Assembly (NCBI GenBank): GCA_016199805.1
Contig: JACQGC010000004.1
Location: 19,816 to 83,815, forward strand
Length of the DNA: 64,000 nucleotides
Source: Candidatus Nomurabacteria bacterium
Lineage (GTDB): Bacteria; Patescibacteriota; Minisyncoccia; Phycocordibacterales; UBA9973
Direction: 5' to 3'
In this document: positions 1 through 64,000 of the stretch, in pieces
Numbering within the stretch: position 1 is the stretch's first letter
Layout of the letters: each line of letters opens with the position of its first letter
The notes under the pieces: model-generated
What the model saw: the letters and a program-made list of their open reading frames with translations, nothing else
What the model was told of the DNA's origin: nothing
Databases searched by the model: none
Position numbers and translations under genes: made by a program

Positions 1-66
1 TCACGAGAAACACCAAAAGGACGAGAAAAACCCTTTTGACTATACTTTTTCTGTTTACGAAAAATT

Positions 67-453
67 CTAAGATTTTTTCGCCACAATTCTTTTGACGCCC
101 AGGCTTTTAGCCATTTTTGCGCAGGCCGGACAAGGAGTCGTTTTGCAATACATCGTGGCTCCTTCCAAAGGAAGGCCAAATTTTAAGGCTTGAGTAATCG
201 CATTTTGTTCGGCATGAATGGTTCTCATGCAATTCCCGGATTTCATGTCGTGGCCGACTTCGTTGCAGTGAGGCAGCCCGGAAAGCGAACCGATATAACC
301 GGTGGAAACAATTCTATTTTCTTGAGCAAGGACGCATCCGCTGCCACCCTTGTCACAAGTGGCGCGTGAACCGACACTTTCGACTATCTGCAAAAAATAT
401 TCATCCCAAGTCGGTCTCTTATTTTTTATTATTTTTTTCGTAATTTTTTTCAT
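67..453 (-). CDS. comEB: dCMP/cytidine deaminase (ComEB-like)
   Basis: HAEQNA zinc-binding motif and PCPACAKM motif; N-terminal RPTWDEYF typical of dCMP deaminases. Confidence 0.85.
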   Translation of the reverse strand: MKKITKKIIKNKRPTWDEYFLQIVESVGSRATCDKGGSGCVLAQENRIVSTGYIGSLSGLPHCNEVGHDMKSGNCMRTIHAEQNAITQALKFGLPLEGATMYCKTTPCPACAKMAKSLGVKRIVAKKS

Positions 454-458
454 AAAAT

Positions 459-1481
459 TTAGATAGTTTTTTTACTGCAAGAAGCTGTGATTGTAAACGG
501 CATGGACATTTCACTGATTAAAATCCCCGTATCAGTCGTCTCTATCCCCTGCGGGCTATCTCCTGTGACGGCCGGACTGATTTTAAGGTGTAAATGATAT
601 TGTCCTCCTGCCATACCGGTAAGATCGCAAGATCTTTTCAGCGCATCCCCGACCGCGTCTTTTGTATCAAAAGATTTCATGGTAAAAATTCCTCCGGAAA
701 CAATGCTTACACCCGAAGCATCCATCCCATTGTAATTATCCAGGTTGTTGTTTTCATCCAGGTAAAATCTGTATAGATAAGCATTGATTGTTTTAGCTGT
801 GTTGTTCTTCAACACTACGTTTAAAGTATTTCCGGAAAATGGGTAAGTGAGTTGCGCCGATGGAGTGGCAGACATAGAAACAATTTGTAAGGGTGCGTTT
901 GTGTTCTGTGAGTTAGCGGGCGCACTTGATTTAATTTTGGTCGTCGGCGCTGGTGATTTAATTCCGTAATCGAGCGAGGCTTTCATGTCGTATTTCCAGT
1001 CGCCTCCTTCTTGAATGAAAACTATGTTTTGAGTCGGCTTTTGGTTTGCGGGTCCCCCTTTTGTGGTTATGGTTGCCACGATATTATTCTGATCCAATTG
1101 AGAAACACTATCCACAATAAACGAAGTGACCGGAACAGTTTTGGTCTTACTGTCCAAAATTAACTTCGATGTTTCAAGAGATGCATACTTGGCAATGACG
1201 GTCTTGTCACCCGCGAGAAAACCGGCACTCATCCCTTCCAGGGCAACCTTGACCTTGGCGACATCGGGATTTTCCGTCTGGACAACGGGTGCGGCTGGGA
1301 CCCCTTCCTGATTAACCACTGGCGCAACCACGGCATTGTTTGTTTTTGGCTTACTGAAATATTTAAAAGCATACCAACTCGCTCCGGCCAAAATAGCGAC
1401 TAGCACTAAAATAAGAATAAACTTCTTCCAGTGTTTTGGTTTTGGGGTTATAAAATTTGGTGGCAGTTGTTGATTGTCCAT
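459..1481 (-). CDS. hypothetical membrane-anchored protein (N-terminal TM helix, Thr/Ser/Asn-rich ectodomain)
   Basis: Long ORF; hydrophobic segment FILILVLVAILAGASWYAF near the N-terminus; no recognisable catalytic motif. Confidence 0.45.
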   Translation of the reverse strand: MDNQQLPPNFITPKPKHWKKFILILVLVAILAGASWYAFKYFSKPKTNNAVVAPVVNQEGVPAAPVVQTENPDVAKVKVALEGMSAGFLAGDKTVIAKYASLETSKLILDSKTKTVPVTSFIVDSVSQLDQNNIVATITTKGGPANQKPTQNIVFIQEGGDWKYDMKASLDYGIKSPAPTTKIKSSAPANSQNTNAPLQIVSMSATPSAQLTYPFSGNTLNVVLKNNTAKTINAYLYRFYLDENNNLDNYNGMDASGVSIVSGGIFTMKSFDTKDAVGDALKRSCDLTGMAGGQYHLHLKISPAVTGDSPQGIETTDTGILISEMSMPFTITASCSKKTI

Positions 1482-1516
1482 TTTATTTATTTTTAACTTA
1501 ATAATGAAAACTAAGT

Positions 1517-1846
1517 TTATGGATCTTCGTCGGTTTTGATGCGGATGAAAACATCGTTGCCTTCGGGAGATTTTGTTTTTTTATACTTTCTGTTTTTATT
1601 TATTTCTATTTTTCGAAGCAATTCTTTTTCTAAATCAAAACCCATGTCTTCACACATGCCCAGGATGAAAATCATCACGTCGGCAAATTCTTCGGCCACG
1701 CCCGGCTGGTTTTTGTTGTGCTTGGAAAAGGCCTCGGAGAGCTCTTCGTGCGCGCGGCAAAATTCCAAAGCAGTATTGGTAAGATTGAAACCCTTTTCCA
1801 CTTTGTTGCGCATCACTTCTTTTTGTAAAACCTTTAGGTCAATCAC
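1517..1846 (-). CDS. MazG-like nucleotide pyrophosphohydrolase (small single-domain type)
   Basis: EExxE/D acidic helix pattern (EELSEAF...EEFADVMIFIL) resembling YpjD/MazG small proteins. Confidence 0.5.
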   Translation of the reverse strand: MIDLKVLQKEVMRNKVEKGFNLTNTALEFCRAHEELSEAFSKHNKNQPGVAEEFADVMIFILGMCEDMGFDLEKELLRKIEINKNRKYKKTKSPEGNDVFIRIKTDEDP

Positions 1847-2601
1847 CTATTAAATATACCCCGTAGTGAAGTTTTTTGCAAAATCTTACTACCGGGCAGG
1901 CTCCCAAAAAGCGGTAAATACAAATCATCTTTGATGTTTATTATCAATTCTTGCCTGTTTGTCTTTTTGGTAAATTTAACCGGGGGCTTGTTTATCAGGG
2001 CCAGTGGCTGTGTTTCTTTTCCTTCCCCCATACACAGCACTGCCGCAGTTGCCAAACTGTCGGCCACATCGGTTTTGGACATCTTCAACACCCTGCCAAA
2101 AATGTCTTTTTCGCCTATATAATTCTTGATACCTTGGAAACCGGCATAACCCAGGGCCACGCCCACCACCCCGGAACGCAGAGGGAAAATACGGCTGTCG
2201 GTAATCAGCACGCCGAAGTTTTTAATTTTGAATATTTTTTTTAATTTATTCCTTATAAAATCCGCGGAGTCAAAACTATCCTTGGGCAAGAGAATGAGTT
2301 TACCGTTTGCATTGGACTCATCTATCCCCGCCGAGGCCATGACCATGCCGTCTTTGATAGTCAGCCAGACGAGTTTGGTTTTTATGGCCAAATCACTTTC
2401 TTGCTTTATAAGCTTAACTTTCTCTGCTTTATTTTTATATTCCACTGTTCTTCCTTCAGCCAGAGCCACGATTTTCGAAGTCACCACCAAAATGGAATTC
2501 TCAAGATTCTTTTTGGGAATTTTCTTTATATATTGGAGAATAAACTCGGGCAAGTCTTCGTTCTCCTTAAATATTCTGGTTTTGATTGGTGTAATTTGCA
2601 T
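1843..2601 (-). CDS. CofE-like protein (F420-0:gamma-glutamyl ligase family fold)
   Basis: N-terminal ITPIKTRIF..EDLPEFI..VVTSKIVALAEGR pattern typical of the CofE/FbiB family. Confidence 0.45.
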   Translation of the reverse strand: MQITPIKTRIFKENEDLPEFILQYIKKIPKKNLENSILVVTSKIVALAEGRTVEYKNKAEKVKLIKQESDLAIKTKLVWLTIKDGMVMASAGIDESNANGKLILLPKDSFDSADFIRNKLKKIFKIKNFGVLITDSRIFPLRSGVVGVALGYAGFQGIKNYIGEKDIFGRVLKMSKTDVADSLATAAVLCMGEGKETQPLALINKPPVKFTKKTNRQELIINIKDDLYLPLFGSLPGSKILQKTSLRGIFNR

Positions 2602-3247
2602 CTGATTTTTGACTCGATCCTTTTAACAAACGAATTCCCAAATACGAAAGCGGGGTGTATAAAAATCCCATAAATATTTTATAAGCCCACCAGGGAATAA
2701 TAATTAAAATTATAGTTTTGACCGGCAAAATACCCAAATAAGCGATAAACATAAAAATAGCCGAGTCGAAAAACTCCGACCAGATGTTGGACAAATTGGA
2801 ACGCAGCCAGAATTTTTTCTCGCCAATTTGTTTCTTTAGAAAGAAAAAAGAAATCACGTCTTGATATTGACCCACGGCAAAAGCAACCAGTGAGGCAATG
2901 GAAAAACGCACCGACAGCCCGAAAATTTGATTGTACCCATCATGTACCCAAAGACCTTCCTTTGCCCAAGGGGTAATTGTTGAAACTAAAGAATAGAATA
3001 AAAACAAAAGAATGCTTATTATTCCGGCCCAAACAAAATTATTGGCCATTTTTTTGCCGTAGACTTCCCCGATGACATCGGTCATGCAAAAGACAATCGG
3101 AAAAGAAAAAACCGCCACCGAAAGATGGGTGCCAAAAAGAAACGGCATCAATTTTATTCCGAGAGTATTGGCCGCAAAAAGAGAACCGACATAAAGGGTC
3201 AAACAAATAAGAATTTTTTTATAGTCTCGGTCAGTAAGTTCCTGCAT
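2567..3247 (-). CDS. multi-pass membrane protein, YhhQ/VUT-family-like (queuosine-precursor transporter family)
   Basis: ~226 aa with 6 predicted TM helices and a conserved VIGEVYG segment. Confidence 0.35.
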   Translation of the reverse strand: MQELTDRDYKKILICLTLYVGSLFAANTLGIKLMPFLFGTHLSVAVFSFPIVFCMTDVIGEVYGKKMANNFVWAGIISILLFLFYSLVSTITPWAKEGLWVHDGYNQIFGLSVRFSIASLVAFAVGQYQDVISFFFLKKQIGEKKFWLRSNLSNIWSEFFDSAIFMFIAYLGILPVKTIILIIIPWWAYKIFMGFLYTPLSYLGIRLLKGSSQKSDANYTNQNQNI

Positions 3248-3284
3248 TTTACTTTATAGACTTTATAACTTTACAAACTTTTAA

Positions 3285-3707
3285 CTATTTTACTTCTATC
3301 CCCATACTTCGGGCGGAGCCGGCGATGATATTGATTATGCCTTCGTCGTCTTTGGCATTCAGGTCAACTAATTTTTTCTTTCCTATTTCCAGAGCTTGAG
3401 CTCGGGTGATTTTACCCACCTTGGTGGTGGCGTTCTTGCCGGAACCCTTTTCCACTCCAGCAGCCTTTAGAATAAGGCCCGTAGCGGGAGGAGTTTTGAC
3501 GACGAAATCATAGCTGCGGTCTTCGTAGACGGTAATAGACACACCGACTTTGTCTCCGGCCATCTTGGCGGTTGCAGCGTTAAACTTGGTGACGAAGTCA
3601 CCGATGTTTATACCGGCCTGTCCGAGGGCAGGACCGAGCGGGGGTGCCGGGGTTGCCTTGGCGGCTTGGATTTGTAATTTAATTTTTTTGGTTATTTTCT
3701 TTGCCAT
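3285..3707 (-). CDS. rplK: 50S ribosomal protein L11
   Basis: [16 protein letters not shown] and KTPPA motifs, length 140 aa, classical secE-nusG-rplK context. Confidence 0.95.
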
Positions 3708-3816
3708 CCCAGTACTAAAATTTTTATTAATAATTAACTAACTTAATCTATACTATTTTGTCCCATTTGTCTATTTTTCTTTATATTGCCTATGTAGAAA
3801 TTTAGTACGGGACAAG
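3708..3816 (-). promoter_or_regulatory. conserved bipartite upstream element (variant copy) abutting the rplK start codon
   Basis: CCCAGTACTAAAATTTTT immediately 3' of the start codon on the plus strand, and AAATTTAGTACGGGACAAG ~90 nt away; the arms are an imperfect inverted repeat. Confidence 0.5.
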
Positions 3817-3823
3817 TATGATT

Positions 3824-4369
3824 TTATATCTTTTTTATCTGTAAAAAGTCGAGTTCAACCGGAGTTTCACGACCGAACATTGAAACCAACACTTTTACTT
3901 TTCCTCGGTCTTGGTCTACGGAGTTTACCTTACCCTCCAGTTCCTTGAATGGACCATCGGTAATGCGAACCGTCTCACCAATCTCCATTTCGATATTATG
4001 TTTGGTGGTACCGGCATCCATCTTTTTGAAAAGATAATCCACTTCTTCCTTTTTGAGAGGCACCGGATTTACTCCCGCGCCGACGAAACCGGTCACTCTG
4101 GGAGTGTTTCTGACTACATACCAGGAATCATCCGTTACAATCATATCTACCAACACGTAGCCGGGATATATCTTTTCTTCCACTTCCACTCGCTTGCCAC
4201 CTTTTATCTTTATTTTCTTTTCAATCGGAACGATGACGTTGAAAATTTTGTCATTCATGCCAAGAGAGTCTATGCGCTGCTTCAAATTACGTAGAACAAC
4301 GTTCTCGTATCCGGCATAAGTGTGTATGGCGTACCAATTTCTAATTCCCTCGTTTTCTTGTTTTGACAT
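3824..4369 (-). CDS. nusG: transcription termination/antitermination factor NusG
   Basis: NGN domain start WYAIHTYAGYENVV and C-terminal KOW region; gene order secE-nusG-rplK. Confidence 0.95.
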   Translation of the reverse strand: MSKQENEGIRNWYAIHTYAGYENVVLRNLKQRIDSLGMNDKIFNVIVPIEKKIKIKGGKRVEVEEKIYPGYVLVDMIVTDDSWYVVRNTPRVTGFVGAGVNPVPLKKEEVDYLFKKMDAGTTKHNIEMEIGETVRITDGPFKELEGKVNSVDQDRGKVKVLVSMFGRETPVELDFLQIKKI

Positions 4370-4443
4370 CCCAGTACTAAAATTTTAATTAATAATGTTT
4401 ATCGTTATGCCCCGTAATCAAAAATTTAGTACGGGACAGGTTT
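4370..4443 (-). promoter_or_regulatory. conserved bipartite upstream element (canonical copy) abutting the nusG start codon
   Basis: cccagtactaaaattttaatt...cccgtaatcaaaaatttagtacgggacaggtt; near-identical at both ends to the copy upstream of tsaE. Confidence 0.55.
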
Positions 4444-4448
4444 GATTT

Positions 4449-4634
4449 TTAGCCTATGATTTTCTGCAAGACTTGTGAAAAAATAAAATCCCAAATCCCC
4501 AAGTAATAAGCTACTACTACGGACAAAACAATGACTATCAAAGTATAGTATAAAGTTTGGTTCCTGGTCGGCCAAATTACGTGTTTGAGTTCTGTTTTTG
4601 TCTCCTTAAAATACTCGGTTATTTTTGATCCCAT
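4449..4634 (-). CDS. secE: preprotein translocase subunit SecE
   Basis: 61 aa; KETKTELKHVIWPTR followed by a single TM helix; position upstream of nusG. Confidence 0.85.
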   Translation of the reverse strand: MGSKITEYFKETKTELKHVIWPTRNQTLYYTLIVIVLSVVVAYYLGIWDFIFSQVLQKIIG

Positions 4635-4667
4635 AAGAAAATTTAAATACTAAAGTTTGGTGATACT

Positions 4668-4700
4668 TTTTGCCCTGTTGATTTTCTAACGGGACAAGCA
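4668..4700 (-). promoter_or_regulatory. diverged copy of the upstream element (ccctgttgattttctaacgggacaag) upstream of secE
   Basis: Shares the ttgattttctaacgggaca core with the copy upstream of rplS (16896-16922). Confidence 0.4.
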
Positions 4701-4705
4701 TATCT

Positions 4706-4728
4706 CTTTTAAAAAAGCCCCCTTTCAA
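4706..4728 (-). terminator. rho-independent terminator downstream of the SIMPL-domain gene
   Basis: Minus-strand hairpin AGCCC-TTGAAAGG-GGGCT followed by TTTTTT. Confidence 0.55.
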
Positions 4729-4765
4729 GGGCTCTTTTAACAGTACTATCTTTCAGTCCAAAATG

Positions 4766-4844
4766 CAACCCCCTAAATCCCCCTTGTCAGGGGGACTCCC
4801 CAATTTTCCATCCCCTGATAAGGGGAGGGTTAGGGAGGGGTTGT
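4766..4844. repeat. GC-rich palindromic element with terminal inverted repeats CAACCCC/GGGGTTG and two internal hairpins
   Basis: TCCCCC-TTGTCA-GGGGGA and TCCCCT-GATA-AGGGGA hairpins; GGTTAGGGAGGGGTTG tail resembles other family members. Confidence 0.6.
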
Positions 4845-4846
4845 AT

Positions 4847-5710
4847 CTATCTTATTTCGTAAGTTATAGAGACATTTGATGTAATCTTGTTTTCTCCTGT
4901 CGGAAGTATCGGGGATGGAGCGGCTGAAGGAGCCACACTATCCAAGGCCATGCCTTTTGATGCATACATCATAGGATAATTGCCGTTTTCGGAGAAATTA
5001 ACAATTCGGACAAGGTGCACTCCGAGGTCGGAAGCCAGAGTTTTTGCTTTAGCTTGCGCGTCGTCTATGGCAATCTTGCGGGCTTGTTCGGTCAACTTGT
5101 CTTGGTTCTCGATTGAGAAACTAGGTCCGTTTAAGTTTGAAATCCCGACATTGGTAATACCGGATACAATATCCCCGGCTTTTGTCAAATCATGAACTTT
5201 CACGGAAATATTTTCAGAAACTTCATAACCGGTCAAAATTGATTTTCCTGGTGGACAGTAAACTGGAACGTAAGAAGAAACTGCACCCGAACCCGAAGAG
5301 ACCGAACCCGAATTCATCATAGGCACAGCAGGATATTGCGGACAAATGGAGTTCCGATATTCATACTTTGGATAAGAATTGTAATTCTCTGTCTTGATGT
5401 CTTTTTTGGCTATGCCACTTTTATCCAAGAAAGCCAGCACCGCTGCTTCTTTGGTGGTCACTTTGGTTTGAGCATCTTTCGCCAAAGTTGCGTCTTCCTG
5501 AATGGTAAAACTGATTGTGGCCAAATCCGGAGTACCGGAGACATCTCCTGTTCCGTTGAAGGTCATGGTGTTGGAAGCCGTGGCACCTCCGCCGATATAA
5601 TTGTACCCCTTCACTTCAGTGATTATTTTAGTAGCGTAATATGCCGTCAAAATAATTAGTAAAACAAAACCTGCTTTCAATAAACGAGACTTTTCTATAC
5701 TTTGTTCCAT
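4847..5710 (-). CDS. SIMPL-domain (DUF541/YggE-like) secreted protein
   Basis: N-terminal TM/signal, characteristic ISFTIQEDATLAKDAQTK...ENISVKVHDL...ARKIAIDDAQAKAKTLA SIMPL architecture. Confidence 0.7.
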   Translation of the reverse strand: MEQSIEKSRLLKAGFVLLIILTAYYATKIITEVKGYNYIGGGATASNTMTFNGTGDVSGTPDLATISFTIQEDATLAKDAQTKVTTKEAAVLAFLDKSGIAKKDIKTENYNSYPKYEYRNSICPQYPAVPMMNSGSVSSGSGAVSSYVPVYCPPGKSILTGYEVSENISVKVHDLTKAGDIVSGITNVGISNLNGPSFSIENQDKLTEQARKIAIDDAQAKAKTLASDLGVHLVRIVNFSENGNYPMMYASKGMALDSVAPSAAPSPILPTGENKITSNVSITYEIR

Positions 5711-5737
5711 ATAATAATTCCCGCCGAAGCGGACAAG

Positions 5738-6241
5738 TTATTTTTTAATTCCTAATAATTCTACTTCAAAGGTCAAAGTGGCGTTTGGAGGAATGACTCC
5801 GCCGGCGCCCGCGGCTCCGTAACCATCGGCTGGCGCTATCACCAAAGTTTTCTTTTCACCGACTTTCATTCCTACTATTCCTTTATCCCAGCCAGGAATT
5901 ACTTGTCCGGCACCCAAAGTAAAAATAAAGGGCTGGACGTGTTTGAATTTCGGGTCAACATTTGAATCGAAAACTGTGCCGTCTGCTAATCGTCCGGTGT
6001 AATTCATCGCAACCGTATCACCTGTTTTTGCCACTGTGCCGAGTGGAGCGGAACCCTCGGGAACTTGCCCTGTCGGAGCGGGAGTGGGAGTTGCGTTGTC
6101 TGCTACATTATTTACTGAGTTGTTTGTATTATTATTTACTGCCATATTTGGTTTATTTTTTATACTGATAAAAACTATAGCACCTATTAAAACCAGACAA
6201 ATTACCACTGCCAAAACTATATTCATCTTTTTATTTTCCAT
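5738..6241 (-). CDS. FKBP-type peptidyl-prolyl cis-trans isomerase, membrane-anchored
   Basis: GDTVAMNYTGRLADGTVFDS...GAGQVIPGWDKGIVGMKVGEKK...ATLTFEVELL FKBP signature; N-terminal TM helix. Confidence 0.9.
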   Translation of the reverse strand: MENKKMNIVLAVVICLVLIGAIVFISIKNKPNMAVNNNTNNSVNNVADNATPTPAPTGQVPEGSAPLGTVAKTGDTVAMNYTGRLADGTVFDSNVDPKFKHVQPFIFTLGAGQVIPGWDKGIVGMKVGEKKTLVIAPADGYGAAGAGGVIPPNATLTFEVELLGIKK

Positions 6242-6294
6242 TTAAATTAAAAAGTTAACTTCTAATAAATCTATTATAGCAAAAAGTAAGAACT

Positions 6295-7371
6295 TTACAC
6301 AATATTGACTTCGGGCTTTAATTCCAGCCCAAATTTTTCTTTCACCGAGGCTATGATTTTATTGGCCAATTCGATGATTTCTTCACCTTTTGCGCCACCG
6401 TGGTTTACCAAAACCAAGGCTTGCTTGTCGTGCACGCCGACATTCCCCATCCTTCTCCCCTTCCAACCGCATTGCTCTATCAGCCATCCGGCTGGAATTT
6501 TGTACTGTATTTCCCCCCTCTCCTTCGCAAGGAGAGGGGTTGGGGGTGAGGTCATATTTTCTTCTTCAAAGTGTGGAATTTCCGGATATTTTTTTTTGAG
6601 TATTTCCAATTCTGTTTTCGTCACAAAAACATTTTTAAAAAAGCTTCCGGCGTTGCCTATTATTTTCGGGTCGGGTAGTTTGCTTCTGCGTATCTCTGCC
6701 ACAGCGTCGCTGATATTTTTAAGTGTTGTTGTTTTGTTGGTTTTTTCCAAATAATCAGACAGAATCTTGTAAGAAACGTTTGGCTTTGGTGTCTTGCTTA
6801 ATTTTAAAGTCACTGCCGAAATAAAATATTTTCCTTTCAATTTATTTTTAAAAACACTATCCCTATAGCCAAGTTCGCATTCTTCACAGCTAAAAATTTT
6901 TTTCTCTCCGCTCTCAATCTCAAAAGTTTCCACACTAAAAAGAGTATCTTTGAGTTCGGCTCCGTAGGCGCCAATGTTTTGCATCGGCGCCGCACCGACT
7001 GTACCCGGAATGAGAGACAAGTTTTCAATTCCCCAATATCCTTTATCTACGGCAAACAACACAAGACCATGCCAGCTTTCACCGCCCATCGCTCTAATAT
7101 AAACACACTCTTTCCCGACCCCTGTCGGGACCCCGACTTTGGTCGGGGCTATACCTTTTACTTTATTTAAAATAACTATACCGTCGAAATCTTTTGTAAA
7201 AAGAACATTACTTCCACCACCCAAAAATATTTTTTTGTTATTTTTAAATTCAGGCGTCGCCAAAAGTTCTTTCAAGTCTTCTTCTGAATTTAACTCGACA
7301 AAAAACTTGGCGTTTACAGAAATACCGAAAGTGTTTAATTTAAGCAGATTGTAATTATTTTCTAATATCAT
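6295..7371 (-). CDS. murB: UDP-N-acetylenolpyruvoylglucosamine reductase MurB
   Basis: LGGGSNVLF, GIENLSLIPGTVGAAPMQNIGAYG and GNAGSFFKN motifs; start taken at MILENNYN (the ORF-track N-terminus overlaps the upstream gene); contains an in-frame palindromic insertion. Confidence 0.9.
   Translation of the reverse strand: MILENNYNLLKLNTFGISVNAKFFVELNSEEDLKELLATPEFKNNKKIFLGGGSNVLFTKDFDGIVILNKVKGIAPTKVGVPTGVGKECVYIRAMGGESWHGLVLFAVDKGYWGIENLSLIPGTVGAAPMQNIGAYGAELKDTLFSVETFEIESGEKKIFSCEECELGYRDSVFKNKLKGKYFISAVTLKLSKTPKPNVSYKILSDYLEKTNKTTTLKNISDAVAEIRRSKLPDPKIIGNAGSFFKNVFVTKTELEILKKKYPEIPHFEEENMTSPPTPLLAKERGEIQYKIPAGWLIEQCGWKGRRMGNVGVHDKQALVLVNHGGAKGEEIIELANKIIASVKEKFGLELKPEVNIV
6511..6553. repeat. 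palindromic element copy inserted in-frame in murB
   Basis: cccccctctcc-ttcgcaa-ggagagggg followed by ttgggggtgaggt; translated in murB as MTSPPTPLLAKERGEI. Confidence 0.65.
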
Positions 7372-7372
7372 A

Positions 7373-8647
7373 TCAATGTCCCAATGTAAAAAACATCGCC
7401 ACTGCCGCTGCCCCCATAAGCACAAAAGTACCCCAGACTAGTATGTTTGATACATTACCACTCTTGTGTTCACCCATGATTTTTTCGTTCCTGGCTATCT
7501 TGCCGATTATAAAGATAAGTGGAACGGCGGCTACGCCATTGAATACAGCGGTATAAACCAAGGCTTTAATCGGGTCTATGCCAATGAAATTTATCATCAA
7601 GCCGACAATGGTGGCGATAGTGATGACTCCATAAAATCCATGAGCTTTTTTTAATTTCAAATTCAAACTTTCTTTCCAATTTAAAGTTTCGGCGACGGCA
7701 TAAGAAGCGGAAGCGGAAAGCACCGGCACGGCCAGGAGTCCGAGCCCGATGACTCCGACGGCAAAAATCAACTTGGCTAAAAATCCCGCATATGGAAATG
7801 TATGCACCAAGGGCTCCAGGGCTTTGGCCGCGTCCGCGGCGGTGGCGATATTGGTTATGCCATGAGTGTTTAGGACTGTGGCAGCAACGACGATGATACA
7901 CCATGTGGCTATTTCCGAAGACAGCATCCCGACAAAATTATCAATTCTAAGATTTTTGAGAAAAGATTTTGTAATATGTGTCTCGCCGTGTTTTAAGAGG
8001 TGCTTAGCTCGTTCTTCTTCCACTTCTTCGGACGCTTGCCAAAAAAACATATATGGGGAAATAGTCGTTCCGAAGACACCAGTAATGATAAAAAGAAAAG
8101 CAAAACTCAATTCAATATGCGGAATGAAGGTGGCTTTTAATATCGTCAACCAGGGTTGTTTGACTAAAAATAAAGTCAAAGGATAAGCGAGCAAAGAAAA
8201 AGCCAGCCATTTCAAAATCTTGGCATATTTTTTATAGGAGATAAATATTTCCAGTGACAAAATCAGGGCGGTAAAAAAAAGTGTCAGCACTGTCAGGTTG
8301 ATTGGCAAAACAAGCTGCGCGGCGGCCGCCATCGCCCCCAAATCTGCTCCGATATTGATCGTATTGGCTAAAACAATAAGGACGACTGCCGCATAAAGCA
8401 TTTTCTTGCTGTAATTTTCTTTAATCACGGCGGCAATTCCTTTGCCAGTTACCGCCCCGATTCTGGCGCAAGCCTCCTGAATGGCGGTCATAAACGGCAA
8501 TAGCAATAAAGCTGTCCAGAGTTGCCCATAACCAAATTGCGAACCGGTCTGCGAATAAGTGGCGATGCCCGAAGGGTCATCATCCGCCGCGCCGGTAATA
8601 ATCCCCGGCCCCAGTTTTTTCCAAAAGCTTTTTCTCATATATTTCAT
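7373..8647 (-). CDS. NRAMP-family divalent metal cation transporter (MntH-like)
   Basis: GPGIITGAADDDPSGIATYSQ N-terminal signature resembling the Nramp GPGxLxxxAxxDPGN motif; 11-12 TM helices. Confidence 0.65.
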   Translation of the reverse strand: MKYMRKSFWKKLGPGIITGAADDDPSGIATYSQTGSQFGYGQLWTALLLLPFMTAIQEACARIGAVTGKGIAAVIKENYSKKMLYAAVVLIVLANTINIGADLGAMAAAAQLVLPINLTVLTLFFTALILSLEIFISYKKYAKILKWLAFSLLAYPLTLFLVKQPWLTILKATFIPHIELSFAFLFIITGVFGTTISPYMFFWQASEEVEEERAKHLLKHGETHITKSFLKNLRIDNFVGMLSSEIATWCIIVVAATVLNTHGITNIATAADAAKALEPLVHTFPYAGFLAKLIFAVGVIGLGLLAVPVLSASASYAVAETLNWKESLNLKLKKAHGFYGVITIATIVGLMINFIGIDPIKALVYTAVFNGVAAVPLIFIIGKIARNEKIMGEHKSGNVSNILVWGTFVLMGAAAVAMFFTLGH

Positions 8648-9639
8648 TTTAGCATTTTCTGCAATTTATATGCATTCCCATGTTTCAACATCCCCAAATA
8701 AGATTGAATCGTTGCTGGTTTCTGGCTATTTTTCACATTCTTAAGCATTCTCCTTTCCGTGCTAGTCCGCAAAACTCTATGCTCAGGAAAATGTACCCAG
8801 CCAAGAAAATCCACACCAGAAGCAATGGTTTTAATATAAACTTTATCTGGGTGCATTTGTAATTTTAATTTGTTTTCCAAAAATTCTTCCATTTTTTCTA
8901 ACACATTTTCTAAATACTTTTTGTCTTCACTCAAAACAACAAAATCATCAGCATATCGTATGTAATATTTCACTTTCAATTCTCTTTTTGCAAACTGGTC
9001 AAATTCATTCATATAGATATTTACTAAAAGTTGAGAAGTTAAATTACCAAGCGGTAGACCTTTTTGCATATTTACGCTATCGCGCATATATGCATCTGTG
9101 TAAAAACTGTCTATCACTTGTGAAAGTAGCCATAAAATATATATGTCAAAGACCGTCTTTGACAATATTCCTTTTAAGATTTGATGATCAATATTCGCAA
9201 AGAATTTTCGGATGTCGCATTTTAATACAAGGCAAGACCTTGTACTGTTTTTGGAAACTTTAAAAATATAGTCTTGAAATCTATTTATTGCTTTATGGGT
9301 GCCTTTGTTTACCCTGCAGGAATACGAATCATTTATAAATTTGGAGTCAAAATATTCATACAGTTCTTGGTAAATTAAATGGTGAAGCAATCTGTCTCGT
9401 ACTGTAGCTTTATGGATTATTCTTGGTTTGGGGTCAGAAATATTGAAAGCTGTGTAACCTCCGTGAGTATATGTTTTGTTTTTTAAATCATTATGTAGAT
9501 CGAGAATATTATCCATCAACTTAGCTTGAAATAGAATCACGTCTTTCCTATCTTTTTTATCATGTAAAAATTCCTGCCAAGCTTTGAGCAGTTTTTCTAC
9601 AGTTATGATATTATCGTAAGTATGCATAAATTGTTTCAT
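8644..9639 (-). CDS. DGR-type reverse transcriptase
   Basis: RT motifs DIRKFFANIDH, LPLGNLTSQLLVNIY (DGR-specific GxxxSQ motif 4), YADDFVV and FLGW thumb; no maturase or endonuclease domains; TR/VR pair adjacent. Confidence 0.85.
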   Translation of the reverse strand: MKQFMHTYDNIITVEKLLKAWQEFLHDKKDRKDVILFQAKLMDNILDLHNDLKNKTYTHGGYTAFNISDPKPRIIHKATVRDRLLHHLIYQELYEYFDSKFINDSYSCRVNKGTHKAINRFQDYIFKVSKNSTRSCLVLKCDIRKFFANIDHQILKGILSKTVFDIYILWLLSQVIDSFYTDAYMRDSVNMQKGLPLGNLTSQLLVNIYMNEFDQFAKRELKVKYYIRYADDFVVLSEDKKYLENVLEKMEEFLENKLKLQMHPDKVYIKTIASGVDFLGWVHFPEHRVLRTSTERRMLKNVKNSQKPATIQSYLGMLKHGNAYKLQKMLK

Positions 9640-9748
9640 ATTTCTCGGACCCCCCCCCGCAGCGCCTTCAGCGCTTTTAAAAACAAAAACCGCCTACTCT
9701 CTTTGGTTTAACATATATAACGATTTTCCGAAAGCGCATAGATACACC

Positions 9749-10006
9749 TTGGGTGGAAAGATTGAAGATTATTTCCTCGGGTTGTTGGAAAACATTTTCA
9801 TTTCTATTTATCTACCGCCGGAAACTAAAATTCCCCGACTTATTATCGCAATTTCTAAACTTGATGGAGTTAAGTTTTTTCTACAAATCGCTTGGGAAAA
9901 TAAATGTATTAGTAATGAAAAATATTCCCAGCTTTCAGAAAAATTAGATGAAATTGGAAAAATGCTTGGTGGTTGGAAAAAAGGCCTAGAAAAGAAAACT
10001 CCCTGA
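9749..10006 (+). CDS. Avd-like four-helix-bundle protein (short or truncated; TTG start)
   Basis: C-terminus SEKLDEIGKMLGGWKKGLEKK and LPPETK segment match the TIGR02436/Avd family pattern (..FPKDE.. / ..EEVSKMLNGL..); about 30 aa shorter than typical and on the strand opposite the RT. Confidence 0.4.
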   Translation: MGGKIEDYFLGLLENIFISIYLPPETKIPRLIIAISKLDGVKFFLQIAWENKCISNEKYSQLSEKLDEIGKMLGGWKKGLEKKTP

Positions 10007-10030
10007 ACTTAGTCAGGGAGAAACATTCTT

Positions 10031-10147
10031 AGTTTCGGAACGACGATTCGATGAGCGTACTTGGCATTCCAGACATTGCTGTTCTCAAGCGGATTGACGT
10101 TCAAGTTCAGACGACCATCGTCATACACGTTGACGTTGGCAACGAAG
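10031..10147 (-). repeat. DGR template repeat (TR), 117 nt
   Basis: Near-identical to 10523-10639; all 18 mismatches fall on TR adenines (minus strand); AAC-rich. Confidence 0.85.
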
Positions 10148-10453
10148 ATTTGTAGGATAAGCCATCTATTCCACCGCCAGCCTGAGCATAACTTAATATC
10201 AAAGACTGTGCTGTATATTATTTGAGAGCGTAAAACTCTTCCAACTCACCCCACCAACTTTTATGTTTTTTTGTTTTAAAAAAGAATTCACTCTTCCACG
10301 AGACATATCCGGCGAAATTCTCAAATTGATTTTTAAGCAATCATGTCCCAAAGCCTTGACCGTGAGCATTTCCAGATTGCGGATTTAGTATATATTAAAA
10401 TTTAAAAAGATAAAGGGTCAAAGGGAAAAAGTTTCAAAGTGACAAATGAAAAA

Positions 10454-10502
10454 CCGTTCCTCCAGGTCGGCTTTTCACCTTACTGATGGAACGGTTTGAT
10501 GT
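10454..10502 (-). promoter_or_regulatory. inverted repeat/hairpin immediately downstream of VR (candidate DGR target-recognition structure)
   Basis: ccgttcctccagg ... ctgatggaacgg (10 of 12 complementary) with a ~19-nt loop, starting ~20 nt after the target stop codon. Confidence 0.5.
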
Positions 10503-10518
10503 TGAAACAGAAACAAAG

Positions 10519-11199
10519 TTACAGTTGCGGAACGACGACCCGATGAGCGCACCTGGCACCCCAGACATTGCTGAACTCAAGCGGATCGACGCCCAAGTCC
10601 AGACGACCATCGCCACACACGCTGACGCCGGCAACGAAGAAGCCGCCGTTTTCCCCCTCAAACAGGAAGAAGGTACCGTAGCCCTCTGCACGAAGATACT
10701 CGCGGTTGCGAGGATCTCGACAGAATGCCACGATTTGCGACTCCTGCCAGCAGAGACGTTTCAGATTCTCGCCGAAGCCTCCGAAGACCTGTGCGTAAGT
10801 ACCGTCTTTGATCATGTAGTAGACGGCTAGGACGGTTTTTTTCGTTGCCTTGCAGACTCCACGCTTCGCGGCTCCGTAGATGCCCGCATTGAAAACGTCA
10901 TTTGCTTCTGCCAGCGTCTCCTTCCCGTCGGTTTCCGCGAGCTCAATTGTGCGATCGGCAAACAAACGCTTGAGCCGCCCGACCACGTTCTCCGCGAGCT
11001 CGGCGAGAATAGTCTTCACCGTAGCTTTCACCACTGCCGCGATTTTATCACCCTGAGTCAATACCCGCTGAAAGTTATCGCCGTGGAGCACCCCGTTGGC
11101 GGAGAGCTCGATTACTGCCTCGTCTACTACCTTGCGGGTCGCAGACGCCACAACCGTCATCAACTGCTCTTTTCTTTCGAGTGTAATCATGCTGGGCAT
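10519..11199 (-). CDS. DGR target protein with C-terminal variable region (CLec/FGE-like fold inferred)
   Basis: VR occupies the last ~39 codons (..GYGTFFLFEGENGGFFVAGVSVCGDGRLDLGVDPLEFSNVWGARCAHRVVVPQL); higher GC than flanking genes. Confidence 0.8.
   Translation of the reverse strand: MPSMITLERKEQLMTVVASATRKVVDEAVIELSANGVLHGDNFQRVLTQGDKIAAVVKATVKTILAELAENVVGRLKRLFADRTIELAETDGKETLAEANDVFNAGIYGAAKRGVCKATKKTVLAVYYMIKDGTYAQVFGGFGENLKRLCWQESQIVAFCRDPRNREYLRAEGYGTFFLFEGENGGFFVAGVSVCGDGRLDLGVDPLEFSNVWGARCAHRVVVPQL
10523..10639 (-). repeat. DGR variable repeat (VR) at the 3' end of the target gene
   Basis: 117-nt match to the TR with 18 substitutions, exclusively at TR-adenine positions (A to G 15, A to T 2, A to C 1); ends 2 nt before the stop codon. 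Confidence 0.85.
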
Positions 11200-11336
11200 G
11201 TTATCATCCTTTTCTGCTAGATAACTACGTATCCCGTAGTCATAGCCAGGAAACGCCTAAAATTAAGCATCTTTTGGCTATGACTACTATTTTGCAAGTA
11301 ACTTTTTAAGGAACAATATATCTTTATATAATACAC

Positions 11337-11930
11337 TTAATTTCTCATTAAGTCAATACTTCCGTCTTTATGCAATTTTATCAGTTTGGAGGCTTTGTTT
11401 TTGATTGTGCCGCCGTCTATATATAGGTCAACACTGTAACCAAAGTATTTTCTAGCATCTTCCATGGTTTCACACGGCGGAATAGTTTCCAGATTGGCCG
11501 ATGGCGCAATGAGTGGTCCAGTTTCCAAAAGCAAATCCCGCAGAGCTTGTGGAGCGGGCAAACGAAAGGCTAAAGTATTTGTGCCACGATGCAAATACTC
11601 CAAGGCCGGGTCGGGACAATCCAAAACAATACTGACAGCTCGCTCGTGGCACATATCAGCCATGACTGATATGTGCCACAGCTCTTTTAATTTATTTTTT
11701 TGCTCTTGTGTTAAAATTACAGAAAACTTTTCAAGTTCACTCGTGTCTCCAATCAAAATAATGCAGGGTTTGGTTGGATTTCTTTTGCGGATAGTGTAAA
11801 TGCGATTGACTACAAATTCTGCTTGCGCCCGGCCGACCATGCCATAGATGGTATCCGTCGGCATAATCACCACACCATCTTCTTGTAAAATTTTTATTAA
11901 ATTTTTATCGTTCCAAATATTTTCTTGCAT
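11337..11930 (-). CDS. tsaC: L-threonylcarbamoyladenylate synthase TsaC/YrdC
   Basis: VIMPTDTIYGM YrdC/Sua5 signature, ~197 aa. Confidence 0.85.
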   Translation of the reverse strand: MQENIWNDKNLIKILQEDGVVIMPTDTIYGMVGRAQAEFVVNRIYTIRKRNPTKPCIILIGDTSELEKFSVILTQEQKNKLKELWHISVMADMCHERAVSIVLDCPDPALEYLHRGTNTLAFRLPAPQALRDLLLETGPLIAPSANLETIPPCETMEDARKYFGYSVDLYIDGGTIKNKASKLIKLHKDGSIDLMRN

Positions 11931-11931
11931 T

Positions 11932-12375
11932 TTATTTTAATTCCAAACTTCTGTGACCTTTTTCTTTATGCGAAATATAGATGTATCGGGCATTGGATGG
12001 GATAACACCTGAAACATTTTCCGGCCACTCAATGAAAACTATGTGTTCTTTATTGCCGATAATTTCTTCCCAACCCAGATGTAATAATTCTTTTTCATTT
12101 TTCAAACGATATGCATCAAAATGATATAAAAATTTATATTTTTTTGATTTAATCTTGTATTTTTTAAAAATAACAAAAGTCGGGCTTTTGATTTTATCTT
12201 TTAGGCCAAGGTGTTTGCCGACTGCTTGCGTAAAAGCCGTCTTGCCCGCGCCCAAATCTCCGGACAAGGCCACCACTAAAGCGCCTTTTTGCTTGGCGCT
12301 GGTTTTTAAAATTTTCTCCAGAAATATCTTGGCTATTTCCCCGGTTTCTTTGGTGTTTTTTGAAATCTTTTTCAT
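11932..12375 (-). CDS. tsaE: tRNA threonylcarbamoyladenosine biosynthesis protein TsaE
   Basis: P-loop ALSGDLGAGKTAFTQAVGK and PTFVIFKKY; adjacent to tsaC. Confidence 0.85.
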   Translation of the reverse strand: MKKISKNTKETGEIAKIFLEKILKTSAKQKGALVVALSGDLGAGKTAFTQAVGKHLGLKDKIKSPTFVIFKKYKIKSKKYKFLYHFDAYRLKNEKELLHLGWEEIIGNKEHIVFIEWPENVSGVIPSNARYIYISHKEKGHRSLELK

Positions 12376-12447
12376 CCCAGTACTAAAATTTTAATTTATA
12401 AACCCTATCTTTATTACCCGTAATCAAAAATTTAGTACGGGACAGGT
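12376..12447 (-). promoter_or_regulatory. conserved bipartite upstream element (canonical copy) abutting the tsaE start codon
   Basis: cccagtactaaaattttaattt...cccgtaatcaaaaatttagtacgggacaggtt; ends near-identical to the nusG copy. Confidence 0.55.
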
Positions 12448-12487
12448 TGCTTTCATATTAACATATTTTGGTGTATTATCTTAAGAC

Positions 12488-12880
12488 ATGAGAAATAATA
12501 TTGCGAAATTTTTCGATAAATTGGAAATTATGATACGGGGGAAATTGAGCCATTACCCTATTTTATACGCACTCGTAGGCGGAGTGGGCATCGTGCTATT
12601 TTGGCGCGGCGTCTGGCACACCGCCGATGACATGAATATGAGTAGTATCCTGTCCTTAATATTGGGATTTTTTATCCTCGTTTTGACCGGAGTGTTTGTG
12701 GCGGAATTTATCGGAAACAAACTCATTATGACCGGCCTCATCGGTGAAAAAAAATTGGAAGAAAAAGAAGAGGGTGAAATCGAAACGGAAGAAAGCCAAT
12801 TGAAAAATCTGCAAAGCACTTTAAACCGACTGGAAAAAAAGTTGGAACATATTGATGAAGAAATAGACGAAAAGAAATAA
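12488..12880 (+). CDS. hypothetical membrane protein with acidic coiled-coil C-terminus
   Basis: Two TM segments followed by a KKLEEKEEGEIETEESQLKNLQ coiled-coil-like tail. Confidence 0.4.
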   Translation: MRNNIAKFFDKLEIMIRGKLSHYPILYALVGGVGIVLFWRGVWHTADDMNMSSILSLILGFFILVLTGVFVAEFIGNKLIMTGLIGEKKLEEKEEGEIETEESQLKNLQSTLNRLEKKLEHIDEEIDEKK

Positions 12881-12942
12881 CTTTTATTTCATAATTTTTT
12901 CACCCCTTCTTTTATAGGATTTGATATGAAGGAGTACCTGGT

Positions 12943-13095
12943 ATGCAGTGGGTAGAAGCTTGGTTCACGGCAATAAAGCTCTTCGTAGTCGCGATCTTGG
13001 GTATATTCGTCTTGGTCATCAGAAAGTTTTCCAGGCGGACCCAAGACAGGGACGAGATGAAGAAAAACGTGAGGAGAAATGAAGACAGGTTATAA
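12943..13095 (+). CDS. small single-TM protein (50 aa) with strong RBS
   Basis: GAAGGAG 8 nt upstream of ATG; MQWVEAWFTAIKLFVVAILGIFVLVIRKF TM helix; followed by a strong terminator. Confidence 0.35.
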   Translation: MQWVEAWFTAIKLFVVAILGIFVLVIRKFSRRTQDRDEMKKNVRRNEDRL

Positions 13096-13108
13096 GCCCA
13101 AAGCGAAA

Positions 13109-13143
13109 GAGGCGCCAACGATCCGTTGGCGCCTCGCTTTTTA
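13109..13143 (+). terminator. rho-independent terminator
   Basis: GAGGCGCCAACG-ATC-CGTTGGCGCCTC perfect 12-bp stem followed by a T-run. Confidence 0.7.
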
Positions 13144-13383
13144 TAGATGCCTCGGCCTTGCATTGGAATATAATATATAAACCAAGGCCGTTATGAAAGA
13201 ACTACGCTCGCAACATATTGTTGTTTTTTCGCATAATCTCATTTCAAGAGCAAGGCACGACTGGCCCGTCAAGTTGTCCTTCGCGTATGCTCACGCATAA
13301 GCTCCAGATCTCCCTCAAGGCCAACTCGCCCGGGGTGAAATAAAATAGTTTGAAAAACAAAATATAAATGCGAGGCTAAAGAA

Positions 13384-14262
13384 CTAGTTGTCGTTGCAGG
13401 CTGCCAGTTTTTTTCTCATCTCCGCCTGTGAAATTGTTGGGATTCTCAATTTTGTGTGTTTATCCAAGTGGTCATGTTTGTTTTTTGGATTGTCTGCAAT
13501 GTTATCTTCAAAACAATACACACAACCAACCCGGCGTATGGTTGTATCACGCCACTCAACAACCTCTCCATAATACACGAAGGGTTGTTTCGGCTTCGGA
13601 CGTAATTTCTCTATCTCCTCGTTAGCAGTTTTCAATCTTTCATTCAACGCATCAACTGCTTCCTCTTTGTCAATTTGATTTTCCTTTTCCAGGTGCGGAA
13701 TAAAAGAAAACCAGAAATAAGCCAGAACAGCCGTGGCTCCGAACAAGCAACCGAGACCTATTCCCCAGAACATACTTGAAATTACGGATTGGTCCGCCCC
13801 CTTGAGAAGAAGGTGAAGTTTACCGTTCACCTCCCCCAGATGTTTATTTTTGTCTTGTAGATTGTTGTTGTCAGCGCCGGGAGATTGCCCTTGTTTCTCT
13901 TCGTCCGCAACCTCGGTTTCTTCTTTCTTGTCTTCCAACGTCGACATCGCCGTCTCTTGTTTTTGGAATGCTTTTATGTCCTTAAACAAGAGGAGTGTGT
14001 CCTGCTGAACTTTCTCTGACGGTTTTTCCGCCTTGCAGTTGTCGGGAACAAACATAGTGTCCCCAACGTGAATTTTCGTGAGCCGAAATGACGGCACGGC
14101 GCTCAGCCACATCACTTCGGATGTCCAGAGAACACTGCCACATTCTCTACTGGCGACATCTACAATACCGGCGTCACCTTCTTGAAACATTGTTTTTCTT
14201 ACCGGAGCGGCCGCGCAAAGCGCGGCCCCCACGATGCAAATCATCAGCAATCTACCCGTCAT
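13384..14262 (-). CDS. island-encoded membrane protein (signal peptide, central TM, Cys-containing C-terminus)
   Basis: MTGRLLMICIVGAALCAAAPV signal-like N-terminus; WGIGLGCLFGATAVLAYFWFSFI TM; coiled-coil EEAVDALNERLKTANEEIEKLR; immediately downstream of the FtsZ-like gene. Confidence 0.45.
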   Translation of the reverse strand: MTGRLLMICIVGAALCAAAPVRKTMFQEGDAGIVDVASRECGSVLWTSEVMWLSAVPSFRLTKIHVGDTMFVPDNCKAEKPSEKVQQDTLLLFKDIKAFQKQETAMSTLEDKKEETEVADEEKQGQSPGADNNNLQDKNKHLGEVNGKLHLLLKGADQSVISSMFWGIGLGCLFGATAVLAYFWFSFIPHLEKENQIDKEEAVDALNERLKTANEEIEKLRPKPKQPFVYYGEVVEWRDTTIRRVGCVYCFEDNIADNPKNKHDHLDKHTKLRIPTISQAEMRKKLAACNDN

Positions 14263-14270
14263 GATTACTC

Positions 14271-15716
14271 CTAACTTTTTGGTCTTAGTCTCGTCAGGTC
14301 GTGTGGAATGTATATTTCAACTTCTGTCGCCTGAGCTATCGCCCGCTGAACTTTTTCCGCTATTTCTAAGCGAAAAAGTGACGGATTCCCAGTGTAGAGA
14401 GAAAGTTCTTGGTAACGCTTAGCAAGTTCCGGAGAAGCCTCAACCTCTTGCTTGTCACCCTTGGCGTTGATGACCACTTCAAACCGAACCTTGGGTTGTT
14501 CGGCGACCACGGCGCCATTCGTCTTCTGCGGCGCAGGCGGCGCAACTTCCAGAGACACCATTGGTCTGCCCACGATGGCGGGAACCCCGGTCTCCGGCGT
14601 CATTGGTTTACCCATAGCGAAAACCGAACCCTCTTTCTTTTCGTTTGCGTCGGGTAGGTTTCTGGGCGGGTCTTTCGCTACCGCCATTAGCCTGACCCTT
14701 TTTACACCCTTCTCCACGCCCCTTTTCTTTATGCCGAACTTCAACTCATACGGTTCACCGTGAACCATCTTTTTCCTGATACACTCCTGTATGGCCTCAC
14801 GGTCTTGAATGGGCCACCCTTTATCTGACTCATACCAAAGGACTACCCTCAGGGCGTTCTCAATAATCCTCGGATTGAGACATGGAGCGCCGCTAAACAA
14901 AACGTTATCTATGTCACCCAGGCTGTTGTTTGTGGCATCGAAAGATATGGGCAGAGCGTGGTTGCCCGTAGCCAATAACTTTTTCAAGTCGCTCAGGTCC
15001 AGGTCCCTGACATCCCCCCAATCCTGGAGCAACGATTTGTAAAAATCCAAGATCCAGAACAGGGACGTCTCGTTTATTTTCTGCCAGGCCTCTTCGTCGT
15101 CAATTGTTTTGTCCTGCCACCTCTCATTCTCAATGAGCGTGACCGTGCAATATTTCAAGATCCGCTCGTACATGTCTCCGCCGTGCCTCACCCGCTCCGG
15201 CCCCTCACCCACACTAGGCATTGCGAGGATGGCGTAAGTGGGTATATTCATCTTCTGGAGCATTTCTGCTACCGGTGGCACTGCGCCACAAGTACCGCCA
15301 CCCAAACCGGCGACCAAGCAGACACTATCATACTTGGCAAAAAGGTCTTTAAGGAGTTTTGTTTTTTCCTCTTCCTTGACCATCTCTTCGCCTTTGTTCG
15401 CATCGCCGCCAGCTCCCCAACCTTTTTCTCCCAACTGAAGTTTAAGAAAACGGTCCTCAAGACGAGTCCAGCCGAGCATATGACCACAATCTGCTTCTTC
15501 GCTTTGGTTGACTTCAAAACGATTCTTCAACTGGCTCTGATTGGACTCCATAGCCAAAACAGTCAGGTGGGGATTCATCTCTGGATCATATTTTCTGAGC
15601 ATTGCCGCAATTGCCGTCGTGCCGCAACCGCCGAATCCCACAACTAACAATTTTGCTTTTACTTTGGGAGCAATTACTTCCTCTTTTTTTTCAACCTTCA
15701 CGTCTTTATCTGCCAT
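14271..15716 (-). CDS. divergent FtsZ/tubulin-superfamily GTPase
   Basis: T1 loop VVGFGGCGTTAIAAM, T3-like GWGAGGDANKGEE, T4 signature VAGLGGGTCGAVPPVAEM (cf. FtsZ GGGTGTG); alignable to E. coli FtsZ over the GTPase domain; long divergent C-terminal half. Confidence 0.8.
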   Translation of the reverse strand: MADKDVKVEKKEEVIAPKVKAKLLVVGFGGCGTTAIAAMLRKYDPEMNPHLTVLAMESNQSQLKNRFEVNQSEEADCGHMLGWTRLEDRFLKLQLGEKGWGAGGDANKGEEMVKEEEKTKLLKDLFAKYDSVCLVAGLGGGTCGAVPPVAEMLQKMNIPTYAILAMPSVGEGPERVRHGGDMYERILKYCTVTLIENERWQDKTIDDEEAWQKINETSLFWILDFYKSLLQDWGDVRDLDLSDLKKLLATGNHALPISFDATNNSLGDIDNVLFSGAPCLNPRIIENALRVVLWYESDKGWPIQDREAIQECIRKKMVHGEPYELKFGIKKRGVEKGVKRVRLMAVAKDPPRNLPDANEKKEGSVFAMGKPMTPETGVPAIVGRPMVSLEVAPPAPQKTNGAVVAEQPKVRFEVVINAKGDKQEVEASPELAKRYQELSLYTGNPSLFRLEIAEKVQRAIAQATEVEIYIPHDLTRLRPKS

Positions 15717-15730
15717 CTCTTCTCTCCTCC

Positions 15731-16096
15731 TTACTCTTCGGATACAACTTCAAAACTTTGTTGCGCTTTGTACTTGAGATACGACGGGTCGCTGAATATC
15801 TCCAGAAGACGTTGCTGGATAAATGCCTTCACTTGCTCTTCGTCTGAATCACCCAAATCGGTGAAGACAAAGAACAGAAGCATTTCTACCGACCGCGTCA
15901 ATTTATCTCCTGACCCGCCAAGCTCAAGCGTCACCCCATGCTCAAACCTCGTCCTAATGTTGGACGCACTTGTTTCAAGACTTTCTTTGACGTCGGCAAT
16001 AATTGCTGCTCCGACGCTCATCAATTCCTCCCTCTCTTCGTCGGTAATTCTTCTCGGGTTATTATCTACGTCCGCGCTCCAGCTCCCCACGAACAC
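15731..16096 (-). CDS. island-encoded small acidic protein
   Basis: 121 aa, Asp/Glu-rich, directly upstream of the FtsZ-like gene on the same strand. Confidence 0.35.
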   Translation of the reverse strand: MFVGSWSADVDNNPRRITDEEREELMSVGAAIIADVKESLETSASNIRTRFEHGVTLELGGSGDKLTRSVEMLLFFVFTDLGDSDEEQVKAFIQQRLLEIFSDPSYLKYKAQQSFEVVSEE

Positions 16097-16220
16097 CCCC
16101 TTTCTTTTTACTTTTAATTCTCTTCTGTTTTCAACGAACTCGCAACGAACTAGAAAATGCCCATTGTAAAATTCTGTCTTGAGAATATCAAAACAGTTAT
16201 GAAAATATTATGAAAATAAA

Positions 16221-16295
16221 TGGGGTGGTTATCGGGGGTTGAACCCGAACTAAAAGCTCCACAAGCTTCTGTGCTGCCGCTACACCATAACCACC
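16221..16295 (-). tRNA. tRNA-His (anticodon GTG) with encoded G-1 and CCA
   Basis: Cloverleaf with 8-bp acceptor stem (G-1:C73), anticodon loop TTGTGGA, T-loop TTCAACC, 3' CCA encoded. Confidence 0.8.
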
Positions 16296-16320
16296 ATGTA
16301 CAAAAAACAACAAAACACTG

Positions 16321-16404
16321 TGCTCGGGGGGAGATTTGAACTCCCATGCCCTTGCGGGCGCTACCACCTCAAGGTAGTACGTCTACCAGTTTCGCCACCC
16401 GAGC
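16321..16404 (-). tRNA. tRNA-Leu (anticodon GAG), class II with long variable arm
   Basis: GCTCGGG acceptor, anticodon loop TTGAGGT, long variable arm GCGCCCGCAAGGGCA, T-loop TTCAAAT. Confidence 0.75.
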
Positions 16405-16446
16405 ATATTATGAGTATAGCAAGAGTTAAGAAAAAATAATAGAAAT

Positions 16447-16854
16447 TTATTCTGCAACTTTTTCTGCCACTTCTTCCTCTTCCACATTGGCGACGGAACG
16501 CATTTTACTGCGAACGTCTTTGATAGCTTTGGTACGAATGTAATATAGTTTGCTCCTCTTGGCATGAGACCTCTTGGTGATTTCAATTTTACCAACCATT
16601 GGAGAAAAAAGCGGGAAAATTCTTTCCACTCCCACCCCAGAGGCCACCTTACGAACAGTAAAAGTAGCGCCGACTTCGGTGCCATGTTTTCTAGCCAAGA
16701 CGATGCCTTCAAAAATCTGGAAGCGAGCCTTGCCTTTTTCATCTATTATTTTTGAAGAGACGGAAACTGTATCACCTGCTCTAAAATCAAGCTTTTTTCG
16801 AGCTTCAATATCCACCGGACTAAACTTTATTTTGTTGATTTTATTTCCTGCCAT
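16447..16854 (-). CDS. rplS: 50S ribosomal protein L19
   Basis: FRAGDTVSVSSKIIDEKGKARFQIFEGIVLARKHGTEVGATFTVRKVASGVGVERIFPL; start taken at MAGNKINK (the ORF-track N-terminus is an upstream read-through). Confidence 0.9.
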   Translation of the reverse strand: MAGNKINKIKFSPVDIEARKKLDFRAGDTVSVSSKIIDEKGKARFQIFEGIVLARKHGTEVGATFTVRKVASGVGVERIFPLFSPMVGKIEITKRSHAKRSKLYYIRTKAIKDVRSKMRSVANVEEEEVAEKVAE

Positions 16855-16922
16855 CCCATTAAAAAATTTAAATAATAAAAGTACTACTTCCTGCAAGTCC
16901 GTTGATTTTCTAACGGGACACG
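16855..16922 (-). promoter_or_regulatory. diverged copy of the upstream element upstream of rplS
   Basis: CATCCCA..aaaagtactac.. then tccgttgattttctaacgggaca; shares both halves with the rplK/nusG/tsaE/secE copies. Confidence 0.4.
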
Positions 16923-16979
16923 TTGCCAAAACACTTTAACATAAAAGTTTTTCAAAGGCAACTAAGAATTATTTTTAAA

Positions 16980-19900
16980 CTATTTCCCCAATATCATCAT
17001 GGCCTTGGTCTTGGGACCAATGAGTCCATCGGACACAAGCCCATGATTCTTCTGCCACTGTTTGATGACAGCGATAGTCTTTGGCCCAATTTTGCCGTCT
17101 AAAACCAAACCGAGTTTCATCGTGTCATTTAGATATCTTTGCAGTTCTTTAGCGGTATCGCCTATACTTCCTAGTTTAAGAGTAGTGAAACCGAAATTAT
17201 ACATCAGCGTAGGATTGATGGCAGAAACATTTATGGTGTTTGTGGTCGCAATCGCAGTTTTGGCGGCAACATTTCCCGAACAAGATTGTCCCGTGGCAGT
17301 ACTAAAGCCCGTGATTCTAGAACCACAACCTGGCATAGATATCGGAGTAGGAGGTGTATAGCTTCCTCCCCCTCCACCACCGCCACTACTTGGCACATAA
17401 ACCAAGGTAAAGTTCGCGGTAATATTTTTATCCGCATCCATAGAAACAGTCATTGGATTAGCTGAAGAGGTGATATCTCCAGACCAATCAGAGAATGCGT
17501 ACCCGGAATTTGGAGTTGCAGTGAGAATGATAGAACTTCCAAAATCATAGTTTGCCTGGTCTGGGTTTTTGGCAACGGTGCCATTGGTGGAGAGAATGGA
17601 TATTATATAGGTGATGATATTATCTTGGATTTGAGTTGTGGCGGAACTCAAGGAAGCAGAACCGGTGCCACTTGCAGAAGAAGGGGTCACTTGGAATTTT
17701 AAATATTGTCCAATATCGGAAGAAGTTAATATATATGTAATAGCGGTTGCGCCACCGATGGCAGTATATGTTCCTCCCGAGGAAGAGGAACGAAGCCATG
17801 CATATGTTGTGCCGGATTCGGGCAAACTATTTGGGTCAGAAAATGCGTATGAACCTGTCAGTGTTTGGCCGATTGTTTTTGTGCCAGAAATGGTGACATT
17901 GGTAGCAGTAGGTAAACCGAAAGATTCTGTCGCTTGAGATTTAATTACATATGATGCTTTGTTCCCTGCTTCGTCTTTAAGTATAACATTAAAGTAATAA
18001 GTGGTGGTGGAAGAAAGACCGGAAACAGGAAGAGTGTTGATGTCTGTGGTGTAAGTGTTGAGTGGTGTGCCATTGGCTTCAATATTGGTCACCGTATCGA
18101 TATTATTGGAAGATGATTGATACACCCTGTATTGTAGAACTCCCTGAGCCGAGACATCGTCTGTGCCTTTAGTCCAATTTAAAGTAAGACTACTTGTAGT
18201 AACACTTGCAGTGGTAATGACGCCACTTGCTCCCGGTGTGGGATTTACTAAATCACCCGCTGAACTAACCGCGACCGGAGCATTTAAACTCGTGGAAATA
18301 TTTCCGTTGGCATCTTTGGCCCAGGCATAAAGAGTTTTTGAGCCATAAGTGGAGAACGTGTAATTGGCAGGAGCACTTCCTGTCCAACCGGCATTTCCTG
18401 CCAAGGGCGCCGTAGGTGACTCAGTCAGAAGATATCCGGTGACGCCAATATCGTCCGTGGCGGTAAAAGAAGATACGGAAACAGTCAATGAACTGGAAGT
18501 AGCGGGAATTGAGAAAGCAGTTACAGTGGGGGCGACATCGTCATACACATATGGTCCTAGGTCCCAATCATAGTTGGCGCGGTCAAGCAATTGAATATTG
18601 GTATAGCTGGCCGGACTCAAACCCACATTGTATGGAACGCCAAGATTTGTCCCGCTATTGATGAGAGAAGAACCGGGGGAAAGTCTGTAATCACTTGTGT
18701 CTGTGTATGTTTTTGTCCACGACAGACCACCATCAGAAGTCGTATGCCCATCGGAATAAATACCTGCCGCGATGGAAGATTGGGTAACAAAAGTTCCTCC
18801 GAGATTTCTTATTTCATCCACAAACCAAATCAATTTTTGGTTTGTCACATTAACGGCATCGGTAAGGTGCCAAAACATTCCTATGTAACCACCTGCGGCG
18901 GCGGCCAATAAATAAGTGTGACGAGCCACTTTACGAATATCGGCTTCAGTACTAAATCCATTCATCGCCCAAGACATTGCTTGCCCGGACAACATATATG
19001 GGTGGATTGATGGCATATACATATACCCCCCACCGGCTGACCGGGCACTGGTAAATGTGGAAGAAATCGTTGGCATATACGCTTCAGCCCCCGCATCGGA
19101 CCATCCTCCTCCATATGCAAAAGAAACTGGAACTGTTCCGATGTTGGATGCAATCCAACCAGCTGAATCTAAAATTTCTTCATCTCTATATGCTGACATC
19201 AGCATATTTACAACGTATGGAAAGGTTGTGCTGGTTTGGTTATCCAATGCCTTCAGACGCACAGGGTCATTCATATTTGTTGTATTGCTGATGGTCCACC
19301 CTTTTCCGGTGGCAGAAAGTCCGACGCATGCATTCGCCACATTGATAGTTTTCTTAAAATCACATAATGTTTTGTCTGTTACTGACCAATCAATCAGAAT
19401 ATTATTTTCTGGGTTACCACTACTAGCCAGACTGAGGGTGTGAGCGGTCCTGTCTATGGTTACTGTATTAGTTCCGGAATTTGTTGTTGATACAGTAAAC
19501 ATAGAAGTTTTGGTGACATCCGAATGAGACCAACTGTGCGAACCAATTTCTATTCCCCTAGCAGGAAGAGATGACAAAATAGTTTTACCTCCGGATGAAA
19601 TTCCTGTAAGATTTGTTAAATACGCCAAGAAAGGGATAGTGTTTGTTCCAAAGGCCGCATCAAATGCATCTGCCAATCCGCTGGAATACGCGGGGATACC
19701 TGCATAATCATCTCCATCAATAGACAAAACAATTTTTACTGCAGGAAAAGGTAAAGCTTTAAAGTTTGGAACCGTAGAATAATTATGTCCTCCATCGGTT
19801 ATGGTTCCACTTCCGGAAAAATTACCAGCTATAAAAGAAGCAGTTGTAACTCTATTATTGCCGAGAATAAGACTATAATCATAATCAATAGTGTTGCCAG

Positions 19901-20549
19901 TGGCAACGGCAACTCCGGCCCCGCCTGTAAAAACTCCCGTGCCATAACCATTTCCTTCAATGATTGAATTGCGAACAGTTGTGATTGCCCCTGTGCCAGC
20001 CATAGAAATTGCCGAACCGGCACATTGGGTAATCAATGAATTGTTTAGAGTCACCGTTGCTGAGTTGGCAACAGACAAACCAATTCCGGCGGCACGGCGT
20101 ATTATTACATTAGATAAAGACAATGAATCGGAAGCTCCAACTGATACGGTCCCTTGAAAATCCAAATACTCCGCCTTGATTCCGGTTCTACCTGTAACCA
20201 TATTTATCGCATAACCACTGGAACCAGGAATAGCCGGAAGTGCTCCGGTATCAGCGACATCATATAGTGTATAAGTTATACCATTTTGGCTAGGAGATAT
20301 TGACTGAGCCCATGAACAACCACGTTTAAACATAACCGTGGCATTCAATCCAGCTGAGGTGTTAGCTTTGGTAATATTTTTCCAGGCCGTTGCAGGAGAT
20401 GTTCCATCTCCTGTATCATTTGCAGCATTGCAGTCAACATAATACGTTGTGCCACCAGCATGAACCATCTTTCCGAAAGAAAACAAAAAGCAACAGAAAA
20501 CCAAAAATACAAATATTTTTTCTGTTTTATTGATTTTAATGCGAAACAT
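16980..20549 (-). CDS. giant secreted protein: right-handed beta-helix + polysaccharide deacetylase (NodB)-like + Ig/FN3-like repeats + C-terminal peptidoglycan-binding domain
   Basis: Signal/TM N-terminus; beta-helix repeats (NSIIEGNGYGTGVF..GNTIDYD..); LSIDGDDY and IGSHSWSHSD NodB-like motifs; C-terminal LNDTMKLGLVLDGKIGPKTIAVIKQWQKNHGLVSDGLIGPKT PG_binding_1-like. Confidence 0.65.
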   Translation of the reverse strand: MFRIKINKTEKIFVFLVFCCFLFSFGKMVHAGGTTYYVDCNAANDTGDGTSPATAWKNITKANTSAGLNATVMFKRGCSWAQSISPSQNGITYTLYDVADTGALPAIPGSSGYAINMVTGRTGIKAEYLDFQGTVSVGASDSLSLSNVIIRRAAGIGLSVANSATVTLNNSLITQCAGSAISMAGTGAITTVRNSIIEGNGYGTGVFTGGAGVAVATGNTIDYDYSLILGNNRVTTASFIAGNFSGSGTITDGGHNYSTVPNFKALPFPAVKIVLSIDGDDYAGIPAYSSGLADAFDAAFGTNTIPFLAYLTNLTGISSGGKTILSSLPARGIEIGSHSWSHSDVTKTSMFTVSTTNSGTNTVTIDRTAHTLSLASSGNPENNILIDWSVTDKTLCDFKKTINVANACVGLSATGKGWTISNTTNMNDPVRLKALDNQTSTTFPYVVNMLMSAYRDEEILDSAGWIASNIGTVPVSFAYGGGWSDAGAEAYMPTISSTFTSARSAGGGYMYMPSIHPYMLSGQAMSWAMNGFSTEADIRKVARHTYLLAAAAGGYIGMFWHLTDAVNVTNQKLIWFVDEIRNLGGTFVTQSSIAAGIYSDGHTTSDGGLSWTKTYTDTSDYRLSPGSSLINSGTNLGVPYNVGLSPASYTNIQLLDRANYDWDLGPYVYDDVAPTVTAFSIPATSSSLTVSVSSFTATDDIGVTGYLLTESPTAPLAGNAGWTGSAPANYTFSTYGSKTLYAWAKDANGNISTSLNAPVAVSSAGDLVNPTPGASGVITTASVTTSSLTLNWTKGTDDVSAQGVLQYRVYQSSSNNIDTVTNIEANGTPLNTYTTDINTLPVSGLSSTTTYYFNVILKDEAGNKASYVIKSQATESFGLPTATNVTISGTKTIGQTLTGSYAFSDPNSLPESGTTYAWLRSSSSGGTYTAIGGATAITYILTSSDIGQYLKFQVTPSSASGTGSASLSSATTQIQDNIITYIISILSTNGTVAKNPDQANYDFGSSIILTATPNSGYAFSDWSGDITSSANPMTVSMDADKNITANFTLVYVPSSGGGGGGGSYTPPTPISMPGCGSRITGFSTATGQSCSGNVAAKTAIATTNTINVSAINPTLMYNFGFTTLKLGSIGDTAKELQRYLNDTMKLGLVLDGKIGPKTIAVIKQWQKNHGLVSDGLIGPKTKAMMILGK

Positions 20550-20553
20550 AATT

Positions 20554-23500
20554 TTATTGCACCAAAGAATACATCAAGGCTTTTGTTTTTTCACCGACGA
20601 CACCGTCTGCAAGCAATCCATGACTTTTTTGCCATTTCATAACAGCGGAAAGTGTTGTTGTGCCAAACTTTCCGTCGAGAACCAACCCGGCTTTTGATGT
20701 ATCATTTAAATATCTTTGCAATTCTTTAACCGCATCTCCCGCACTCCCTTTTTGTAGAGTGACGGTACCTAAATTATATTTTTGGGTACTAGTTGAAGGA
20801 ATTGGTTTTGTGGGTTTTGGCGGAATTGGAGTTGTATCGCCATTTTTAGGAGTGGAAACCGGTTGTGGAGTCGGAATGTCAACAGGAACAGGAGCAGAAA
20901 TAACGCCGGTTGATATTTCATAGACGTGGGCTTGGTACGGAGTAAAGGTGTCGGTAAAACCATTTCCGGAAACAGTTAGGTTTCTATTCTCACCATAAAC
21001 AGACACCAGTGAAGGTGTCGTGCTCCAAGTAAAAGTGACTGGAACAGTTGCATTGGTATTATTGGAAGCAATCAGATATCCTCTGCCACCTGCATATTTC
21101 ACTCTGGTGTGAATACTGCTGTTTGAGCTGAAAGAAAGCAGGTCATTCTTATCAATGGAAGACAAGGCCGGTTGGAGAGAATTGAGTTCTGTGGTTACGG
21201 CTTTGAGGTTGTTGAAATTATCAACTTTGGCCTGACACCACGAGAGCGAACCGGAAGGCGAATGAGCCGCATCGGAACCATCACAGATATACGCCAAAGC
21301 CCCAACACCCAAACTCCAATACACTAGCCCATCGCTCCCCTCGGCAATTGCCATATAGGACATATTGCGAAGTTCCGCTTGGGTCGGCCAGCGACCCTTG
21401 GAAGTAAATTTAAAGAATTGGATGACAGTGGCAACAGGTCTGCTGTTTTGCACGGCATCTTTTGTGATTTTTGTCTGATTAGCCACTAGAGAATAATCAT
21501 AACCGCTAGCTGGTTCTGCTCCGTACAAAGCGTATGGGTCCATGGAAAGCAGGTCAACGGTGTCTCGCCAGTAAGACATTGAGTTTGGAGTATTCCCTGC
21601 GCCAAAAGAAAGACCGATAGGGTCAAGATTTCTCAACTTGTTGTAATAAGTAAACATATCCGGCGCCAAATAAGACACACATTCGTCCATATTGTATTGA
21701 CCGGCAAAACCAGGATATTGGCCCCGAGCAACAATATCGGCATCGCTGAAAGTTTTTAACCAACCATCATCATAAGTACTGGTTGAAAAACAATTGGCGT
21801 TGGAAACAAGAGATATCCCATGTCTCTGTAAAACATTCATCAGCGGAAAGGCAGCGCTGTTTGGCATATTACCCAGCCAATAATTAAACCAGAAATTTAC
21901 CGGCAGTTCAAATAATCGCTTGGTAGAGGTGAGCGTGTTTTCCCAAGTGGTTTCGCTCATTGAGTATCCACCACCGGAATCATACACACCGAGCAAAAAC
22001 TTTGGCTGACCGTTAAATAAAATCTGATTATTTTGATTGAAGGAAATAGGAATGGAATTTCTGACAGAGCCGGAAACTTTGGAAATTCTATAAGACGGAT
22101 ATTCGTACAAAGCTACACTATTTGAACTGCGCAATAATTTAAACCGCGCCAAATAAGTATGGCCATTTGTCATGCTGGAGCCACTTAAAGTAGCTGTAAA
22201 ATCGGCAGATGATGAGTATGATTGGTTTGCAACCACGGAACCGCTGGATTCGTCTGTCAGAGTAATTTCCGGTTTCCAATCGCCAAGCGTTGTCCCAGCC
22301 GGAGGATTTATCTTTACATCAAATTTTATGGTCTGAGACTGGTCGTCAAAAAGAAATCCTTTATAATTTGGATAGAGCATAAATACATCCATGGGTGACT
22401 GATATTCTTCTTGTATCGCCATATCGTCAAACCAAGCCTGACCTGCCGGTTCATTCCAGCTTTCCAAAACAAATTTCACACTTGAAGAATCCTGATTGAT
22501 GACAACATTTTTTAACTCAACATATGTCCAATCATTGACTCCATTCAGACATTTACCCACCCCGTTTCCGGCACTGCCTGCGTTTACACTAATACGAACA
22601 CAGGGATGAATAGTAGTATCAACCAAGTTTGTTTTTATCCAACCGCTGATACGATAAGATCCTTTTTTCAAAGAAAGAGTCTGCCTGGCGGATTCCGTAT
22701 AGGGGAAACTGGGAGCGTCTTTCATACTATAACTACTTGCTCCGCCATGAACTGTAGAAGAATCAACCAGAAAAGCGGACGAACCCGACCAATTTGCCGG
22801 TTTACCACTGGATAATGTTTCAAAACCGGAGTTAAGTAATAAATTTGGACCGAGGCTAGCCATTGGATACCACATCAACCCTCCAGCCACCAATCCATTG
22901 ATTGGAGCAGACGGAGTCGGAGCATTAAATTCCATCATGTCACTTGCGCTACTACAACCTGGGTCATTCGGATAATCTATTTTGCCATCCAAGTCATTAT
23001 CAATGCCATCAGAACATTGTGGAAGGCTTGAATCTGGAAGAACAACGACGGGCGGAGTCGGGGTGCTGACTGGCGGTATATTTGTAGTTGGCAAGGTTGT
23101 CGTTGGAGTTGTCGGATTGTTGTTCGTAGGGGTTGTGGTAGGCGGTGGCGTGTTGCCGGTATTACTAATCATCACGGAAGCATCGTCAAACCAAGCTGTG
23201 CCATTTGGGTCTCCATACATTTCTACAACAAAGTAAGCCGGAGAATCATTGGTGATTGTGACATTCTGCACCTGTAAATATTGCCAGTCGCTGGCACCTT
23301 TTATGATTTGTGATGACTTACATCCATTAACGCAGGCATTTGGGTATACTCCGGTATTAAAATTTATTCTCAAACCACTACCAACCGTTGATGCTACCCC
23401 ATCCATTTTCACCCACATGCCAATATTGTAAACACCCTTTGGAAGGGTGCCGATAGTTTGCATTGCCGACTGGGAATAAGGTATCAAGTTTGCATTAACG

Positions 23501-23805
23501 ATTTTTAAGCTATGCGTTCCCGTGTGGGCCACACTCCCATCAACTGTAAATCCGTTTGCGCTCCAGCTCAGTGGTTTACTGCTGGTATCTGTGTTTTCAA
23601 AACCTCCATTGGTAATATATTCTGTTGTATTCAATACTTGCCCCTGCAGAGAAGAACTGGGAACATTTACAGGATTTGTATTTCTAACTGACACAAAAAT
23701 CACAACACCAATAAAAACAATAAACACAACCAGAGAATAGTGCGTTTTCAAAAAATTTTTTAACATAAATTTTTTAACAAAATTAATTAATAATTGATTT
23801 TTCAA
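20554..23805 (-). CDS. giant secreted protein: two CBM4/9-like carbohydrate-binding modules + central domain + C-terminal peptidoglycan-binding domain
   Basis: N-terminal TM; repeated GFENT..W..NGF..DGS.AHTG..S modules; Thr/Pro linkers; C-terminal SAGDAVKELQRYLNDTSKAGLVLDGKFGTTTLSAVMKWQKSHGLLADGVVGEKT paralogous to the neighbouring gene. Confidence 0.65.
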   Translation of the reverse strand: MKNQLLINFVKKFMLKNFLKTHYSLVVFIVFIGVVIFVSVRNTNPVNVPSSSLQGQVLNTTEYITNGGFENTDTSSKPLSWSANGFTVDGSVAHTGTHSLKIVNANLIPYSQSAMQTIGTLPKGVYNIGMWVKMDGVASTVGSGLRINFNTGVYPNACVNGCKSSQIIKGASDWQYLQVQNVTITNDSPAYFVVEMYGDPNGTAWFDDASVMISNTGNTPPPTTTPTNNNPTTPTTTLPTTNIPPVSTPTPPVVVLPDSSLPQCSDGIDNDLDGKIDYPNDPGCSSASDMMEFNAPTPSAPINGLVAGGLMWYPMASLGPNLLLNSGFETLSSGKPANWSGSSAFLVDSSTVHGGASSYSMKDAPSFPYTESARQTLSLKKGSYRISGWIKTNLVDTTIHPCVRISVNAGSAGNGVGKCLNGVNDWTYVELKNVVINQDSSSVKFVLESWNEPAGQAWFDDMAIQEEYQSPMDVFMLYPNYKGFLFDDQSQTIKFDVKINPPAGTTLGDWKPEITLTDESSGSVVANQSYSSSADFTATLSGSSMTNGHTYLARFKLLRSSNSVALYEYPSYRISKVSGSVRNSIPISFNQNNQILFNGQPKFLLGVYDSGGGYSMSETTWENTLTSTKRLFELPVNFWFNYWLGNMPNSAAFPLMNVLQRHGISLVSNANCFSTSTYDDGWLKTFSDADIVARGQYPGFAGQYNMDECVSYLAPDMFTYYNKLRNLDPIGLSFGAGNTPNSMSYWRDTVDLLSMDPYALYGAEPASGYDYSLVANQTKITKDAVQNSRPVATVIQFFKFTSKGRWPTQAELRNMSYMAIAEGSDGLVYWSLGVGALAYICDGSDAAHSPSGSLSWCQAKVDNFNNLKAVTTELNSLQPALSSIDKNDLLSFSSNSSIHTRVKYAGGRGYLIASNNTNATVPVTFTWSTTPSLVSVYGENRNLTVSGNGFTDTFTPYQAHVYEISTGVISAPVPVDIPTPQPVSTPKNGDTTPIPPKPTKPIPSTSTQKYNLGTVTLQKGSAGDAVKELQRYLNDTSKAGLVLDGKFGTTTLSAVMKWQKSHGLLADGVVGEKTKALMYSLVQ

Positions 23806-23832
23806 TAAAAAAACTCGACCTGTTGGTTCGAG
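23806..23832 (-). terminator. rho-independent terminator downstream of the Com-like gene
   Basis: Minus-strand hairpin CTCGAACC-AACA-GGTCGAG followed by TTTTTTT. Confidence 0.55.
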
Positions 23833-23865
23833 CTTCGCGAGCTTCTCTTGTTAAACTAATCCCTT

Positions 23866-24090
23866 CTACTTATCTGTATCTGGAATCAAACCTTGATTTA
23901 TTAACACCGCACGTTTTCTAATAATCTCTGCATCTGGCCCTTGAAAGAATTGTATATTATGACAATTCCGACATTTTACTTCCAGCATGTTGTCTTTATC
24001 CGTCAGACAACCCTTGCACAAAAGCTTGTCGCATTTATCGCACCGATATTCATTTAGTTCCATATTCCGCATTATACTACACGCAAGCAA
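23866..24090 (-). CDS. Com-like zinc-finger protein (phage Mu Com family-like)
   Basis: YRCDKCDKLLCKG...LEVKCRNCHNIQFF matches the Com CxxC..KLL...CxxC pattern; 74 aa; immediately downstream of a Cys-rich gene. Confidence 0.45.
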   Translation of the reverse strand: MLACSIMRNMELNEYRCDKCDKLLCKGCLTDKDNMLEVKCRNCHNIQFFQGPDAEIIRKRAVLINQGLIPDTDK

Positions 24091-24150
24091 AAAATCTATC
24101 GGAAGAAAAATGCCTGTGGATAACTCAAAAACACTGTTTTGTTGTAAAAA

Positions 24151-25848
24151 TTAGGCAAATTCCTGTTGGTAGCATTTTTCGCAGTAGACCGTCTCGGGTC
24201 TGCCTGGGGCAAAAGAGGTTCTGATTGCCTTGCCACACTTCATACACTGCCGGTCATAAAGTTTTGGCATTTGCAATTTATTAAAACGTGATTTTTCCCG
24301 GCACTTTAGACATCTACTCGGGAGCGGAATGTTCATTTTTCGCAAAAGGTCAAATTCGAGCGAAGCAATTTTGTATTTTCTGTCACAAGTCGTACAAGAA
24401 ATCACTTCTTTTAAGATTGAATCATTCACTTCGCCGATAGTTTCCGGAAAGTCTTCCCCTTTTATTGTCGCTTCCACTTGTTGTTCGGCTTCGTCGTTCC
24501 AAGTGTATCCCGCTTTCAGAGCTTCTTCTTTTGTTTTTGGGAAAAATTTAAAAGCGTTCGAATTGTTGTAAGCGAATTTACTGAAACCGGGCTGAAAAAA
24601 TTCTCCGTAAGGCCAAGCTCTGCCTTGTTCATCTATGTATGGATTATTTTTCATATCTTCAATGATTTTTTCTTTCAAAGCTTCATATTCTTCTTTGGAA
24701 TATTCTTTGTTCAAGATGCAATACGATTTTCTTTTTAGATTCACGCAACCGAAATTGTTTTTTGACGCCGGACACCAAAGACAATACTCGGAATTCAAAA
24801 CATCAGGAAAACAATATGCGGAAAACTTTACGTTGGCGACATTATCCCCCACGCTGGCCGACTCATACAGGAGCTCGGCATTAGCTCCCCAGCCGGAATA
24901 ATCCATGCAATCTTTTACCGGAGAGACGGAAATCATCTGGCACCATTTGCTGTTCTCAACCTTGCTACCAATATATATTTCTTTTGAATTTTTGGAATTA
25001 AACAAATATTCCCCGGTGACATTCAAGTTTAGGGTGTTCCCGGTGTAAAACCGATAGGGGTGTTCCAACCAAAATTTCTCTGCTTCCTTTTTCACTTTTT
25101 CAATTCCGGAACGCGTGTCCAGTTTCATTTCTTTTAATTTTTCCGCGTATTCTTCCTTAGAATATTTAACATTAAAAATACAATTTGAAGCGCCACGTAA
25201 ATTTACACAACCCACGCAATTCATAGAGCTGTAACAGTTGCGGGAAAACCATACATCGGTGCAAGCATCACACTCTTGCGAGTAAAAAACACGATAACAA
25301 TCATTCTGCCCGATACTTTCATAGCATAGTTCTGACTTGAATATGCGCAGAGAATCAGCTGTGTCTTTGGCTGTGTTTAAAATTGAAGAAAAATAAACGT
25401 TCTCACAATAGTCTGCTCCAGTAATCAAAGTACAATTCTTTGAATAAGCCAAGGCATTGCAATAATCACAATTTTTTAGTGTTAAAAAAGTTGATTCCAG
25501 CGCAACGTACGGAACTTTTTCTGACAATTCTTTTACCTGTTCTAGGAATGGTCGTTTTGAATCATAATCCATTGCGGATTCTGTGCCATCCCAATCATCC
25601 GCCCACCAGCATGGCTGACAAAATACTGTAATTTCTTGCTCCGGTGGATACATAGATAGTGTACGCTTGCCACATTTATCGCAATTTCGGTAAAAAAGCG
25701 ACCACCAGTTTATGCATGTAAAACGCCTAATCATCCGGCATTCCGGGCACCAGGTCGGTGCTGGGACTTTTATTTTTTCGTAAAAAGAAAAATCTGACTC
25801 TTCAACAACAAACTCCGATTTACAATTTTGACATGTTTTATTTTCCAT
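24151..25848 (-). CDS. large cysteine-rich protein with N- and C-terminal zinc-ribbon motifs (paralog A)
   Basis: N-term CQNCKSEF..FYEKIKVPAPTWCPECRMIRR, C-term CTTCDRKY..IPLPSRCLKCREKSR ... YCEKCYQQEF; internally duplicated Cys-ladder modules each ending KYSKEEY..LKE; paralog at 57686-59404. Confidence 0.6.
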   Translation of the reverse strand: MENKTCQNCKSEFVVEESDFSFYEKIKVPAPTWCPECRMIRRFTCINWWSLFYRNCDKCGKRTLSMYPPEQEITVFCQPCWWADDWDGTESAMDYDSKRPFLEQVKELSEKVPYVALESTFLTLKNCDYCNALAYSKNCTLITGADYCENVYFSSILNTAKDTADSLRIFKSELCYESIGQNDCYRVFYSQECDACTDVWFSRNCYSSMNCVGCVNLRGASNCIFNVKYSKEEYAEKLKEMKLDTRSGIEKVKKEAEKFWLEHPYRFYTGNTLNLNVTGEYLFNSKNSKEIYIGSKVENSKWCQMISVSPVKDCMDYSGWGANAELLYESASVGDNVANVKFSAYCFPDVLNSEYCLWCPASKNNFGCVNLKRKSYCILNKEYSKEEYEALKEKIIEDMKNNPYIDEQGRAWPYGEFFQPGFSKFAYNNSNAFKFFPKTKEEALKAGYTWNDEAEQQVEATIKGEDFPETIGEVNDSILKEVISCTTCDRKYKIASLEFDLLRKMNIPLPSRCLKCREKSRFNKLQMPKLYDRQCMKCGKAIRTSFAPGRPETVYCEKCYQQEFA

Positions 25849-25922
25849 AACTTTTTTGCAGCCTGCCCCGTATGAAGCTTTGCTTTCGTTCGGGGTTTTG
25901 GCAGACCTTGGTTTCCATTTAT

Positions 25923-26717
25923 TTATTTTATCACTTTTTCAAACTCCTTCGGAATTTTAGATTCTATTTTTACTGTTTTGCCTTTCATATCTTTAAATTC
26001 TATGGATTTGGCATGCAGAAACATGCGGATTCCTTTTTTTTCCTCCCCTGCGAAGGGGAGGCGTAGGAGGGGTGAACTTTTTGGATTATAAAGCGCATCT
26101 CCCGCCACCGGATGATTTAAAAATTTCATATGCACGCGAATTTGATGTGTCCGACCGGTTTTTGGTTTTAGTTCCAAATAGGTAAATTTCCTCCCCTCCT
26201 TATTGAGGAGGGGCTTCGGGGTGGTGATTTCTAATCTCTTGAGTACTTTGTATTCCGTAATCGCCTCCCGCATCTCTCCCCTAGCGCCGCGACCTGCCAA
26301 GCGGCGGCGAAAATCCGAAGGACTGCGGCCAATGGGTTTGTTTATCACTCCGCGGTCTTCTTTTACCCAACCGTCTACAATAGCTACATAAGTTTTTTTA
26401 ATATCTCTGCCCATAAATTGATTTTTTAAAAACTCATGCGCTTTTTGGTTTTTTGCCAAAAGCATTACTCCGGAAGTTCCGCGGTCCAGTCTGTGAACAA
26501 TGCCCGGCCGGTCTATTTCCCCCATCGGCTCCCCTACACCTTTCATTTTCGGATAATTTTTGATTATCCAACTAGTGATAAAAGTTTCTTTTTTTTTGCC
26601 ATCAGCGCCTGCCCCGTAGTGAGCTTGCTCTACTGCGGGGTGCACAGAAATGCCCCAAGGCTTTTCAATGGCCAAAATGTCTTTATCTTCGTATAAAACT
26701 TTGATTTTCATATGCAT
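25923..26717 (-). CDS. RluA-family pseudouridine synthase
   Basis: PGIVHRLDRGTSGVMLLAKN catalytic motif; carries two in-frame palindromic-element insertions. Confidence 0.85.
   Translation of the reverse strand: MHMKIKVLYEDKDILAIEKPWGISVHPAVEQAHYGAGADGKKKETFITSWIIKNYPKMKGVGEPMGEIDRPGIVHRLDRGTSGVMLLAKNQKAHEFLKNQFMGRDIKKTYVAIVDGWVKEDRGVINKPIGRSPSDFRRRLAGRGARGEMREAITEYKVLKRLEITTPKPLLNKEGRKFTYLELKPKTGRTHQIRVHMKFLNHPVAGDALYNPKSSPLLRLPFAGEEKKGIRMFLHAKSIEFKDMKGKTVKIESKIPKEFEKVIK
26038..26076. repeat. palindromic element copy inserted in-frame in the RluA-family gene
   Basis: cctcccct-gcga-aggggagg followed by aggaggggtgaac; encodes ..SSPLLRLPFAGEEKKG.. Confidence 0.6.
26189..26228. repeat. second palindromic element copy inserted in-frame in the RluA-family gene
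   Basis: cccctcct-tattg-aggagggg followed by cttcggggtggtga; encodes ..TPKPLLNKEGRKF.. Confidence 0.6.
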
Positions 26718-26803
26718 TTTGATTATACACTTTCAACCAACCAAGAGCTATAAACCTTCACAATTTTTGACATATTTATAAATATGTGTTAAATTGAATA
26801 GGA

Positions 26804-27514
26804 ATGAGGAATAAATTGTTCTTTCTGACAATCATCGTCATGCTCATGACGCTGGTTAACGGCCCTGTGAGGGCCAGCGTAATATATGTTGGAATCGAAG
26901 ACACTGCCCTCCCGGGCGGCGACAAAGATTACCAAGACATCATCCTCACAATTTCCGGCGCCACATTGGCCGGAAATTACGGATGGAAACCCATGGTCGC
27001 TCCAAATTACGACGGTGTTCCGTATTTCGACGGCGCCTCGTATGACGGGCCACACATGGGATTCATGGACTTCGCGCTCGGCACCGGCGGCTTTGCCGGA
27101 AACCCGACGAGTCCACACCTGACACTCGCAACAACCAAGTTCTGGGGATCAACAACAGGAAGCTACGATGCCTCCACTCACTTCACCAGCAATGGTGCGG
27201 TGGACGAGAACGTGCTGATTGAAGTGTCTGCCTGGTCTGGACAAAACACCTTGGGCTGGGCCAATACCGCATCGCTTTGGTTGGTCAACTCTCTCTCCGC
27301 CGATGCCGGCGGAAGTGTGTCATTCCGTCCGGGGAGTGATTTTGTACTTGTGTTTAGTTCTCCCGGTGGAAACATGAACCAGAAATGCGACGGTGAGCAG
27401 TTCGCATTTTTGGAGTCAGACTCGGCCCCCGAACCGGCCTCCATGGCGCTCATCGGCGGCGGGTTGCTGGGCCTCGGTTTCTGGAGGCGCCGAAAGAAAC
27501 AAGCGAAGCAGTAA
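26804..27514 (+). CDS. PEP-CTERM sorting-domain protein (secreted, Gly/Ala-rich), high GC
   Basis: N-terminal signal peptide; C-terminal DSAPEPASMALIGGGLLGLGFWRRRKK (PEP motif, TM helix, basic tail). Confidence 0.7.
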   Translation: MRNKLFFLTIIVMLMTLVNGPVRASVIYVGIEDTALPGGDKDYQDIILTISGATLAGNYGWKPMVAPNYDGVPYFDGASYDGPHMGFMDFALGTGGFAGNPTSPHLTLATTKFWGSTTGSYDASTHFTSNGAVDENVLIEVSAWSGQNTLGWANTASLWLVNSLSADAGGSVSFRPGSDFVLVFSSPGGNMNQKCDGEQFAFLESDSAPEPASMALIGGGLLGLGFWRRRKKQAKQ

Positions 27515-27632
27515 AGCACCAAGAGGGCTGAACTCTATAATCAGCTGGGAACGGAATCTCCGCTCTCAAAACCCATATCTAAAGTCGTTAAGATTTTCTT
27601 TCTAGAAAAACCCTGGCGGCTTTTTTAGTTTG

Positions 27633-27705
27633 TGCCCTCGGGAGGAATCGAACCTCCATCAAAGCCTTAGAAGAGCTTCGTTTTATCCATTAAACTACGA
27701 GGGCA
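27633..27705 (-). tRNA. tRNA-Arg (anticodon TCT)
   Basis: GCCCTCG acceptor, D-arm TAGTTTAATGGATAAAAC, anticodon loop CTTCTAA, T-arm GGAGGTTCGATTCCTCC; CCA not encoded. Confidence 0.75.
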
Positions 27706-28632
27706 AAATGAGCGCATGTGCACATTCTGTCCCTAGATTGGAACACCATACAGAATATAGTTGTAAGGTGGAATCAAGTTCTAGGGGGATTAACTAACAA
27801 GTATAGTATGGCTTAAATAGGCTTATTCTGCAAGTGTTTTATTTCGCTTTGATATATAAAATTATTACCTTAATGGTAGTAGAGTAGTTAGAGCACCCCC
27901 CCCGACAAGGTTAAGTTTAGTGATTTTGCAAACACGATGATAACATAGCTTAAAATGCAAAACGTTGATAAATATGAGTGTTCATAAAAATTGATGTTAT
28001 CATTTGTTATTCTTTTTATGGTTATATAATTTAAGACTGAAGCACTTTCTAATTGATAACTATTGATAACATTCTTAGAAAAGAAAATTGCTTTATGGTG
28101 GGAAAATAAGAAACCGCCTGTAGAAGCTCGGCTTCTTACAAGCGGGATACACGCCCCCATTTTAGTTTCTTTCAACGATAATTCTTGTCTTGCTTGCCAG
28201 CTTGGCGATGTCGGAATCGTCTCCGAACAGGATGTCCAGAACAGGTTGCTCCACATCGGGGCAAGTTGTTGTCTTGCCAAGACAGCAAACGATGCTCTGC
28301 GTCACTCCTTCCAAGTCCAATCCTCTGGGGGCACTCACGATTCTTACGAGCATAGGAACTCCTTTCAGAAAACACACTAACACGATTATTTACTCTTGTC
28401 TAGGGCAACGCAATGTTTTATTTTTATAAAATAGCACTAGCAATAAAGGCAATAATCCCAACAAAAATCATCAGCTTGAAGGAAAAACTTAGCAATAAGC
28501 AAGAACAGGTGGCTCTTTATAGCCTTTTCTTTGAGGAGTTCCCAACGTATGAAGAAATTGTTAGTGGAACACCGAAACTAACCTTAATTTTCAAGTTAAA
28601 TCAAGAAATTACTGACCAAAAATCTGATATAG

Positions 28633-28705
28633 TGCGCGATGTAGGACTCGAACCTACGACCTTGATGGTGTAAACATCCTGCTCTACCAACTGAGCTAAT
28701 CGCGC
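28633..28705 (-). tRNA. tRNA-Val (anticodon TAC)
   Basis: GCGCGAT acceptor, D-arm TAGCTCAGTTGGTAGAGC, anticodon loop TTTACAC, T-arm GTAGGTTCGAGTCCTAC. Confidence 0.75.
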
Positions 28706-28806
28706 GCAACAAACTTACATAATATATTGTACAGAAAAATGCCCTAAAATCAAGGTGTGGATAACTGGACTGGTAAGTTATTTATATAATATAGTATACT
28801 CTACTT

Positions 28807-29478
28807 ATGAAACTAGTCGAAAAGGAAGAAGCAAGAGCTCTGCGCAAAAAAGGATATTCCATGAATCAAATTGTGGAAAAAACAAGTTTTACAAAATCCA
28901 GTGTAAGTTTGTGGGTTCGAGACATTGTGCTAACGAAAGCACAAAAGAAAAAAATATCTAAAAGAGGAAGGAGTATGGCTTCTGTGGAAAAAAGAAGAAT
29001 TAATCGCCTTTTCAATGAAAATGAAAAAAGACAAATTATTATTGATAATGCAAAAAAAGATTTTACTAAAATTTCCTTGGATGAATTAAAGATCATTGGA
29101 ATCATTTTATATCTAGGCGAGGGTGGAAAAACTAGCCGGGGAATGGTTCGCCTAGCCAATAGTGACCCTGCTGTAATAAAAATCATGATGAGATTTTTTA
29201 GAGAAATTTGTGGAGTTTTAGATAATAAATTTCGGGCGAGTATCCATACTTTTGCGCATGCAGACATAGAAAAAACAGAAAAATATTGGTCAGAAATTTC
29301 TAGGATACCACGTAAACAATTCTTTAAAACATATATAAAACCAAGTTCCGCGAGCTTACAAAAAAGAAACACTTTACCGTTTGGAACTTTTGATATCTAT
29401 GTTTGTGACACAAAACTTTTTTTAACTATTATGGGCTGGATAGAAAAGATAAAAGAATTAACGATTAACGGTAGGTAA
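28807..29478 (+). CDS. HTH-domain protein with possible degenerate LAGLIDADG-like core
   Basis: N-terminal HTH-like ARALRKKGYSMNQIVEKTSFTKSSVSLWVRDI; central IGIILYLGEGGKTS resembles a LAGLIDADG-type motif; adjacent to tRNA-Val. Confidence 0.35.
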   Translation: MKLVEKEEARALRKKGYSMNQIVEKTSFTKSSVSLWVRDIVLTKAQKKKISKRGRSMASVEKRRINRLFNENEKRQIIIDNAKKDFTKISLDELKIIGIILYLGEGGKTSRGMVRLANSDPAVIKIMMRFFREICGVLDNKFRASIHTFAHADIEKTEKYWSEISRIPRKQFFKTYIKPSSASLQKRNTLPFGTFDIYVCDTKLFLTIMGWIEKIKELTINGR

Positions 29479-29492
29479 TAATTTATAAAAAA

Positions 29493-29807
29493 CTACAGCG
29501 ATGGGTCAACGACTGGCGCGGGAGAACTCATAATTCGATTTGAATTTTCTTCTCTGATGGAAAAGAAGTTTAATACTTTATCAATGCGGTTCTTATCTAT
29601 CATCTTGCTTTGGCTGTTTCCTCCCCCGTTCGACAAGACAAACTCTTCGTTTATATGCGCAAAAAGATTGTAGCCAAAATAGAAAGCGAAAAGTATCATC
29701 ATAAATGTAATTCCAAGAAAAATTTTCCAATAAAAACCGGAGTCCAGTTTGAAATCTTTTTTCTTGAAACTATTTTCTCTTTTAAAAAATTTTATATTTA
29801 TATTCAT
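29493..29807 (-). CDS. small single-TM protein at the 3' end of the pilMNO cluster
   Basis: 104 aa; one TM helix (ITFMMILFAFYFGYNLFAHI); operon position after pilO. Confidence 0.3.
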   Translation of the reverse strand: MNINIKFFKRENSFKKKDFKLDSGFYWKIFLGITFMMILFAFYFGYNLFAHINEEFVLSNGGGNSQSKMIDKNRIDKVLNFFSIREENSNRIMSSPAPVVDPSL

Positions 29808-29819
29808 TGTAGTGTAATT

Positions 29820-30326
29820 TTACGGTACAAAACTTAAAAGATTTATTTTAAAAGTCACCTCCCATTTTTTATCCACTTTTTGCATATCCATCGAAAGAAA
29901 ATCGAGTTCGTATGGAGAATTTTCCAAAAGTGTCAGAAATTTATAGACGGATTCAAAACTGCCGGAAGCTTTCATCCCCACCGAAAGGCCGGCGTTGCCG
30001 GGCAAAGCGTCGACTGAACTTATTTCCGTTGTTACCCCGACCTTTGGAGCCAGCTTTTCGAGCGTATCCAAAAACGGCACAACATCGGAACTTTTAGCAA
30101 AATGTGTCTCCAGCATTCCCAAATCCGGAGCAATTTTTTGAAGTGAGCTGTTTAGAGATGTCGTTTCGTTACGCCTAGCCGCCTCTTCGCCCCACTTTGT
30201 CATGCCTTCCTGCGCCACTTGATTATTGTTGTTTATTTTTTTATATAAAAAGACAAAAACCACAGAAAGAACGACAAAAAGCAGTGCAGAGAAAATCAAT
30301 TGTGTTTTTGGGAAATTGTTTTTCAT
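29820..30326 (-). CDS. pilO: type IV pilus assembly protein PilO-like
   Basis: N-terminal TM plus coiled coil, ~168 aa, position after pilN. Confidence 0.5.
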   Translation of the reverse strand: MKNNFPKTQLIFSALLFVVLSVVFVFLYKKINNNNQVAQEGMTKWGEEAARRNETTSLNSSLQKIAPDLGMLETHFAKSSDVVPFLDTLEKLAPKVGVTTEISSVDALPGNAGLSVGMKASGSFESVYKFLTLLENSPYELDFLSMDMQKVDKKWEVTFKINLLSFVP

Positions 30327-30871
30327 TAGGAAGGAATCAGCATCAGGTTAAATTTAATATCGGACCCTTTGATAAAGTTTGAAATAGGTAAATCGACACT
30401 TTTGAAGGCCATACTTTCTTCCAGAGACTGACGAAACAAAAGCAACACCTCGCGGGACGGCGCCGTGCCGGTGACACTGATTTGTTTGCCCTTGGTGGAA
30501 TCATTTTGGTAAGAAATTTCGGTAATTTTAATATTGGGCATTTTTCTCAAGACAACCGCGCTGACAACTTTCAGTGAAAGAGGAAATTTATTTTTTTCCG
30601 CGCTTTCTACCAAGCCAAGCTTTTTGTTCATGTCTTGTATAGTGGAGAGTGCCTGCTCTCCCAACAGGGGCAATGGCTCCTTCTTTTGGGTTTCAAGCTT
30701 CATATTAACTTCGGAATTTTTCGCGACTGAAAGAAAGTATGAAGGTAAAATTGAAACCAAAGCGACAAAAACAGAAAAACTTACCATGGCCAAAAACAAG
30801 ACCAGGAGCCGATAGTAAAAATCCATGGTCATTTTTTTCTTCTCTTCTTTTGGAATCAGGTTAATCATCAT
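30326..30871 (-). CDS. pilN: type IV pilus assembly protein PilN-like
   Basis: MMINLIPKEEKKK...YYRLLVLFLAMVSFSVFVALVSILPSYFL typical PilN N-terminus; follows pilM. Confidence 0.55.
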   Translation of the reverse strand: MMINLIPKEEKKKMTMDFYYRLLVLFLAMVSFSVFVALVSILPSYFLSVAKNSEVNMKLETQKKEPLPLLGEQALSTIQDMNKKLGLVESAEKNKFPLSLKVVSAVVLRKMPNIKITEISYQNDSTKGKQISVTGTAPSREVLLLFRQSLEESMAFKSVDLPISNFIKGSDIKFNLMLIPS

Positions 30872-30884
30872 TATTTAGTATTAT

Positions 30885-31976
30885 TTAATTATTATAATCC
30901 ACCAAGGCCAGGCCGAGAGCGGTCGAAAACGAAAGCGCCTGTTTGAAGACCATTCCCGGAATGGAATTTTCCGTATTAGTGATATTTATCCAGACGTTGG
31001 CCATCTCGACTGGTGTCTTCATGCTGATGGAAATATAATCGGAGAGACCAATCAGGTTCGAATCGCCACCGCAAAGGATAATTTTTTTTATAAGCGGATT
31101 GCTTTTTCCTTCTTCGTCCCGATGCGTCTGCCAGTATATAAAATGTTTCGATATCTCGTCGCGCAGAACCGAAACACTGTTTAAAAGCACCGCGAAAATT
31201 TCTTTATTTTTTGCATTTCGTTCCAGCCCGTATTCCCGTTTCATTTTTTCCGCTTCTTCTAGGCTCACATTGAAACTTTTTTGAATTACGTTGTTCAAAA
31301 TTTCTCCACCCACATCGAGCGTGGAGGTAAACATGACAATACCGTTTGAGACAATGAAAATACCTGTGCGCTTTTTACCAAAATCGACAATCATGTATGT
31401 TTCCATGTCGCCGTCTTTGATGACCGCCCGCGAAATAGCTTGCGCTTCGAGCTCGAATGATTGAGCCGATATCTGGGCACGCTCGAAAATCAATAAATAG
31501 TTTTCGATTATATTTTTAGGAATGGCTGCCACTTGCACTTCCAAACTTTGCGCGTCTTCTTTTACCAAATCATAATCGAAAATCGCATCTTCCGCCTGAA
31601 TAGGAATATGTTCTTCTAGAGCAAGTTCAATTCCTTCTTTGACGTTCCGCAATCCCGCCCTTTCTAGTCGGAGCTGAAATAGATACACTTGTTCTTCCGG
31701 CAGGGAGACTCGGACAGAGTTTACGCCCTCTTCTTTCCGCAGACTTGTCAAAATTTCTTCCATTTTTCCCGGGTTTTTTATCTTACCGGATTCAATGACT
31801 CCGGGCGGAATAGGGCGTTCCCCGTACCGCCCCACCTGAAAACCATTTTTGGTCATAATCAATTCTAAAAATTTCAGAGATTCGTCGGAAATATCCAAAC
31901 CGAAGGAAGAAGCGGAAAGCATTTTGGGCACGGGAAAAAATTTAAAGAAGAATCTGTTGAATGAATTCTGAACCAT
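30885..31976 (-). CDS. pilM: type IV pilus assembly ATPase-like protein PilM (start uncertain)
   Basis: Actin-like fold signatures (FGLDISDESLKF, MIVDFGKKRTGIFIVSNG, LCGGDSNLIGL); the ORF-track N-terminus overlaps the upstream gene so a downstream Met is taken. Confidence 0.7.
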   Translation of the reverse strand: MVQNSFNRFFFKFFPVPKMLSASSFGLDISDESLKFLELIMTKNGFQVGRYGERPIPPGVIESGKIKNPGKMEEILTSLRKEEGVNSVRVSLPEEQVYLFQLRLERAGLRNVKEGIELALEEHIPIQAEDAIFDYDLVKEDAQSLEVQVAAIPKNIIENYLLIFERAQISAQSFELEAQAISRAVIKDGDMETYMIVDFGKKRTGIFIVSNGIVMFTSTLDVGGEILNNVIQKSFNVSLEEAEKMKREYGLERNAKNKEIFAVLLNSVSVLRDEISKHFIYWQTHRDEEGKSNPLIKKIILCGGDSNLIGLSDYISISMKTPVEMANVWINITNTENSIPGMVFKQALSFSTALGLALVDYNN

Positions 31977-31992
31977 ACCGATATTGTATCTT

Positions 31993-32337
31993 TTATTTTG
32001 CCCGTGCGCCAGCCGGAATTTCATTATTTGGCTCAAGTAAAGAAAATTTACCGTCTTCTGTAGAAACGGCTAGTATCATCCCCTGGCTTTCAATTCCCCG
32101 AATCATCCTGGGTTCCAAATTGGCGACAAACATGCATTTTTTACCCACTAAAACGGAGCAATCGGGAAAATACAAAGAAATTCCGGAAACAATTGTTCGT
32201 GGAGTGGCTTCACCCAAATCAACCGAGAGTTTCAAAAGCTTGTCTGTCTCCGGAACTTTTTCCGCCGACAAAATCTTCCCCACGGCGATATCTATTTTTT
32301 TAAAATCTTCTAATGTAATCATAAATACATTATACAC
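31993..32337 (-). CDS. tRNA-binding domain protein (CsaA/EMAP-like)
   Basis: DIAVGKILSAEKVPETDKLLKLSVDLGE...IVSGIS typical OB-fold tRNA-binding domain. Confidence 0.65.
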   Translation of the reverse strand: MYNVFMITLEDFKKIDIAVGKILSAEKVPETDKLLKLSVDLGEATPRTIVSGISLYFPDCSVLVGKKCMFVANLEPRMIRGIESQGMILAVSTEDGKFSLLEPNNEIPAGARAK

Positions 32338-32406
32338 CTCACCCCTTTCCCCTCTCCATTTTCTTAAAATGGAGAGGGGTGGCTCGCTTGCGAGACGGGG
32401 TGAGGT
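32336..32406. repeat. full-length intergenic palindromic element (reference copy)
   Basis: ACCTCACCCC-ttt-CCCCTCTCCATTTT-ctta-AAAATGGAGAGGGG-tgg-CTCGC-ttg-CGAG-ac-GGGGTGAGGT; nested inverted repeats. Confidence 0.7.
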
Positions 32407-32843
32407 TAATGGTTATTAATTTTATCAAGATAACGTTGCAATATCAAAGCCGCCGCGGAGGCGTCTATACGGCCGGACTTTATTTGCTTCACCCGGCTAT
32501 GCGAGTGGGAAGGACTCAAATCATTTTTGCTATTCCCTGCTTTGCGCGCTTCTACTGAAGTCAAAAATTCTTTTTGTTTATGAATGGGTAAATTGAATTT
32601 CTCCTGCAACTCCAAAATAAAAACTTCAATCCGTCCCGACAAAGCATTCAACTTCCCAGAAAAATCGATTGATTCCCCGATGACTATTTCTTTTATATTT
32701 TCTTTTTTGATTATCTCGGCAAACTTTTTAAGAACGTTTGCATCGTTCAAAACAATCTCCTTAGGAAAAGCCAAGGTGTGATTTTCGTCCGAAATAGCCA
32801 CCCCAATCCGCTTTGTGCCGTAATCAATGCCTAAAAATCTCAT
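32406..32843 (-). CDS. ruvX: Holliday junction resolvase-like protein RuvX/YqgF
   Basis: MRFLGIDYGTKRIGVAISD N-terminus, ~145 aa. Confidence 0.85.
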   Translation of the reverse strand: MRFLGIDYGTKRIGVAISDENHTLAFPKEIVLNDANVLKKFAEIIKKENIKEIVIGESIDFSGKLNALSGRIEVFILELQEKFNLPIHKQKEFLTSVEARKAGNSKNDLSPSHSHSRVKQIKSGRIDASAAALILQRYLDKINNH

Positions 32844-32912
32844 AAATAAATACTAGCATAAATAAGCCTTTTCTGGTATATTTTAAAAGTTGAAAAAAGA
32901 ATAGCTCTTGAC

Positions 32913-32997
32913 GGAAACGTGGCGGAGTGGTCTAACGCACTTGTCTTGAAAACAAGAGTGCCGCAAGGCACCGTGAGTTCGAATCTCACCGTTTCCG
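32913..32997 (+). tRNA. tRNA-Ser (anticodon TGA), class II
   Basis: GGAAACG acceptor, anticodon stem-loop CTTGT-CTTGAAA-ACAAG, long variable arm, T-arm GTGAGTTCGAATCTCAC. Confidence 0.8.
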
Positions 32998-33007
32998 CTT
33001 GTACAAA

Positions 33008-33040
33008 AACGAGCACAATTTTATTTGTGCCGTTTTTTTG
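33008..33040 (+). terminator. rho-independent terminator after tRNA-Ser
   Basis: GCACAA-TTTTATT-TGTGC hairpin followed by TTTTTTT. Confidence 0.55.
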
Positions 33041-33703
33041 TTTAGCGTAAACGAGCGAGCAAACTGCTTTGCTCGTGTGTGAGATGAGAAAGATTTTTCG
33101 TTGCAAAATGACTGAAAAGAATTTTGCCGAAAAGTACCCGCCGCAGTATCGGCGAATCTCACCACCTCCACCTGACACATAAAAGGAGAGCTGGTCAGGC
33201 TCCCCGATTTGTTTTGCGACCGCTCACGATTCATTTATTTTTTTGTGCCCCACCCAAGCACTCATCACACGGGGGACCGAAGCGGCCCGGCCCCACACAA
33301 ATCAAGGAATTGTAGTAATCCGGATGCTTCTTCTGACACGCCCTGTCAGCGATTTGTCTTATTTGCTCTGACCTTAGGCGTTTTTTTACGATTTTTTTTG
33401 GCATATTTTGCCTCCACATACTATGGTACACTTTTATAAAAAAAATAAAACCCTGAGGATTTTAAAAAATTCGTTCCAACTTTACATCACCTCTTCCGCA
33501 AACGAATTTTATGCTAAAATATCTACGAGCTGCACAAAGTGTGGATTTTGATTGATGCGGGTCGAAAGACCTAAAAAGGCTGTGCTCCGGAGTATCGGAG
33601 GACAATCGGGGTAGCTAATCCCCAGGATAAAAGAGGGCTATGCGACCACTGCTATGCCCTCTCTCTTTTTATGCTTTGTTAAAAACTTTGATATAATAAA
33701 TTC

Positions 33704-34120
33704 ATGGATCAATTTAACCAACCACCTTCCAAAAAAGAGAAAATTAAAAAAACACAACAGGAAAAAGATGCTGATTGGCTAGAGAAGTTTCAAATAAAAA
33801 ACACACCGGGATATATAAAAATGGCAGACTGTCGTGAGTTTTCGGAAGAAGATACAAGTTCTTTTATGTCACTTATTAACGCATTTAAAACAAAGCATTC
33901 CCTGGAAGTTCTGTCGGCTACGACAGATGCTGATGAGGAAACTCAAAAAATCAGAATGGCGGCCAAGGAAGATCTAAATAAAATTTTTGCTTTACTTAAA
34001 AAATTGCAAAATGAAACCAAAATTAACCAACCACAATTTGAAGAATTAAATAAAGAATATAGAGAAATCTCTCAAGCCATAGGAATATTGAGTGATGAAA
34101 AGATTGATCACACTCGCTAA
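33704..34120 (+). CDS. hypothetical protein
   Basis: 138-aa ORF with a TATAAT-like box ~10 nt upstream; charged/helical; no recognisable motif. Confidence 0.35.
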   Translation: MDQFNQPPSKKEKIKKTQQEKDADWLEKFQIKNTPGYIKMADCREFSEEDTSSFMSLINAFKTKHSLEVLSATTDADEETQKIRMAAKEDLNKIFALLKKLQNETKINQPQFEELNKEYREISQAIGILSDEKIDHTR

Positions 34121-34164
34121 CTTTCTTTTTTGAATTGATAGCTTTTGTATTTAAATAGAGAAAT

Positions 34165-34608
34165 TTATTTTTTCAGCGCATGGATATCTTTCAGTATTTC
34201 CTCTCCATGATGCGCGGGGTCTACTTTATCATACGCTTTTTCTATCATTCCGTCGGGGCCGATGAGGTACGAGATTCTTTTATTAAAAAGAGTTCCATCT
34301 GCGCCGTACATTTTTATCACTTCTTTTTTCGGGTCGGATAGTAAAGTAAACGGCAACCGATATTTTTCCGCAAATTCTTTATGGCTTTCCACGGAATCGG
34401 CGCTGATGCCGAAAACTTTCACGCCATTGGTTTCAAAATCTTTATACATATCGCGGATGACGCAAGCCTCTTTGGTGCAGCCCGGTGTATCATCTTTTGG
34501 ATAAAAATAAACCAGCACATAATGCCCTCGCTCCCCCGAAAGAGAATACTCTTTACCATTTTGGTCCGGGAGTTTAAAATCCGGCGCTGGTGTTTTTATA
34601 TCTAACAT
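34165..34608 (-). CDS. bcp: thiol peroxidase/peroxiredoxin Bcp
   Basis: FYPKDDTPGCTKEAC active-site motif. Confidence 0.85.
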   Translation of the reverse strand: MLDIKTPAPDFKLPDQNGKEYSLSGERGHYVLVYFYPKDDTPGCTKEACVIRDMYKDFETNGVKVFGISADSVESHKEFAEKYRLPFTLLSDPKKEVIKMYGADGTLFNKRISYLIGPDGMIEKAYDKVDPAHHGEEILKDIHALKK

Positions 34609-34661
34609 CTTTCTCTTTTATTTTTTACAACTGAAGAAATAGTTAATTTTTCCCCTCGCAC

Positions 34662-34693
34662 AAAAAACACCCCGACCATCGGGGTGTTTTTTG
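34662..34693. terminator. bidirectional rho-independent terminator
   Basis: CACCCCG-ACCAT-CGGGGTG hairpin flanked by an A-run and a T-run. Confidence 0.6.
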
Positions 34694-34720
34694 TGCTAAT
34701 TATTTTCGACCTAAATAGTT

Positions 34721-37693
34721 TTAATTACCTTTTTTAGCTGTTGTTGCCGCTTTTACTGCTTTGTGAGCCCTTGTTCGGGCAACTTTTGCCTTAACAATTT
34801 TTGCAGCACTACTAATTGCACTTCTCCTGCCGCCTACTACATCGTCACTTCCAGTAACATTTACTGTGACAGATGAAGTTCCGGTAACAGTCACATCACC
34901 ACTAACCGAGGTCGCAGTGATGGTAGTTGTTCCAGCGGCTACGCCGGTAACCTTACCAGTGCTGTCTACCGTGGCAATTGTTGTATCACTCGAAGAATAC
35001 GTGGTTGTTGCTCCGACAAAAGCTGCTCCGTTTTGGTCCATCGGTGCAGCGGTTAGTTGTCTCGTTGCTCCGATTGCTACCGAAGCAGTACCTGGAGTAA
35101 CGGAAACACTAGAAAGCGTAATTGGTCCGGTGGCTACAATAACCATCGAGGAAGAAGCTATTTCCCCGGCGTCATTCATGACCGTAAACTTAGCTGTGTA
35201 AGTTCCAGCCACGCTGTAAACATGGCTAAATGTAGCTGTCTGAACGAAAGGAGTTCCAGCAAAAGCCATTGCCCTTAGCGTAGTAGCTGAATCACCCCAG
35301 TCTGCCGCATATGTTAGATTTCCATCTTGAGGATCAAGAGCATTGACAGTAACGGTTTCAGTTTGTCCGGTTGCTATTGTTTTCGGACCGTCAAGACTGG
35401 TGATAACTGGAGTTGTAGCAACAGTTACTGTTGCTGTTCCGGTAACCGTCACACTGCCACTAACTGAAGTCGCGGTGATGGTAGCGGTTCCAAAGTTTAC
35501 TCCGGTAACTTTTCCTGTATTGTCTACGGTGGCGATAGTGTCGTCACTAGAAGAGTATGTGGTTGTAGCTCCCACAAAGACTGCTCCGTTTTGGTCCATA
35601 GGAACACCTGTTATTTGTTGCGTACCCGTTACTGTTACTGAAGAGGTAGCAGGAGTAACGACGACACTTGTGAGAACAGGAACTATTGCAGGCGTCACTG
35701 TTACGGTTGCTGTACCTGTAACTGTAGTCGTGCCGCTGACTGATGTGGCTGTGATTGTAGCTGTACCATCTGCTACTCCCGTAACCATACCTGTTTCTGC
35801 ATTAACTGTAGCGACTGACTCATCGCTTGAAGAGAACGTAGTTGTTGCTCCAACAAAAGCTGTTCCGTTTTGATCAAGCGGACTAGCCGTAAGTTGAGCT
35901 GTTCCTCCGGTTGTTATCGAAGAGGTAGCTGGAGTAACCACGACGCTGGTAAGCGTAGGTGTAGTCGTTGATCCTTGGACGACATGCACGGTAATGGTCG
36001 AGACAGCTGAAGTGCCTGCGGCAGAACTTACCGTGAATGTTACGGTGTAAGTTCCAACAACACTATATGCGTGCGTAAATGTTGCTGTTTGCACAAAGAT
36101 TGGCGCCAAGGCCGCGCGCCTTATGCCTGCCGTGTCTCCCCAATCAACTGCATAAGTTAGAGTCCCATTTTGTGGGTCGGAAGCATTTACTTTCCAAGTA
36201 CCCACTTGTCCGGTTTTAATAACTGTTGGCGCAGTAATGCCAGAGATATTCGGCAAAGTGCTACCGCCACCAGTGACGGCAGTCACAGTTACTGTTGCTG
36301 TGTCAGAAACAGTTGTTGTTCCACTCACTGAAGTCGCGGTGATGGTAGCTGTTCCGGCAGCTACACCTGTAACCATTCCGGTTCCTGCATCAACTGTGGC
36401 GATGGTTGTATCGCTGGAAGCGAAGGTTGTCGTTGCACCGACAAACGCCGCTCCGGTTTCATCGAGAGGTGCAGCTGTCAGTTGTGTTGTTCCTCCGACA
36501 GCTACTGAAGGAGTAGCTGGAGTCACTGTGACAGAAGTTAGAACCGGGGTAACTGTTGCGGGTCCGACGGTGACTACCGTAGTACCTGTAACTGTAACAT
36601 CCCCACTCACTGCAGTTGCAGTAATTGTAGATGTTCCATCGGCGACACCTGTAACCATACCTGTATTGTCTACTGTGGCAACTGCTGTGTCACTGGATGC
36701 GAATGTAGTTGTTGCTCCGACGAAAGGTTTTCCGTCTTGATTAAGAGGTGCAGCGACTACAGGCAAAGTTCCTCCGACATCCACAGAAGGGGTGGCTGGA
36801 GTCACGTTGACACTAGTCAAAACAGGAGCTGCTACAGTAACTGTGGCTGTTCCAGTAACGGTAACTGTTCCACTCACCGAACTTGCAGTGATGGTAGCTG
36901 TACCAGGAGCTACTGCTGTAACCATTCCGGCATTGTCCACTGTGGCAACATTTACATCACTGGAAGTAAATGTAGTTGTTGCTCCGACGAAAGCTGTTCC
37001 ATTTTGATCCATCGGTGCAGCTGTGAGTTGAGCTGTATCTCCCGTCGCGATTGAAGAGGTAGCAGGAGTTACAGTCACACTTGTCAAAACCGGAGTTACT
37101 ACGACCGGGGTCACTGTAACTATAGAAGTTCCCGTAACCGTCACACTACCACTAACCGAAGTAGCGGTAACTGTGGCCGTACCAGCCGCGACACCGGTAA
37201 CCATTCCGGTGTTATCAACCGTCGCAACTGTTGCATCACTAGAAGCGAAGGTTGTCGTTGCTCCGACAAAAGCTGTTCCATTTTCATCCAATGGTGCAGC
37301 TATCAGCTGTGTCATTGCACCGACCTCTACAGAAGAAGGATTTGGGGTCACGGTGACACTAGTCAGAACGTGAGCGTCTGTCAGTGTACCTATGATGTCA
37401 CTTGCCACGACACTCAAAACCTGACTACCATGTCCCGAGTTATTTAATACAGTTGTGCCATCAATACCACACATTTGCGTGATAGTAGCTACCCCGCCGG
37501 GATGTTGAGAAATGTAGCTGGTTAAATTGTAAACATTGTTGTTTACAACCGTCCAACAATCTGCCGCTGTGCTGTGTGCCGCTACATCCGCCAAGGTAAA
37601 GGTGGCTGCTTGGGCAACATTTGCGTTGAACCCAAAAGCAACTAATGCTAAAACAAGGAGTGTTTGTCCTAATAGATTTATTTTATTTTTCAT
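34721..37693 (-). CDS. giant surface protein: N-terminal cytochrome b5-like heme-binding domain + ~9 Big_2 (bacterial Ig-like) repeats + basic C-terminal tail
   Basis: HSTAADCWTVVNNNVYNLTSYISQHPGG (cyt b5-like H..DCW...VY..T....HPGG); repeated VTVTPATSS..G.TAQLTAAPMDQNGTAFVGATTTF.SSD..VATVD..GMVTGVA.GTATITATSVSGTVTVTG units. Confidence 0.7.
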   Translation of the reverse strand: MKNKINLLGQTLLVLALVAFGFNANVAQAATFTLADVAAHSTAADCWTVVNNNVYNLTSYISQHPGGVATITQMCGIDGTTVLNNSGHGSQVLSVVASDIIGTLTDAHVLTSVTVTPNPSSVEVGAMTQLIAAPLDENGTAFVGATTTFASSDATVATVDNTGMVTGVAAGTATVTATSVSGSVTVTGTSIVTVTPVVVTPVLTSVTVTPATSSIATGDTAQLTAAPMDQNGTAFVGATTTFTSSDVNVATVDNAGMVTAVAPGTATITASSVSGTVTVTGTATVTVAAPVLTSVNVTPATPSVDVGGTLPVVAAPLNQDGKPFVGATTTFASSDTAVATVDNTGMVTGVADGTSTITATAVSGDVTVTGTTVVTVGPATVTPVLTSVTVTPATPSVAVGGTTQLTAAPLDETGAAFVGATTTFASSDTTIATVDAGTGMVTGVAAGTATITATSVSGTTTVSDTATVTVTAVTGGGSTLPNISGITAPTVIKTGQVGTWKVNASDPQNGTLTYAVDWGDTAGIRRAALAPIFVQTATFTHAYSVVGTYTVTFTVSSAAGTSAVSTITVHVVQGSTTTPTLTSVVVTPATSSITTGGTAQLTASPLDQNGTAFVGATTTFSSSDESVATVNAETGMVTGVADGTATITATSVSGTTTVTGTATVTVTPAIVPVLTSVVVTPATSSVTVTGTQQITGVPMDQNGAVFVGATTTYSSSDDTIATVDNTGKVTGVNFGTATITATSVSGSVTVTGTATVTVATTPVITSLDGPKTIATGQTETVTVNALDPQDGNLTYAADWGDSATTLRAMAFAGTPFVQTATFSHVYSVAGTYTAKFTVMNDAGEIASSSMVIVATGPITLSSVSVTPGTASVAIGATRQLTAAPMDQNGAAFVGATTTYSSSDTTIATVDSTGKVTGVAAGTTTITATSVSGDVTVTGTSSVTVNVTGSDDVVGGRRSAISSAAKIVKAKVARTRAHKAVKAATTAKKGN

Positions 37694-37852
37694 ATACTTT
37701 TACAATTATTAATAATATTGTTAATGCTAATAATGATAAATTAAGTACGCTCAATTTTTACTTGCGTGACCAGCGCAATATAAAAATACAAACATACTGT
37801 GACCAATTATCACTTTGTAACATTAAAAAATGGTGAAAGATATTTAGTTTTT

Positions 37853-38821
37853 CTATTCCAGAATAAGCTTTTTGAACTCTTCCACCATAGGTACTTGCTC
37901 GGGTTCGAGTCCATACGAGAGTGCTGTGTAATACGCCGTCCAATCGGCCAAAATAAGTGAAGAGAAAATCTTCAGCCAGATGTTTTTTTCGTTTAATTCC
38001 AGGGTTTCTACTTTTAAATTTCGGTCTTTGTACAATTTTTCCAGCACTTTTGTCCTTTTGATAATTTCCGGGTTGTCTGTTATGTCCCTTAGAACTATAA
38101 AACAGAATTTGTTGCTTAATTCTCTGGTGGAATCTTTCACATCAAAACCATTCATCTCGTTGTGATTCAGTTCAGGCAAGACATTATAAAAGGCGGGAAT
38201 CTTGCCCGTCTCATTCAGTTTTATTTTCCAGTTATAGGCTACAGACGAATTGCGGTTTGAGGAATAAATAACCGGGACACAATTTTTTATTTTTTCTGCC
38301 AGCATTTTTCCTTTTTCTTCAAAATCAGACGGTTTTAAAGTTGTTGCCAGTTCTGTTATGTTTTTGAGTTCACTTTCTTCCCCCATCAGTTTTAAAAATG
38401 CTTTGATGGAAAAACCCAAAGCCGAGCGCGGTTGTATTTTTGTGTCCGGCAATTGTATATATGGAATATTGTTTTCCTTGGCCAACGCGAGCAATTTGCC
38501 ACCGACGGCAACAACCGCCATGCTTATATTTTTATTTTTTGCTTCATTGAAAGCTTCAATCACTTCTTCGGTGTTGCCGGAATAAGAACTCAAAATGACG
38601 AGTTTGCTTTTTAGTTCTTCCGTCGTAAATCCTTCCAATCCGTAATCGGTGCGGACACTGACATCAATATCCGGCTTCCAAGTTTTTAATAATTTTGCCG
38701 CCAGAGCGGAGCCGCCCATGCCAACGACGATAAAACCGGGGGTTTTCGTCAAAAACTCCCCATTTATAATTTCCGGCCCGTAAGAAAACTGTGTATTGAA
38801 ATTTTTAATTGCTTCATACAT
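37853..38821 (-). CDS. SIS-domain bifunctional phosphoglucose/phosphomannose isomerase-like
   Basis: GMGGSALAAKLLK and a second SIS half; ~322 aa. Confidence 0.6.
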   Translation of the reverse strand: MYEAIKNFNTQFSYGPEIINGEFLTKTPGFIVVGMGGSALAAKLLKTWKPDIDVSVRTDYGLEGFTTEELKSKLVILSSYSGNTEEVIEAFNEAKNKNISMAVVAVGGKLLALAKENNIPYIQLPDTKIQPRSALGFSIKAFLKLMGEESELKNITELATTLKPSDFEEKGKMLAEKIKNCVPVIYSSNRNSSVAYNWKIKLNETGKIPAFYNVLPELNHNEMNGFDVKDSTRELSNKFCFIVLRDITDNPEIIKRTKVLEKLYKDRNLKVETLELNEKNIWLKIFSSLILADWTAYYTALSYGLEPEQVPMVEEFKKLILE

Positions 38822-38843
38822 ATGTTGTTGGTATAATTATAGC

Positions 38844-39326
38844 ATGAATCCAAATCAAAAATTAAGTTGGTCTGCGTTGGAATACGAAGAGAAGGAACGC
38901 AGTTCGGATTGGTTTTGGGCTCTCGGCATCATTGTGGTTACCAGCTCCATCGCCGCTATTATTTTTGGTAATTACTTTTTTGCGACCTTGCTCATTTTGA
39001 GCGGAGTGCTCCTCGGTTTCTTTGCCGTAAAAAAACCGGATATGGTTTTTTATGAATTAAGTGAAAAGGGTTTGCAAATCCGCGACCGTATCTATCCTTA
39101 TGAAAATATAAAATCTTTTTGGGTACAGGTGGGAGCGTCGCCCGAGGCTAACATCAAGCCATTATTCTTCATCCACACCGAGAGAATTTTTATGCCGATA
39201 ATAAGCATCCCGATACATGAAGATATGGCGGAAGAAATACACTCAATAATGCTCGACCAAAATATTCCGGAGGTGGAAATGCGCGAGCACCCATCGGAAA
39301 AAATAATGGAAGTGCTTGGCTTTTAA
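38844..39326 (+). CDS. hypothetical membrane protein
   Basis: Two TM helices (WFWALGIIVVTSSIAAIIFG, FFATLLILSGVLLGFFAV); start taken at MNPNQK. Confidence 0.35.
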   Translation: MNPNQKLSWSALEYEEKERSSDWFWALGIIVVTSSIAAIIFGNYFFATLLILSGVLLGFFAVKKPDMVFYELSEKGLQIRDRIYPYENIKSFWVQVGASPEANIKPLFFIHTERIFMPIISIPIHEDMAEEIHSIMLDQNIPEVEMREHPSEKIMEVLGF

Positions 39327-39353
39327 AATAAAAACTGTTAATCTAAAAAAATA

Positions 39354-39428
39354 GCCCTCATAGTTTAATGGATAGAATGCGAGCTTGCGGAGTTTGCGAT
39401 GTAGGTTCGATTCCTACTGAGGGCACCA
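39354..39428 (+). tRNA. tRNA-Arg-like (anticodon reads GCG; anticodon stem is G-U rich), CCA encoded
   Basis: Paralogous to tRNA-Arg(TCT) in acceptor, D and T arms; anticodon loop TTGCGGA; 19-nt 3'-end sequence repeated ~110 nt downstream. Confidence 0.55.
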
Positions 39429-39703
39429 GCACGAATGAAGCCAATTGATTGGCTTCATGTAGGAAGCGAAAAGCTTTTCCTTATTTTTTATTTATAAAAA
39501 ATGGAAAAGGTGTACTGTTCTCGTAGAGAAAGATTTCCTACTGAGGGCACCAGAAATTTCTCGTTTTAAATAACTGTTACCGCACAAAAGCAGTATAAAA
39601 ATATATTTGACATTTGTGCATGTCTATGCTACAATCTTGATGGAATTATCTGGCGGGTTTTTACCGCCAAACCCTAAGTTCTCGAAAATTTAACAGGAGA
39701 AAT

Positions 39704-40450
39704 ATGACGAAAAACGTGTTGTTTGTGCTGTTGATTTTGGCGCTGGGCTTCTCGGCCTATGCGCAGGGACCTACACCTCCGGCCACAGAACCCACTGCCC
39801 CTCAAGAAGTAGCTGCTCCCGCATCCATCACCACGGCGCCGCTAGTCGACTACTGGAAGACCGCTGATGAATGCTTGGTTCTTGGACCTCGCACCCCTTT
39901 CTACCACCCCACCAAAACCCACGCACAGAAGTTGGGTAAAAATGAAGTGGTAGCAGGGTTGCCGCAATCCGGTTGCATTGAAATGGACCTTCCCGACCGA
40001 TTTGGGAAAAAAGGGTTCGTTCCAATTGAGACTGGTCGGCCGTTCGTCTATGACAAAACGAACGGCAAGATGTTGAGAATGCAGGAATGCAACAACAAGG
40101 CGTATTCCTTTATTCCATTCCCCACCCCACCCCCGCCCACCAACGGCATCGACGGCAAAGATGGCGCCAACGGCAAGGACGGACGTGATGGTGTCAACGG
40201 CATCAACGGTCGGGATGGTAAGGACGGTAGGGACGGAACTAGTTACATTCCACCCGCTCGTGTCAACACCCAACCCAGGAAGGGTTGGTTCGCTCGTCAC
40301 TGGAAGCCGGTTCTGGTTTTCGCTGCCGCTGTCGCAATCGGGGGAGAAGAAGCCGCGCGTCGCGCAGGTCGTGGTCAACATCCCACCCCAACCCCAACCA
40401 CCCCCACGGGACCCGGCGTCGTGACCAACCCCCCGGGCGCGGGTAAGTAG
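39704..40450 (+). CDS. collagen-like (G-X-Y repeat) secreted protein with C-terminal TM anchor
   Basis: Signal peptide; GIDGKDGANGKDGRDGVNGINGRDGKDGRDG; C-terminal WKPVLVFAAAVAIGG; GC-rich. Confidence 0.7.
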   Translation: MTKNVLFVLLILALGFSAYAQGPTPPATEPTAPQEVAAPASITTAPLVDYWKTADECLVLGPRTPFYHPTKTHAQKLGKNEVVAGLPQSGCIEMDLPDRFGKKGFVPIETGRPFVYDKTNGKMLRMQECNNKAYSFIPFPTPPPPTNGIDGKDGANGKDGRDGVNGINGRDGKDGRDGTSYIPPARVNTQPRKGWFARHWKPVLVFAAAVAIGGEEAARRAGRGQHPTPTPTTPTGPGVVTNPPGAGK

Positions 40451-40615
40451 TTCATTTTAGTTTCTCCTAGCATCATCGCGCAGGAGGGAGAGTGTTGGAA
40501 ACTCGCTCCTTCCTGCACTCTTCAAAGTTATGACAAATGGTTCATAATTTCGAAGAGTGAAAAAGCGATTTTTTATTCTTGACAATTTTAATAATTTAAG
40601 TAAATATCAAATCTT

Positions 40616-43162
40616 ATGAAGACAAAAATACAACAATTTATATTTGCAGTCGCAATATTATCCATATTTTTTACGGGTGCCACCAACGCTTCGGCACAGT
40701 ATGCCGTGCCCACCTGCAGTAGTGCTACCTTAAACGGCACGGTTATCCCAAACGGGGCAAGCACCATAGCCTGGTTTGACTGGGGAGTAGGCAGTTCTCT
40801 CGCCAACCACACCGATCCTCAGACTTTTTCTACAACACAAGCCTACAGCCAGGTGATATATAACCTTCAGCAAAACACCACTTATTCTTTTCGAGCGATG
40901 GCTTCAAATGTCAACGGCACTGCGACTGGGCAAACTTTTACCTTTACGACTTCTTCATGCAACACAACACCGCAAACTTGCCAAGACCCAGCGGCCACAA
41001 ACTTTGGCGGACCGTTGCCTTGCACTTATCCTACCGCACAGCTTTGCCAAGATCCAACTGCAACTAATTACCATGGACCTTTGCCCTGCACCTACCCTCC
41101 TCAACTGTGTCAGGACCCCACTGCAAATAATTATGGCGGACCATTGCCTTGCACATATCCTACTCCTGTAAACAAAACCGCCACTCTTTCAATAAATAAA
41201 ACCGCCTTCAAAGTAGGAGAAAACTGGACATTGTCTATAAATTCAAATATCTACAATGGCACGGTGACAATCTGCTCCAGAATTCCATCTCCTTCCGGTA
41301 ATTCTTGCACCCCGGCAGCCAACTTGGGTTTTTCTGCAAACACAAATTCATACGGCAGTTGGTCCGGAAGCGGTTCTCATGCCACAAGCGCAATAGGCTC
41401 CTGGGATGAGTACGCTATAGTTAGTGGCACAAATACCAACGATATTTATTTCACAGTAGCAGACCAGGTTCCTCAAAATCTTCCCATGTCCGGTACCCTC
41501 ACCCCGGCGACCTCAAACTGTGTCATCACTGCCGGACAAAACAGTTGTACTATTAATTTCACTTGGAACACTATAAATCCGGTGGCGACTTCATCTGTAA
41601 CCAGCGCCGGAGTAACGGTGGCAAATGGCAACTCCAGCCCCAGCCCCTTCCCTTTTGTGATTCCGTTCGGAAGCAAAACATTTTATCTTTACAACAATGC
41701 CATCTTGCTGGCCCAGAGCACTGTTTCTGCGCTCTGTGCTTCGGGGACAAGTTGGAACGGAGGCGTATGCCAGACTAGCACCACTCCTGTTCAAACTTGC
41801 CAAGACCCATCTGCGACAAATTACGGAGGAACACTACCTTGTAGATATTCACAGCCCACTTCCAGCGTCAGTGCTGGCGTAAACTACGTCTATGGAACAA
41901 ACACCAACACGAATACCAGTACCGGTGGTACAAGTACAAACACCAACACAAGCACTGGTGGCACAAGTACCAACACCAATACAAACACGAATAACAACAA
42001 TCCAATCATCAACGTAAATGTAAACGGAGGTGGCGATGGCGTCATTACTCAGACCTGCCGAGACACCAGCGCAACCAACTATGGAGGATCGTTGCCATGT
42101 AATTATTATTACGCTCCGCAAGTTTGCCAAGATTCATCTGCTATAAATTATCACGGAACATTGCCTTGCACCTACTACAACTACAACTACAACTATCAAA
42201 CTTGTCAGGACCCAAGCGCCATAAATTACCGAGGAATTTTGCCTTGCACATATTATAATTACAACAATTATAATAACGTTCAAACTTACCAAAATAATTT
42301 TAGTACTGGCCAACAGCCTACAGTCGTAGTCTTTGCCAACCATGCTACTGTTCCTTACAACAGTGCAGCCACCGTGAGTTGGATTACTACCAACGCAACT
42401 TCTTGTTCCGCCTCTGGTGGTTCAACCGGCTGGGCGGGAGTAAAAAGCATCGGCCCTGGAAGTTTTTACACCGGCTCACTTACCTCGAGCCAGACTTACA
42501 CTCTTACCTGTAATAATAATTTCGGATCGGCTACCGACAGCGTGACAGTGAATGTCACCAGGCAAACCGTTATCACTCCCGGCAATCCGATAACTCCAAC
42601 TTCTTTAGTGCTTATTACTTCTTCCATCGACCGAAATCAGCCGATAGTGCCGACATTGGACAATAGCCGTCCACACCCAGGTGATGAAATCAATTACACT
42701 GTCAGTTATCAAAATGTGGGAACCGGTTCAATCACTGGACTCACTCTCAGGATAAATCTTCCCCCGGAAGTGGACTATATGTTTTCCACCCCAAATAATC
42801 CGATTGTAACCGGGCAAACATTGATCTTTAATTTGGGAACCTTGAGAGCCAACGGACAGGGTACGGTTACTGCCAGAGTGCGAGTCCGAGACAATATTCC
42901 CGAAAACACAAACTTGGACTTTCCGGCGACTCTTTCCTATATAGACCCTTCCGGAATTCCTCAGTCCGTAGTGGCCAATGTTTCCGCGCAAGTATGGCAA
43001 AATCCCGCAAAAATAAACGCAAACACTTCAGCCTTGGGCGCGGGCATATTCGGATCCGGAATATTCTTGCCGGTCACTCTGCTTGGTTGGTTGATATTGA
43101 TTATTCTTATTCTCATCCTTATATATTTGAGCAGACACGCATACGCTCAATATAAAAAATAA
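40616..43162 (+). CDS. large secreted protein with ~8 copies of a 2-Cys repeat (CQDPSATNYGGxLPCTY) and C-terminal TM anchor
   Basis: Signal peptide; repeats at ~40975-41170 and ~41800-42250; NT/ST low-complexity linker; C-terminal LPVTLLGWLILIILILILIYL. Confidence 0.6.
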   Translation: MKTKIQQFIFAVAILSIFFTGATNASAQYAVPTCSSATLNGTVIPNGASTIAWFDWGVGSSLANHTDPQTFSTTQAYSQVIYNLQQNTTYSFRAMASNVNGTATGQTFTFTTSSCNTTPQTCQDPAATNFGGPLPCTYPTAQLCQDPTATNYHGPLPCTYPPQLCQDPTANNYGGPLPCTYPTPVNKTATLSINKTAFKVGENWTLSINSNIYNGTVTICSRIPSPSGNSCTPAANLGFSANTNSYGSWSGSGSHATSAIGSWDEYAIVSGTNTNDIYFTVADQVPQNLPMSGTLTPATSNCVITAGQNSCTINFTWNTINPVATSSVTSAGVTVANGNSSPSPFPFVIPFGSKTFYLYNNAILLAQSTVSALCASGTSWNGGVCQTSTTPVQTCQDPSATNYGGTLPCRYSQPTSSVSAGVNYVYGTNTNTNTSTGGTSTNTNTSTGGTSTNTNTNTNNNNPIINVNVNGGGDGVITQTCRDTSATNYGGSLPCNYYYAPQVCQDSSAINYHGTLPCTYYNYNYNYQTCQDPSAINYRGILPCTYYNYNNYNNVQTYQNNFSTGQQPTVVVFANHATVPYNSAATVSWITTNATSCSASGGSTGWAGVKSIGPGSFYTGSLTSSQTYTLTCNNNFGSATDSVTVNVTRQTVITPGNPITPTSLVLITSSIDRNQPIVPTLDNSRPHPGDEINYTVSYQNVGTGSITGLTLRINLPPEVDYMFSTPNNPIVTGQTLIFNLGTLRANGQGTVTARVRVRDNIPENTNLDFPATLSYIDPSGIPQSVVANVSAQVWQNPAKINANTSALGAGIFGSGIFLPVTLLGWLILIILILILIYLSRHAYAQYKK

Positions 43163-43236
43163 ATAATTACGGCTTAAAGCAAGAAATTCCATCTAAGTGG
43201 AATTTCTTGCTTTTTAGTTTGTGGTATATTGATGTT

Positions 43237-43800
43237 ATGTCAGGAGAATCCGACGCAGACATAATTATTTCATATAAAAACGGCAACGAAGAAGCATTCA
43301 AGGAATTGGTAAACCGCTACAGCGCACCACTCTTCAATTTTACTGCTCGCATAGGCGGACGAAATGAGGCCCCCGATATTGTGCAAGAAACTTTCATAAA
43401 AGTCTGGAAAAGTATTTTTCGTTTTGACCAAAACAAAGCCAGCTTTAAAACCTGGATTTTTACCATAGCAAAAAATACCACTACGGACTTTTTAAGGAAA
43501 AAGAAAAGTATTTTATTTACCGATTTGGAAAAAAATAAAGACGAGGAAATGATTTCTTTTGCCGAAAACATACCGGACGAGAATTTATTACCCGACTTGG
43601 TGCTACAAAAAATGGAAGATAGCCAGCTTTTAAACAAAACACTGGAAAAACTGCGCCTAGATTATAGGGAAGTTTTAATCTTGCATTACCAAGAAGAAAT
43701 GACTTTTGAAGAAATAGGACGTGTGCTCAACAAACCCCTAAACACCGTCAAAAGCCAACACCGTAGGGCGTTGATGGAACTGCGTAAATTACTTGAATAA
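43237..43800 (+). CDS. ECF-type sigma-70 family RNA polymerase sigma factor
   Basis: Region 2 DIVQETFIKVWKSI and region 4 HTH MTFEEIGRVLNKPLNTVKSQHRRALMELRK. Confidence 0.85.
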   Translation: MSGESDADIIISYKNGNEEAFKELVNRYSAPLFNFTARIGGRNEAPDIVQETFIKVWKSIFRFDQNKASFKTWIFTIAKNTTTDFLRKKKSILFTDLEKNKDEEMISFAENIPDENLLPDLVLQKMEDSQLLNKTLEKLRLDYREVLILHYQEEMTFEEIGRVLNKPLNTVKSQHRRALMELRKLLE

Positions 43801-43870
43801 GGTGAAATTGCACCAAAGCATTTCTCCCATGCGTATACATAGCCGTAAAACAATCAATTATTAAAATGTT

Positions 43871-44281
43871 ATGAAAGACAAAATAACCACAATATTTCAA
43901 AAAGCTGCATACTCACCCGAGCCGGAGTTGGCTTTGGCTGTTTGGAGTTCGGTAATTGCCCAAGAGAGAAAACAAACCAGATTAAAATTGTGGGCTTTTG
44001 GGTTTACGGGGCTTGCTTCCCTTACAGGTTTAGTGCCAGCCTTCAAAATATTGTTTACTGATTTGTCACAGTCCGGTTTTTACGAGTATTTCTCTCTCCT
44101 ATTCTCAGACACCGGGTCTGTAGTTACTTATTGGAAGGAATTTTCTTTTTCTTTGGCTGAAGCTTTACCGGTGATTAGCACAATCCTTACCCTTTCCCTT
44201 CTGTTTGTGTGTTTCTTGTCTTTAAAATATTTAATGAAGCAAATTATTAGAAGTCAGTTAACATTTAACGCCGCACTTTAA
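43871..44281 (+). CDS. putative anti-sigma factor/membrane protein co-transcribed with the ECF sigma
   Basis: 136 aa with TM helices, directly downstream of the sigma factor. Confidence 0.35.
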   Translation: MKDKITTIFQKAAYSPEPELALAVWSSVIAQERKQTRLKLWAFGFTGLASLTGLVPAFKILFTDLSQSGFYEYFSLLFSDTGSVVTYWKEFSFSLAEALPVISTILTLSLLFVCFLSLKYLMKQIIRSQLTFNAAL

Positions 44282-44283
44282 TT

Positions 44284-44730
44284 ATGGAAGATATAAAAAA
44301 GGTTTTTGAATCAAAAGTTTCTTTTAAAATTTTATTCACAATTGGAGTGGCCATAGTTGCTCTCTTAATTTTTTGTCTGGGTGTAATGGTGGGGTTTCAT
44401 AGAGCGTCTTTTGGGCGTGCCTGGGAAGAAAACTATGAGCGCAATTTTGGATTGATGCCGGGGCGTCCTCCTTTTGATAATTTTCCGAACGCGAGCGGAG
44501 CCATCGGTAAAATAATAAAAATAACTCTGCCGACGATGATAGTGGAAGATAAAAACAATACGGAAAAAGTAATTTTGATAAAAGATGATACCAGAATACA
44601 AGAAATGCGCGAAAATATTGCGGAAAGAGATTTAAAAATAGACGATTTTGTGGTGGTCATAGGAACTCCAGACGCGCAAGGTCAGATAGAAGCAAAACTT
44701 ATCAGGATAATGCCAATCCCCATAAATTAA
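44284..44730 (+). CDS. hypothetical membrane-anchored protein
   Basis: N-terminal TM (ILFTIGVAIVALLIFCLGVMVGF), 148 aa. Confidence 0.35.
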   Translation: MEDIKKVFESKVSFKILFTIGVAIVALLIFCLGVMVGFHRASFGRAWEENYERNFGLMPGRPPFDNFPNASGAIGKIIKITLPTMIVEDKNNTEKVILIKDDTRIQEMRENIAERDLKIDDFVVVIGTPDAQGQIEAKLIRIMPIPIN

Positions 44731-44733
44731 TTT

Positions 44734-46428
44734 ATGAATTTTTTAAATAAAATAAAATTATATATTTTTGCGCATAAATTCATAACTCTCATCGCGGTTA
44801 TTTTGGTCATCGGTGGTGGATATTTTGTTTATGGAAAAATAAACAGCTCTGCGGGAGAAACCCGCTATGTGTTGTCACCGGTTACCAGGGGCACGATTAT
44901 TTCCTCCGTCGACGGCAGTGGCCAAGTATCGGTTTTAAACCAAGTCACCATCAATCCGACCGTTTCAGGGGCACTCACCGGTGTGTATGTAAAACCCGGA
45001 GACAAAGTCGGGCAAGGTAAAACTCTTTTCATTATAGATGACACAACCGCACAAAAAGCAGTCCGCGACGCGCAAATAAATCTGCAAAATGCGAACCTGG
45101 CCCTGCAGAAACTCCAGCTTCAAAACTCTGATACAAACTTAAATACGGCTCTGTCAAAATCTTACGACGACGGCTTCAGCACCGCATCAAACACATTCCT
45201 GGACCTGCCGGGAATTATGAACGGGCTAAATACTATGTTCTTCACCAGTGTTGTCAGTAAAAATGGACAATGGAGCGTAGACTGGTATGCGGAACAAGTG
45301 TCAAATGCCGACACCGACGATGTGCAACCTTATAAACAAAATTTTGTTGATGCTTACAACACGGCGTTAAAAGCGTACAATGCAAATTTTGATAATTTTA
45401 AATCTGTCTCTCGAAGCTCGAACAGCGCAACCTTGGAAGCCCTCATCTCGCAAACTTATACGGATGTGAAACTGATATCCAGCGCCATAAAAAGTGCCAA
45501 TAACTACATTGACTTCGTCAATGCTTCCATTCAGAAGATTAACAACACTCCTCCGGCAATAATCGCCACCAACCAAGCAACTTTGAACACTTACACTGCG
45601 CAAGCTAATACCGATTTGCAAAATTTACTGTCGACTGAAAGCCAAATACAAAGCGCCAAGGATTCTTTTTCGAGTAGCGATTTAAATACCCAGTCGACTC
45701 AGATATCCATCAAGCAAGCGCAAAATTCCCTGCTGGATGCGCAAAATAATTTGGCTGATTACTACATAAAAGCTCCTTTTAGCGGAGTCATCGCCAGTGT
45801 GCCCGTCATCAAAGGTAACAACGTAAGTTCCGGAACGACCTTGGCGACAATCATTACCTCGGAAGATTTGGCTACTGTCACTTTGAATGAAGTGGATGTG
45901 GCCAAGATATCCCTCGGAGAAAAAACGACTCTTACTTTCAGCGCAATCCCTGACCTAACCATTACAGGCCAGGTAGTACAGATTGATTCGCTCGGAACCG
46001 TTTCTCAGGGAGTCGTGAACTACGGCGTAAAAATAAGTTTTGATACTACCGATGCCAGAGTGAAACCCGGAATGAGTGTAGACGCAAAAATAATCACCAA
46101 AGTAGAACAAAATGTTTTGACTGTCCCGAATGTCGCTGTCAAAAAACAAGGAACAACAAGTTATGTGCAAATGTTTGACACTACCCTGCCAGCTCCGGCC
46201 ACCGGCACACAAGGTTCTGTTTCTCTTGTTCCGCCAAGAAATCAAGATGTGGAGATTGGCATTTCTGATGCGACACTTACAGAGATTACATCAGGTCTAA
46301 ATGAAGGAGATGAAATAGTCACCAAGACAATAACTTCAACGACCAAAACTACAACCACGGCGCCTAGCATCCTGGGCTCTCCGGCAGGCGGAGCTCGAGG
46401 AGGCGGAGGTATAAGAATAGGCGGGTAA
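44734..46428 (+). CDS. HlyD/MacA-family efflux periplasmic adaptor subunit
   Basis: N-terminal TM, long coiled-coil, [31 protein letters not shown] barrel-sandwich motif. Confidence 0.8.
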
Positions 46429-46435
46429 AACTTCC

Positions 46436-47137
46436 ATGATAGAAATAAAAGATATCACAAAAACATACAAGACAGGTGATGTGGAATTCCAGGCCCTAAG
46501 AGGGGTCAGCTTTATCATCAAGGATGGAGAATTTGTGGCCATCATGGGTCCGTCCGGTTCCGGAAAATCGACCTTGATGCACATATTGGGCGCGCTAGAC
46601 AATCCGACAGACGGAACATATTTCTTGGATGGAAAAGACGTTTCAAAATTGACCGACGACGAACTGGCCGACATACGCAAAGACAAGATTGGTTTTGTTT
46701 TCCAGTCTTTCAACCTGCTTCCCCGAACGACCGTCCTGCGCAATGTTATCCTTCCACTTATATATGACGGAATAAATCCAAATGAGAGAGAAGAGCGAGC
46801 AAAAAAAGCTCTTGTCTTGGCCGGTCTAGATGAAGGCCATTTTTTAAATTTATCAAACCAACTTTCCGGCGGACAAATCCAACGCGTGGCCATCGCCCGT
46901 GCGCTAGTAAACAATCCATCTCTCATTTTGGCCGATGAACCAACGGGAAACTTGGATTCTAAGACAAGTGAAATAGTTTTGGGCACTTTTCAAAAATTAA
47001 ATAAAGAACTTGGTCGCACTATAATCCTCATCACTCACGAGCAAGACATTGCCGAACACGCCGACCGTATACTTTTTATAAAAGACGGGTTGCTGGAACA
47101 TCGCGAGCCACACATTAAAAGAATAGCGAAAAATTAA
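46436..47137 (+). CDS. MacB/LolD-type ABC transporter ATP-binding protein
   Basis: Walker [16 protein letters not shown], signature [15 protein letters not shown], Walker [13 protein letters not shown]. Confidence 0.9.
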
Positions 47138-47141
47138 TTCG

Positions 47142-48365
47142 ATGAAAAACTCAGATTTATTACATGAAACATATTCCGCTCTCTCTGCCAACAAAGCACG
47201 CTCTGGCTTAACCATGCTCGGGATTATTATCGGCATTGCTTCGGTCATAGCCATGACGGCTATCGGACAGGGAGCGCAAAATTCCGTCTCGGCTAGCATC
47301 GAATCCATCGGGGCAAATTTATTATTGGTCATGCCCGGAGCCGTGCGTACTTTTGGCGGACCTTCCGGTGGTCGTGGAGGAGCGCAGAGCCTGACAGTGG
47401 CAGACGCAGACGCTATCGCTTCTCAAGTTTCAAATGTGGCTGGGGTAGTACGGGAAGTAAGTGCCCGAGAGCAAGTAGTCGGCACCGGAACAAACACAAA
47501 CACAAACATTATCGGCACAGAACCGGCATATTTACCGGTTCGCAATGTGGCTATCGATGAGGGAAATTTCATAACCGACCAAAATGTGGCAAGCGGTGAT
47601 AAGGTCGCCGTCTTGGGCCCCACAGCTAGAGATGATTTGTTTGGAGCAGGTGCTACCGGAGTCGTTGGGCAAACAGTCCGTATCAATGGCGGAGAATACA
47701 CCATTGTCGGTATAATCGTAGCCAAGGGCGGTTCCGGTTTTAGTAATGCAGACGATGTAATATATGTCCCCTACACCACCGCGCAACGCTATCTTTCCGG
47801 AAATAAATATTTAAGCGAGATTGATGTGCAAGCAGTTAGCTCCGATGTCGCCACCCTAGTACAGAATGATGTGACCACTCTATTACTCACCCAGCACAAC
47901 ATCTCCGATCCCACTAAGGCAGACTTTAATGTATTAAACGAAGCATCTATTATTGCCACGGCATCCAGTGTCACTGGCACATTTACCGCCCTCTTGGCGG
48001 CAGTGGCGGGAATCTCGCTCGTGGTCGGCGGCATCGGCATCATGAATATGATGCTCACCACGGTGACCGAACGCACGCGGGAAATCGGTTTACGCAAAGC
48101 CATTGGCGCCAAAAAAAGTGACATCAATAAACAGTTTTTGGTCGAAGCCATAATGCTGACCTTTATCGGCGGAGTAATCGGAGTTATTTTAGGGTGGCTG
48201 ATATCTTTCGGGGTGACCCAGCTCGGAATACTGCAAGCCTCTGTCTCTCTTTCATCTATAATTCTGGCTTTCTGTGTGTCAGCGGCAATTGGAATCATCT
48301 TCGGCTACTACCCCGCCCGTCGCGCGGCGCAGTTGAGTCCGATAGATGCGTTGAGGTATGAATAG
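47142..48365 (+). CDS. MacB/FtsX-family ABC transporter permease
   Basis: N-terminal TM, periplasmic core domain, C-terminal FtsX 3-TM module. Confidence 0.85.
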   Translation: MKNSDLLHETYSALSANKARSGLTMLGIIIGIASVIAMTAIGQGAQNSVSASIESIGANLLLVMPGAVRTFGGPSGGRGGAQSLTVADADAIASQVSNVAGVVREVSAREQVVGTGTNTNTNIIGTEPAYLPVRNVAIDEGNFITDQNVASGDKVAVLGPTARDDLFGAGATGVVGQTVRINGGEYTIVGIIVAKGGSGFSNADDVIYVPYTTAQRYLSGNKYLSEIDVQAVSSDVATLVQNDVTTLLLTQHNISDPTKADFNVLNEASIIATASSVTGTFTALLAAVAGISLVVGGIGIMNMMLTTVTERTREIGLRKAIGAKKSDINKQFLVEAIMLTFIGGVIGVILGWLISFGVTQLGILQASVSLSSIILAFCVSAAIGIIFGYYPARRAAQLSPIDALRYE

Positions 48366-48402
48366 AAAAATATTATTAGAATTATTAATTTAGTAAAATA
48401 AA

Positions 48403-48822
48403 ATGAATACAAATAAAAAAATCGGTTTCGTAGTTTTGGGGATTATAGTTTTAGCGGGAGTGTTTTATGGAGGTATGACTTATGGCGGAAACAATGTGCG
48501 AGCGGCTATAATGAGCAGAACTGGGGGCGCTGGAAATTTTGCCGGCAGAATGGGGGGAGCAAGAAATGCCAGTGGATTTACCATTGGGCAAATTATTTCA
48601 AAGGATGCGACTAGCATTACCGTCAGCATGCAAACCGGTGGCTCTAAAATAATCTTCCTAGACAAGAGCACCCCGATTACAAAACAAGTAGCTGGAGCCC
48701 TGTCTGACCTGGCAGTAGGCACAGATGTATCAATCACCGGCACAGCCAACACCGATGGCAGCATCAGCGCAACAGCGGTGCAAATTAGACCAAACATGCC
48801 TCAAGGTGCTAGAGTACAGTAA
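48403..48822 (+). CDS. hypothetical secreted protein
   Basis: N-terminal TM/signal; Gly/Thr-rich; 139 aa. Confidence 0.35.
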   Translation: MNTNKKIGFVVLGIIVLAGVFYGGMTYGGNNVRAAIMSRTGGAGNFAGRMGGARNASGFTIGQIISKDATSITVSMQTGGSKIIFLDKSTPITKQVAGALSDLAVGTDVSITGTANTDGSISATAVQIRPNMPQGARVQ

Positions 48823-49469
48823 TGCGAATTAACAAGTATTTAGCCGATAAAAAAATATCTACCCGCCGGGGCGCGGATGAACTTGTAAAAAATAAGAAGG
48901 TTTTTATCAATGGTAAACTGGCCGAACTCGGCAGCCAGGTAAACGAAAGCGACGAAGTGGAAGTAAAAAACGCCAAAGCTAAAAATTACCAGTATTTTGC
49001 TTACAATAAGCCCATCGGCATAGAAACAGACTCTCCAAAAACGGGCTTATTTCCTCTGGGTCGCCTGGATAAGGCCTCTCATGGCCTTTTGATACTGACC
49101 AACGACGGACGCATCACCGACCAACTCTTAAATCCAAAATACATTCACGAAAAAGAATACTTGGTCCGAACTTCCAATAAACTCCGTTCAAACTTCAAAG
49201 CGAAAATGGAAGCCGGAGTGAATATAGAGGGTTATGAAACCAAGCCATGCAAAGTGAAAATATTAAACGACTTTGAATTCAGAGTAACCTTAACAGAAGG
49301 CAAGAAACACCAAATCCGCCGCATGTGCGCGAACCTTTTCCAAGAAATAGCCGACCTGAAAAGAGAAAGAATTATGAATATAAAATTGGGCAATCTGAAA
49401 CTTGGCGGAGTGAGAGAAATAAATGGTGAAGAATTGAAAACTTTTTTGGATTCATTGCTCAAAATTTAA
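48822..49469 (+). CDS. rsuA: RsuA/RluB-family pseudouridine synthase with S4 domain
   Basis: S4 domain MRINKYLADKKISTRRGADELV..; catalytic GRLDKASHGLLILTNDG. Confidence 0.85.
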   Translation: MRINKYLADKKISTRRGADELVKNKKVFINGKLAELGSQVNESDEVEVKNAKAKNYQYFAYNKPIGIETDSPKTGLFPLGRLDKASHGLLILTNDGRITDQLLNPKYIHEKEYLVRTSNKLRSNFKAKMEAGVNIEGYETKPCKVKILNDFEFRVTLTEGKKHQIRRMCANLFQEIADLKRERIMNIKLGNLKLGGVREINGEELKTFLDSLLKI

Positions 49470-49505
49470 TTTTTTAAAAACTTACTACACGCAAACTTCA
49501 ATCAT

Positions 49506-50345
49506 CTATTCAATCCACGGTGTAGCCTTTATTGCTACTACTATATGCCAAAAATCTTTGTTGCTGAATTGGGCAAATGCAGAATAAGAAGTGAAGGTAT
49601 TAATTTTATGAATATTGAAAGTAAATCTAATCATTCCTTTATATTCTTTAAAACGATATTTGCTTAAACTTACCATCTCACTCATTCCGTTTGGTCCCCC
49701 ATGTATATAAGATGAAAGCTCTGAATATTCTGGAATAATCATTTCAATAAAACTATTTTTAGCATATGTAACATTTTTTAATAAATAAGCAACCATTTCT
49801 CTATAATTAAATTGCTGTGACTTTTTCTTTATTTCTTCTTTAGAATATTTCCCTAAATCAGCTCTGTGTTTGATTAACAAGTCCCATGGATCCTTTTTGC
49901 TTTCCTGAGAAGAAAGAATTTCCAATAACCATTTTAAGGAATTACCATATTTCACATCTTCATCAAAAGAACAAAAGGTGTTGTACTCTTGACCCACTGT
50001 ATCCGTTTTTTCACTAGTTAACCTTGCGAATATATAATTTGCCTTTATCCAATGCTCCATCATTATTATATAAAGAGCTTTTGCGGTAATCATGTTATCA
50101 TTTTCACATTCATCAAATATACCCAATTTAATACTATTCATCCTCCAGAGTAAATTTAAAAGAGCCTGTAAACTTTGTTTCATTGGTGAATCTTTTATTG
50201 ACTCAAAAACAATAACCATGGAATTGCTGAACAACTTAAAAAGCTCATCATCTTTATCTCGAGCTGTTTCAAGCCATTCTAGGAATTTCTCTCTTTCTTT
50301 TTCTTGTAAGTCTAATTCTTTTTTGTTTCCAAATTTATTTTTCAT
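49506..50345 (-). CDS. hypothetical protein (AT-rich orphan; no recognisable motif)
   Basis: 279-aa ORF with markedly lower GC than its neighbours. Confidence 0.35.
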   Translation of the reverse strand: MKNKFGNKKELDLQEKEREKFLEWLETARDKDDELFKLFSNSMVIVFESIKDSPMKQSLQALLNLLWRMNSIKLGIFDECENDNMITAKALYIIMMEHWIKANYIFARLTSEKTDTVGQEYNTFCSFDEDVKYGNSLKWLLEILSSQESKKDPWDLLIKHRADLGKYSKEEIKKKSQQFNYREMVAYLLKNVTYAKNSFIEMIIPEYSELSSYIHGGPNGMSEMVSLSKYRFKEYKGMIRFTFNIHKINTFTSYSAFAQFSNKDFWHIVVAIKATPWIE

Positions 50346-50394
50346 ACTTTATAAAAACACTACTACTAGTACCCCCTTTTAGCAAACGAATTTT

Positions 50395-50482
50395 TTTCCT
50401 CTCCTTTCCATGAGATGGTTAGGGTGAGGTTGTTCCCCTCGCCAGTACTATGGAGAGGGGTTGGGGGTGAGGTTTTAGTGAT
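50395..50482. repeat. composite intergenic palindromic element
   Basis: cctctcc..ggttagggtgaggttg..cccctc-gccagtactatg-gagagggg-ttgggggtgaggtttt. Confidence 0.6.
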
Positions 50483-50492
50483 GTCTGAATTT

Positions 50493-51989
50493 CTATTTTT
50501 CCAAATCCAAAATTTCATCAATCCTGATTTGTTTGACAAATTCGGGTACGTGGGAGACTAATATCATCGCGCCTTTGTATTTGTCCAGCGCTTCGGCTAT
50601 TATCGGCAGATGGCGGAAGTTTATGTGGTTGGTCGGCTCGTCCAGGATGAGCAGCCCTGGCTTTTGGAGCACCAGTCTGGCAAAGGCCACCAGCCCTTTT
50701 TGTCCCTCGGACAAATCATCAATCTTGGTGCGGATAAATTCTCCGGTGATGAGGAATCCCGCAGCCACAGAACGCATATGCTCTTCGTTCAGTCTCTCTC
50801 CCCCTTCCAGCATCGCTTGCGACAGGGATTGATATACAGTATCGTCAAAATTCAGCGTAGAAAAATCTTGGCGGTAATATCCGATACGGATTCCTTCGGC
50901 CACTTTTTCTCCCTCGGCATGCCCGCTCGCCAACCTTTCCAGCAACGTGGTCTTACCAATACCATTTGGCCCTTGTAATAGCAGATGGTGTCCTTTATTT
51001 AAAGAAATATTGCATTTGCGTTTGGCAATTTTGCCGTTTTTCATCGTGGTGAAAGAAGAAATTTTTAAAATCTCTCCTATCAGGTCCGGCTGGGCGGGAA
51101 TAACAAAAGGCCGAATGGATTTGTCCTCTTTACGCACGTCTACAATCTCTTCTTCCAGTTCCTCGGCTTTCTCGCGCATCCGTTTGGCCACCAGGCGCAA
51201 CCGTCCGCCCTTGTAAGCGAAAACGTTGGCCTGTTCTTTCTTGGCCTGAATTTCTTTTTGCAGCTGCGCGTTTTTCATATTTTCTTTTTCCACCCTAGCG
51301 GTGATGTCTCTCACCACGTTGAAATAGTTTCCGACATACTGCTCTATTTTTTTGGTGTAAACATCCAGATAAAGCACGCCTTCAGTGAAGGCATTCAAAA
51401 ATTCCGCGTCGTGGGAAATGACCAGCACTGTTTTTTTGTAATTTACCAAAAAATTTGTCAGGTGGGCGATGCCCGCTTTGTCCAAATTGTTTGTCGGCTC
51501 GTCCAAGAGGAGCAGGTCCGGGTCTTGGATGAGGGCGGAAGCCAAAAGCAAACGTGCTTGCTGACCGCCGGAAAAAGTTTTGATAATTCTATCGTGAACT
51601 TTTGTGTGCCCTTTCAGATTTACCACTTCCAAAACATCGTCAATCTTTGGGTCTAAGTCATACACCTTATTTTTAAAACATTTGGCAAAAAATTCCCGCA
51701 CTGTCAGGTCGAGCTCATTCCTCTGAATAATTTGGTTGGCGGAAGCGATACTGACTCCGTTCACAATATTTATGATTCCCGATTCCGGCTTATATAAACC
51801 GGAAATCAAGCCAAAAATAGTACTTTTGCCGGCGCCATTCTGGCCCATCAGGGCGAATTTCATCCCCCGGCGAATAGTAAAACTTACTCCATCCAAAATG
51901 GGTTTATTCACGTCCCATTCAAATGAAACATTATCAAATCTGGCTATTGTTTCTTGATTTTTTATGTTTTCCTTGGGCTCCTTGGACAT
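50493..51989 (-). CDS. ABC-F family ATPase (tandem ABC domains, no TM)
   Basis: Two Walker A (GQNGAGKSTIFG, GPNGIGKTTLLERL) and two signature motifs (LSGGQQARLLLASAL, LSEGQKGLVAFARL). Confidence 0.85.
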   Translation of the reverse strand: MSKEPKENIKNQETIARFDNVSFEWDVNKPILDGVSFTIRRGMKFALMGQNGAGKSTIFGLISGLYKPESGIINIVNGVSIASANQIIQRNELDLTVREFFAKCFKNKVYDLDPKIDDVLEVVNLKGHTKVHDRIIKTFSGGQQARLLLASALIQDPDLLLLDEPTNNLDKAGIAHLTNFLVNYKKTVLVISHDAEFLNAFTEGVLYLDVYTKKIEQYVGNYFNVVRDITARVEKENMKNAQLQKEIQAKKEQANVFAYKGGRLRLVAKRMREKAEELEEEIVDVRKEDKSIRPFVIPAQPDLIGEILKISSFTTMKNGKIAKRKCNISLNKGHHLLLQGPNGIGKTTLLERLASGHAEGEKVAEGIRIGYYRQDFSTLNFDDTVYQSLSQAMLEGGERLNEEHMRSVAAGFLITGEFIRTKIDDLSEGQKGLVAFARLVLQKPGLLILDEPTNHINFRHLPIIAEALDKYKGAMILVSHVPEFVKQIRIDEILDLEK

Positions 51990-52162
51990 TGGTATAGATT
52001 AGCTTATTTGGACCAAAATAGCCAGTAAAATTGACGTGAAATGACTTTTTGCTTGACAAATGGGTTTGAATATACTATACTTGTAGAGCAAAGTAGGTCG
52101 CGAAAAGAGTCGATTTCTAGAGTATATCTATTTGTAATTTAATAACTTAAACAAAAATATCA

Positions 52163-52360
52163 ATGACTGGTACAATAAAAAGACTCACTGATAAAGGTTT
52201 TGGCTTCATCACAGCAGAAGGACTTGCGAAAGATTTATTCTTTCACAGCAATTCTCTTGTCGGAGTAACCTTTGACGAGCTGAAAGAAGGTGATATGGTT
52301 TCTTTTGAAACCGAGGAATCACCAAAAGGATTGAATGCTACAAACGTACAACGTGCGTAA
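52163..52360 (+). CDS. cspA: cold-shock protein CspA family
   Basis: GTIKRLTDKGFGFI RNP1-like and FFHSNSL RNP2-like motifs, 65 aa. Confidence 0.9.
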   Translation: MTGTIKRLTDKGFGFITAEGLAKDLFFHSNSLVGVTFDELKEGDMVSFETEESPKGLNATNVQRA

Positions 52361-52372
52361 TATTCAGTAAAT

Positions 52373-52402
52373 AAAAAACCCCGACCTAGGTCGGGGTTTT
52401 TT
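52373..52402. terminator. bidirectional rho-independent terminator
   Basis: AAAAAA-CCCCGACC-TAGG-TCGGGG-TTTTTT. Confidence 0.75.
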
Positions 52403-52405
52403 ATT

Positions 52406-53179
52406 TTATGCTTCCATTTTTTCAAACAATTGTTTGCCTATAAATAAAACCACTAGGGAGAAAGCCAGTAGAATCAAAAGGTCAATCCATGGATTAAATG
52501 CCGACATTCCTATGAAAGAATAACGCAACCCGTCAATGCCATAAGACAGCGGGTCTATGTGCCCCAGTATTTGTAACGCCTTTGGGGCAGTATCGAGCGG
52601 AAAGATTGAACCGGAAAGAAAAAACAAAGGCATCACCAAGAAGTTCATAATAATTGGAAAGGCCTGCATGTCTGTAAGTTTAGAGGCGATAGCTGTGCCG
52701 AGGGCCGTAAAGAAAAATGCGGTCAAAAACATAAAAACGATTGCCGGGATAATCATAAAAAAATTTTGCATTTTAAAACCTACCAAGAAAGAAATAATCA
52801 AAACTGCGATACCCTGGATTACGGATACAGTCGCTCCTCCGAAAGTTCGGCCAAGCATTATATTAAAACGGGAAACGGGTGCCACCATTGTTTCTTTCAA
52901 GAAACCAAATTGTCTGTCCCAGATGAGCTCGATGCCTCCAAAGATAGCCGTAAAGACCACGGCCATGGCCACGATGCCGGGCACTAAGAATTGTATATAA
53001 CTTCCACCACCCGCTTTGGCAAAAATGGAACCAAAACCAAAACCAAACACTAAAAGGAAAAGAAGTGGCTGCCCCAAAGAACCGATGATTCTCGGAGTTG
53101 ACCTGCTGTATTTTTTAAGTTGTCTCAACCAAAGGATATATATTGTGCTCATGCGATTTTGCAAAATCGTGTCGCGCAA
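52406..53179 (-). CDS. ABC-2 type transporter permease
   Basis: 6 TM helices; adjacent to an ABC ATPase. Confidence 0.7.
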   Translation of the reverse strand: MRDTILQNRMSTIYILWLRQLKKYSRSTPRIIGSLGQPLLFLLVFGFGFGSIFAKAGGGSYIQFLVPGIVAMAVVFTAIFGGIELIWDRQFGFLKETMVAPVSRFNIMLGRTFGGATVSVIQGIAVLIISFLVGFKMQNFFMIIPAIVFMFLTAFFFTALGTAIASKLTDMQAFPIIMNFLVMPLFFLSGSIFPLDTAPKALQILGHIDPLSYGIDGLRYSFIGMSAFNPWIDLLILLAFSLVVLFIGKQLFEKMEA

Positions 53180-53217
53180 TTGTCCATTAAAGCGCGACGT
53201 TATTTACTAATAACTTA

Positions 53218-54015
53218 CTATCTCCTGCCCCAAGCTCTCGCGTGGGAGCGCAGAGTATCTATGCTGCTAGCCTCATCGCTTCTAATGGCACTGCCGGTAA
53301 GTTTCAAAAATGCTTCTTCCAGCGACTCAGTATGGGTGTTTTTCTTCAGCTCCGCTGGAGTGCCCGAGGCCATCACCTTACCATGGTCTATTATTACCAC
53401 GCGGTCGGCCATCTTGTCCGCCTCTTCCATGTAGTGCGTAGTCAGAAATACCGTCACTCCTTCTTTTTTGGAAAGGTCCACGACATAAGACCAGATATGG
53501 TTTCGGGTTTGCGGGTCCAGCCCCACCGTCGGCTCATCCAGAAAAATTACTTTCGGTGTGTGTATGAGTGAACGCGCTATTTCCAGCCGTCTTTTCATTC
53601 CGCCGGAAAAAGTTTTGACCAAATCTTTCTGCCTGTCCCACAAATCCACCAATTTCAAAAGTTCTTCAATTCTTTTTACTCGAATATTTTTCGGAACATT
53701 ATAAAGCACCCCATGAAATTCCATATTCTCATACGCAGTCAGGTCGTCATCCAGACTCGGATCCTGAAAGACTATGCCAAAAGAATGCCGGACTTCATCC
53801 CGTTCCGTTTCTAAATTAAAATTATTTACCTTGGCTTCCCCTGTTGTCGGTTCGAGCAAGGTCGTCAGCATTTTTATCGTCGTCGTCTTGCCTGCGCCGT
53901 TTGGACCCAGAAAAGCAAAAATCTCTCCGTGCTCCACGGAAAAAGATATATTGTCCACAGCAACAAAGTCACCGAATTTTTTTGTTAAATTTTTTACTTC
54001 TATGATTTTGCCCAT
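53218..54015 (-). CDS. ABC transporter ATP-binding protein
   Basis: Walker A GPNGAGKTTTIKML, signature FSGGMKRRLEIARSL, Walker [12 protein letters not shown]. Confidence 0.9.
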   Translation of the reverse strand: MGKIIEVKNLTKKFGDFVAVDNISFSVEHGEIFAFLGPNGAGKTTTIKMLTTLLEPTTGEAKVNNFNLETERDEVRHSFGIVFQDPSLDDDLTAYENMEFHGVLYNVPKNIRVKRIEELLKLVDLWDRQKDLVKTFSGGMKRRLEIARSLIHTPKVIFLDEPTVGLDPQTRNHIWSYVVDLSKKEGVTVFLTTHYMEEADKMADRVVIIDHGKVMASGTPAELKKNTHTESLEEAFLKLTGSAIRSDEASSIDTLRSHARAWGRR

Positions 54016-54260
54016 TCTTTTAATTCTTCATAGGTGGCTTCTCCACAAATCCATTGTTTAGATTTTAAATTATAGAAAAATGGCACACCGCCACACATAT
54101 CTTTATCCAGCTCTAGCAGGCGCTTCTCGTTTTCTTCGTTGTGCCAGACTTCAATACTCTCAATCTTTATACCTTCTTCTTTTTCCAAACGCACCACGAG
54201 TTCATGCATAGTTATACAGTGTGGGCATTCGGTTCCATAAAATTCTAACAAATTATTCAT
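54000..54260 (-). CDS. small thioredoxin/glutaredoxin-like protein
   Basis: CPHC redox motif, 86 aa. Confidence 0.55.
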   Translation of the reverse strand: MNNLLEFYGTECPHCITMHELVVRLEKEEGIKIESIEVWHNEENEKRLLELDKDMCGGVPFFYNLKSKQWICGEATYEELKEWAKS

Positions 54261-54304
54261 GAAATCATGATGAAGAAATTATGGGGTTTGGAGAAACCCA
54301 ACAA

Positions 54305-54556
54305 TTACTTTATTAGTTTTGATAAACGAGACTTTTTGTTAGCAGCGTTGTTTTTCTTGATGACACCTTTTTGAGCGGCTTTGTCGATGGCCTGGAAAGC
54401 CCCGGAGAGCATTTTAGCCGCTTCTTTTTTGTCGGTTTTGACGACTTTCTCAATTTTCTTGATTATTTCTTTCATGGTCTTCTTGCGCTGGTCGTTAAAG
54501 GCCTTCTTACGCAGAGAACCTCGGATTGCTTTTTTAGCTGATTGTGTTATTGGCAT
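54305..54556 (-). CDS. rpsT: 30S ribosomal protein S20
   Basis: MPITQSAKKAIRGSLRKKAFN...AFQAIDKAAQKGVIKKNNAANKKSRLSK. Confidence 0.9.
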   Translation of the reverse strand: MPITQSAKKAIRGSLRKKAFNDQRKKTMKEIIKKIEKVVKTDKKEAAKMLSGAFQAIDKAAQKGVIKKNNAANKKSRLSKLIK

Positions 54557-54598
54557 ATATTGAATATAGCAAAAAAAGCCGAGAAATGCAAATTAAAA

Positions 54599-54640
54599 GA
54601 ACCTCACCCCTGCCCCTCTCCTTGTTAAGGAGAGGGGTTT
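54599..54640. repeat. intergenic palindromic element (left-arm variant)
   Basis: aacctcacccc-tg-cccctctcctt-gtta-aggagagggg-tt. Confidence 0.65.
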
Positions 54641-54658
54641 CTGTGCTATGATAAGTCT

Positions 54659-55225
54659 ATGATTGGCAGTATAAGAGGGAAAATAATTTTAAAAAAGGAG
54701 AAGTTTTTGATAGTGGAAGCCAGTGGAGTGGGTTATAAAATAAGTATCTCCCCAGATACATTATCTAAGACAAAAAAGCTCGGGGATGAAGCTTTTCTAT
54801 TTATTCACACGCATGTGCGCGAAGATGCGCTCGACTTGTATGGATTTTCAGATTATCAGGAGCTCGAATTTTTTGAAATGCTCATTGGCGTCTCCGGCAT
54901 TGGCCCTAAGGGCGCGCTGGCCATCCTGGGCATAGCTTCAATAGAGACACTGCGTAAGGCCATAGGCACGGGCGACACGAGTTACCTCACCAAAATTTCC
55001 GGCATAGGCAAGAAAACCGCGGAGAAAATAGTCATAGAGTTAAGAGACAAAATGGGCGAAGTTGAAAAAGGAAGTTCCATGCAAGGAGAACTGGATGCCA
55101 TGGAAGCACTGAAATCACTCGGTTATGGGCAAAGTGAAATTCGTGAAGCATTAAAAAAAGTCTCCCCTGACTCAGACACCAGCACCAAAATCCGCGAAGC
55201 TCTGAAAATATTGGGAGGAAAATAA
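54659..55225 (+). CDS. ruvA: Holliday junction DNA helicase subunit RuvA
   Basis: MIGSIRGKI...VEASGVGYKISI...FIHTHVREDALDLYGF...LIGVSGIGPKGALAIL. Confidence 0.9.
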   Translation: MIGSIRGKIILKKEKFLIVEASGVGYKISISPDTLSKTKKLGDEAFLFIHTHVREDALDLYGFSDYQELEFFEMLIGVSGIGPKGALAILGIASIETLRKAIGTGDTSYLTKISGIGKKTAEKIVIELRDKMGEVEKGSSMQGELDAMEALKSLGYGQSEIREALKKVSPDSDTSTKIREALKILGGK

Positions 55226-55229
55226 ATTT

Positions 55230-55266
55230 CTTCCCTCTCATTCCAGGAGAGGGCTAGGGTGAGGTT
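55230..55266. repeat. intergenic palindromic element (right-arm variant)
   Basis: ccctctc-attccag-gagaggg-ctagggtgaggtt. Confidence 0.6.
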
Positions 55267-56111
55267 GGAAAAAAGTAATTTTTTATGCCTGTAGCGGTTA
55301 GAGATGCCATGTCTTTATACGATTGTTTGCGGGCTGCGGAGGTGCGGAATTTCTTTTCGTAGATGTAGCTGTATTCTATGAGGACGGAACGCACTTTGGC
55401 ATCCAGCGTACCGTTGGAGCCTATGGCAATGAGTTTCTGGTCAGGTGTCAATCCGCCCACTTCGGGCGGGTATGTGCTCGAGGCATATTTTTTACGCAAC
55501 TGCGTATATATGTCTGCCGCCAAACCCGTGCTCTCTTTGGAGTTGGCCAGCTGACCATCTGGGTAATAAACGACGAAACCTTTATATTTACCAATAGTCC
55601 AAGCGTCCGGCCGCGGATAATCATTGAAGTGAACATGAATCATGGCGTCAATTTTGTTTTCGTCCGCCCATTTATTAAACCCGTATAGCCGCAGCGCCAC
55701 ATCTTCCGAGGCTCTGTTGTGCGGAGCATTTTCTTTGGGAATAAAATCCCCGCTAATAATTTTGTCTTGAACTATTTTTTTAGCAGCTTGTTCAAAAGCC
55801 AGAATGGCATCTTTTTGACTTTCAAAATCAGAGAAATTTTTCGTGTATCCATTGCTGTCTCGGGTTATGTACACATCAAACCGCTTGTCTCTTTTTAGAA
55901 TGTTATAAATCTGGGTAGCCAAAGCCAAAGTCATCGTCGCCTCTTTCATATTGCCATATTGCGCTCCCCAGACTTCACTGTCATGCCCCGGCACCAACAG
56001 AATCTTTACAGGTTTTGGTGTTACAACCTTTGTTTTTGCGGCGTAAATAGGGAAAATAGGGGTAAAAAGCGAAAGGAAAAGCAATAAAATTGAGATTTTT
56101 TTAATTATCAT
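55254..56111 (-). CDS. secreted cell-wall amidase-like protein (Amidase_3-like, tentative)
   Basis: Signal peptide; LLVPGHDSE..DVYITRD..IDAMIHVHFND loosely matches the N-acetylmuramoyl-L-alanine amidase pattern. Confidence 0.4.
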   Translation of the reverse strand: MIIKKISILLLFLSLFTPIFPIYAAKTKVVTPKPVKILLVPGHDSEVWGAQYGNMKEATMTLALATQIYNILKRDKRFDVYITRDSNGYTKNFSDFESQKDAILAFEQAAKKIVQDKIISGDFIPKENAPHNRASEDVALRLYGFNKWADENKIDAMIHVHFNDYPRPDAWTIGKYKGFVVYYPDGQLANSKESTGLAADIYTQLRKKYASSTYPPEVGGLTPDQKLIAIGSNGTLDAKVRSVLIEYSYIYEKKFRTSAARKQSYKDMASLTATGIKNYFFPTSP

Positions 56112-56125
56112 AGTATCATTGTAAC

Positions 56126-57046
56126 ATGCCAGAATTACCAGAAGTAGAAAATCTTAGAATGGGCTTAGCTAAGAACATTCTAAATCAAAAAATCCTTAGT
56201 GTGGAAATCGGAAAACCGAAACTCGTTTCGGGTAAAGGAACCCTGCGAAAAATTTCCACAAAAAAGAAAACGCAATTTATAAAGGGCGTCGTGGGTGAAA
56301 AGTTTATCGGCGTAGAACGCCGGGCCAAAAATCTCATTTTTAAACTGACTCACGGAAAAATTCTTATCGCCCATCTGAAGATGTCGGGGCAATTCGTTTA
56401 TCAAAAAAAGAATGGGCAGAACGCCATTATTGGCGGGCACCCCATAGAACTTTCCGAAACCAAACTGCCAAACAAACATTCGCATATTATCTTTAAATTA
56501 AGTAATGGGGTTTTGTATTACAACGACACCAGAATGTTTGGCTATGTTCTTTACTACTCCGACCTAAAAACATTTGAAGCGGAAAACCATTTCGCTATGT
56601 ATGGGGTAGAACCACTATCCAAAGAATTCACCCCTAAGTATTTTTTTGAATCGCTGAAAAATAAAAAAGGCCGCGCCAAAGGACGGACAGGCAAGATAAA
56701 AGCGTTGCTGATGGACCAAAAAATAGTGACCGGTCTCGGAAATATATATGCGGATGAAAGTTTGTTTGAAGCCAAAATACGCCCGGACAGGCAGGCTATG
56801 AGTATCTCAAGCAAAGAAACGACCAGACTACACAAGGCCATAATCCGCATCATAAAAAGAGCCATAAAAGTAGGCGGTTCATCGGTGGCGACCTATCGCC
56901 TGCTCGACAACACTCGGGGCAATTATGCCAGAGAACATAAAGTATACGGCAAAGACGGAGAAAAGTGTCAAAATTGCAAAAAACCACTTACAAAAACGAT
57001 AGTCGCCGGCAGAACGACAATTTTCTGTCCAAGCTGTCAAAGATAG
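56126..57046 (+). CDS. mutM: formamidopyrimidine-DNA glycosylase (Fpg/MutM)
   Basis: MPELPEVE N-terminus; C-terminal zinc finger CQNCKKPL...FCPSCQ. Confidence 0.9.
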   Translation: MPELPEVENLRMGLAKNILNQKILSVEIGKPKLVSGKGTLRKISTKKKTQFIKGVVGEKFIGVERRAKNLIFKLTHGKILIAHLKMSGQFVYQKKNGQNAIIGGHPIELSETKLPNKHSHIIFKLSNGVLYYNDTRMFGYVLYYSDLKTFEAENHFAMYGVEPLSKEFTPKYFFESLKNKKGRAKGRTGKIKALLMDQKIVTGLGNIYADESLFEAKIRPDRQAMSISSKETTRLHKAIIRIIKRAIKVGGSSVATYRLLDNTRGNYAREHKVYGKDGEKCQNCKKPLTKTIVAGRTTIFCPSCQR

Positions 57047-57149
57047 ATAGCAAAAGAGTTTTTTAAAGGCCTTTCGCAGCCGGGTAGGCGAGAAGTTCGC
57101 TCCGCAAGCTTGCGGAGATAGATTGCCTTTTAAAAATTGCTTTTGCTAT

Positions 57150-57635
57150 CTATCTTCCCAAGATTCCAAAAAGCGCAATTCCACAAGCCACCGAGACATT
57201 CAGAGATTCTTTTTTGCCAAGCATGGGAATCTCGGCTATAATATCGCATTTTTCTAGAATATTTTTAGGTATTCCTGTTACTTCCGCACCCACGATAAAT
57301 ACATTCCCTTGCCCTGAGCGAAGCCGAAGGGTTTTATAATCAACAGAATTTTTGTCTTGTTCTACAGCTATGACAGTAAATTTATCCTTTTTGAGTTTCG
57401 CCAAAAGCGGCAATATGCTTTTCTTCTGTTCCCAGCTTACAAATTCTTCCGCGCCCAACGCCGACTTGGCCAAATCCCCTCTTTTACGCCCAAAGCGGTC
57501 CAAGGGTGTGGGTGTGTAACCCGTCAGATAAATTTTATCTATCCCCGCTGCGTCAGCCGTGCGAAACATAGCGCCCACATTCTGCACACTCCGCACATTG
57601 TGTATTATTAAAATGTTTTCCTGTTTTTTTGTCAT
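57150..57635 (-). CDS. SpoU/TrmH-family RNA 2'-O-methyltransferase
   Basis: IHNVRSVQNVGAMFRTADAAGI and a C-terminal SPOUT knot region. Confidence 0.8.
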   Translation of the reverse strand: MTKKQENILIIHNVRSVQNVGAMFRTADAAGIDKIYLTGYTPTPLDRFGRKRGDLAKSALGAEEFVSWEQKKSILPLLAKLKKDKFTVIAVEQDKNSVDYKTLRLRSGQGNVFIVGAEVTGIPKNILEKCDIIAEIPMLGKKESLNVSVACGIALFGILGR

Positions 57636-57685
57636 AAGTAAATTTAAACTATTCGCCTATTCGCGCGAATTAGAGAATAGATATG

Positions 57686-59404
57686 CTAGTAAACCTCCTG
57701 CTGATAACACTTCTCACAATAAACAATCTCCGGTCGTTCGGGAGCATAGGAAGTTTCAAACTCATTAGCACAGCCGGGTTTCATACACTGTCTATGCCAA
57801 AGTTTGGGCGGATTTCGTTGTTCTATTCTTTGAATATGTCGACAATTGGGACATAAGTGTGGAATGGGTAAATTTATTCTTTTATAAAATTGAAATTCTG
57901 ATGCAGTAATTTTAAATGCTTCTGTGCATTGTTCTTTGCATTCACCTTGGTGCTCACATTCTATAACTTTTCCTATGATACTTTCATTCACATCCAACAA
58001 ATTATCGGGAATATCTTCATTTTTTATGTCTATTTTATAATTTCTTTCAATTCTGTCTTTCCATTTATATCCCTGTTTCAATGCCTCTCTTTTAGTTAGG
58101 GGGAAATATTCTTGAGCTTGAGTTTCATTGTAAGCAAAAAAGGATAATTCTATTGGAAAAAATTCTCCGTATTTATATATCCTACCGTTGTTGTCTATAT
58201 AAGGCATTTTCATCATTTGTTCTTTTATTTTTCCAAGTATTTCAAAATATTCTTTCTCGGAATACTGCTTATTTAAAATGTAAAATTTGGCATTAGTAAG
58301 CCCCACACAACCAAAACAATTTGAGCAGTTTTTAAGAATAAAAGAATACTCACATTCTCGGCACCCTTCTATGGTGATGTAACAGAAAAAATCCTTAAAA
58401 GTATTGCCGGTTGGAGCCATTCCTTCATAAATGAGTTCCCCTGTAGCAAGCCCTGAGCTATCAAAAACATCTTTTGATTTAATCACTCTGTAGCTATAAG
58501 CGACATTTTCGGAATCAATGGTGTTAAAAGACCTTTTTATATTTCTTGAATTGTGAATATAATCACCGGTCGCATTTTGTGAAGCATAAATTGATGCATA
58601 TTTATGAATCGATTTTTCTTTAGTCAATAATTCAAATTCTTTCTTCGCTTTTTCTATTCCTGCATGTGTTTCCAAGTAATATTCTTTTAGTTTTTTGAAA
58701 TATTCTTCTTTTGATAATTTTATATTATTAAAATAATATTGTTGATTTCTTAAGTTTGAAGATAGAAAACAATTTTGACAATTTTTACAATCATATAGGA
58801 AATAAGAATCAATGCAGTTGTTGGATTTTATTGCGTAGTGGGTATTGTAATTCAACTCGCAGTCAATATTTTGATAGCAATTATCCAATTTATTAACAGC
58901 TAGACAATCTAAACTATTTTTTGAATTATCAATATTTTCGGAATATGAAACATCCTCGCAGTAAATAACAGAATAAGACAAATAACAATTCTTATCATCT
59001 ATGGCAAAATTTATAAACTCGGAATTTATTAGATTGCCGAATTTATAGGCATAGAAACGAGGATTTATTTTAAGCAATTCACTTAGCTGTTCAAAAAAGG
59101 TTTTGGAAAAATCATATTCTTTTGCATTCACAAATTGATCCCAATTTCCCCCATAATAACATTCAGTGCAATAAACAGGTGCAGTATCTTTGTCGGAATA
59201 CATTGAAATAAGAGACTTTTCACATAAACCACAAGACCTCTTATATAGAGAGCGCACGTTTCGCCATGCCATTCTTCGTATCAACCTGCACTCCGGGCAA
59301 AAAGTCGGCGGAGGAACTTTGATTTTTTCATAGAAATTGAAGTCTTCCGGCTCTATGGTGAAGTCTTTCTTACAGTTTTGGCATATTTTGGTTTCAGAAT
59401 CCAT
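57686..59404 (-). CDS. large cysteine-rich protein with N- and C-terminal zinc-ribbon motifs (paralog B)
   Basis: N-term CQNCKKDF..FYEKIKVPPPTFCPECRLIRR; C-term ..IPIPHLCPNCRHIQR...YCEKCYQQEVY; same architecture as 24151-25848. Confidence 0.6.
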   Translation of the reverse strand: MDSETKICQNCKKDFTIEPEDFNFYEKIKVPPPTFCPECRLIRRMAWRNVRSLYKRSCGLCEKSLISMYSDKDTAPVYCTECYYGGNWDQFVNAKEYDFSKTFFEQLSELLKINPRFYAYKFGNLINSEFINFAIDDKNCYLSYSVIYCEDVSYSENIDNSKNSLDCLAVNKLDNCYQNIDCELNYNTHYAIKSNNCIDSYFLYDCKNCQNCFLSSNLRNQQYYFNNIKLSKEEYFKKLKEYYLETHAGIEKAKKEFELLTKEKSIHKYASIYASQNATGDYIHNSRNIKRSFNTIDSENVAYSYRVIKSKDVFDSSGLATGELIYEGMAPTGNTFKDFFCYITIEGCRECEYSFILKNCSNCFGCVGLTNAKFYILNKQYSEKEYFEILGKIKEQMMKMPYIDNNGRIYKYGEFFPIELSFFAYNETQAQEYFPLTKREALKQGYKWKDRIERNYKIDIKNEDIPDNLLDVNESIIGKVIECEHQGECKEQCTEAFKITASEFQFYKRINLPIPHLCPNCRHIQRIEQRNPPKLWHRQCMKPGCANEFETSYAPERPEIVYCEKCYQQEVY

Positions 59405-59429
59405 GTTTATATAATATGCTTATATCGGG

Positions 59430-60701
59430 CTAAATCAAGAAGTTTCTATTCCTTAGATTTTTGTGATACGCTATCGCGAATCTGTGCGCTTCGCTGTTTG
59501 ATAGCAGGATTTCTCTTTTATATTTTTTAGTAAATTCGCTCGCTCCGAGAATGTCTTTGGGTTTGTGTTTTTCGTCTTTCAATACTGCCACCACGGGGAT
59601 TTTTAGGCCAAGTTTTTTCAAGACAGACATTCCTGCGTGCAGCTGCGCCACTCCGCCATCCACAACAATCAGGTTCGGATACTGCCACTCCGTATGCGCC
59701 AGGCGCCTTTCCAGCACTTCTGTGAGCGCGCCCGTGTCGTTGGCATTATTTTGCGTTCTGATTTTGAATTTTTTATATTCATTCTTTGCCACTTCCCCAT
59801 CTTCTACCACTGTCATCACGCCCACCATATTTTTTCCTCCCATGTGCGCTATGTCATAAGATTCTATTCTAGCGAATGAAACAGGAAAATTTTTATCCGT
59901 GTGGGACCCACCTCGTACTCGAGGAAGGGAGGAGCGGGAAAAATTTTCCTGTTTCAGGAGCGCCACATCATTTATGTGCTGCAAGGCAAACATTTGCCTT
60001 TTTATTTCTCCCGCTTTTTCAAATTCACGAGCCTTCGCATAATCTTTCATTTCTTTTTTTAGATTTTGCAAAATTTGCTGTTTTTTGCCGGAAAAAAATA
60101 ATTTTATATTCCGAATATTCTGCATATACAGTTTTCTGTCTTTTAAATCCGGCACCAGATTTATTTGTTTGTAAAATTCTAGATAATTTTTACTTTTGTC
60201 ATCCAGGAAGGGAAAAATCCGGCGAATAATTTTCATCGCCTCGCGAAGCTGTGGCCCACTGGTATAAGGCCCATATATTTTGTTAAACACCGAGTGTTTA
60301 ACATTTCTACCTCGCACAACAATTACTCTAGGTAATTCCTCCCCGCCTGCTCCCGAACCATCGTGAGGGCGGGCAGGTTTGGTTATGCAAACATAATTAA
60401 AACTTTTATCATCTTTTTCCCTGGTGTTGTAATAAGGTTGATGTTTCTTAATCAGTTGCGCCTCTAAAATGAGGGCTTCGAGAACACTATCCGTCTCTTG
60501 CCAATCTATTTTATCCGCCTTGTAAACCATATCCACTAAAAGCGGACCCCTGGTCTCAATCAAATCTTTTGAAAAATAACTTTTTGTGCGGTCTTTGAGT
60601 GAAGTGGCTTTGCCGATATAGAGAATTTGCTTCTTGTGCTTAAAGAAATAAACCCCTGGCTTGTCTGGAAGTTTTGATTTTTTATGATATTTGATATCCA
60701 T
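59430..60701 (-). CDS. uvrC: excinuclease ABC subunit C (UvrC), compact form
   Basis: GIY-YIG N-terminus LPDKPGVYFF..ILYIGKATSLKDRTKSYF; position adjacent to uvrA. Confidence 0.7.
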   Translation of the reverse strand: MDIKYHKKSKLPDKPGVYFFKHKKQILYIGKATSLKDRTKSYFSKDLIETRGPLLVDMVYKADKIDWQETDSVLEALILEAQLIKKHQPYYNTREKDDKSFNYVCITKPARPHDGSGAGGEELPRVIVVRGRNVKHSVFNKIYGPYTSGPQLREAMKIIRRIFPFLDDKSKNYLEFYKQINLVPDLKDRKLYMQNIRNIKLFFSGKKQQILQNLKKEMKDYAKAREFEKAGEIKRQMFALQHINDVALLKQENFSRSSLPRVRGGSHTDKNFPVSFARIESYDIAHMGGKNMVGVMTVVEDGEVAKNEYKKFKIRTQNNANDTGALTEVLERRLAHTEWQYPNLIVVDGGVAQLHAGMSVLKKLGLKIPVVAVLKDEKHKPKDILGASEFTKKYKREILLSNSEAHRFAIAYHKNLRNRNFLI

Positions 60702-60702
60702 T

Positions 60703-63378
60703 TTATTTTCTTAGTACTTTTTTGAGATATTTGCCAGTATAACTTTTTGCATTGTTTGCCACCTCCTCCGGTGTGCCCTTAGCCACGATATTTCCGCCAT
60801 TCACTCCCCCTTCCGGCCCTATATCTATTATATAATCCGAACTCTTCACGATGTCCAGGTTGTGTTCTATCAGCACCACAGTGTTGCCGTGCGACACGAG
60901 CTTGTTTAAAACCTCCAGAAGTTTGTGCACATCATCATAGTGCAAGCCAACCGTCGGCTCGTCTAAAAGATAAATCGTTTTCTCGGTGTGCGGACGATAC
61001 AGCTCGCTAGATATTTTTACGCGTTGCGCTTCTCCTCCAGAGAGAGTCGTAGCAGATTGGCCGAGCTCCACATAACCCAAGCCCACATCGAGCAAGGTTT
61101 GCAGCCGGTCGGAAACCGCCGGAATATCTTTAAAAAAGGTCAGGCCTTCTTCCACAGTCATATGCAACACTTCATAAATATTTTTCTTTTTGTATTTTAT
61201 CGTCAGAGTTTCCTTATCAAATCTTTTTCCGCCACACACGTCGCAGGTTACATAAACGGTTGGTAAGAAATGCATCTCCACAGCAATTTCTCCGTTGCCT
61301 TCGCAGGCCTCACAGCGTCCGCCTTTTACGTTGAAAGAAAAGCGGTTGGATTTCCAGCCACGTAGCCGCGCTTCTTCAGTTGTAGCGAAAAGATCACGAA
61401 TGTGGGTGAAAGCGCCTGTGTAAGTCGCAATGTTTGAACGCGGCGTGCGGCCGATGGGGCTCTGGTCTATCAAAATCACCCGGGAAATATATTCCGTGCC
61501 GGAAAAAGACGAACAATTAAAAACTTGTGCCGTGCGATATTTGCGTTCCAGTCGCCCCTGGAGATTTTTATAAAGAATTTCGTACATGAACGAACTCTTG
61601 CCCGAACCGGAAACACCGGTGATGGAGGTCATCACGCCGAGGGGCACTTCCACATTCATATTGTTTATATTGAAAACTTTTCCACCCGTGACCCTTAGCA
61701 CCCCTTTCGCCTGCCGTCTCTTTTTGGGAATTTCTATTTTTATTTCATCACGCAGGTAAGCCAGGGTTCTCGAATTGTTTGTATTTTTCTTGGCAGTCAA
61801 TAAATCTTCCAAATAGCCCGACACAATTACTTCTCCGCCGTGCACTCCCGCCTTGGGACCGATGTCCACTATAAAATCCGAAGCGTAAATAGTGTCTTCG
61901 TCATGCTCCACGATTATTATCGTATTTCCCAAATCACGCAGGTTTTGTAAGGTTTTTATCAGGCGGTCGTTGTCCCGTTGATGTAGGCCAATCGTCGGTT
62001 CATCCAGCACATACAATGCGCCTACGAGCCTGGAGCCGAGTTGTGAAGCCAGGCGAATGCGTTGCGCCTCCCCGCCAGAGAGCGTATTGGCTTTACGGGA
62101 GAGTTGTAAATAGTCCAAACCGACATCGAGCATGAACTGCAAGCGCGCTTCTATTTCTTTGACGATAGGCACGGAAATTTCTTTCTCTTGTTCGGAAAGT
62201 TTTAGATTTTTGAAAAAATCATGCGCGTCTTTGATGGAAAGAGAAGATAAATCCAGAATATTTATTTTTTTATGCGACGCTTCTAAAAATACGTTCAGCG
62301 CCTCGGGTCGTAAACGCGCGCCATGACATGCCTCGCAGGGTTCATCGCCCATGAAATATTTCGAACCGAGGCCGTTACAGGCCGGGCAAGCGCCGTAAGG
62401 AGAATTGAAGGAAAATAATCTTGGCTCCACTTCCGGAAAAGAAAAACCGTCGTTCTTGCAGGCAAACTTGGCGGACATGATAAATTCATCATCACCTATT
62501 TTTATAGCCACTAGGCCGTCGGACTCAATCAAGGCCCGCTCTATGGCTTCCGCCAGACGCATCCGGCTGCCGTCTTTGTTGTCGGAAAATTCATGCACCG
62601 CAAAATGATCCACCAAAATATCTATGTTGTGGGCTTTGTTTTTGGAAAGAGTGATTTGCTCGCGTAATTTTTTCATCACTCCATCCAGACGGATTTCAGC
62701 AAAACCTTTGCCAAGTAAATCATAAAGCAATTGGTAATATTCCCCTTTGCGTCCGCGGACCACTGGAGAAAAAATACTGATTTCGGTATTATCCCATTCC
62801 ACGCCCATGACTTTGCGCTTGCCCTCTCCTCCTTTCGGAGGAGGAGTGCCCTTTAGGGCGAGGTGGTTCTTTTTAGAATTACCACCCCCTGCCCCCTCCT
62901 TAATCAAGGAGGGGAGGGTAAAATCTTTCACTTTCCCCAACACAAAATTCAAAATTTCTTCATTAGAAAGTTTTTTGATTTCCTCGCCACAAAGCGGACA
63001 GTGCGGGTGCCCGATGCGGGCATACATCACCCGTAGGTAATCATAAATCTCGGTAATCGTCGCCACTGTGGATCGCGGGTTATTGGAGCGGGATTTTTGG
63101 TCAATGGAAATCGCCGGCGATAAACCGGTGATTTCATCCACGTCCGGCTTGGGCATTTGATTCAAAAATTGCCGCGCGTAAGAAGACAGAGACTCCACAT
63201 ATCGCCTCTGCCCTTCGGCAAAAATGGTATCAAAAGCGAGCGAACTCTTTCCGGACCCGGAAACCCCGGTGATGACCACCATTTTATTGCGTGGCATCTC
63301 CACATCAATATTCTTCAAATTGTGTGTCCTAGCCCCTTTTATTGTTATTTTATCTATGTTTTTATCAAGTTTTGTCAT
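60703..63378 (-). CDS. uvrA: excinuclease ABC subunit A (UvrA)
   Basis: Duplicated ABC ATPase with GVSGSGKSS Walker A motifs, zinc fingers ([21 protein letters not shown]), 891 aa; carries an in-frame palindromic insertion. Confidence 0.95.
62821..62918. repeat. composite palindromic element inserted in-frame in uvrA
   Basis: ctctcctcc-tttc-ggaggagg .. tagggcgaggtgg .. ccccctcctt-aatc-aaggagggg; encodes [31 protein letters not shown]. Confidence 0.65.
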
Positions 63379-63470
63379 AACGCATTTGACACCCCACTAC
63401 GCTCGTAGGGGGTGTGTATCAATATTAATGTATCCACATTATAGCACAAAAAACGTGAAAAGTCCTGTTT

Positions 63471-64000
63471 TTATTTCTTCTCCAAACGCAGACGCAAAAC
63501 TCCTATTTCGTCCCGCAGGATGGCCGCTGTTTCGAAGTCCAGTTCTTTCACCGCTTTACTCATCTCTTTCTCTTTTATTTTTATTATTTTCTCGTAAACC
63601 AAATCGTTCCTCTCTTGGTCCGACATATGCAGTTTTACTTCCGTCTTTCCTTCTTTCTTGGTAACTATGCTTTTATCTTTTTTCAATTCTATCGCGTAGG
63701 CGCGCTTGAAAACCTCCAAATCGAGGTCCAGCTCTGCGTTTACCGTCTTCCCATGCTCGCTTTCCATTTCTTCGGTAATATCATTTATTTTCTTCATAAT
63801 AGTCTTTGGAGTAATGCCGTGCTCTTTGTTGTAAGCCATTTGAATATTTCGACGGCGGGCAGTTTCGGAAAGAGCGTATCTCATCGCATCGGTTTCTATA
63901 TCGGCATAGAGAATCACTTTTCCTTCGCTATTTCTGGCCGCGCGGCCGATAGTCTGAACGAGAGATGTCTCCGAACGTAAAAATCCCGCCTTGTCGGCAT
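63471..64000 (-). CDS. uvrB: excinuclease ABC subunit B (UvrB), C-terminal part (continues beyond the window end)
   Basis: C-terminal UVR domain (..[20 protein letters not shown]) and helicase C-terminal motifs; the reading frame stays open to the window edge. Confidence 0.8.

Follow-up and report, generated by a model that had tools for sequence, protein, structure and literature searches.

A PEP-CTERM protein gene in a contig of the Nomurabacteria lineage is probably a long-resident gene for a small cell-surface protein

Can a bacterium that is proposed to have a single membrane hold a genuine gene for a PEP-CTERM protein, and what does that gene do there? The PEP-CTERM/exosortase system (EpsH, XrtA/XrtB) sorts proteins in diderm bacteria (Haft et al. 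2006, PMC1569441), and it has been defined as a trait of outer-membrane bacteria with EPS loci. For the ultra-small bacteria of the Candidate Phyla Radiation (CPR), the absence of an outer membrane has been proposed (bioRxiv 10.1101/2025.01.22.634366). The window analyzed here is a 64-kb stretch of a 214-kb contig from such a bacterium. It contains a GC-rich gene whose product ends in a PEP-CTERM tail, and a sequence-only reading had flagged this gene as a possible contaminant or assembly chimera. We find that the protein is of an ordinary kind and that the host is what is unusual. The features of the locus are listed in Table 1.

Table 1. Features of the PEP-CTERM locus and its neighbors, in window coordinates
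Feature	Position	Strand	Evidence or remark
RluA-family pseudouridine synthase, divergent neighbor, synteny anchor	25923..26717	-	PF00849, 101.5 bits
Promoter-like site TTGACA, 17 nt, TG-n-TAAATT	26767..26795	+	Ends 8 nt 5' of ATG
CDS, PEP-CTERM protein MBI3888280.1 (NCBI)	26804..27514	+	ORF; exact protein match
Signal peptide, aa 1-24, predicted cleavage between VRA and S	26804..26875	+	Hydrophobic segment, AF2 helix, aligned site
Mature passenger domain, aa 25-207, predicted beta-sandwich with N-terminal acidic motif VGIEDxxLPGGDxDYxD	26876..27424	+	AF2
PEP-CTERM sorting domain, aa 208-236: PEP, TM helix, RRRKK	27425..27511	+	HMM scores, AF2 helix
Conserved 3' UTR	27515..27631	+	Nucleotide conservation with L002 and L032; RNAalifold
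3' UTR hairpin H1	27527-27545	+	Within conserved 3' UTR
3' UTR hairpin H2	27546-27568	+	Within conserved 3' UTR
3' UTR terminator-like hairpin and U-run	27581-27627	+	Within conserved 3' UTR
tRNA-Arg(tct), downstream boundary	27632..27704	-	ARAGORN and Rfam, 71.5 bits
tRNA-Val(tac)	28632..28705	-	927-bp spacer from tRNA-Arg; ARAGORN, Rfam

The ORF is genuine. It runs from an ATG to a stop codon and encodes 236 amino acids. NCBI names the identical protein 'PEP-CTERM sorting domain-containing protein [Candidatus Nomurabacteria bacterium]'. The N terminus contains a hydrophobic segment (residues 4 to 22) followed by the VRA-S site, and AF2 places a helix over residues 2 to 17. The small-x-small cleavage site is aligned across the homologues. 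As judged from the sequence, the hydrophobic segment and the conserved site make up the signal peptide expected of PEP-CTERM proteins, and cleavage is predicted between VRA and S.

The protein ends in ...SAPEPASMALIGGGLLGLGFWRRRKKQAKQ, as had been read earlier. This tail scored 29.1 bits against Pfam PF07589 (cut-off 20.7, E 9.4e-7) and 23.2 bits against NCBIfam TIGR02595 (cut-off 16), and the initial recognition of a signal peptide with a PEP-CTERM tail is borne out by scores above both curated thresholds. The tripartite layout lies at the extreme C terminus, with PEP at residues 209 to 211, an AF2 helix at 211 to 235, and RRRKK at 228 to 232. P209 and P211 are invariant in an alignment of 13 close homologues, and E210 is present in at least 90%. 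No other genuine PEP-CTERM tail was present among the six-frame ORFs of at least 50 aa in the window. Two short ORFs from a loose pattern scan were rejected, since neither ends in a hydrophobic helix with a basic cluster behind it.

The passenger is predicted to be an all-beta domain. AF2 with a 66-sequence alignment gave a pLDDT of 92.3 and a pTM of 0.85; this alignment remedied an earlier run with four sequences (pLDDT 46), which was set aside. The acidic motif (residues 28 to 52) aligns with positions 61 to 84 of the 85-position DUF4114 model (PF13448). The match is confined to the final third of that model and scores 19 bits against a cut-off of 27. Among the 66 relatives, 42 match DUF4114 at E<=0.01. 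The rest of the beta-sandwich belongs to no curated family. A Foldseek search of the predicted fold against PDB and BFVD returned only noise (E>0.02, TM<0.22) and hence no PDB structural neighbor, and a profile-against-PDB sequence search found no match for the passenger.

The gene lies between RluA and tRNA-Arg(TCT), where the sequence-only reading had placed it (Table 1). NCBI assigns both the PEP-CTERM protein and the adjacent RluA to Nomurabacteria, and the named close homologues of this RluA are all from Nomurabacteria, Pacebacteria, or Paceibacterota. The host is therefore a CPR bacterium of the Nomurabacteria lineage, class Paceibacteria. The genome had been described as AT-rich and small. 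It is AT-rich, to a moderate degree (42% GC), and a small size would be expected from the taxonomic assignment.

Two metagenome contigs share the locus. L002 (JGI 3300035209) encodes a 62%-identical orthologue flanked by RluA and a PilM/tRNA-bind/RuvX block. L032 (JGI 3300037226) has the same synteny, and a different PEP-CTERM protein fills the slot beside RluA. Both flanks of the window locus are syntenic with these contigs, and the proteins flanking the slot are 62 to 95% identical. The promoter, signal peptide, tail, and structured 3' UTR are common to all three. The 927-bp spacer between the two tRNA genes is unique to this genome.

The GC content of the gene is far above that of its neighbors, as first observed. 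It is 0.551, with a GC3 of 0.646, and the window is at 0.423. Among 61 ORFs the gene has z-scores of +2.4 (GC) and +2.6 (GC3); the ORFs at 10519-11199 and 39704-40450 are as deviant in composition. The compositional jump at 26.8 to 27.5 kb had been taken as a possible sign that an assembler joined a GC-rich segment of another organism to a CPR contig, and a Logan contig end inside tRNA-Arg (27662) might seem to agree. That Logan assembly is independent and is 100% identical to the window over 19118-27662, which spans the RluA/PEP-CTERM junction. The synteny of both flanks and the conservation of promoter, signal peptide, tail, and 3' UTR in contigs of two unrelated JGI metagenomes also speak against a chimera. 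A GC excess is present in every related context, with gene-minus-flank values of +0.12 to +0.21, including nine low-GC contexts. Contamination or chimerism is effectively refuted.

The excess has two sources of about equal size. The expected GC of the gene, given its own amino acids and bulk codon usage, is 0.487; the bulk ORFs are at 0.426 and the observed value is 0.551. About half of the excess thus comes from a Gly/Ala-rich amino-acid composition and the other half from C/G-ending codons. The rplK gene and an FtsZ-like gene are shifted in the same direction by +0.04 to +0.05. The codon half of the excess therefore runs in the direction of presumably highly expressed genes, a link to expression that is drawn from a mere handful of reference genes. 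Agreement with ribosomal-protein genes at the third base of four-fold codon families is only partial. The comparison of composition and codon usage that the sequence-only reading had proposed gave no contamination signal.

Elsewhere in the window, the GC-rich ORF beside Sua5 is a DGR target. It had been considered as an ORF conserved with L002, and this was ruled out because the two ORFs are not homologous.

Divergence at the locus is old. The gene and its L002 orthologue differ by a dN of 0.29 and a dS of 1.74 (omega ~0.17). The RluA flank gave a dN of 0.13 and a dS of 1.07 in the same comparison. These values indicate, at the level of sequence, that the gene is under purifying selection and that its divergence from the orthologue is old. 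Because orthologues occupy the slot in two other genomes, with flanks at 62 to 95% identity, a dS of ~1.7, and an omega of ~0.17, the gene appears to have been resident for a long time.

This long residence bears on recent horizontal acquisition, in which the gene would be a GC-rich islet beside a tRNA gene, obtained from a GC-richer diderm donor and not yet ameliorated. The gene does adjoin tRNA genes and is 13 GC points over the window, yet its same-slot orthologues are old, and GC3 is still 0.60 to 0.65 in all three genomes (window, L002, and L032) despite that age. The wider protein family also occurs in Acidobacteriota and other diderms, which could supply a donor. The GC excess that such a donor would explain is, however, half amino-acid composition, with the rest paralleling rplK and the FtsZ-like gene, and it recurs in a host context unlike CPR (L034). 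Some related loci would fit a recent acquisition: the PEP-CTERM genes of L007, a Zambryskiibacteriota record, adjoin tRNA-Val and an IS30-like ORF, a serine recombinase is near the gene of L025, and in L030, which has the closest RluA, no PEP-CTERM gene adjoins it. We regard recent acquisition as improbable. An ancient transfer into CPR is a distinct claim, and it is likely. High GC characterizes genes of this class. Given its division into amino-acid and codon shares and the old divergence, it marks neither contamination nor recent import.

The relatives of the protein form about 1,100 clusters, and some lie on Zambryskibacteria contigs. None turned up among PLSDB plasmids when the protein was used as a tblastn query, and scanning viral contigs for the family and for the 3' element revealed no connection to phages. 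A metagenome scan from the four-sequence alignment found six loci. TypA of the L020 group is 89% identical to that of Zambryskibacteria, and the record name of L024 bears '01um', which we take as a 0.1-um size fraction.

The slot appears to be modular. A comparison of L002 with L032 gives identities of 83 to 86% for the promoter, ~74 to 75% for the signal-peptide region, and 62 to 75% for the tail and 3' UTR, whereas the passengers are unalignable. L007 contains three PEP-CTERM ORFs within 20 kb. Two are adjacent and have unrelated passengers, and they share a 151-bp tail-plus-terminator module with 96.7% identity. The locus can be described as a slot in which promoter, signal peptide, PEP-CTERM tail, and 3' UTR are fixed and the passenger is exchangeable.

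The gene appears to form its own transcription unit. The promoter-like site is the best consensus match of the region (10/12, with an extended -10 TG), and the count of such sites does not exceed chance. The sequence TTGAC...TGTGTTAAT is kept at the promoter position in L002 and L032. The 3' UTR is 75 to 90% identical to that of L002, and this is the top-scoring stretch of that alignment. It is also conserved in L032, although the passenger there has been exchanged. RNAalifold gave 24 pairs with compensatory changes in 5, and the MFE was -28.5 kcal/mol (z -1.7). The element is single-copy. A search of the 3' UTR and the 927-bp spacer against Rfam (E<=1) found no match besides the tRNAs. Homologues of other lineages each terminate in a clear hairpin and T-run. 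A transcription unit of its own fits the description of PEP-CTERM genes as 'single-gene operons' (PMC1569441).

The window contains four polytopic membrane ORFs, which encode YhhQ, NRAMP, a MacB-type permease, and an ABC-2 permease. Its 64 kb yielded no homologue of an exosortase, in agreement with the sequence-only reading, and none of an archaeosortase. Neither was seen in ~0.3 Mb of related loci by precomputed Pfam lists and polytopic-ORF scans. The polytopic ORFs of the window and 34 loci are transporters, ACR3, WcaJ, GspF, ECF components, or members of no family. The scanned ORFs of the window include no EPS or outer-membrane biogenesis genes and no PrsK/PrsR/PrsT regulators. A search of the available literature found no paper joining exosortase or archaeosortase to CPR. 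Genomes with the PEP-CTERM/exosortase system usually hold several PEP-CTERM proteins, with a median of eight (PMC1569441), whereas the window has one.

The tail could accordingly be read as a relic. There would be no exosortase-type enzyme in the cell, and the tail, left from an old diderm transfer, would now be a bare C-terminal anchor that keeps the product on the CPR surface as a type I membrane protein. A hydrophobic helix and RRRKK suffice for stop-transfer anchoring. The reduced genomes of CPR bacteria, their proposed lack of an outer membrane, the single PEP-CTERM ORF in 64 kb, and the exosortase searches of the window and related loci are all consistent with such a relic. A plain anchor, however, needs no PEP, yet PEP followed by a small residue and S/T was found in 12/12 CPR-context proteins, spanning four unrelated passenger domains, despite saturated synonymous divergence. 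The tail module also survives the passenger swap and is homogenized between the paralogues of L007. Because the PEP motif is retained in all 12 proteins, these data suggest that the signal is read in CPR hosts. A bare relic anchor is rather unlikely.

How the gene compares with known systems helps to define it. As in the PEP-CTERM/exosortase system of diderms, a signal peptide precedes a passenger that can be of diverse kinds, the C-terminal PEP, TM helix, and basic cluster score above the cut-offs, and the gene appears to be a single-gene transcription unit. In contrast to that system, it is found in a CPR host and in one copy in 64 kb, with no EpsH/exosortase, EPS locus, or PrsK/PrsR/PrsT seen in the window. 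Its promoter looks sigma-70-like (TTGACA/TGnTAAATT), unlike that of the proteobacterial type with sigma-54 and PrsK/PrsR/PrsT.

Single-membrane cells have comparable systems. LPXTG/sortase anchors surface proteins of monoderm bacteria, whose envelope is similar to that proposed for CPR, and it shares the order of motif, hydrophobic helix, and basic tail. The window protein has PEPAS and not LPXTG, and it scored 11.3 bits against TIGR01167 (cut-off 15.9). PGF-CTERM/archaeosortase A (ArtA) of haloarchaea combines a tripartite C-terminal signal, an exosortase-family enzyme, a single-membrane cell, and a surface-anchored product (PMC7157517). For a CPR envelope this system, with the same type of tripartite signal, is the most apt functional analogy. 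It differs in its PGF motif and its domain of life, and no archaeosortase homologue was identified here. Lipid anchoring as in ArtA substrates is offered for the window protein as an analogy only.

PepA is a flocculation-associated PEP-CTERM protein of Zoogloea resiniphila (Gao et al. 2018, as cited in PMC11393006). The window protein is of similar length to its model, NF033554 (236 aa against 261 positions), and residues 89 to 232, including the tail, show weak similarity to it (E 1.8e-7). At 31.2 bits the score falls well short of the family cut-off of 80 bits, and the match leaves out the N-terminal GxED...GGDxDYxD motif. Nor does the locus show a floc or EPS setting.

The reading that we favor, with moderate confidence, is that this is a long-resident monocistronic CPR gene of the Nomurabacteria lineage for a small cell-surface protein. 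It would be transcribed from its own conserved promoter, and transcription would stop at the conserved terminator-like hairpin. The 236-aa precursor would be exported via Sec with a cleavable signal peptide. The mature protein of ~180 aa is predicted to fold as a beta-sandwich with an acidic DUF4114-like loop that probably binds Ca2+. The PEP-CTERM helix and basic cluster would retain it in the cytoplasmic membrane. An exosortase/archaeosortase-type membrane enzyme encoded elsewhere in the genome may then cleave at PEP and fix the protein to the surface; we consider this step slightly more likely than not. It would parallel the sorting of archaeosortase substrates in single-membrane archaea.

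A broader proposal is that Paceibacteria-type CPR run genuine PEP-CTERM sorting with an unrecognized exosortase/archaeosortase-like enzyme. The slots (promoter, signal peptide, tail, and 3' UTR) would be highly expressed, and their passengers would be exchanged by recombination, giving modular surface variation of an episymbiont. We put this forward tentatively, as a possibility that is on balance somewhat doubtful.

As this case shows, a CPR gene can stand 13 GC points above its surroundings without being a contaminant or a recent arrival. Purifying selection maintains this PEP-CTERM family in at least two CPR lineages, and one of two things would follow. Either the sorting system extends to cells with a proposed single membrane, where it would work more like archaeosortase, or the PEP-CTERM signal can persist as nothing more than an anchor. 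It is probably through surface proteins that ultra-small episymbionts make contact with their hosts, and a conserved slot for exchangeable surface proteins is therefore a concrete handle on episymbiont biology.

The PEP-CTERM gene encodes a protein identical to MBI3888280.1, which lies on a 214-kb contig and is labeled 'PEP-CTERM sorting domain-containing protein [Candidatus Nomurabacteria bacterium]' at NCBI. Its C-terminal 29 residues are PEPASMALIGGGLLGLGFWRRRKKQAKQ. The tail matched Pfam PF07589 with 29.1 bits (E 9.4e-7; gathering cut-off 20.7) and NCBIfam TIGR02595 with 23.2 bits (cut-off 16). At the N-terminus, residues 4-22 are hydrophobic, with a VRA|S site. The signal peptide and PEP-CTERM tail proposed in the sequence-only reading were thus confirmed, as was the position of the gene between RluA, a divergent pseudouridine synthase gene, and tRNA-Arg. 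Two further short ORFs were picked up when all six-frame ORFs (minimum 50 aa) were scanned with a loose pattern. Neither has a hydrophobic helix with a basic cluster behind it, and they are not PEP-CTERM proteins, so this tail is the only genuine one in the window. The domain truly belongs to PEP-CTERM, and the name is already on the NCBI record.

Positions of features in the window and in related metagenome loci
Sequence	Feature	Position	Strand	Remark
Window	Diversity-generating retroelement	8644-11199
Window	Reverse transcriptase	8644-9639	-	Retroelement
Window	Avd-like ORF	9749-10006	+	Retroelement
Window	Template repeat	10031-10148		Retroelement
Window	Variable repeat	10523-10640		3' end of GC-rich ORF 10519-11199 (-)
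Window	Two very large secreted proteins	16980-23805	-	1189 and 1083 aa
Window	Treble-clef paralogues	24151-25848; 57686-59404	-	About 570 aa
Window	RluA	25923-26717	-	Upstream neighbor
Window	Promoter-like site	26767-26795	+	TTGACA, 17 nt, TG-n-TAAATT; best match; 8 nt before ATG
Window	PEP-CTERM CDS	26804-27514	+	ATG-to-TAA ORF, 236 aa
Window	3' UTR	27515-27631
L002	3' UTR	4355-4466
L032	3' UTR	5176-5281	-
Window	Hairpin H1	27527-27545		RNAalifold
Window	Hairpin H2	27546-27568		RNAalifold
Window	Terminator-like hairpin, then U-run	27581-27627		RNAalifold
Window	tRNA-Arg(tct)	27632-27704	-	Downstream of PEP-CTERM gene
Window	tRNA-Val(tac)	28632-28705	-	927-bp spacer from tRNA-Arg(tct)
Window	Rearranged stretch before small-ORF/PilM block	27632-29478
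L002	Same stretch	4482-5405
L032	Same stretch	4046-5166
Window	Third GC-rich ORF	39704-40450	+	GC 0.577
L032	PEP-CTERM gene	5282-5941	-	219 aa; divergent from RluA
L007	Three PEP-CTERM genes	9923-18359		Within 20 kb
L024	Metalloprotease and TasA/camelysin-like genes	2027-4584
L025	Metalloprotease and TasA/camelysin-like genes	457-1989; 5950-9678		With a large serine recombinase
L034	Two tandem family members	10001-11701		GC 0.42 contig, not CPR-like

The gene is resident in its host. The named close homologues of the adjacent RluA are all from Nomurabacteria, Pacebacteria or Paceibacterota. Positions 19118-27662 are 100% identical in the Logan assembly of SRR12113408, which spans the RluA/PEP-CTERM junction. 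Locus L002 (JGI 3300035209) contains, in order, RluA, a 62%-identical orthologue, the same three small ORFs, PilM, a tRNA-binding protein and RuvX. Locus L032 (JGI 3300037226) contains the same block with a TsaE, Sua5, reverse transcriptase and Nramp neighborhood. Flanking proteins of the window and these two loci are 62-95% identical, and the three genomes are roughly equidistant. The second assembly and the syntenic contigs from two other metagenomes exclude, for practical purposes, the contamination or chimerism that had been suggested. The closest RluA (73%) is on L030, where the neighborhood is rearranged and no PEP-CTERM gene adjoins it.

Promoter-like sites in the region are not above chance in number; L002 and L032 have conserved the best-matching motif in the equivalent place. 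The 3' UTR is the top-scoring stretch of the alignment with L002 (75-90% identity) and is recognizable in L032 despite the passenger swap there. Compensatory changes affect 5 of 24 predicted pairs, mostly in H2, and with only three sequences are suggestive of a conserved structure. For a single sequence, the z-score reaches only -1.7. Both the window and the loci have one copy of the element, which has no Rfam match and was absent from the viral contigs searched. Family members in other lineages each terminate in a clear GC hairpin and T-run, in agreement with PMC1569441, where PEP-CTERM genes are described as having a 'single-gene operon' habit. The PEP-CTERM gene is monocistronic.

The slot beside RluA holds a different PEP-CTERM protein in L032. 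It matched TIGR02595 with 23.2 bits and ends in ...EAPEPTSIILFGTGVVVLSFLRWRRRRTKK. Regions were compared in a three-way DNA alignment of the window, L002 and L032. Between L002 and L032, nucleotide identity is 83-86% in the promoter, about 74-75% in the signal-peptide region and 62-75% in the tail and 3' UTR; the passenger, the mature domain between signal peptide and tail, is unalignable. BLASTP matched the two proteins at their two ends only. In this third syntenic genome, which is Nomurabacteria-like, the slot has thus undergone a cassette-like replacement: an unrelated passenger sits between a signal peptide and tail that are retained, as are promoter and 3' UTR. The window and L002 have the passenger in common but are more divergent in the promoter and signal-peptide region (43-59%), so the locus is mosaic.

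L007, from the Zambryskiibacteriota MAG PATE-6, contains two adjoining PEP-CTERM genes with unrelated passengers and a common 151-bp tail-plus-terminator module (96.7% identity). A third PEP-CTERM ORF lies 7 kb off, and all three are GC-rich against a background of 0.38. These genes adjoin tRNA-Val(gac) and an IS30-like ORF.

Rearrangement among the loci also affects the DNA that separates the PEP-CTERM gene from the small-ORF/PilM block. The window has tRNA-Arg(-), a unique spacer of 927 bp in which no ORF or RNA is supported, tRNA-Val(-) and an AT-rich 223-aa ORF(+). L002 has an inversion, with a 74%-identical 223-aa ORF(-), tRNA-Val(+), 13 bp and tRNA-Arg(+). L032 has a 250-aa ORF in place, and its tRNA-Arg and tRNA-Val are 119 bp apart, oriented as in the window.

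A word-indexed search found only three relatives of the PEP-CTERM protein. When 1.84 billion cluster representatives were searched exhaustively with a profile, 1,104 passed E<=1e-3, of which 322 reached E<=1e-10 and 18 reached E<=1e-30. Members are mostly 230-270 aa. PF07589 matched 57 of 66 sampled members, and DUF4114 matched 42 of the 66 (E<=0.01). Besides the tail, the conserved motifs comprise VGxEDxxLPGGDxDYxD close to the N-terminus, PNxDGxP(F/Y)WDxxSxDG and GTGGFxGNPxSP. The passenger is not covered by a curated family (floc_PepA, 31 bits, cut-off 80; DUF4114, 19 bits, cut-off 27). AlphaFold2, run with the 66-sequence alignment, confidently predicted an all-beta sandwich followed by a transmembrane helix (pLDDT 92.3, pTM 0.85). 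No credible neighbor of the passenger was found by Foldseek in PDB or BFVD or by a profile-against-PDB sequence search. Its acidic DxDxD-type loop and weak PepA resemblance suggest that it may be a Ca2+-stabilized adhesive or coat protein.

The nearest relatives are on low-GC contigs with gene content typical of the Candidate Phyla Radiation (CPR), L007 among them. L004 and L020-23 have PGI and ROK 3' of the gene; between-group identity is 58% for the gene and 78-82% for the flanks, and the L020 TypA has 89% identity to Zambryskibacteria. L025 shares 75% identity with L024, whose '01um' label in the record name is read as a 0.1-um size fraction, and is tied to L016-19 through a 404-aa ORF (63% identical). 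In L024 and L025, which represent another CPR lineage, a secreted HExxH metalloprotease and TasA/camelysin-like proteins are encoded 3' of the family gene; in L025 a large serine recombinase also lies 3 kb upstream. The PEP motif followed by a small residue and S/T is present in 12/12 proteins from CPR-type contexts, across four unrelated passenger domains. Remoter members are from Acidobacteriota (L008, three in tandem), a deltaproteobacterial MAG and L034.

A composition comparison bore out the observation that the gene is far richer in GC than its surroundings. Its GC content is 0.551 and its GC3 0.646, against 0.423 for the window (z = +2.4 and +2.6; 61 ORFs). In L008 the gene and contig are equal in GC. 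The two tandem L034 members are also ~12 GC points above their contig, so the excess is not peculiar to CPR.

GC content of PEP-CTERM genes and of the rest of their contigs
Locus	Gene GC	Rest of contig
Window	0.551	0.422
L002	0.553	0.365
L032	0.53	0.40
L004	0.55	0.44
L006	0.59	0.47
L007, first gene	0.52	0.38
L007, second gene	0.59	0.38
L016	0.573	0.433
L020	0.569	0.402
L024	0.508	0.369
L025	0.532	0.403
L034 (not CPR-like)	0.54	0.42

The GC excess is stably associated with this class of gene. Comparison of the gene in the window with that in L002 gave dS of about 1.74, dN of about 0.29 and omega of about 0.17 (RluA, dS 1.07 and dN 0.13). GC3 is still 0.60-0.65 although synonymous sites have largely turned over. 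This, together with the excess across contexts, led us to reject it as evidence of recent import. The window protein re-encoded with bulk codon usage has a GC content of 0.487, between bulk ORFs (0.426) and the observed 0.551. Amino-acid composition (Gly 13%, Ala 9%) therefore makes up about half of the excess, and synonymous choice the other half. The deviation of rplK and an FtsZ-like gene has the same sign and amounts to 0.04-0.05. Among NAY/ATY codons, the share ending in C is 0.33 for bulk genes, 0.50 for ribosomal-protein genes and 0.66 for the PEP-CTERM gene. In four-fold families the PEP-CTERM gene is poor in T and not in G, a pattern that the ribosomal-protein genes do not share. Translational selection is thus a plausible, not an established, source of the bias.

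The window has two other GC-rich ORFs. One is accounted for by the diversity-generating retroelement, in which 18/18 template/variable repeat differences fall on template adenines. The RT/bAvd/Nramp neighborhood is also found in L032. The other encodes a secreted protein that contains Pro/Thr-rich stretches, collagen-like Gly-x-y stretches and, close to the C-terminus, a hydrophobic segment; its family matches were sub-threshold only. The treble-clef paralogues have zinc-finger ends, and their N-termini (M..K.CQNCK..F..E..DF.FYEKIKVP.PT.CPECR) are almost the same. GC is average in one, while the other is AT-rich (0.32). The two very large secreted proteins each end in a PG_binding_1 peptidoglycan-binding domain, a wall-attachment mode unlike the neighboring PEP-CTERM tail.

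The gene is a resident, selected and monocistronic one, and its product combines a signal peptide and a PEP-CTERM tail with a predicted beta-sandwich. The precursor would be exported by Sec, its signal peptide cleaved and the protein retained through the C-terminal helix. An exosortase/archaeosortase-type enzyme encoded elsewhere would cleave at the PEP motif and leave the protein on the surface, a reading we favor slightly. As had been noted, no exosortase is visible in the window, where the polytopic membrane ORFs are YhhQ, NRAMP, a MacB-type permease and an ABC-2 permease. The lack of one in the window and in about 0.3 Mb of related loci speaks for an orphan signal, with the tail a bare membrane anchor, but the tail is strictly conserved and modularly reused, and we consider this main alternative rather unlikely. 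Since an outer membrane is proposed to be absent from CPR (bioRxiv 10.1101/2025.01.22.634366), processing at the PEP motif is best likened to archaeal ArtA/PGF-CTERM (PMC7157517) and not to the outer-membrane/EPS-linked XrtA. As defined in 2006, the PEP-CTERM/exosortase system requires an outer membrane and EPS genes as well as an EpsH partner and more than one substrate (PMC1569441), and membership in that sense is unproven. No paper linking an exosortase or archaeosortase with CPR was found in the literature searched. The domain class is known and the host is unusual. It is possible, though on balance doubtful, that a PEP-CTERM pathway operates in single-membrane CPR cells, with exchangeable surface-protein slots.

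Follow-up and report, generated by a model that had tools for sequence, protein, structure and literature searches.

In the intergenic region between the stop codon of ruvX, which overlaps base 32406 at the end of the element's tail, and a gene for a tRNA-binding-domain protein, the Candidatus Nomurabacteria DNA analysed here (a stretch of 64,000 nucleotides, hereafter the window) carries a composite palindromic repeat. A unit of pyrimidine arm (Y), purine arm (R) and G-rich tail (H) is present on each strand, at 32336-32380 on the minus strand and at 32349-32410 on the plus strand, where a second small hairpin (CTCGCTTGCGAG) takes the place of the linker; folding of this copy gives -28.8 kcal/mol (z = -8.9). 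Related units are scattered over the window (Table 1), and five of the nine loci are intergenic, most of them adjoining the stop codon of a gene. In the common unit, a loop separates the pyrimidine arm from the purine arm, and a short linker joins the purine arm to a G/T tail, CCCCTCTCC-loop-GGAGAGGGG-NNN-GGGGTGAGG, for example CCCCTCTCC-ttcgcaa-GGAGAGGGG-ttg-GGGGTGAGG. Units are 33-45 nt long, with a loop that is typically 3-5 nt and a linker of 1-3 nt or, in some copies, a second small hairpin. The tail, a single-stranded block of 8-11 nt, has no complementary partner in most copies and mirrors the purine arm instead, with G against G and A or T against A. Under the third-strand rule of the antiparallel reverse-Hoogsteen purine motif, G stands opposite G and A or T opposite A. 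When single-stranded DNA was folded with Watson-Crick pairs only, a hairpin was predicted in every single unit folded and the G-rich tail was left unpaired.

Table 1. Repeat units in the window, their blocks and their surroundings
Feature	Position	Strand	Blocks	Context and detection
Unit, arms 8 nt	4768..4796	-	GTCCCCCT / AGGGGGAT / TAGGGGGT	Intergenic, unit directly downstream of SIMPL/DUF541 gene and upstream of secE; scanner
Weak unit, arms 7 nt	4797..4827	-		Part of the 4766-4844 composite; chance-level arm length
Unit, arms 9 nt	4808..4841	+	CCATCCCCT gata AGGGGAGGG tta GGGAGGGGT	Scanner
Unit, arms 11 nt	6514..6552	+	CCCCCTCTCCT tcgca AGGAGAGGGGT t GGGGGTGAGGT	In frame in murB (6295-7371, -), coding TSPPTPLLAKERGE
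Unit, arms 9 nt	26041..26073	+	TCCTCCCCT gcga AGGGGAGGC gt AGGAGGGGT	In frame in RluA-family gene (25923-26717, -), coding SSPLLRLPFAGEE
Unit, arms 9 nt	26192..26225	+	TCCCCTCCT tattg AGGAGGGGC tt CGGGGTGGT	In frame in RluA-family gene (25923-26717, -), coding TTPKPLLNKEGRK
Composite copy, tail on each side of one hairpin (32349-32379)	32336..32410	both		
Degenerate unit	50395..50430	+	CCTCTCC...GAGATGG tta GGGTGAGG	Missed by scanner
Unit, arms 10 nt	50435..50473	+	CCCCTCGCCA gtacta TGGAGAGGGG ttg GGGGTGAGGT	Intergenic, between the stop of an ABC-F-type gene and an accessory ORF; scanner
Unit, arms 11 nt	54600..54637	-		Intergenic, between divergent rpsT and ruvA; scanner and folding
Unit, arms 9 nt	55233..55265	+	CCCTCTCAT tcc AGGAGAGGG cta GGGTGAGGT	Between convergent ruvA and amidase gene; linker CTA is the amidase TAG stop codon, tail codes the last three amidase residues
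Unit, arms 10 nt	62824..62867	+	Second hairpin (GCCCTTTAGGGC) as linker	In frame in uvrA (60703-63378, -)
Unit, arms 10 nt	62880..62915	-	TCCCCTCCTT gatt AAGGAGGGGG ca GGGGGTGGTA	In frame in uvrA

Because a covariance model cannot represent the Hoogsteen relation between arm and tail, units were sought with a rule-based scanner for the three blocks (Y-R-H), which allows at most one mismatch in the duplex and at most one in the third strand, and were compared with shuffle controls. The scanner recovered all nine loci that a preliminary description of the window had listed, each parsing as Y-loop-R-linker-H. The window has 11 units with arms of at least 9 nt, a class that none of 100 dinucleotide shuffles produced; chance alone gives 2.8 units with 7-nt arms per shuffle. 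The words themselves are also in excess: GGAGAGGGG with at most one mismatch occurs 13 times (7.2 expected), a count that no shuffle among 100 reaches, GGGGTGAGGT occurs 10 times (2.0 expected), with as many in 0 of 100 shuffles, and the pattern CCTCTC..GAGAGG..GGGTGAGG has 5 matches where 0.00 are expected. By word counts, scanner and shuffles, the nine loci with the sequences described for them are thus all present and far above chance, and only their inner composition required revision, since 4766-4844 comprises three units and 62821-62918 two, and 50395-50482 is intact only at 50435-50473. The surrounding genome had been called AT-rich, which holds moderately, at a G+C content of about 42% in the window. 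A scan of related genomes had also been suggested; 1.16 Mb of syntenic sequence, 80 loci from metagenomic genomes of relatives, yielded 68 units with arms of at least 9 nt, distributed over 20 loci, against 0 in each of 5 shuffles. The mean density in these 80 loci is one unit per 17 kb, with 60 loci carrying none, so that the earlier figure of one copy per 7 kb applies only to this window. In all 79 units (11 from the window and 68 from the related loci) the block order is that of class II.

The relation between arm and tail was followed in 144 hairpins with an 8-bp purine-rich arm, picked blind to their flanks to avoid circularity. A perfect mirrored tail, matching at 8 of 8 positions, lies within 40 nt 3' of the hairpin's own purine arm in 55 of the 144 (38%) and on the 5' control side in 0 of the 144. 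When the arm of a different hairpin is held against the same flank, 8 of 8 is reached in only 2.6% of comparisons, and 17% of these cross-arm controls reach 7 of 8, some mirror matches coming cheaply because G-rich arms are nearly self-symmetric. The covariation extends over 20 distinct arms, each with its own matching tail, among them the arm/tail pairs GGAGAGGG/GGGTGAGG, GGAGGGG/GGGGTGG, GGGGAGG/GGAGGGG, GGAGGAG/GAGGTGG and GGGGGAGG/GGTAGGGG. The GGGGTGAGGT block, which the preliminary description took for the outer stem of a nested palindrome, is therefore the mirror of the purine arm, that is, the third strand; the full nested form ACCTCACCCC...GGGGTGAGGT is real at 32336-32406 but confined to it, the other copies having one tail each. 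Six relatives share an orthologous site in uvrC, at which identity is 93-100% in the arms, 53-58% in the loop and linker and 64-82% in the flanking coding DNA. The preliminary description was right to see one dispersed family of GC-rich hairpins in which stems are conserved and loops vary freely. Inside genes, the arms may be constrained in part because the encoded peptide is under selection or because copies evolve in concert.

It has been proposed for the E. coli copies of a comparable element that the G-rich R and H blocks form a G-quadruplex (G4)/hairpin switch and not a triplex. The consensus from E. coli has the four G runs of a canonical quadruplex motif, a two-tetrad G4 would be possible in 63 of the 79 units studied here, and the G-rich/C-rich repeats of the archaeal Methanomicrobiaceae, which are of related layout, alternate between hairpin, antiparallel triplex and G4 in vitro (PMC8044849). 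The archaeal repeats likewise combine repeated G-rich blocks with an adjacent complementary C-rich block, but this C-rich block lies 3' of the G runs (class I-like) and the repeats are reported to be intergenic, whereas 79 of 79 units here have the opposite order (PMC8044849). Four runs of at least three G occur in just 2 of the 79 units, hence a canonical G-quadruplex is not the conserved feature in the clade. Moreover, the mirror is kept position by position, including A to A or T, across the 20 arm variants, and a quadruplex needs no such mirror. We consider a G4 switch quite unlikely; as far as can be judged from the sequences, triplex symmetry and not a four-stranded G4 motif is the conserved feature.

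Intrastrand triplex repeats of this kind are known as BoxC or PIT elements, which were reportedly described by Bachellier in the 1990s and by Hoyne and Maher in 2000 and 2002. Class II purine-motif intrastrand triplex motifs were defined by Holder et al. in 2015, who singled out BoxC, later PIT (PMC4666352). The TMECO consensus given there, CCCTCNCCC N3-6 GGGNGAGGG N3 GGGNGAGGG, was found 23 times in E. coli K-12 and 3610 times across 262 proteobacterial genomes (PMC4666352). As single-stranded oligonucleotides the E. coli element forms a stable triplex in vitro, as seen by CD and NMR, whereas no stable triplex was found in double-stranded DNA by CD/NMR or by in vivo DMS footprinting (PMC4666352). 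In E. coli the element is described as 'always' intergenic; it is associated with local genome variability and showed neither promoter or terminator activity nor an associated transposase (PMC4666352). RNA is reported not to support purine-motif triplexes (PMC4666352). The BoxC/PIT/TMECO repeat type has relatives in cyanobacteria and archaea.

The window elements share with BoxC/PIT/TMECO the class II layout, with a loop of 3-6 nt, a linker of about 3 nt and a mirrored G-rich tail, and the three-block structure is borne out by the scanner, the shuffles and the tail controls. Further shared properties are multiple dispersed copies, arms that are more conserved than loops, paired inverted units, no transposase nearby (here, as far as the window ORFs scanned show) and a copy number that is patchy between relatives. 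The core GGAGAGGG-N3-GGGTGAGG is common to window copies and to a BoxC-like sequence composed from the published consensus, and the core of the 55233..55265 unit is identical to the E. coli BoxC core. The composed sequence matches 5409 of 5426 complete E. coli genomes, in a median of 18 places, and BLAST of the window unit against E. coli genomes returned essentially nothing. Nothing in the window matches the strict TMECO consensus, and the window element is hence a sequence variant and not TMECO in the strict sense. It also differs in a register that is shifted by one base, in its many other arm variants, in some loops and linkers that are longer and in the second hairpin that can serve as the linker. 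In contrast to E. coli BoxC, the host belongs to a Patescibacteria lineage and most copies are without a canonical G4 motif. Since the GGGGTGAGGT block is a mirrored third strand, we place the elements with BoxC/PIT/TMECO and not with REP/BIME or Correia elements, to which they had been likened.

In contrast to the intergenic E. coli BoxC, 5 of the 11 window units (two in uvrA, one in murB and two in the RluA-family gene) and most units in the relatives lie in frame inside genes, in the window at sites that are empty in most homologues. Alignments with 120 close homologues of each of UvrA, MurB and RluA identify the unit sites as insertion hot spots. The two uvrA units form a tail-to-tail doublet that adds 27 codons. 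At this site, many of the 120 UvrA homologues are empty, and others have the doublet itself, one canonical unit (PSPSQGEGRGEV) or a palindromic element that is unrelated; the orthologous uvrA doublet was found in the relatives L045 and L008. At the MurB site, most of the 120 homologues read FEE-DG-IIKIPAGW without an insert, and different unit-coded peptides occupy the same spot in others. In RluA, the segment encoded by 26041..26073 is short in 101 of 121 aligned sequences and the other segment in about 62 of 121. The AlphaFold model of MurB has a mean pLDDT of 84, and the only residues with a pLDDT below 50 are 79-84 and 272-285, which correspond to two palindrome-coded inserts, the latter from the 6514..6552 unit.

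Stop-free stretches of at least 150 codons hold 67 of the 79 units from the window and its relatives, against 77% of random positions. The intragenic count is inflated by hot-spot copies and near-duplicate genomes (L038, L039 and L040), as the related loci were all chosen around uvrA. Genes in these loci were called as stop-free stretches and do not come from an annotation. Orientation within these stretches is without bias, the C-rich strand being the coding strand in 36 cases and the G-rich strand in 31. No stop codon is possible in the arms in five of six frames, the exception being TGA in one frame of the tail, and the arms translate into Pro/Ser/Leu-rich or Gly/Glu/Lys/Arg-rich peptides. 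Gene-borne units may survive by virtue of these stop-free arms and of the flexibility of the Pro/Ser/Gly/Glu/Lys-rich peptides that they encode, and would be tolerated only as copies of 3n length in permissive surface loops. A literature search on palindromic repeats in Patescibacteria found nothing relevant.

The intragenic residence resembles that of the Rickettsia palindromic elements (RPEs), which were reportedly described by Ogata et al. in 2000 and of which RPE-1 measures about 100-150 bp. In both cases selfish-looking palindromic repeats of a reduced genome stand in frame in housekeeping genes, add short peptides and vary in presence or absence between close relatives. The likeness to RPEs drawn in the preliminary description thus extends to behaviour, with in-frame units of uvrA, murB and rluA, missing from most homologues, at four of the nine loci, and not to family membership, the window elements being 33-45 nt long, free of a GTAG or CGTC tag and equipped with a mirrored third block. 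The gene classes are also the same (uvrA, uvrB, uvrC and pseudouridine synthases), as uvrA, uvrB and pseudouridine synthase genes are where intragenic REPs were found to accumulate, and two of the RPEs, RPE-4 and RPE-6, are themselves CGTC-tagged REPs (Di Nocera et al. 2013, PMC3733652).

The block 49455-50493, which spans the 50435..50473 unit, is missing from the relatives L004, L007, L017 and L020, and alignments to the relatives L012, L021 and L030 break at the 54600..54637 unit. Four near-identical doublets of about 70 nt (ACCTCATCCCCC...GGGGTGAGGT) are present in L036, alike even in their loops, with sharp ends and unrelated flanks, which looks like the signature of a recent duplicative spread of the REPIN or MITE kind. 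Neither the four L036 doublets nor the uvrA sites show a target-site duplication, and a search for a target motif was also negative. With one genome per species, the core pattern occurs in at least 120 genome stretches across many phyla, the matches listed including Bacteroidota, Alphaproteobacteria, Verrucomicrobiota, Cyanobacteria, six CPR lineages, Chloroflexota, Armatimonadota and one archaeon, and the pyrimidine arm lies upstream of the core in 116 of the 131 matches listed from genomes. Viral contigs contain the core as well, in 87 stretches and at times in several copies per contig, with the pyrimidine arm at 87 of 101 matches. All-against-all clustering of ORFs from the at least 120 genome loci listed gave no recurrent neighbour that might travel with the element.

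A rival reading takes the elements for REP/BIME-type repeats, that is, GTAG- or CGTC-tagged hairpins mobilised by a REP-associated tyrosine transposase (RAYT). They are indeed small, dispersed, GC-rich hairpins with conserved stems, doublets occur among them, and REPs are known inside uvrA, uvrB and pseudouridine synthase genes (PMC3733652), gene classes that harbour units here as well. However, only 1 of 73 units has a tag of the GTAG or CGTC type within 6 nt of either end, and membership of the REP/RAYT system fails on this absence of tags. The conserved single-stranded block is the arm mirror of 8-11 nt and not a tetranucleotide, no protein recurs as a neighbour in the genome loci listed, and neither a Y1 transposase or RAYT nor any other transposase family was found when the ORFs of the 64-kb window, several of which match no Pfam family, were scanned against Pfam. 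The likeness to REP/BIME proposed at the outset is therefore not upheld, the co-occurring transposase for which a check had been recommended was not detected among these ORFs, and a REP/BIME identity appears quite improbable. REPINs are REP doublets reportedly described by Bertels and Rainey in 2011, and they have a cognate RAYT and GTAG-type ends. The four L036 doublets recall them in that two inverted units would form a larger hairpin and appear to be the replicating unit, but neither a RAYT among the window ORFs scanned nor GTAG-type ends were found here. Correia elements of Neisseria span 100-155 bp, end in inverted repeats of 26 bp and duplicate a TA target. The suggested affinity to these was likewise rejected, as the units of 33-45 nt lack 26-bp inverted repeats and no target duplication was seen at the L036 doublets or the uvrA sites.

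It is also conceivable that the elements act at the RNA level, as an intrinsic terminator, as a 3' hairpin that stabilises mRNA or as a structured RNA such as whalefall-1, a candidate non-coding RNA known from metagenomes only (Rfam RF01762; Weinberg et al. 2010, PMC2864571). A transcript of the element would fold into the hairpin, and the intergenic position of five of the nine loci, mostly next to a stop codon, would suit such a role. The whalefall-1 consensus, CUCUCC-loop-GGAGAG followed by a second hairpin and CAGGGUGAGGAC, has the layout of the 32349-32410 unit, and the composite copy shares with it the order hairpin, hairpin, GGGUGAGG. The match at 32346-32407 is weak, at 19.5 bits (E = 0.003), far under the gathering score of 37, and the other window copies have no second hairpin. 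At the gathering threshold, Rfam matches in the window are six tRNAs only, and permissive thresholds add this weak whalefall-1 match and microRNA noise. The hairpin is followed by a G-rich tail and not directly by a T run, the terminator scan flags no unit as a gene-end terminator and many copies lie inside genes, and an intrinsic terminator was rejected on these grounds. Most units of the clade are inside coding sequence in either orientation (36 versus 31), the mirrored tail has no role in an RNA hairpin, and purine-motif triplexes are reported to be absent in RNA (PMC4666352). An RNA-level function for the repeats is, in our judgement, very improbable. That there is no element at all, but a chance or compositional clustering of G/C-rich words or a set of conserved protein motifs read as DNA repeats, is next to impossible in spite of the low complexity of the arms and the chance occurrence of 7-nt ones, since arms of at least 9 nt are absent from every shuffle, units occur between genes as well as within unrelated ones, in either orientation and in different reading frames, homologues exist without them, and the shuffle controls in the window and the relatives, together with the matching of tails to their own arms, refute it.

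We therefore favour the classification of the repeats as BoxC/PIT/TM-class intrastrand triplex repeats and consider it likely that folding takes place on DNA that is transiently single-stranded, that the repeats are maintained and amplified as small non-autonomous elements with three constrained arms and that in this lineage they are tolerated in frame in protein loops. The sequence data show the classification, the excess over chance, the covariation of arm and tail, the insertion polymorphism and the residence in genes. Triplex folding of the window sequences is predicted by analogy with the E. coli relative, the only one for which a triplex is known in vitro. In the proposed mechanism, Y and R would pair as a Watson-Crick hairpin, and H, as the mirror of R, could lie antiparallel in the major groove of R and form reverse-Hoogsteen triples (G.G-C, A.A-T and T.A-T). 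The fold would arise transiently when the G-rich strand is single-stranded during replication, transcription or repair. We infer that the fold occurs in vivo, that it is itself selected or recognised, and that by this means the elements would persist and multiply as small non-autonomous selfish repeats. The mobile unit would probably be a REPIN-like doublet with inverted tails at its ends (ACCTCAYCCCC...GGGGTGAGGT).

A further-reaching proposal, which we put forward tentatively and regard as somewhat less probable than its opposite, is that the single-stranded triplex fold is the unit that is selected or recognised, for instance as the substrate of a structure-specific mobilisation or of fork restart, and that these elements, spread domain-wide, are a major recurrent source of in-frame peptide insertions in the housekeeping proteins UvrA, UvrC, MurB and RluA of Patescibacteria. 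If so, the comparative genomics of this clade would supply the first in vivo-relevant evidence for a purine-motif DNA triplex, and a phenomenon like that of the RPEs would have arisen independently in a second lineage with reduced genomes.

The element is of a known kind, and what is new is its intragenic habit, which resembles that of the Rickettsia RPEs. About 30 years after BoxC/PIT/TM repeats became known, they have neither an assigned function nor in vivo evidence of a triplex. The clade described here supplies many arm variants with matched tails as well as orthologous copies, and triplex, quadruplex and plain hairpin become distinguishable by test because the arms are conserved, the loops drift and most copies are without a canonical G4 motif. 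Such repeats reach beyond intergenic DNA and are written into essential proteins of ultra-small Patescibacteria, which is of relevance to gene calling, to protein-family alignments, where they appear as spurious low-complexity inserts, to the quality control of metagenome-assembled genomes and to the question of how selfish DNA is tolerated in reduced genomes. The host is a Nomurabacteria-like member of the Candidate Phyla Radiation: homologues that are 85-100% identical to UvrA, MurB and RluA of the window carry the labels Candidatus Nomurabacteria, Paceibacteria or Minisyncoccia, and a 214-kb NCBI contig encodes identical MurB and RluA. Logan contigs from the sequencing run SRR12113408 are identical to parts of the window.

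DNA-repair genes (ruvA, fpg, uvrC, uvrA and uvrB) are clustered in the region 54659-65900 together with L290, and a further one, ruvX, lies at 32406. Several of these six genes contain palindromic inserts, a pattern reminiscent of the preference for repair genes published for intragenic REPs (PMC3733652). A second palindromic element, unrelated to the triplex units, is found in uvrC, where it is bounded by perfect terminal inverted repeats of 18 nt (TGAAACAGGAAAATTTTT...AAAAATTTTCCTGTTTCA) and encodes the peptide ENFSRSSLPRVRGGSHTDKNFPVS. It occupies the same site as a triplex unit in six relatives. Similarly, in many relatives the UvrA hot spot, at which inserts recur, is filled by a 'KKNFSG..QNSSS' element that resembles the uvrC element and has the inverted repeat GGGAAGAAGAATTCT.

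Short in-frame inserts are also present in murB and rluA. The tandem hairpin pair in murB encodes APTKVGVPTGVGK. Most of the 120 MurB homologues lack the insert and a minority have it; the corresponding residues 79-84 are modelled with low confidence in the structure model. Both stems hold CGAC/GTCG and are reminiscent of CGTC-type REPs. Two further segments, in uvrC and rluA, were singled out as GC-rich or lacking in most homologues. Among the 121 aligned sequences, 80 lack the RluA segment, and a search of its coding segment for an inverted repeat found none.

Features in the window and doublets in the related locus L036
Feature	Position	Strand	Details
Palindromic element in uvrC	59877-59956		80 nt; in frame in uvrC (59430-60701, - strand)
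Further in-frame segment in uvrC	60327-60380		codes KPARPHDGSGAGGEELPR; inverted repeat CCTCCCCGCC/GGCGGGCAGG
Tandem hairpin pair in murB	7111-7149		TCCCGAC cccT GTCGGGA / CCCCGAC tttg GTCGGGG; in frame
Further in-frame segment in rluA	26598-26636		codes AVEQAHYGAGADG
Doublets in L036, near-identical, ~70 nt (n = 4)	6114-6179, 6528-6593, 9203-9262, 10899-10969
ORF in variable block	49506-50345		weak DUF5677 match
GC-rich hairpin, other kind than triplex units	13109-13135		perfect 12-bp stem, GAGGCGCCAACG atc CGTTGGCGCCTC
Diversity-generating retroelement, complete	8644-11199	-
Reverse transcriptase gene	8644-9639	-	Pfam RVT_1
Template repeat	10031-10148	-
Variable repeat	10523-10640	-	3' end of ORF 10519-11199
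Hairpin directly downstream of template repeat	9999-20

In-frame residence of the units may not be peculiar to the Nomurabacteria-like clade, since of the 74 core matches checked in other phyla (loci L082-L201, G+C <50%), 24 also lie within long stop-free stretches. This check, which covered Bacteroidota, Cyanobacteria and other CPR lineages, is crude, and the stretches are not annotated genes.

In one related genome (L036), a 21-kb stretch holds four doublets of inverted triplex units, some of them inside or adjoining uvrA; they seem to have been copied in a recent burst. Several full triplex units are found in some predicted viral contigs, at the loci L231, L236, L241 and L259 (IMGVR_UViG_3300048778_000586), L240 and L272, and L207, and one predicted viral contig of 51.6 kb has eight matches. 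Such multi-unit contigs could represent a route of spread between hosts, or could merely be host-like sequence.

Triplex units (50395-50482) are also part of a block of about 1 kb (49455-50493) that is missing in four relatives (L004, L007, L017 and L020), in which the convergent genes flanking the block abut directly; in another relative, L015, a different gene takes its place. The GC-rich hairpin at 13109-13135 sits at the 5' end of the ORF 12912-13163. Separately, the window contains a complete diversity-generating retroelement, whose template and variable repeats differ by 18 mismatches, all 18 of them at template adenines.

Follow-up and report, generated by a model that had tools for sequence, protein, structure and literature searches.

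The window, by which we mean the whole stretch of 64,000 nucleotides analysed here, from a Nomurabacteria bacterium with a tiny genome, contains a uvrA gene whose product lacks the canonical insertion domain when compared by phmmer with UvrA structures in the PDB. Within this gene lies a palindromic doublet that is in-frame and brings no stop codon into the frame that is read (Table 1). Two in-frame hairpins had been noted here in a preliminary description, and the sequence agrees, with perfect arm pairs of 9 bp in unit A (hairpin 2; arms 62893-62901 / 62906-62914, loop AATC) and 8 bp in unit B (hairpin 1; arms 62826-62833 / 62839-62846). The plain spacer said to join them has to be revised, as the 46 nt between the main hairpins hold a small hairpin of their own (GCCC-TTTA-GGGC, 62848-62859), two G-rich tails (that of unit B at 62854-62866) and the AT-rich centre TTCTTTTTAGAATT. 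The two tails pair mutually (GGTGGT / ACCACC), giving a central stem. The doublet DNA folds at -31.6 kcal/mol (z = -5.4; 0 of 200 shuffles as stable) and the mRNA strand at -56.7 kcal/mol (z = -4.3), the two halves of the doublet being paired with each other in the RNA minimum-free-energy structure. The ends of the doublet are only loosely inverted (CTCCCCTCC... / ...GGAGGAGAGGG).

Table 1. The uvrA locus and other copies of the repeat in the window.
Feature	Coordinates	Strand	Description
uvrA, host gene of the insert	60703..63378	minus	891-aa ORF; PDB phmmer E = 0 to UvrA structures
Palindromic doublet, ~97 nt	62822..62918	minus	tail-to-tail dimer of two hairpin-plus-tail units; ~30 aa encoded
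Unit A	62881..62918	minus	coding strand: hairpin CCCCTCCTT-GATT-AAGGAGGGG, then GCA-GGGGGTGGT
AT-rich centre	62867..62880		coding strand AATTCTAAAAAGAA, encodes NSKK
Unit B	62822..62866	plus	hairpin CTCCTCCT-TTCGG-AGGAGGAG, small hairpin, tail TAGGGCGAGGTGG
Single type-A unit	26191..26234	plus	hairpin 26193-26200 / 26206-26213, then CTTC-GGGGTGGT-GATTTCTAA
Canonical unit in murB	6513..6552	plus	CCCCTCTCCTT-CGC-AAGGAGAGGGG-TTGGGGGTGAGGT; in-frame; HMM E = 2e-10
Intergenic long form	32336..32407	minus	AACCTCACCCCG + small hairpin + main hairpin + GGGGTGAGGT
Intergenic composite	50398..50473	plus	two units in tandem, head-to-tail; first hairpin degenerate
Intergenic canonical unit	54601..54637	minus	upstream of ruvA
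Unit between convergent ruvA and amidase gene	55231..55265	plus	

Alignment to solved UvrA structures sets query residues 148-195 opposite chain positions 161-163 of 2r6f and 160-165 of 9gxk, that is, opposite only 3-6 residues, which confirms the initial view that the segment has no counterpart in canonical UvrA. The insert site lies just before residue 18 of 3fpn, the crystallised UvrB-interaction domain, in a Lys-rich hypervariable surface loop that leads from the first helix to the first strand of the UvrB-binding domain; the earlier guess of a position near this domain was thus correct, and the site is in fact inside it. The insert is predicted to be unstructured. In an AF2 model of residues 118-305 the core reached a pLDDT of 62-78, and residues 154-195 stayed below 50 with almost no secondary structure. 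A full-length model built with 63 close orthologues had a pLDDT of 39.5 and is unusable beyond a hint; both models are of low confidence, the domain-only one being better but still modest.

The site is polymorphic among close relatives. Within a set of 121 UvrA orthologues (85-100% identical), 20 carry this type of doublet, 36 an unrelated element with terminal inverted repeats (TIRs), four a canonical unit (see below) and seven something else. On a tree computed from the columns flanking the insert the states are intermingled, and the nearest relatives of the query show all four states. The DNA alignment of filled and empty alleles is clean. The preliminary description had taken the segment for a repeat-derived in-frame insert and named conservation in related genomes as the outcome that would speak against this; its reading is borne out, since the site is empty in 54 of the 121 orthologues and others carry different elements. 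On the evidence of these alignments the segment is an insertion and not ancestral UvrA. All 77 of the 77 readable metagenome alleles of uvrA are in-frame and stop-free, which indicates that the insert is translated and not removed. At least eight contigs have this doublet at the uvrA site, always in-frame. In L002 the DNA is that of the window apart from two compensating indels, by which the centre reads PPRPSG in place of the NHLALKG of the window; it is the DNA that is conserved rather than the protein. L022 has only unit A at the site, and a single deletion between A-runs in the L002 allele would produce this state. Stem mismatches are found in some copies of the doublet (e.g. L001, L012 and L057 at 527). 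Relative to UvrA of Bacillus and Thermotoga, every empty allele of this clade is still longer by about 15 Lys-rich residues. Empty alleles often have N(S/T)KK at this place, and that of L028 contains AATTCTAAAAA. Because of these extra residues and the L028 sequence, some 'empty' sites may be deletion remnants, and on some branches the change may have been a loss and not a gain. An intein, an intron and translational bypass were rejected because of the small size of the segment, its lack of splicing motifs and the fact that it is in-frame and stop-free throughout.

The repeat is not confined to uvrA. The single type-A unit is in-frame in a rluD-like pseudouridine synthase gene (25923..26717, minus strand), where it encodes EITTPKPLLNKEGR and corresponds to a 13-aa gap in the alignment to the PDB homologue. 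The murB unit (host gene 6295..7374, minus strand) encodes TSPPTPLLAKERGE and is missing from PDB MurB and from most orthologues. Absence from orthologues or homologues is established for the uvrA, murB and rluD-like elements specifically. In uvrC the window has a different in-frame element, of 80 bp with 18-nt perfect TIRs. Among the intergenic copies, the long form begins at the ruvX stop codon, and the tail of the unit at 55231..55265 gives the amidase ORF (55254..56111, minus strand) its stop codon and last residues (PTSP*). The pattern GGAGRGG-N0-12-GGGYGAGG is found five times in the window against 0 expected. The architecture in uvrA had been likened to that of the composite at 50395-50482, but the likeness fails: the uvrA copy is inverted, tail to tail, whereas the intergenic one is a same-strand tandem whose first hairpin is degenerate. 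In the related contig L057 three copies of the doublet are found, two of them in uvrB and the third in uvrA, with the centre AATTC(T/A)AAA each time. As the AT-rich centre recurs in the L057 uvrB copies and in the rluD single unit, it belongs to the element and not to the host sequence. All three independent genic doublets have one orientation and one outer reading frame throughout, which could reflect selection on the peptide.

A canonical form of the unit was described by an nhmmer profile from 85 copies (CTCCCCTCTCC-loop-GGAGAGGGG-TT-GGGGGTGAGGT), which detected the murB copy as well as 50446-50473 (4e-7) and 54613-54639 (8e-5). The uvrA unit was not significant against this profile (E = 5.6), so its link to the canonical unit rests on shared architecture and partial identity. 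Both have a hairpin, 2-3 nt and then GGGGGTG(A)GGT, and the uvrA doublet is best treated as a putative diverged subfamily of the canonical unit. Across phyla the consensus has CT at its start and ...GGGGGTGAGGT at its end. The exact 22-mer core is present in at least seven phyla, base-identical in isolates and MAGs of Cyanobacteria, Bacteroidota, Chloroflexota, Patescibacteria, Armatimonadota, Fibrobacterota and Alphaproteobacteria. About a fifth of the sampled canonical copies are inside long ORFs: 28 long ORFs span a unit among 125 cross-phylum occurrences (25 distinct copies; some spurious). Some ORFs with a canonical unit look, by sequence motif, like putative essential genes (LeuRS, AspRS, LigA and Dus). 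Full-text searches of papers with the 22-mer or a 16-mer gave 0 matches, and a literature search on palindromic in-frame repeats in CPR/Patescibacteria returned nothing relevant.

Searches for mobilisation machinery and targets were negative. No transposase (Y1/RAYT or other) was matched in Pfam by 30 of the window's proteins, within 64 kb. No target-site duplication was seen at the junctions when filled alleles were compared with empty ones, or the three L057 copies with one another, and no fixed target motif beyond CT in the cross-phylum upstream positions; the left flanks differ (TTTTAC, GAAAAG, TTTAAG, GGTAAA, GAGTTA, GCATTTT). Neither strand of 62815-62925 has a GTAG/CTAC or CGTC/GACG tag next to a stem. 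At the gathering threshold, Rfam returned only tRNAs for the whole window, and in E-value mode 62760-62960 and a cyanobacterial copy gave chance-level hits only (best DUF1874, 22 bits against a cutoff of 42). An exact-protein look-up of UvrA gave no match.

By analogy, the closest precedents of the uvrA doublet are the Rickettsia palindromic elements (RPEs) and the intragenic REP dimers. Di Nocera et al. (2013, PMC3733652) report REP dimers that code for 20-30 aa within uvrA, uvrB and genes for pseudouridine synthases; among the hosts are uvrA of Opitutus terrae and Thioalkalivibrio and uvrB of R. conorii. REPs are stem-loops of 20-40 nt with an unpaired end that frequently form dimers, inverted (HH/TT) or tandem (HT), and their termini can supply stop codons, as is seen here at 55254. 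Their stems are short (6-13 bp), and the uvrA, murB and rluD copies, with stems of 8-11 bp and loops of 3-7 nt, fall within this range. However, REPs are defined by an unpaired tetranucleotide, GTAG or CGTC, at one end (PMC3733652), whereas the units here have instead a G-rich tail of 9-13 nt (GGGGGTGAGGT or GGGGGTGGT); their stems are also strictly polypyrimidine versus polypurine, the host belongs to the CPR/Patescibacteria, and one codon position is a hot spot for several unrelated element families. RPEs (Ogata et al., 2000, via PMC10969869) are selfish palindromic repeats that have entered unrelated housekeeping genes, in-frame, in a reduced genome, and the peptide segments that they add are judged there to be fold-compatible (PMC10969869). 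The elements described here are likewise in-frame in several unrelated housekeeping genes (uvrA, murB, the rluD-like gene, uvrC and uvrB of L057). RPEs are about 100-150 bp and Rickettsia-specific, whereas the basic unit described here measures about 40 nt and has relatives in many phyla. No sequence relation is expected, and as host phylum, unit size and sequence differ, we do not claim membership of RPE-1 to RPE-10.

The inverted arrangement also resembles REPINs, which are inverted doublets of two short palindromic units with a spacer that form a replicating entity (Bertels and Rainey, 2011, PMC3116915), and the long hairpin predicted in ssDNA or mRNA is a further likeness. Here too the whole doublet, and not the singlet alone, recurs, at three L057 loci and in uvrA of at least eight contigs. 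REPINs, however, are extragenic and tied to a RAYT gene, whereas these copies are intragenic with no RAYT in the 64 kb. Small non-autonomous repeats such as ERIC, QMITE1 and the Anabaena MITEs are occasionally fused in-frame with host ORFs (review PMC10969869); the uvrC element fits the MITE class, but the uvrA doublet has no target-site duplication and no clear TIR beyond its overall dyad symmetry. Hairpin elements derived from IS200/IS605 insert 3' of a fixed target of 4-5 nt and leave no duplication; the missing duplication would agree with them, but the left flanks vary and the cross-phylum upstream positions have no fixed motif beyond CT.

The explanation that we favour, and consider probable, is that a repeated doublet of about 97 nt was copied into uvrA and is translated and tolerated in a surface loop, most likely as a neutral or selfish sequence. 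The doublet consists of two related 40-nt units, each a hairpin of a C/T-rich against a G/A-rich arm followed by a G-rich tail, inverted so that the tails face inward. It would persist because the frame was kept, no stop was introduced and it landed in a hypervariable loop where about 30 Gly/Pro/Lys-rich residues can loop out. After insertion, copies would decay through indels (including compensating frameshifts) and partial deletion, and give way to other small palindromic elements that occupy the same hot spot. The data show directly that the insertion is polymorphic, that the doublet is a repeat, where it lies in the protein and that the frame is kept. As for copying, our best, rather tentative, guess by analogy is that a tyrosine transposase (RAYT/IS200-like) acts in trans and moves the element as a single-strand hairpin, by the route suggested for REPINs.

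We infer that the insert is neutral for UvrA function; most likely it is a neutral or selfish sequence and not a functional module of UvrA. A host-evolved extension of the UvrB-binding domain, for example a flexible arm contacting DNA or UvrB that is selected as protein and only incidentally palindromic, would suit a loop that is Lys-rich even in empty alleles and a clade whose UvrA is without the DNA-contacting insertion domain, for which compensation is conceivable; the common orientation and outer frame of all genic doublets would fit as well. We nevertheless regard it as improbable, because 54 of 121 close orthologues do without the segment and others have unrelated sequences there, the central peptide shifts frame between alleles while the DNA is kept, the same DNA is found in uvrB and as a single unit in the rluD-like gene, and the segment is predicted to be disordered. 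Selection might also act on nucleic acid structure, the doublet being a functional cis-element in the uvrA transcript or DNA (an internal attenuator or terminator, or a site for RNA stability, protein binding or supercoiling). This is very improbable given that half of the orthologues lack the doublet, the hairpins are not followed by a U-tract, Rfam has no matching family and stem mismatches accumulate in L001, L012 and L057 at 527, even though the mRNA-strand fold is very stable, intergenic copies lie at gene 3' ends (ruvX, ruvA/amidase) in a REP-like manner, and the arms include AAGGAGG and CCTCCTT.

If an insertion is accepted, it could have been two, with single units arriving independently on either side of pre-existing host codons (NSKK) in place of one preformed doublet. 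Unit A on its own in L022, the N(S/T)KK of many empty alleles with AATTCTAAAAA in L028, and the single units in murB and the rluD-like gene agree with such a course. It is still unlikely, as uvrB of L057 has two copies of the doublet, both with the AATTC(T/A)AAA centre, the single unit of the rluD-like gene has GATTTCTAA at its end too, which makes the centre part of the element, and one deletion between A-runs turns the L002 allele into that of L022. Short-read assemblers can be misled by short palindromic repeats, and a repeat-induced chimera, a collapsed repeat or a binning error could have placed the doublet inside uvrA; the chance of this is negligible, since an independent Logan assembly yields a 100% identical protein (P0001), insert included, and the same doublet is found in uvrA of JGI contig L001 and at least seven other contigs, at the same codon position and all in-frame.

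Copying of a preformed, most likely neutral or selfish doublet into uvrA would mean that tiny palindromic repeats colonise essential genes in-frame in the Candidate Phyla Radiation too, a process until now best known from Rickettsia and scattered REP cases. In these reduced genomes much of the difference in length between versions of a conserved protein is due to such inserts; among close relatives, UvrA ranges from 859 to 939 aa and MurB from 336 to 399 aa. The inserts make proteins of CPR genomes look more novel than they are, interfere with alignment and structure prediction, and mark tolerant surface loops. It is conceivable, though we hold it doubtful, that the canonical 40-nt unit and variants such as the uvrA doublet make up a single, very widespread class of ultra-small mobile elements that has so far gone undescribed. 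That the core is conserved exactly across phyla could point to an undescribed mobilisation system. Were there such a single class, it would imply conserved trans-acting machinery or frequent horizontal transfer, and would represent a general route for remodelling the surface loops of core proteins, in Nomurabacteria at hot spots of fast turnover.

The palindromic element in uvrA is very likely a selfish or neutral repeat inserted in-frame. It lies inside an 891-aa ORF identified as UvrA by phmmer against the PDB (E = 0 for 9gxk, 2r6f and 3pih). The two in-frame hairpins reported in the preliminary description are both perfect, and its translation of the insert matches that of the ORF exactly. 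Each half of the element is one unit: a hairpin whose 5′ arm contains only C and T and whose 3′ arm only G and A, and then a G-rich tail. In the coding direction unit A (CTCCCCTCCTT-GATT-AAGGAGGGG-GCA-GGGGGTGGT) comes first, then the centre (AATTCTAAAAAGAA), and last unit B (B = CTCCTCCT-TTCGG-AGGAGGAG-T-GCCCTTTAGGGC-GAGGTGG), which is present as its reverse complement; the element is therefore a tail-to-tail inverted doublet. A central stem of GGTGGT with ACCACC encloses the AT-rich centre, and a small hairpin (GCCC-TTTA-GGGC) also occurs. As single-stranded DNA the element folds at -31.6 kcal/mol (z = -5.4, with 0/200 shuffles equally good), and on the mRNA strand at -56.7 kcal/mol (z = -4.3), where the halves pair to give one long compound hairpin.

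Positions of the repeat elements, their host genes and neighbouring features in the window
Feature	Position	Strand	Remarks
uvrA ORF	60703-63378	minus	encloses the doublet
uvrA doublet	62822-62918		units A and B
Doublet hairpin 1, arms	62826-62833 / 62839-62846		
Doublet hairpin 2, arms	62893-62901 / 62906-62914		
Single type-A unit	26191-26234		in-frame in rluD-like gene
Canonical unit	6513-6552		in-frame in murB, adds TSPPTPLLAKERGE
Canonical unit, long form	32336-32407		
Canonical unit	50398-50473		intergenic composite; first hairpin degenerate
Canonical unit	54601-54637		
Canonical unit	55231-55265		supplies stop codon of amidase gene
UvrC	59430-60701		423 aa
uvrC 80-bp element	59877-59956	minus	in-frame, encodes KQENFSRSSLPRVRGGSHTDKNFPVS
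uvrC second hairpin	60338-60377	minus	in-frame, CCTCCCCGCC / GGCGGGCAGG, 20-nt loop, encodes KPARPHDGSGAGGEE
Fpg/MutM	56126-57046		
Motif directly upstream of rplK, nusG and tsaE starts	3680-3825, 4342-4449, 12348-12455	minus	..CATCCCAGTACTAAAATTTTAATTAATAAT...AAAAATTTAGTACGGGACAGGTT, with inverted GTACTAAA/TTTAGTAC pair
Repeat protein	34721-37693		990 aa, five 250-nt internal repeats
Repeat protein	40616-43162		848 aa, six 69-nt Cys-rich repeats (QxCQDPxAxNYxGxLPCTY)

UvrA orthologues from Candidatus Nomurabacteria / Paceibacteria (CPR) that are 85-100% identical range in length from 859 to 939 aa. The segment is not one retained by relatives lacking the repeat family, as the site is empty in 54 of 121 aligned sequences, and the preliminary description was correct in its main point, that the insert is repeat-derived and in-frame. 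The doublet type found in the window (LPSLxKEGxGGGNSK..GTPPxKGGE) occupies the site in 20 sequences, an unrelated element (KKNFSGLTLPGVPGGTHTVQNSSS) in 36, a canonical unit (SPSPSQGEGRGEV) in four and other sequence in seven. These states are intermingled on a neighbour-joining tree of 833 flanking columns, the query's nearest relatives having a doublet (P0003), the unrelated element (P0004, P0008), a canonical unit (P0005) or an empty site (P0109). Site DNA was obtained from 80 metagenome contigs and aligned into clean filled and empty alleles; the frame is open and free of stops in all 77 that were readable. One allele (L022) has unit A alone, and another (L002) keeps the doublet DNA with two compensating indels, so that its centre reads PPRPSG, not NHLALKG; it is therefore the DNA that is conserved and not the peptide. 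Judged from these alleles, an open frame is the sole protein-level constraint visible on the insert. Together, the data show several element families using one hot spot, with presence/absence polymorphism and maintenance of frame, and copies decaying via indels and partial deletion. Further insertion hot spots occur in relatives near query positions 295, 368 and 530, with repeat-like peptides (NPEGKQDKNTASYGAGK, HSPLLRGEKKGG, SPRPDLGANSKKQKSLGLASGG), and the PEGK..SYGAGK peptide is also seen in UvrA N-terminal extensions, i.e. in upstream intergenic DNA.

Alignment to solved structures pairs UvrA residues 100-147 with 113-160 of 2r6f and residues 196-340 with 164-303, leaving 48 residues (148-195) opposite three in Geobacillus UvrA and six in 9gxk. 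The insert site is the loop that links the first helix to the first strand of the UvrB-binding domain, which is listed among the UvrA-specific modules (PMC7835731), and it comes shortly before residue 18 of 3fpn, the crystallised UvrB-interaction domain. The full-length AlphaFold2 model is poor (pLDDT 39.5); in a model of residues 118-305 the core reaches 62-78, and residues 154-195 stay below 50 with nearly no secondary structure, weakly consistent with a predicted disordered loop. The entire insertion domain (~115 aa), which normally contacts DNA (PMC7835731), is missing from UvrA of this clade: the query junction 340|341 corresponds to 305|421 of 9gxk, and in Zn module 2 the two Cys pairs are only ~8 residues apart.

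The doublet recurs in L057, a related contig whose UvrA is 73% identical. Here a ~95-nt doublet is found three times inside 4 kb, twice in uvrB (encoding FPSLKKEGVGGGNSKSHHLTLMGTPPRQGGED and SPILVEEGEGGGDSKLPPRPLGTPPLKGGDE) and once at the uvrA site, and the AATTC(T/A)AAA centre common to all three argues for insertion of the doublet in one piece. It speaks against two independent singlets having landed either side of host NSKK codons, an origin of low probability, although two facts favour it, the lone unit A of L022 and the presence of N(S/T)KK codons in alleles whose site is empty. A unit on its own is present in the rluD-like gene, where it ends ...GGGGTGGT-GATTTCTAA as in the doublet and adds 13 residues missing from solved homologues.

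Canonical units are laid out as CTCCCCTCTCC-loop-GGAGAGGGG-TT-GGGGGTGAGGT, and five instances of the pattern GGAGRGG-N0-12-GGGYGAGG were counted in the window, where none would be expected. The murB insert is missing from PDB MurB and from most of 120 orthologues, whose base length is 336-337 aa and which have assorted repeat-derived inserts at this position; an independent Logan assembly contains an identical murB. A second small murB hot spot, ~15 residues downstream next to ..EQCG|WKG.., holds P(RQ/EK/A)GGASW-type inserts of 6-20 aa in 17/121 aligned sequences. The intergenic composite at 50398-50473, previously likened to a mirror of the uvrA element, shares its kind of unit but not its architecture, being made of two tandem units on one strand and not an inverted pair. 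When a profile was made from 85 copies of the canonical unit, it detected the murB copy at 2e-10 but the uvrA unit at no better than E = 5.6, and we therefore treat the doublet as a diverged subfamily, not a canonical member; its arms are CCCCTCC, not CCCCTCTCC, and its tail is GGGGGTGGT, not GGGGGTGAGGT.

The exact 22-mer GGAGAGGGGTTGGGGGTGAGGT occurs in at least 120 genome contigs (loci L081-L200), cultured isolates included, from at least seven phyla (Cyanobacteria, Bacteroidota, Chloroflexota, Patescibacteria, Armatimonadota, Fibrobacterota and Alphaproteobacteria). The CTCCCCTCTCC arm precedes it, giving the hairpin-plus-tail layout, in ~102 of the 125 occurrences listed. Among these occurrences the scan gave 28 spanning long ORFs, which account for 25 distinct copies; several of the ORFs read one copy in another frame or extend along a tandem array. 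On visual inspection, a few of the ORFs have motifs typical of LeuRS, AspRS, DNA ligase or Dus. Cyanobacterial copies sit in a longer module beginning with AACCTCACCCCG, and in one contig (L093) the unit forms a tandem array of 39-nt period. A full-text literature search found no description of the 22-mer or unit core.

Other families are present nearby. The 80-bp uvrC element combines inner hairpins with perfect terminal inverted repeats of 18 nt (TGAAACAGGAAAATTTTT / AAAAATTTTCCTGTTTCA), and belongs to the family filling the uvrA hot spot in 36/121 orthologues. A peptide akin to that of the second uvrC hairpin, KPARPHKKAGGD, lies at the uvrA hot spot of contig L077. The PDB alignment of UvrC stops at the endonuclease domain, and its (HhH)2 domain at the C-terminus seems to be lacking. 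The N-terminal domain of Fpg/MutM has 141 residues against a 117-position profile, which suggests another insert of ~24 aa. The conserved ~80-100-nt motif upstream of rplK, nusG and tsaE may act as a promoter or leader common to the three genes.

How the doublet is copied can be addressed only tentatively. REPINs are inverted doublets that fold as one hairpin (PMC3116915), as the uvrA doublet does, and its arrangement matches that of REP TT dimers (PMC3733652). These likenesses suggest that copies might be made by single-strand transposition through a RAYT-like tyrosine transposase, a possibility we consider somewhat doubtful. Against it, the GTAG/CGTC tag that defines REPs is absent from the uvrA element, no duplication was seen at doublet junctions and no fixed target there or upstream of cross-phylum unit copies, and no transposase was found among the 30 window proteins scanned.

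The hallmark of Rickettsia RPEs is that these palindromic elements lie in-frame inside housekeeping genes (reviewed in PMC10969869). Di Nocera et al. described REP singlets and dimers inside ORFs, the dimers encoding 20-30 aa, with hosts including uvrA of Opitutus terrae and Thioalkalivibrio, uvrB of R. conorii and pseudouridine synthase genes (PMC3733652). The phenomenon is therefore already known, even in uvrA. What is new is the CPR host lineage for such insertions, a type of unit that lacks the tag and carries a G-rich tail, a hot spot common to several families with rapid turnover among them, and a unit core that is base-perfect across phyla.
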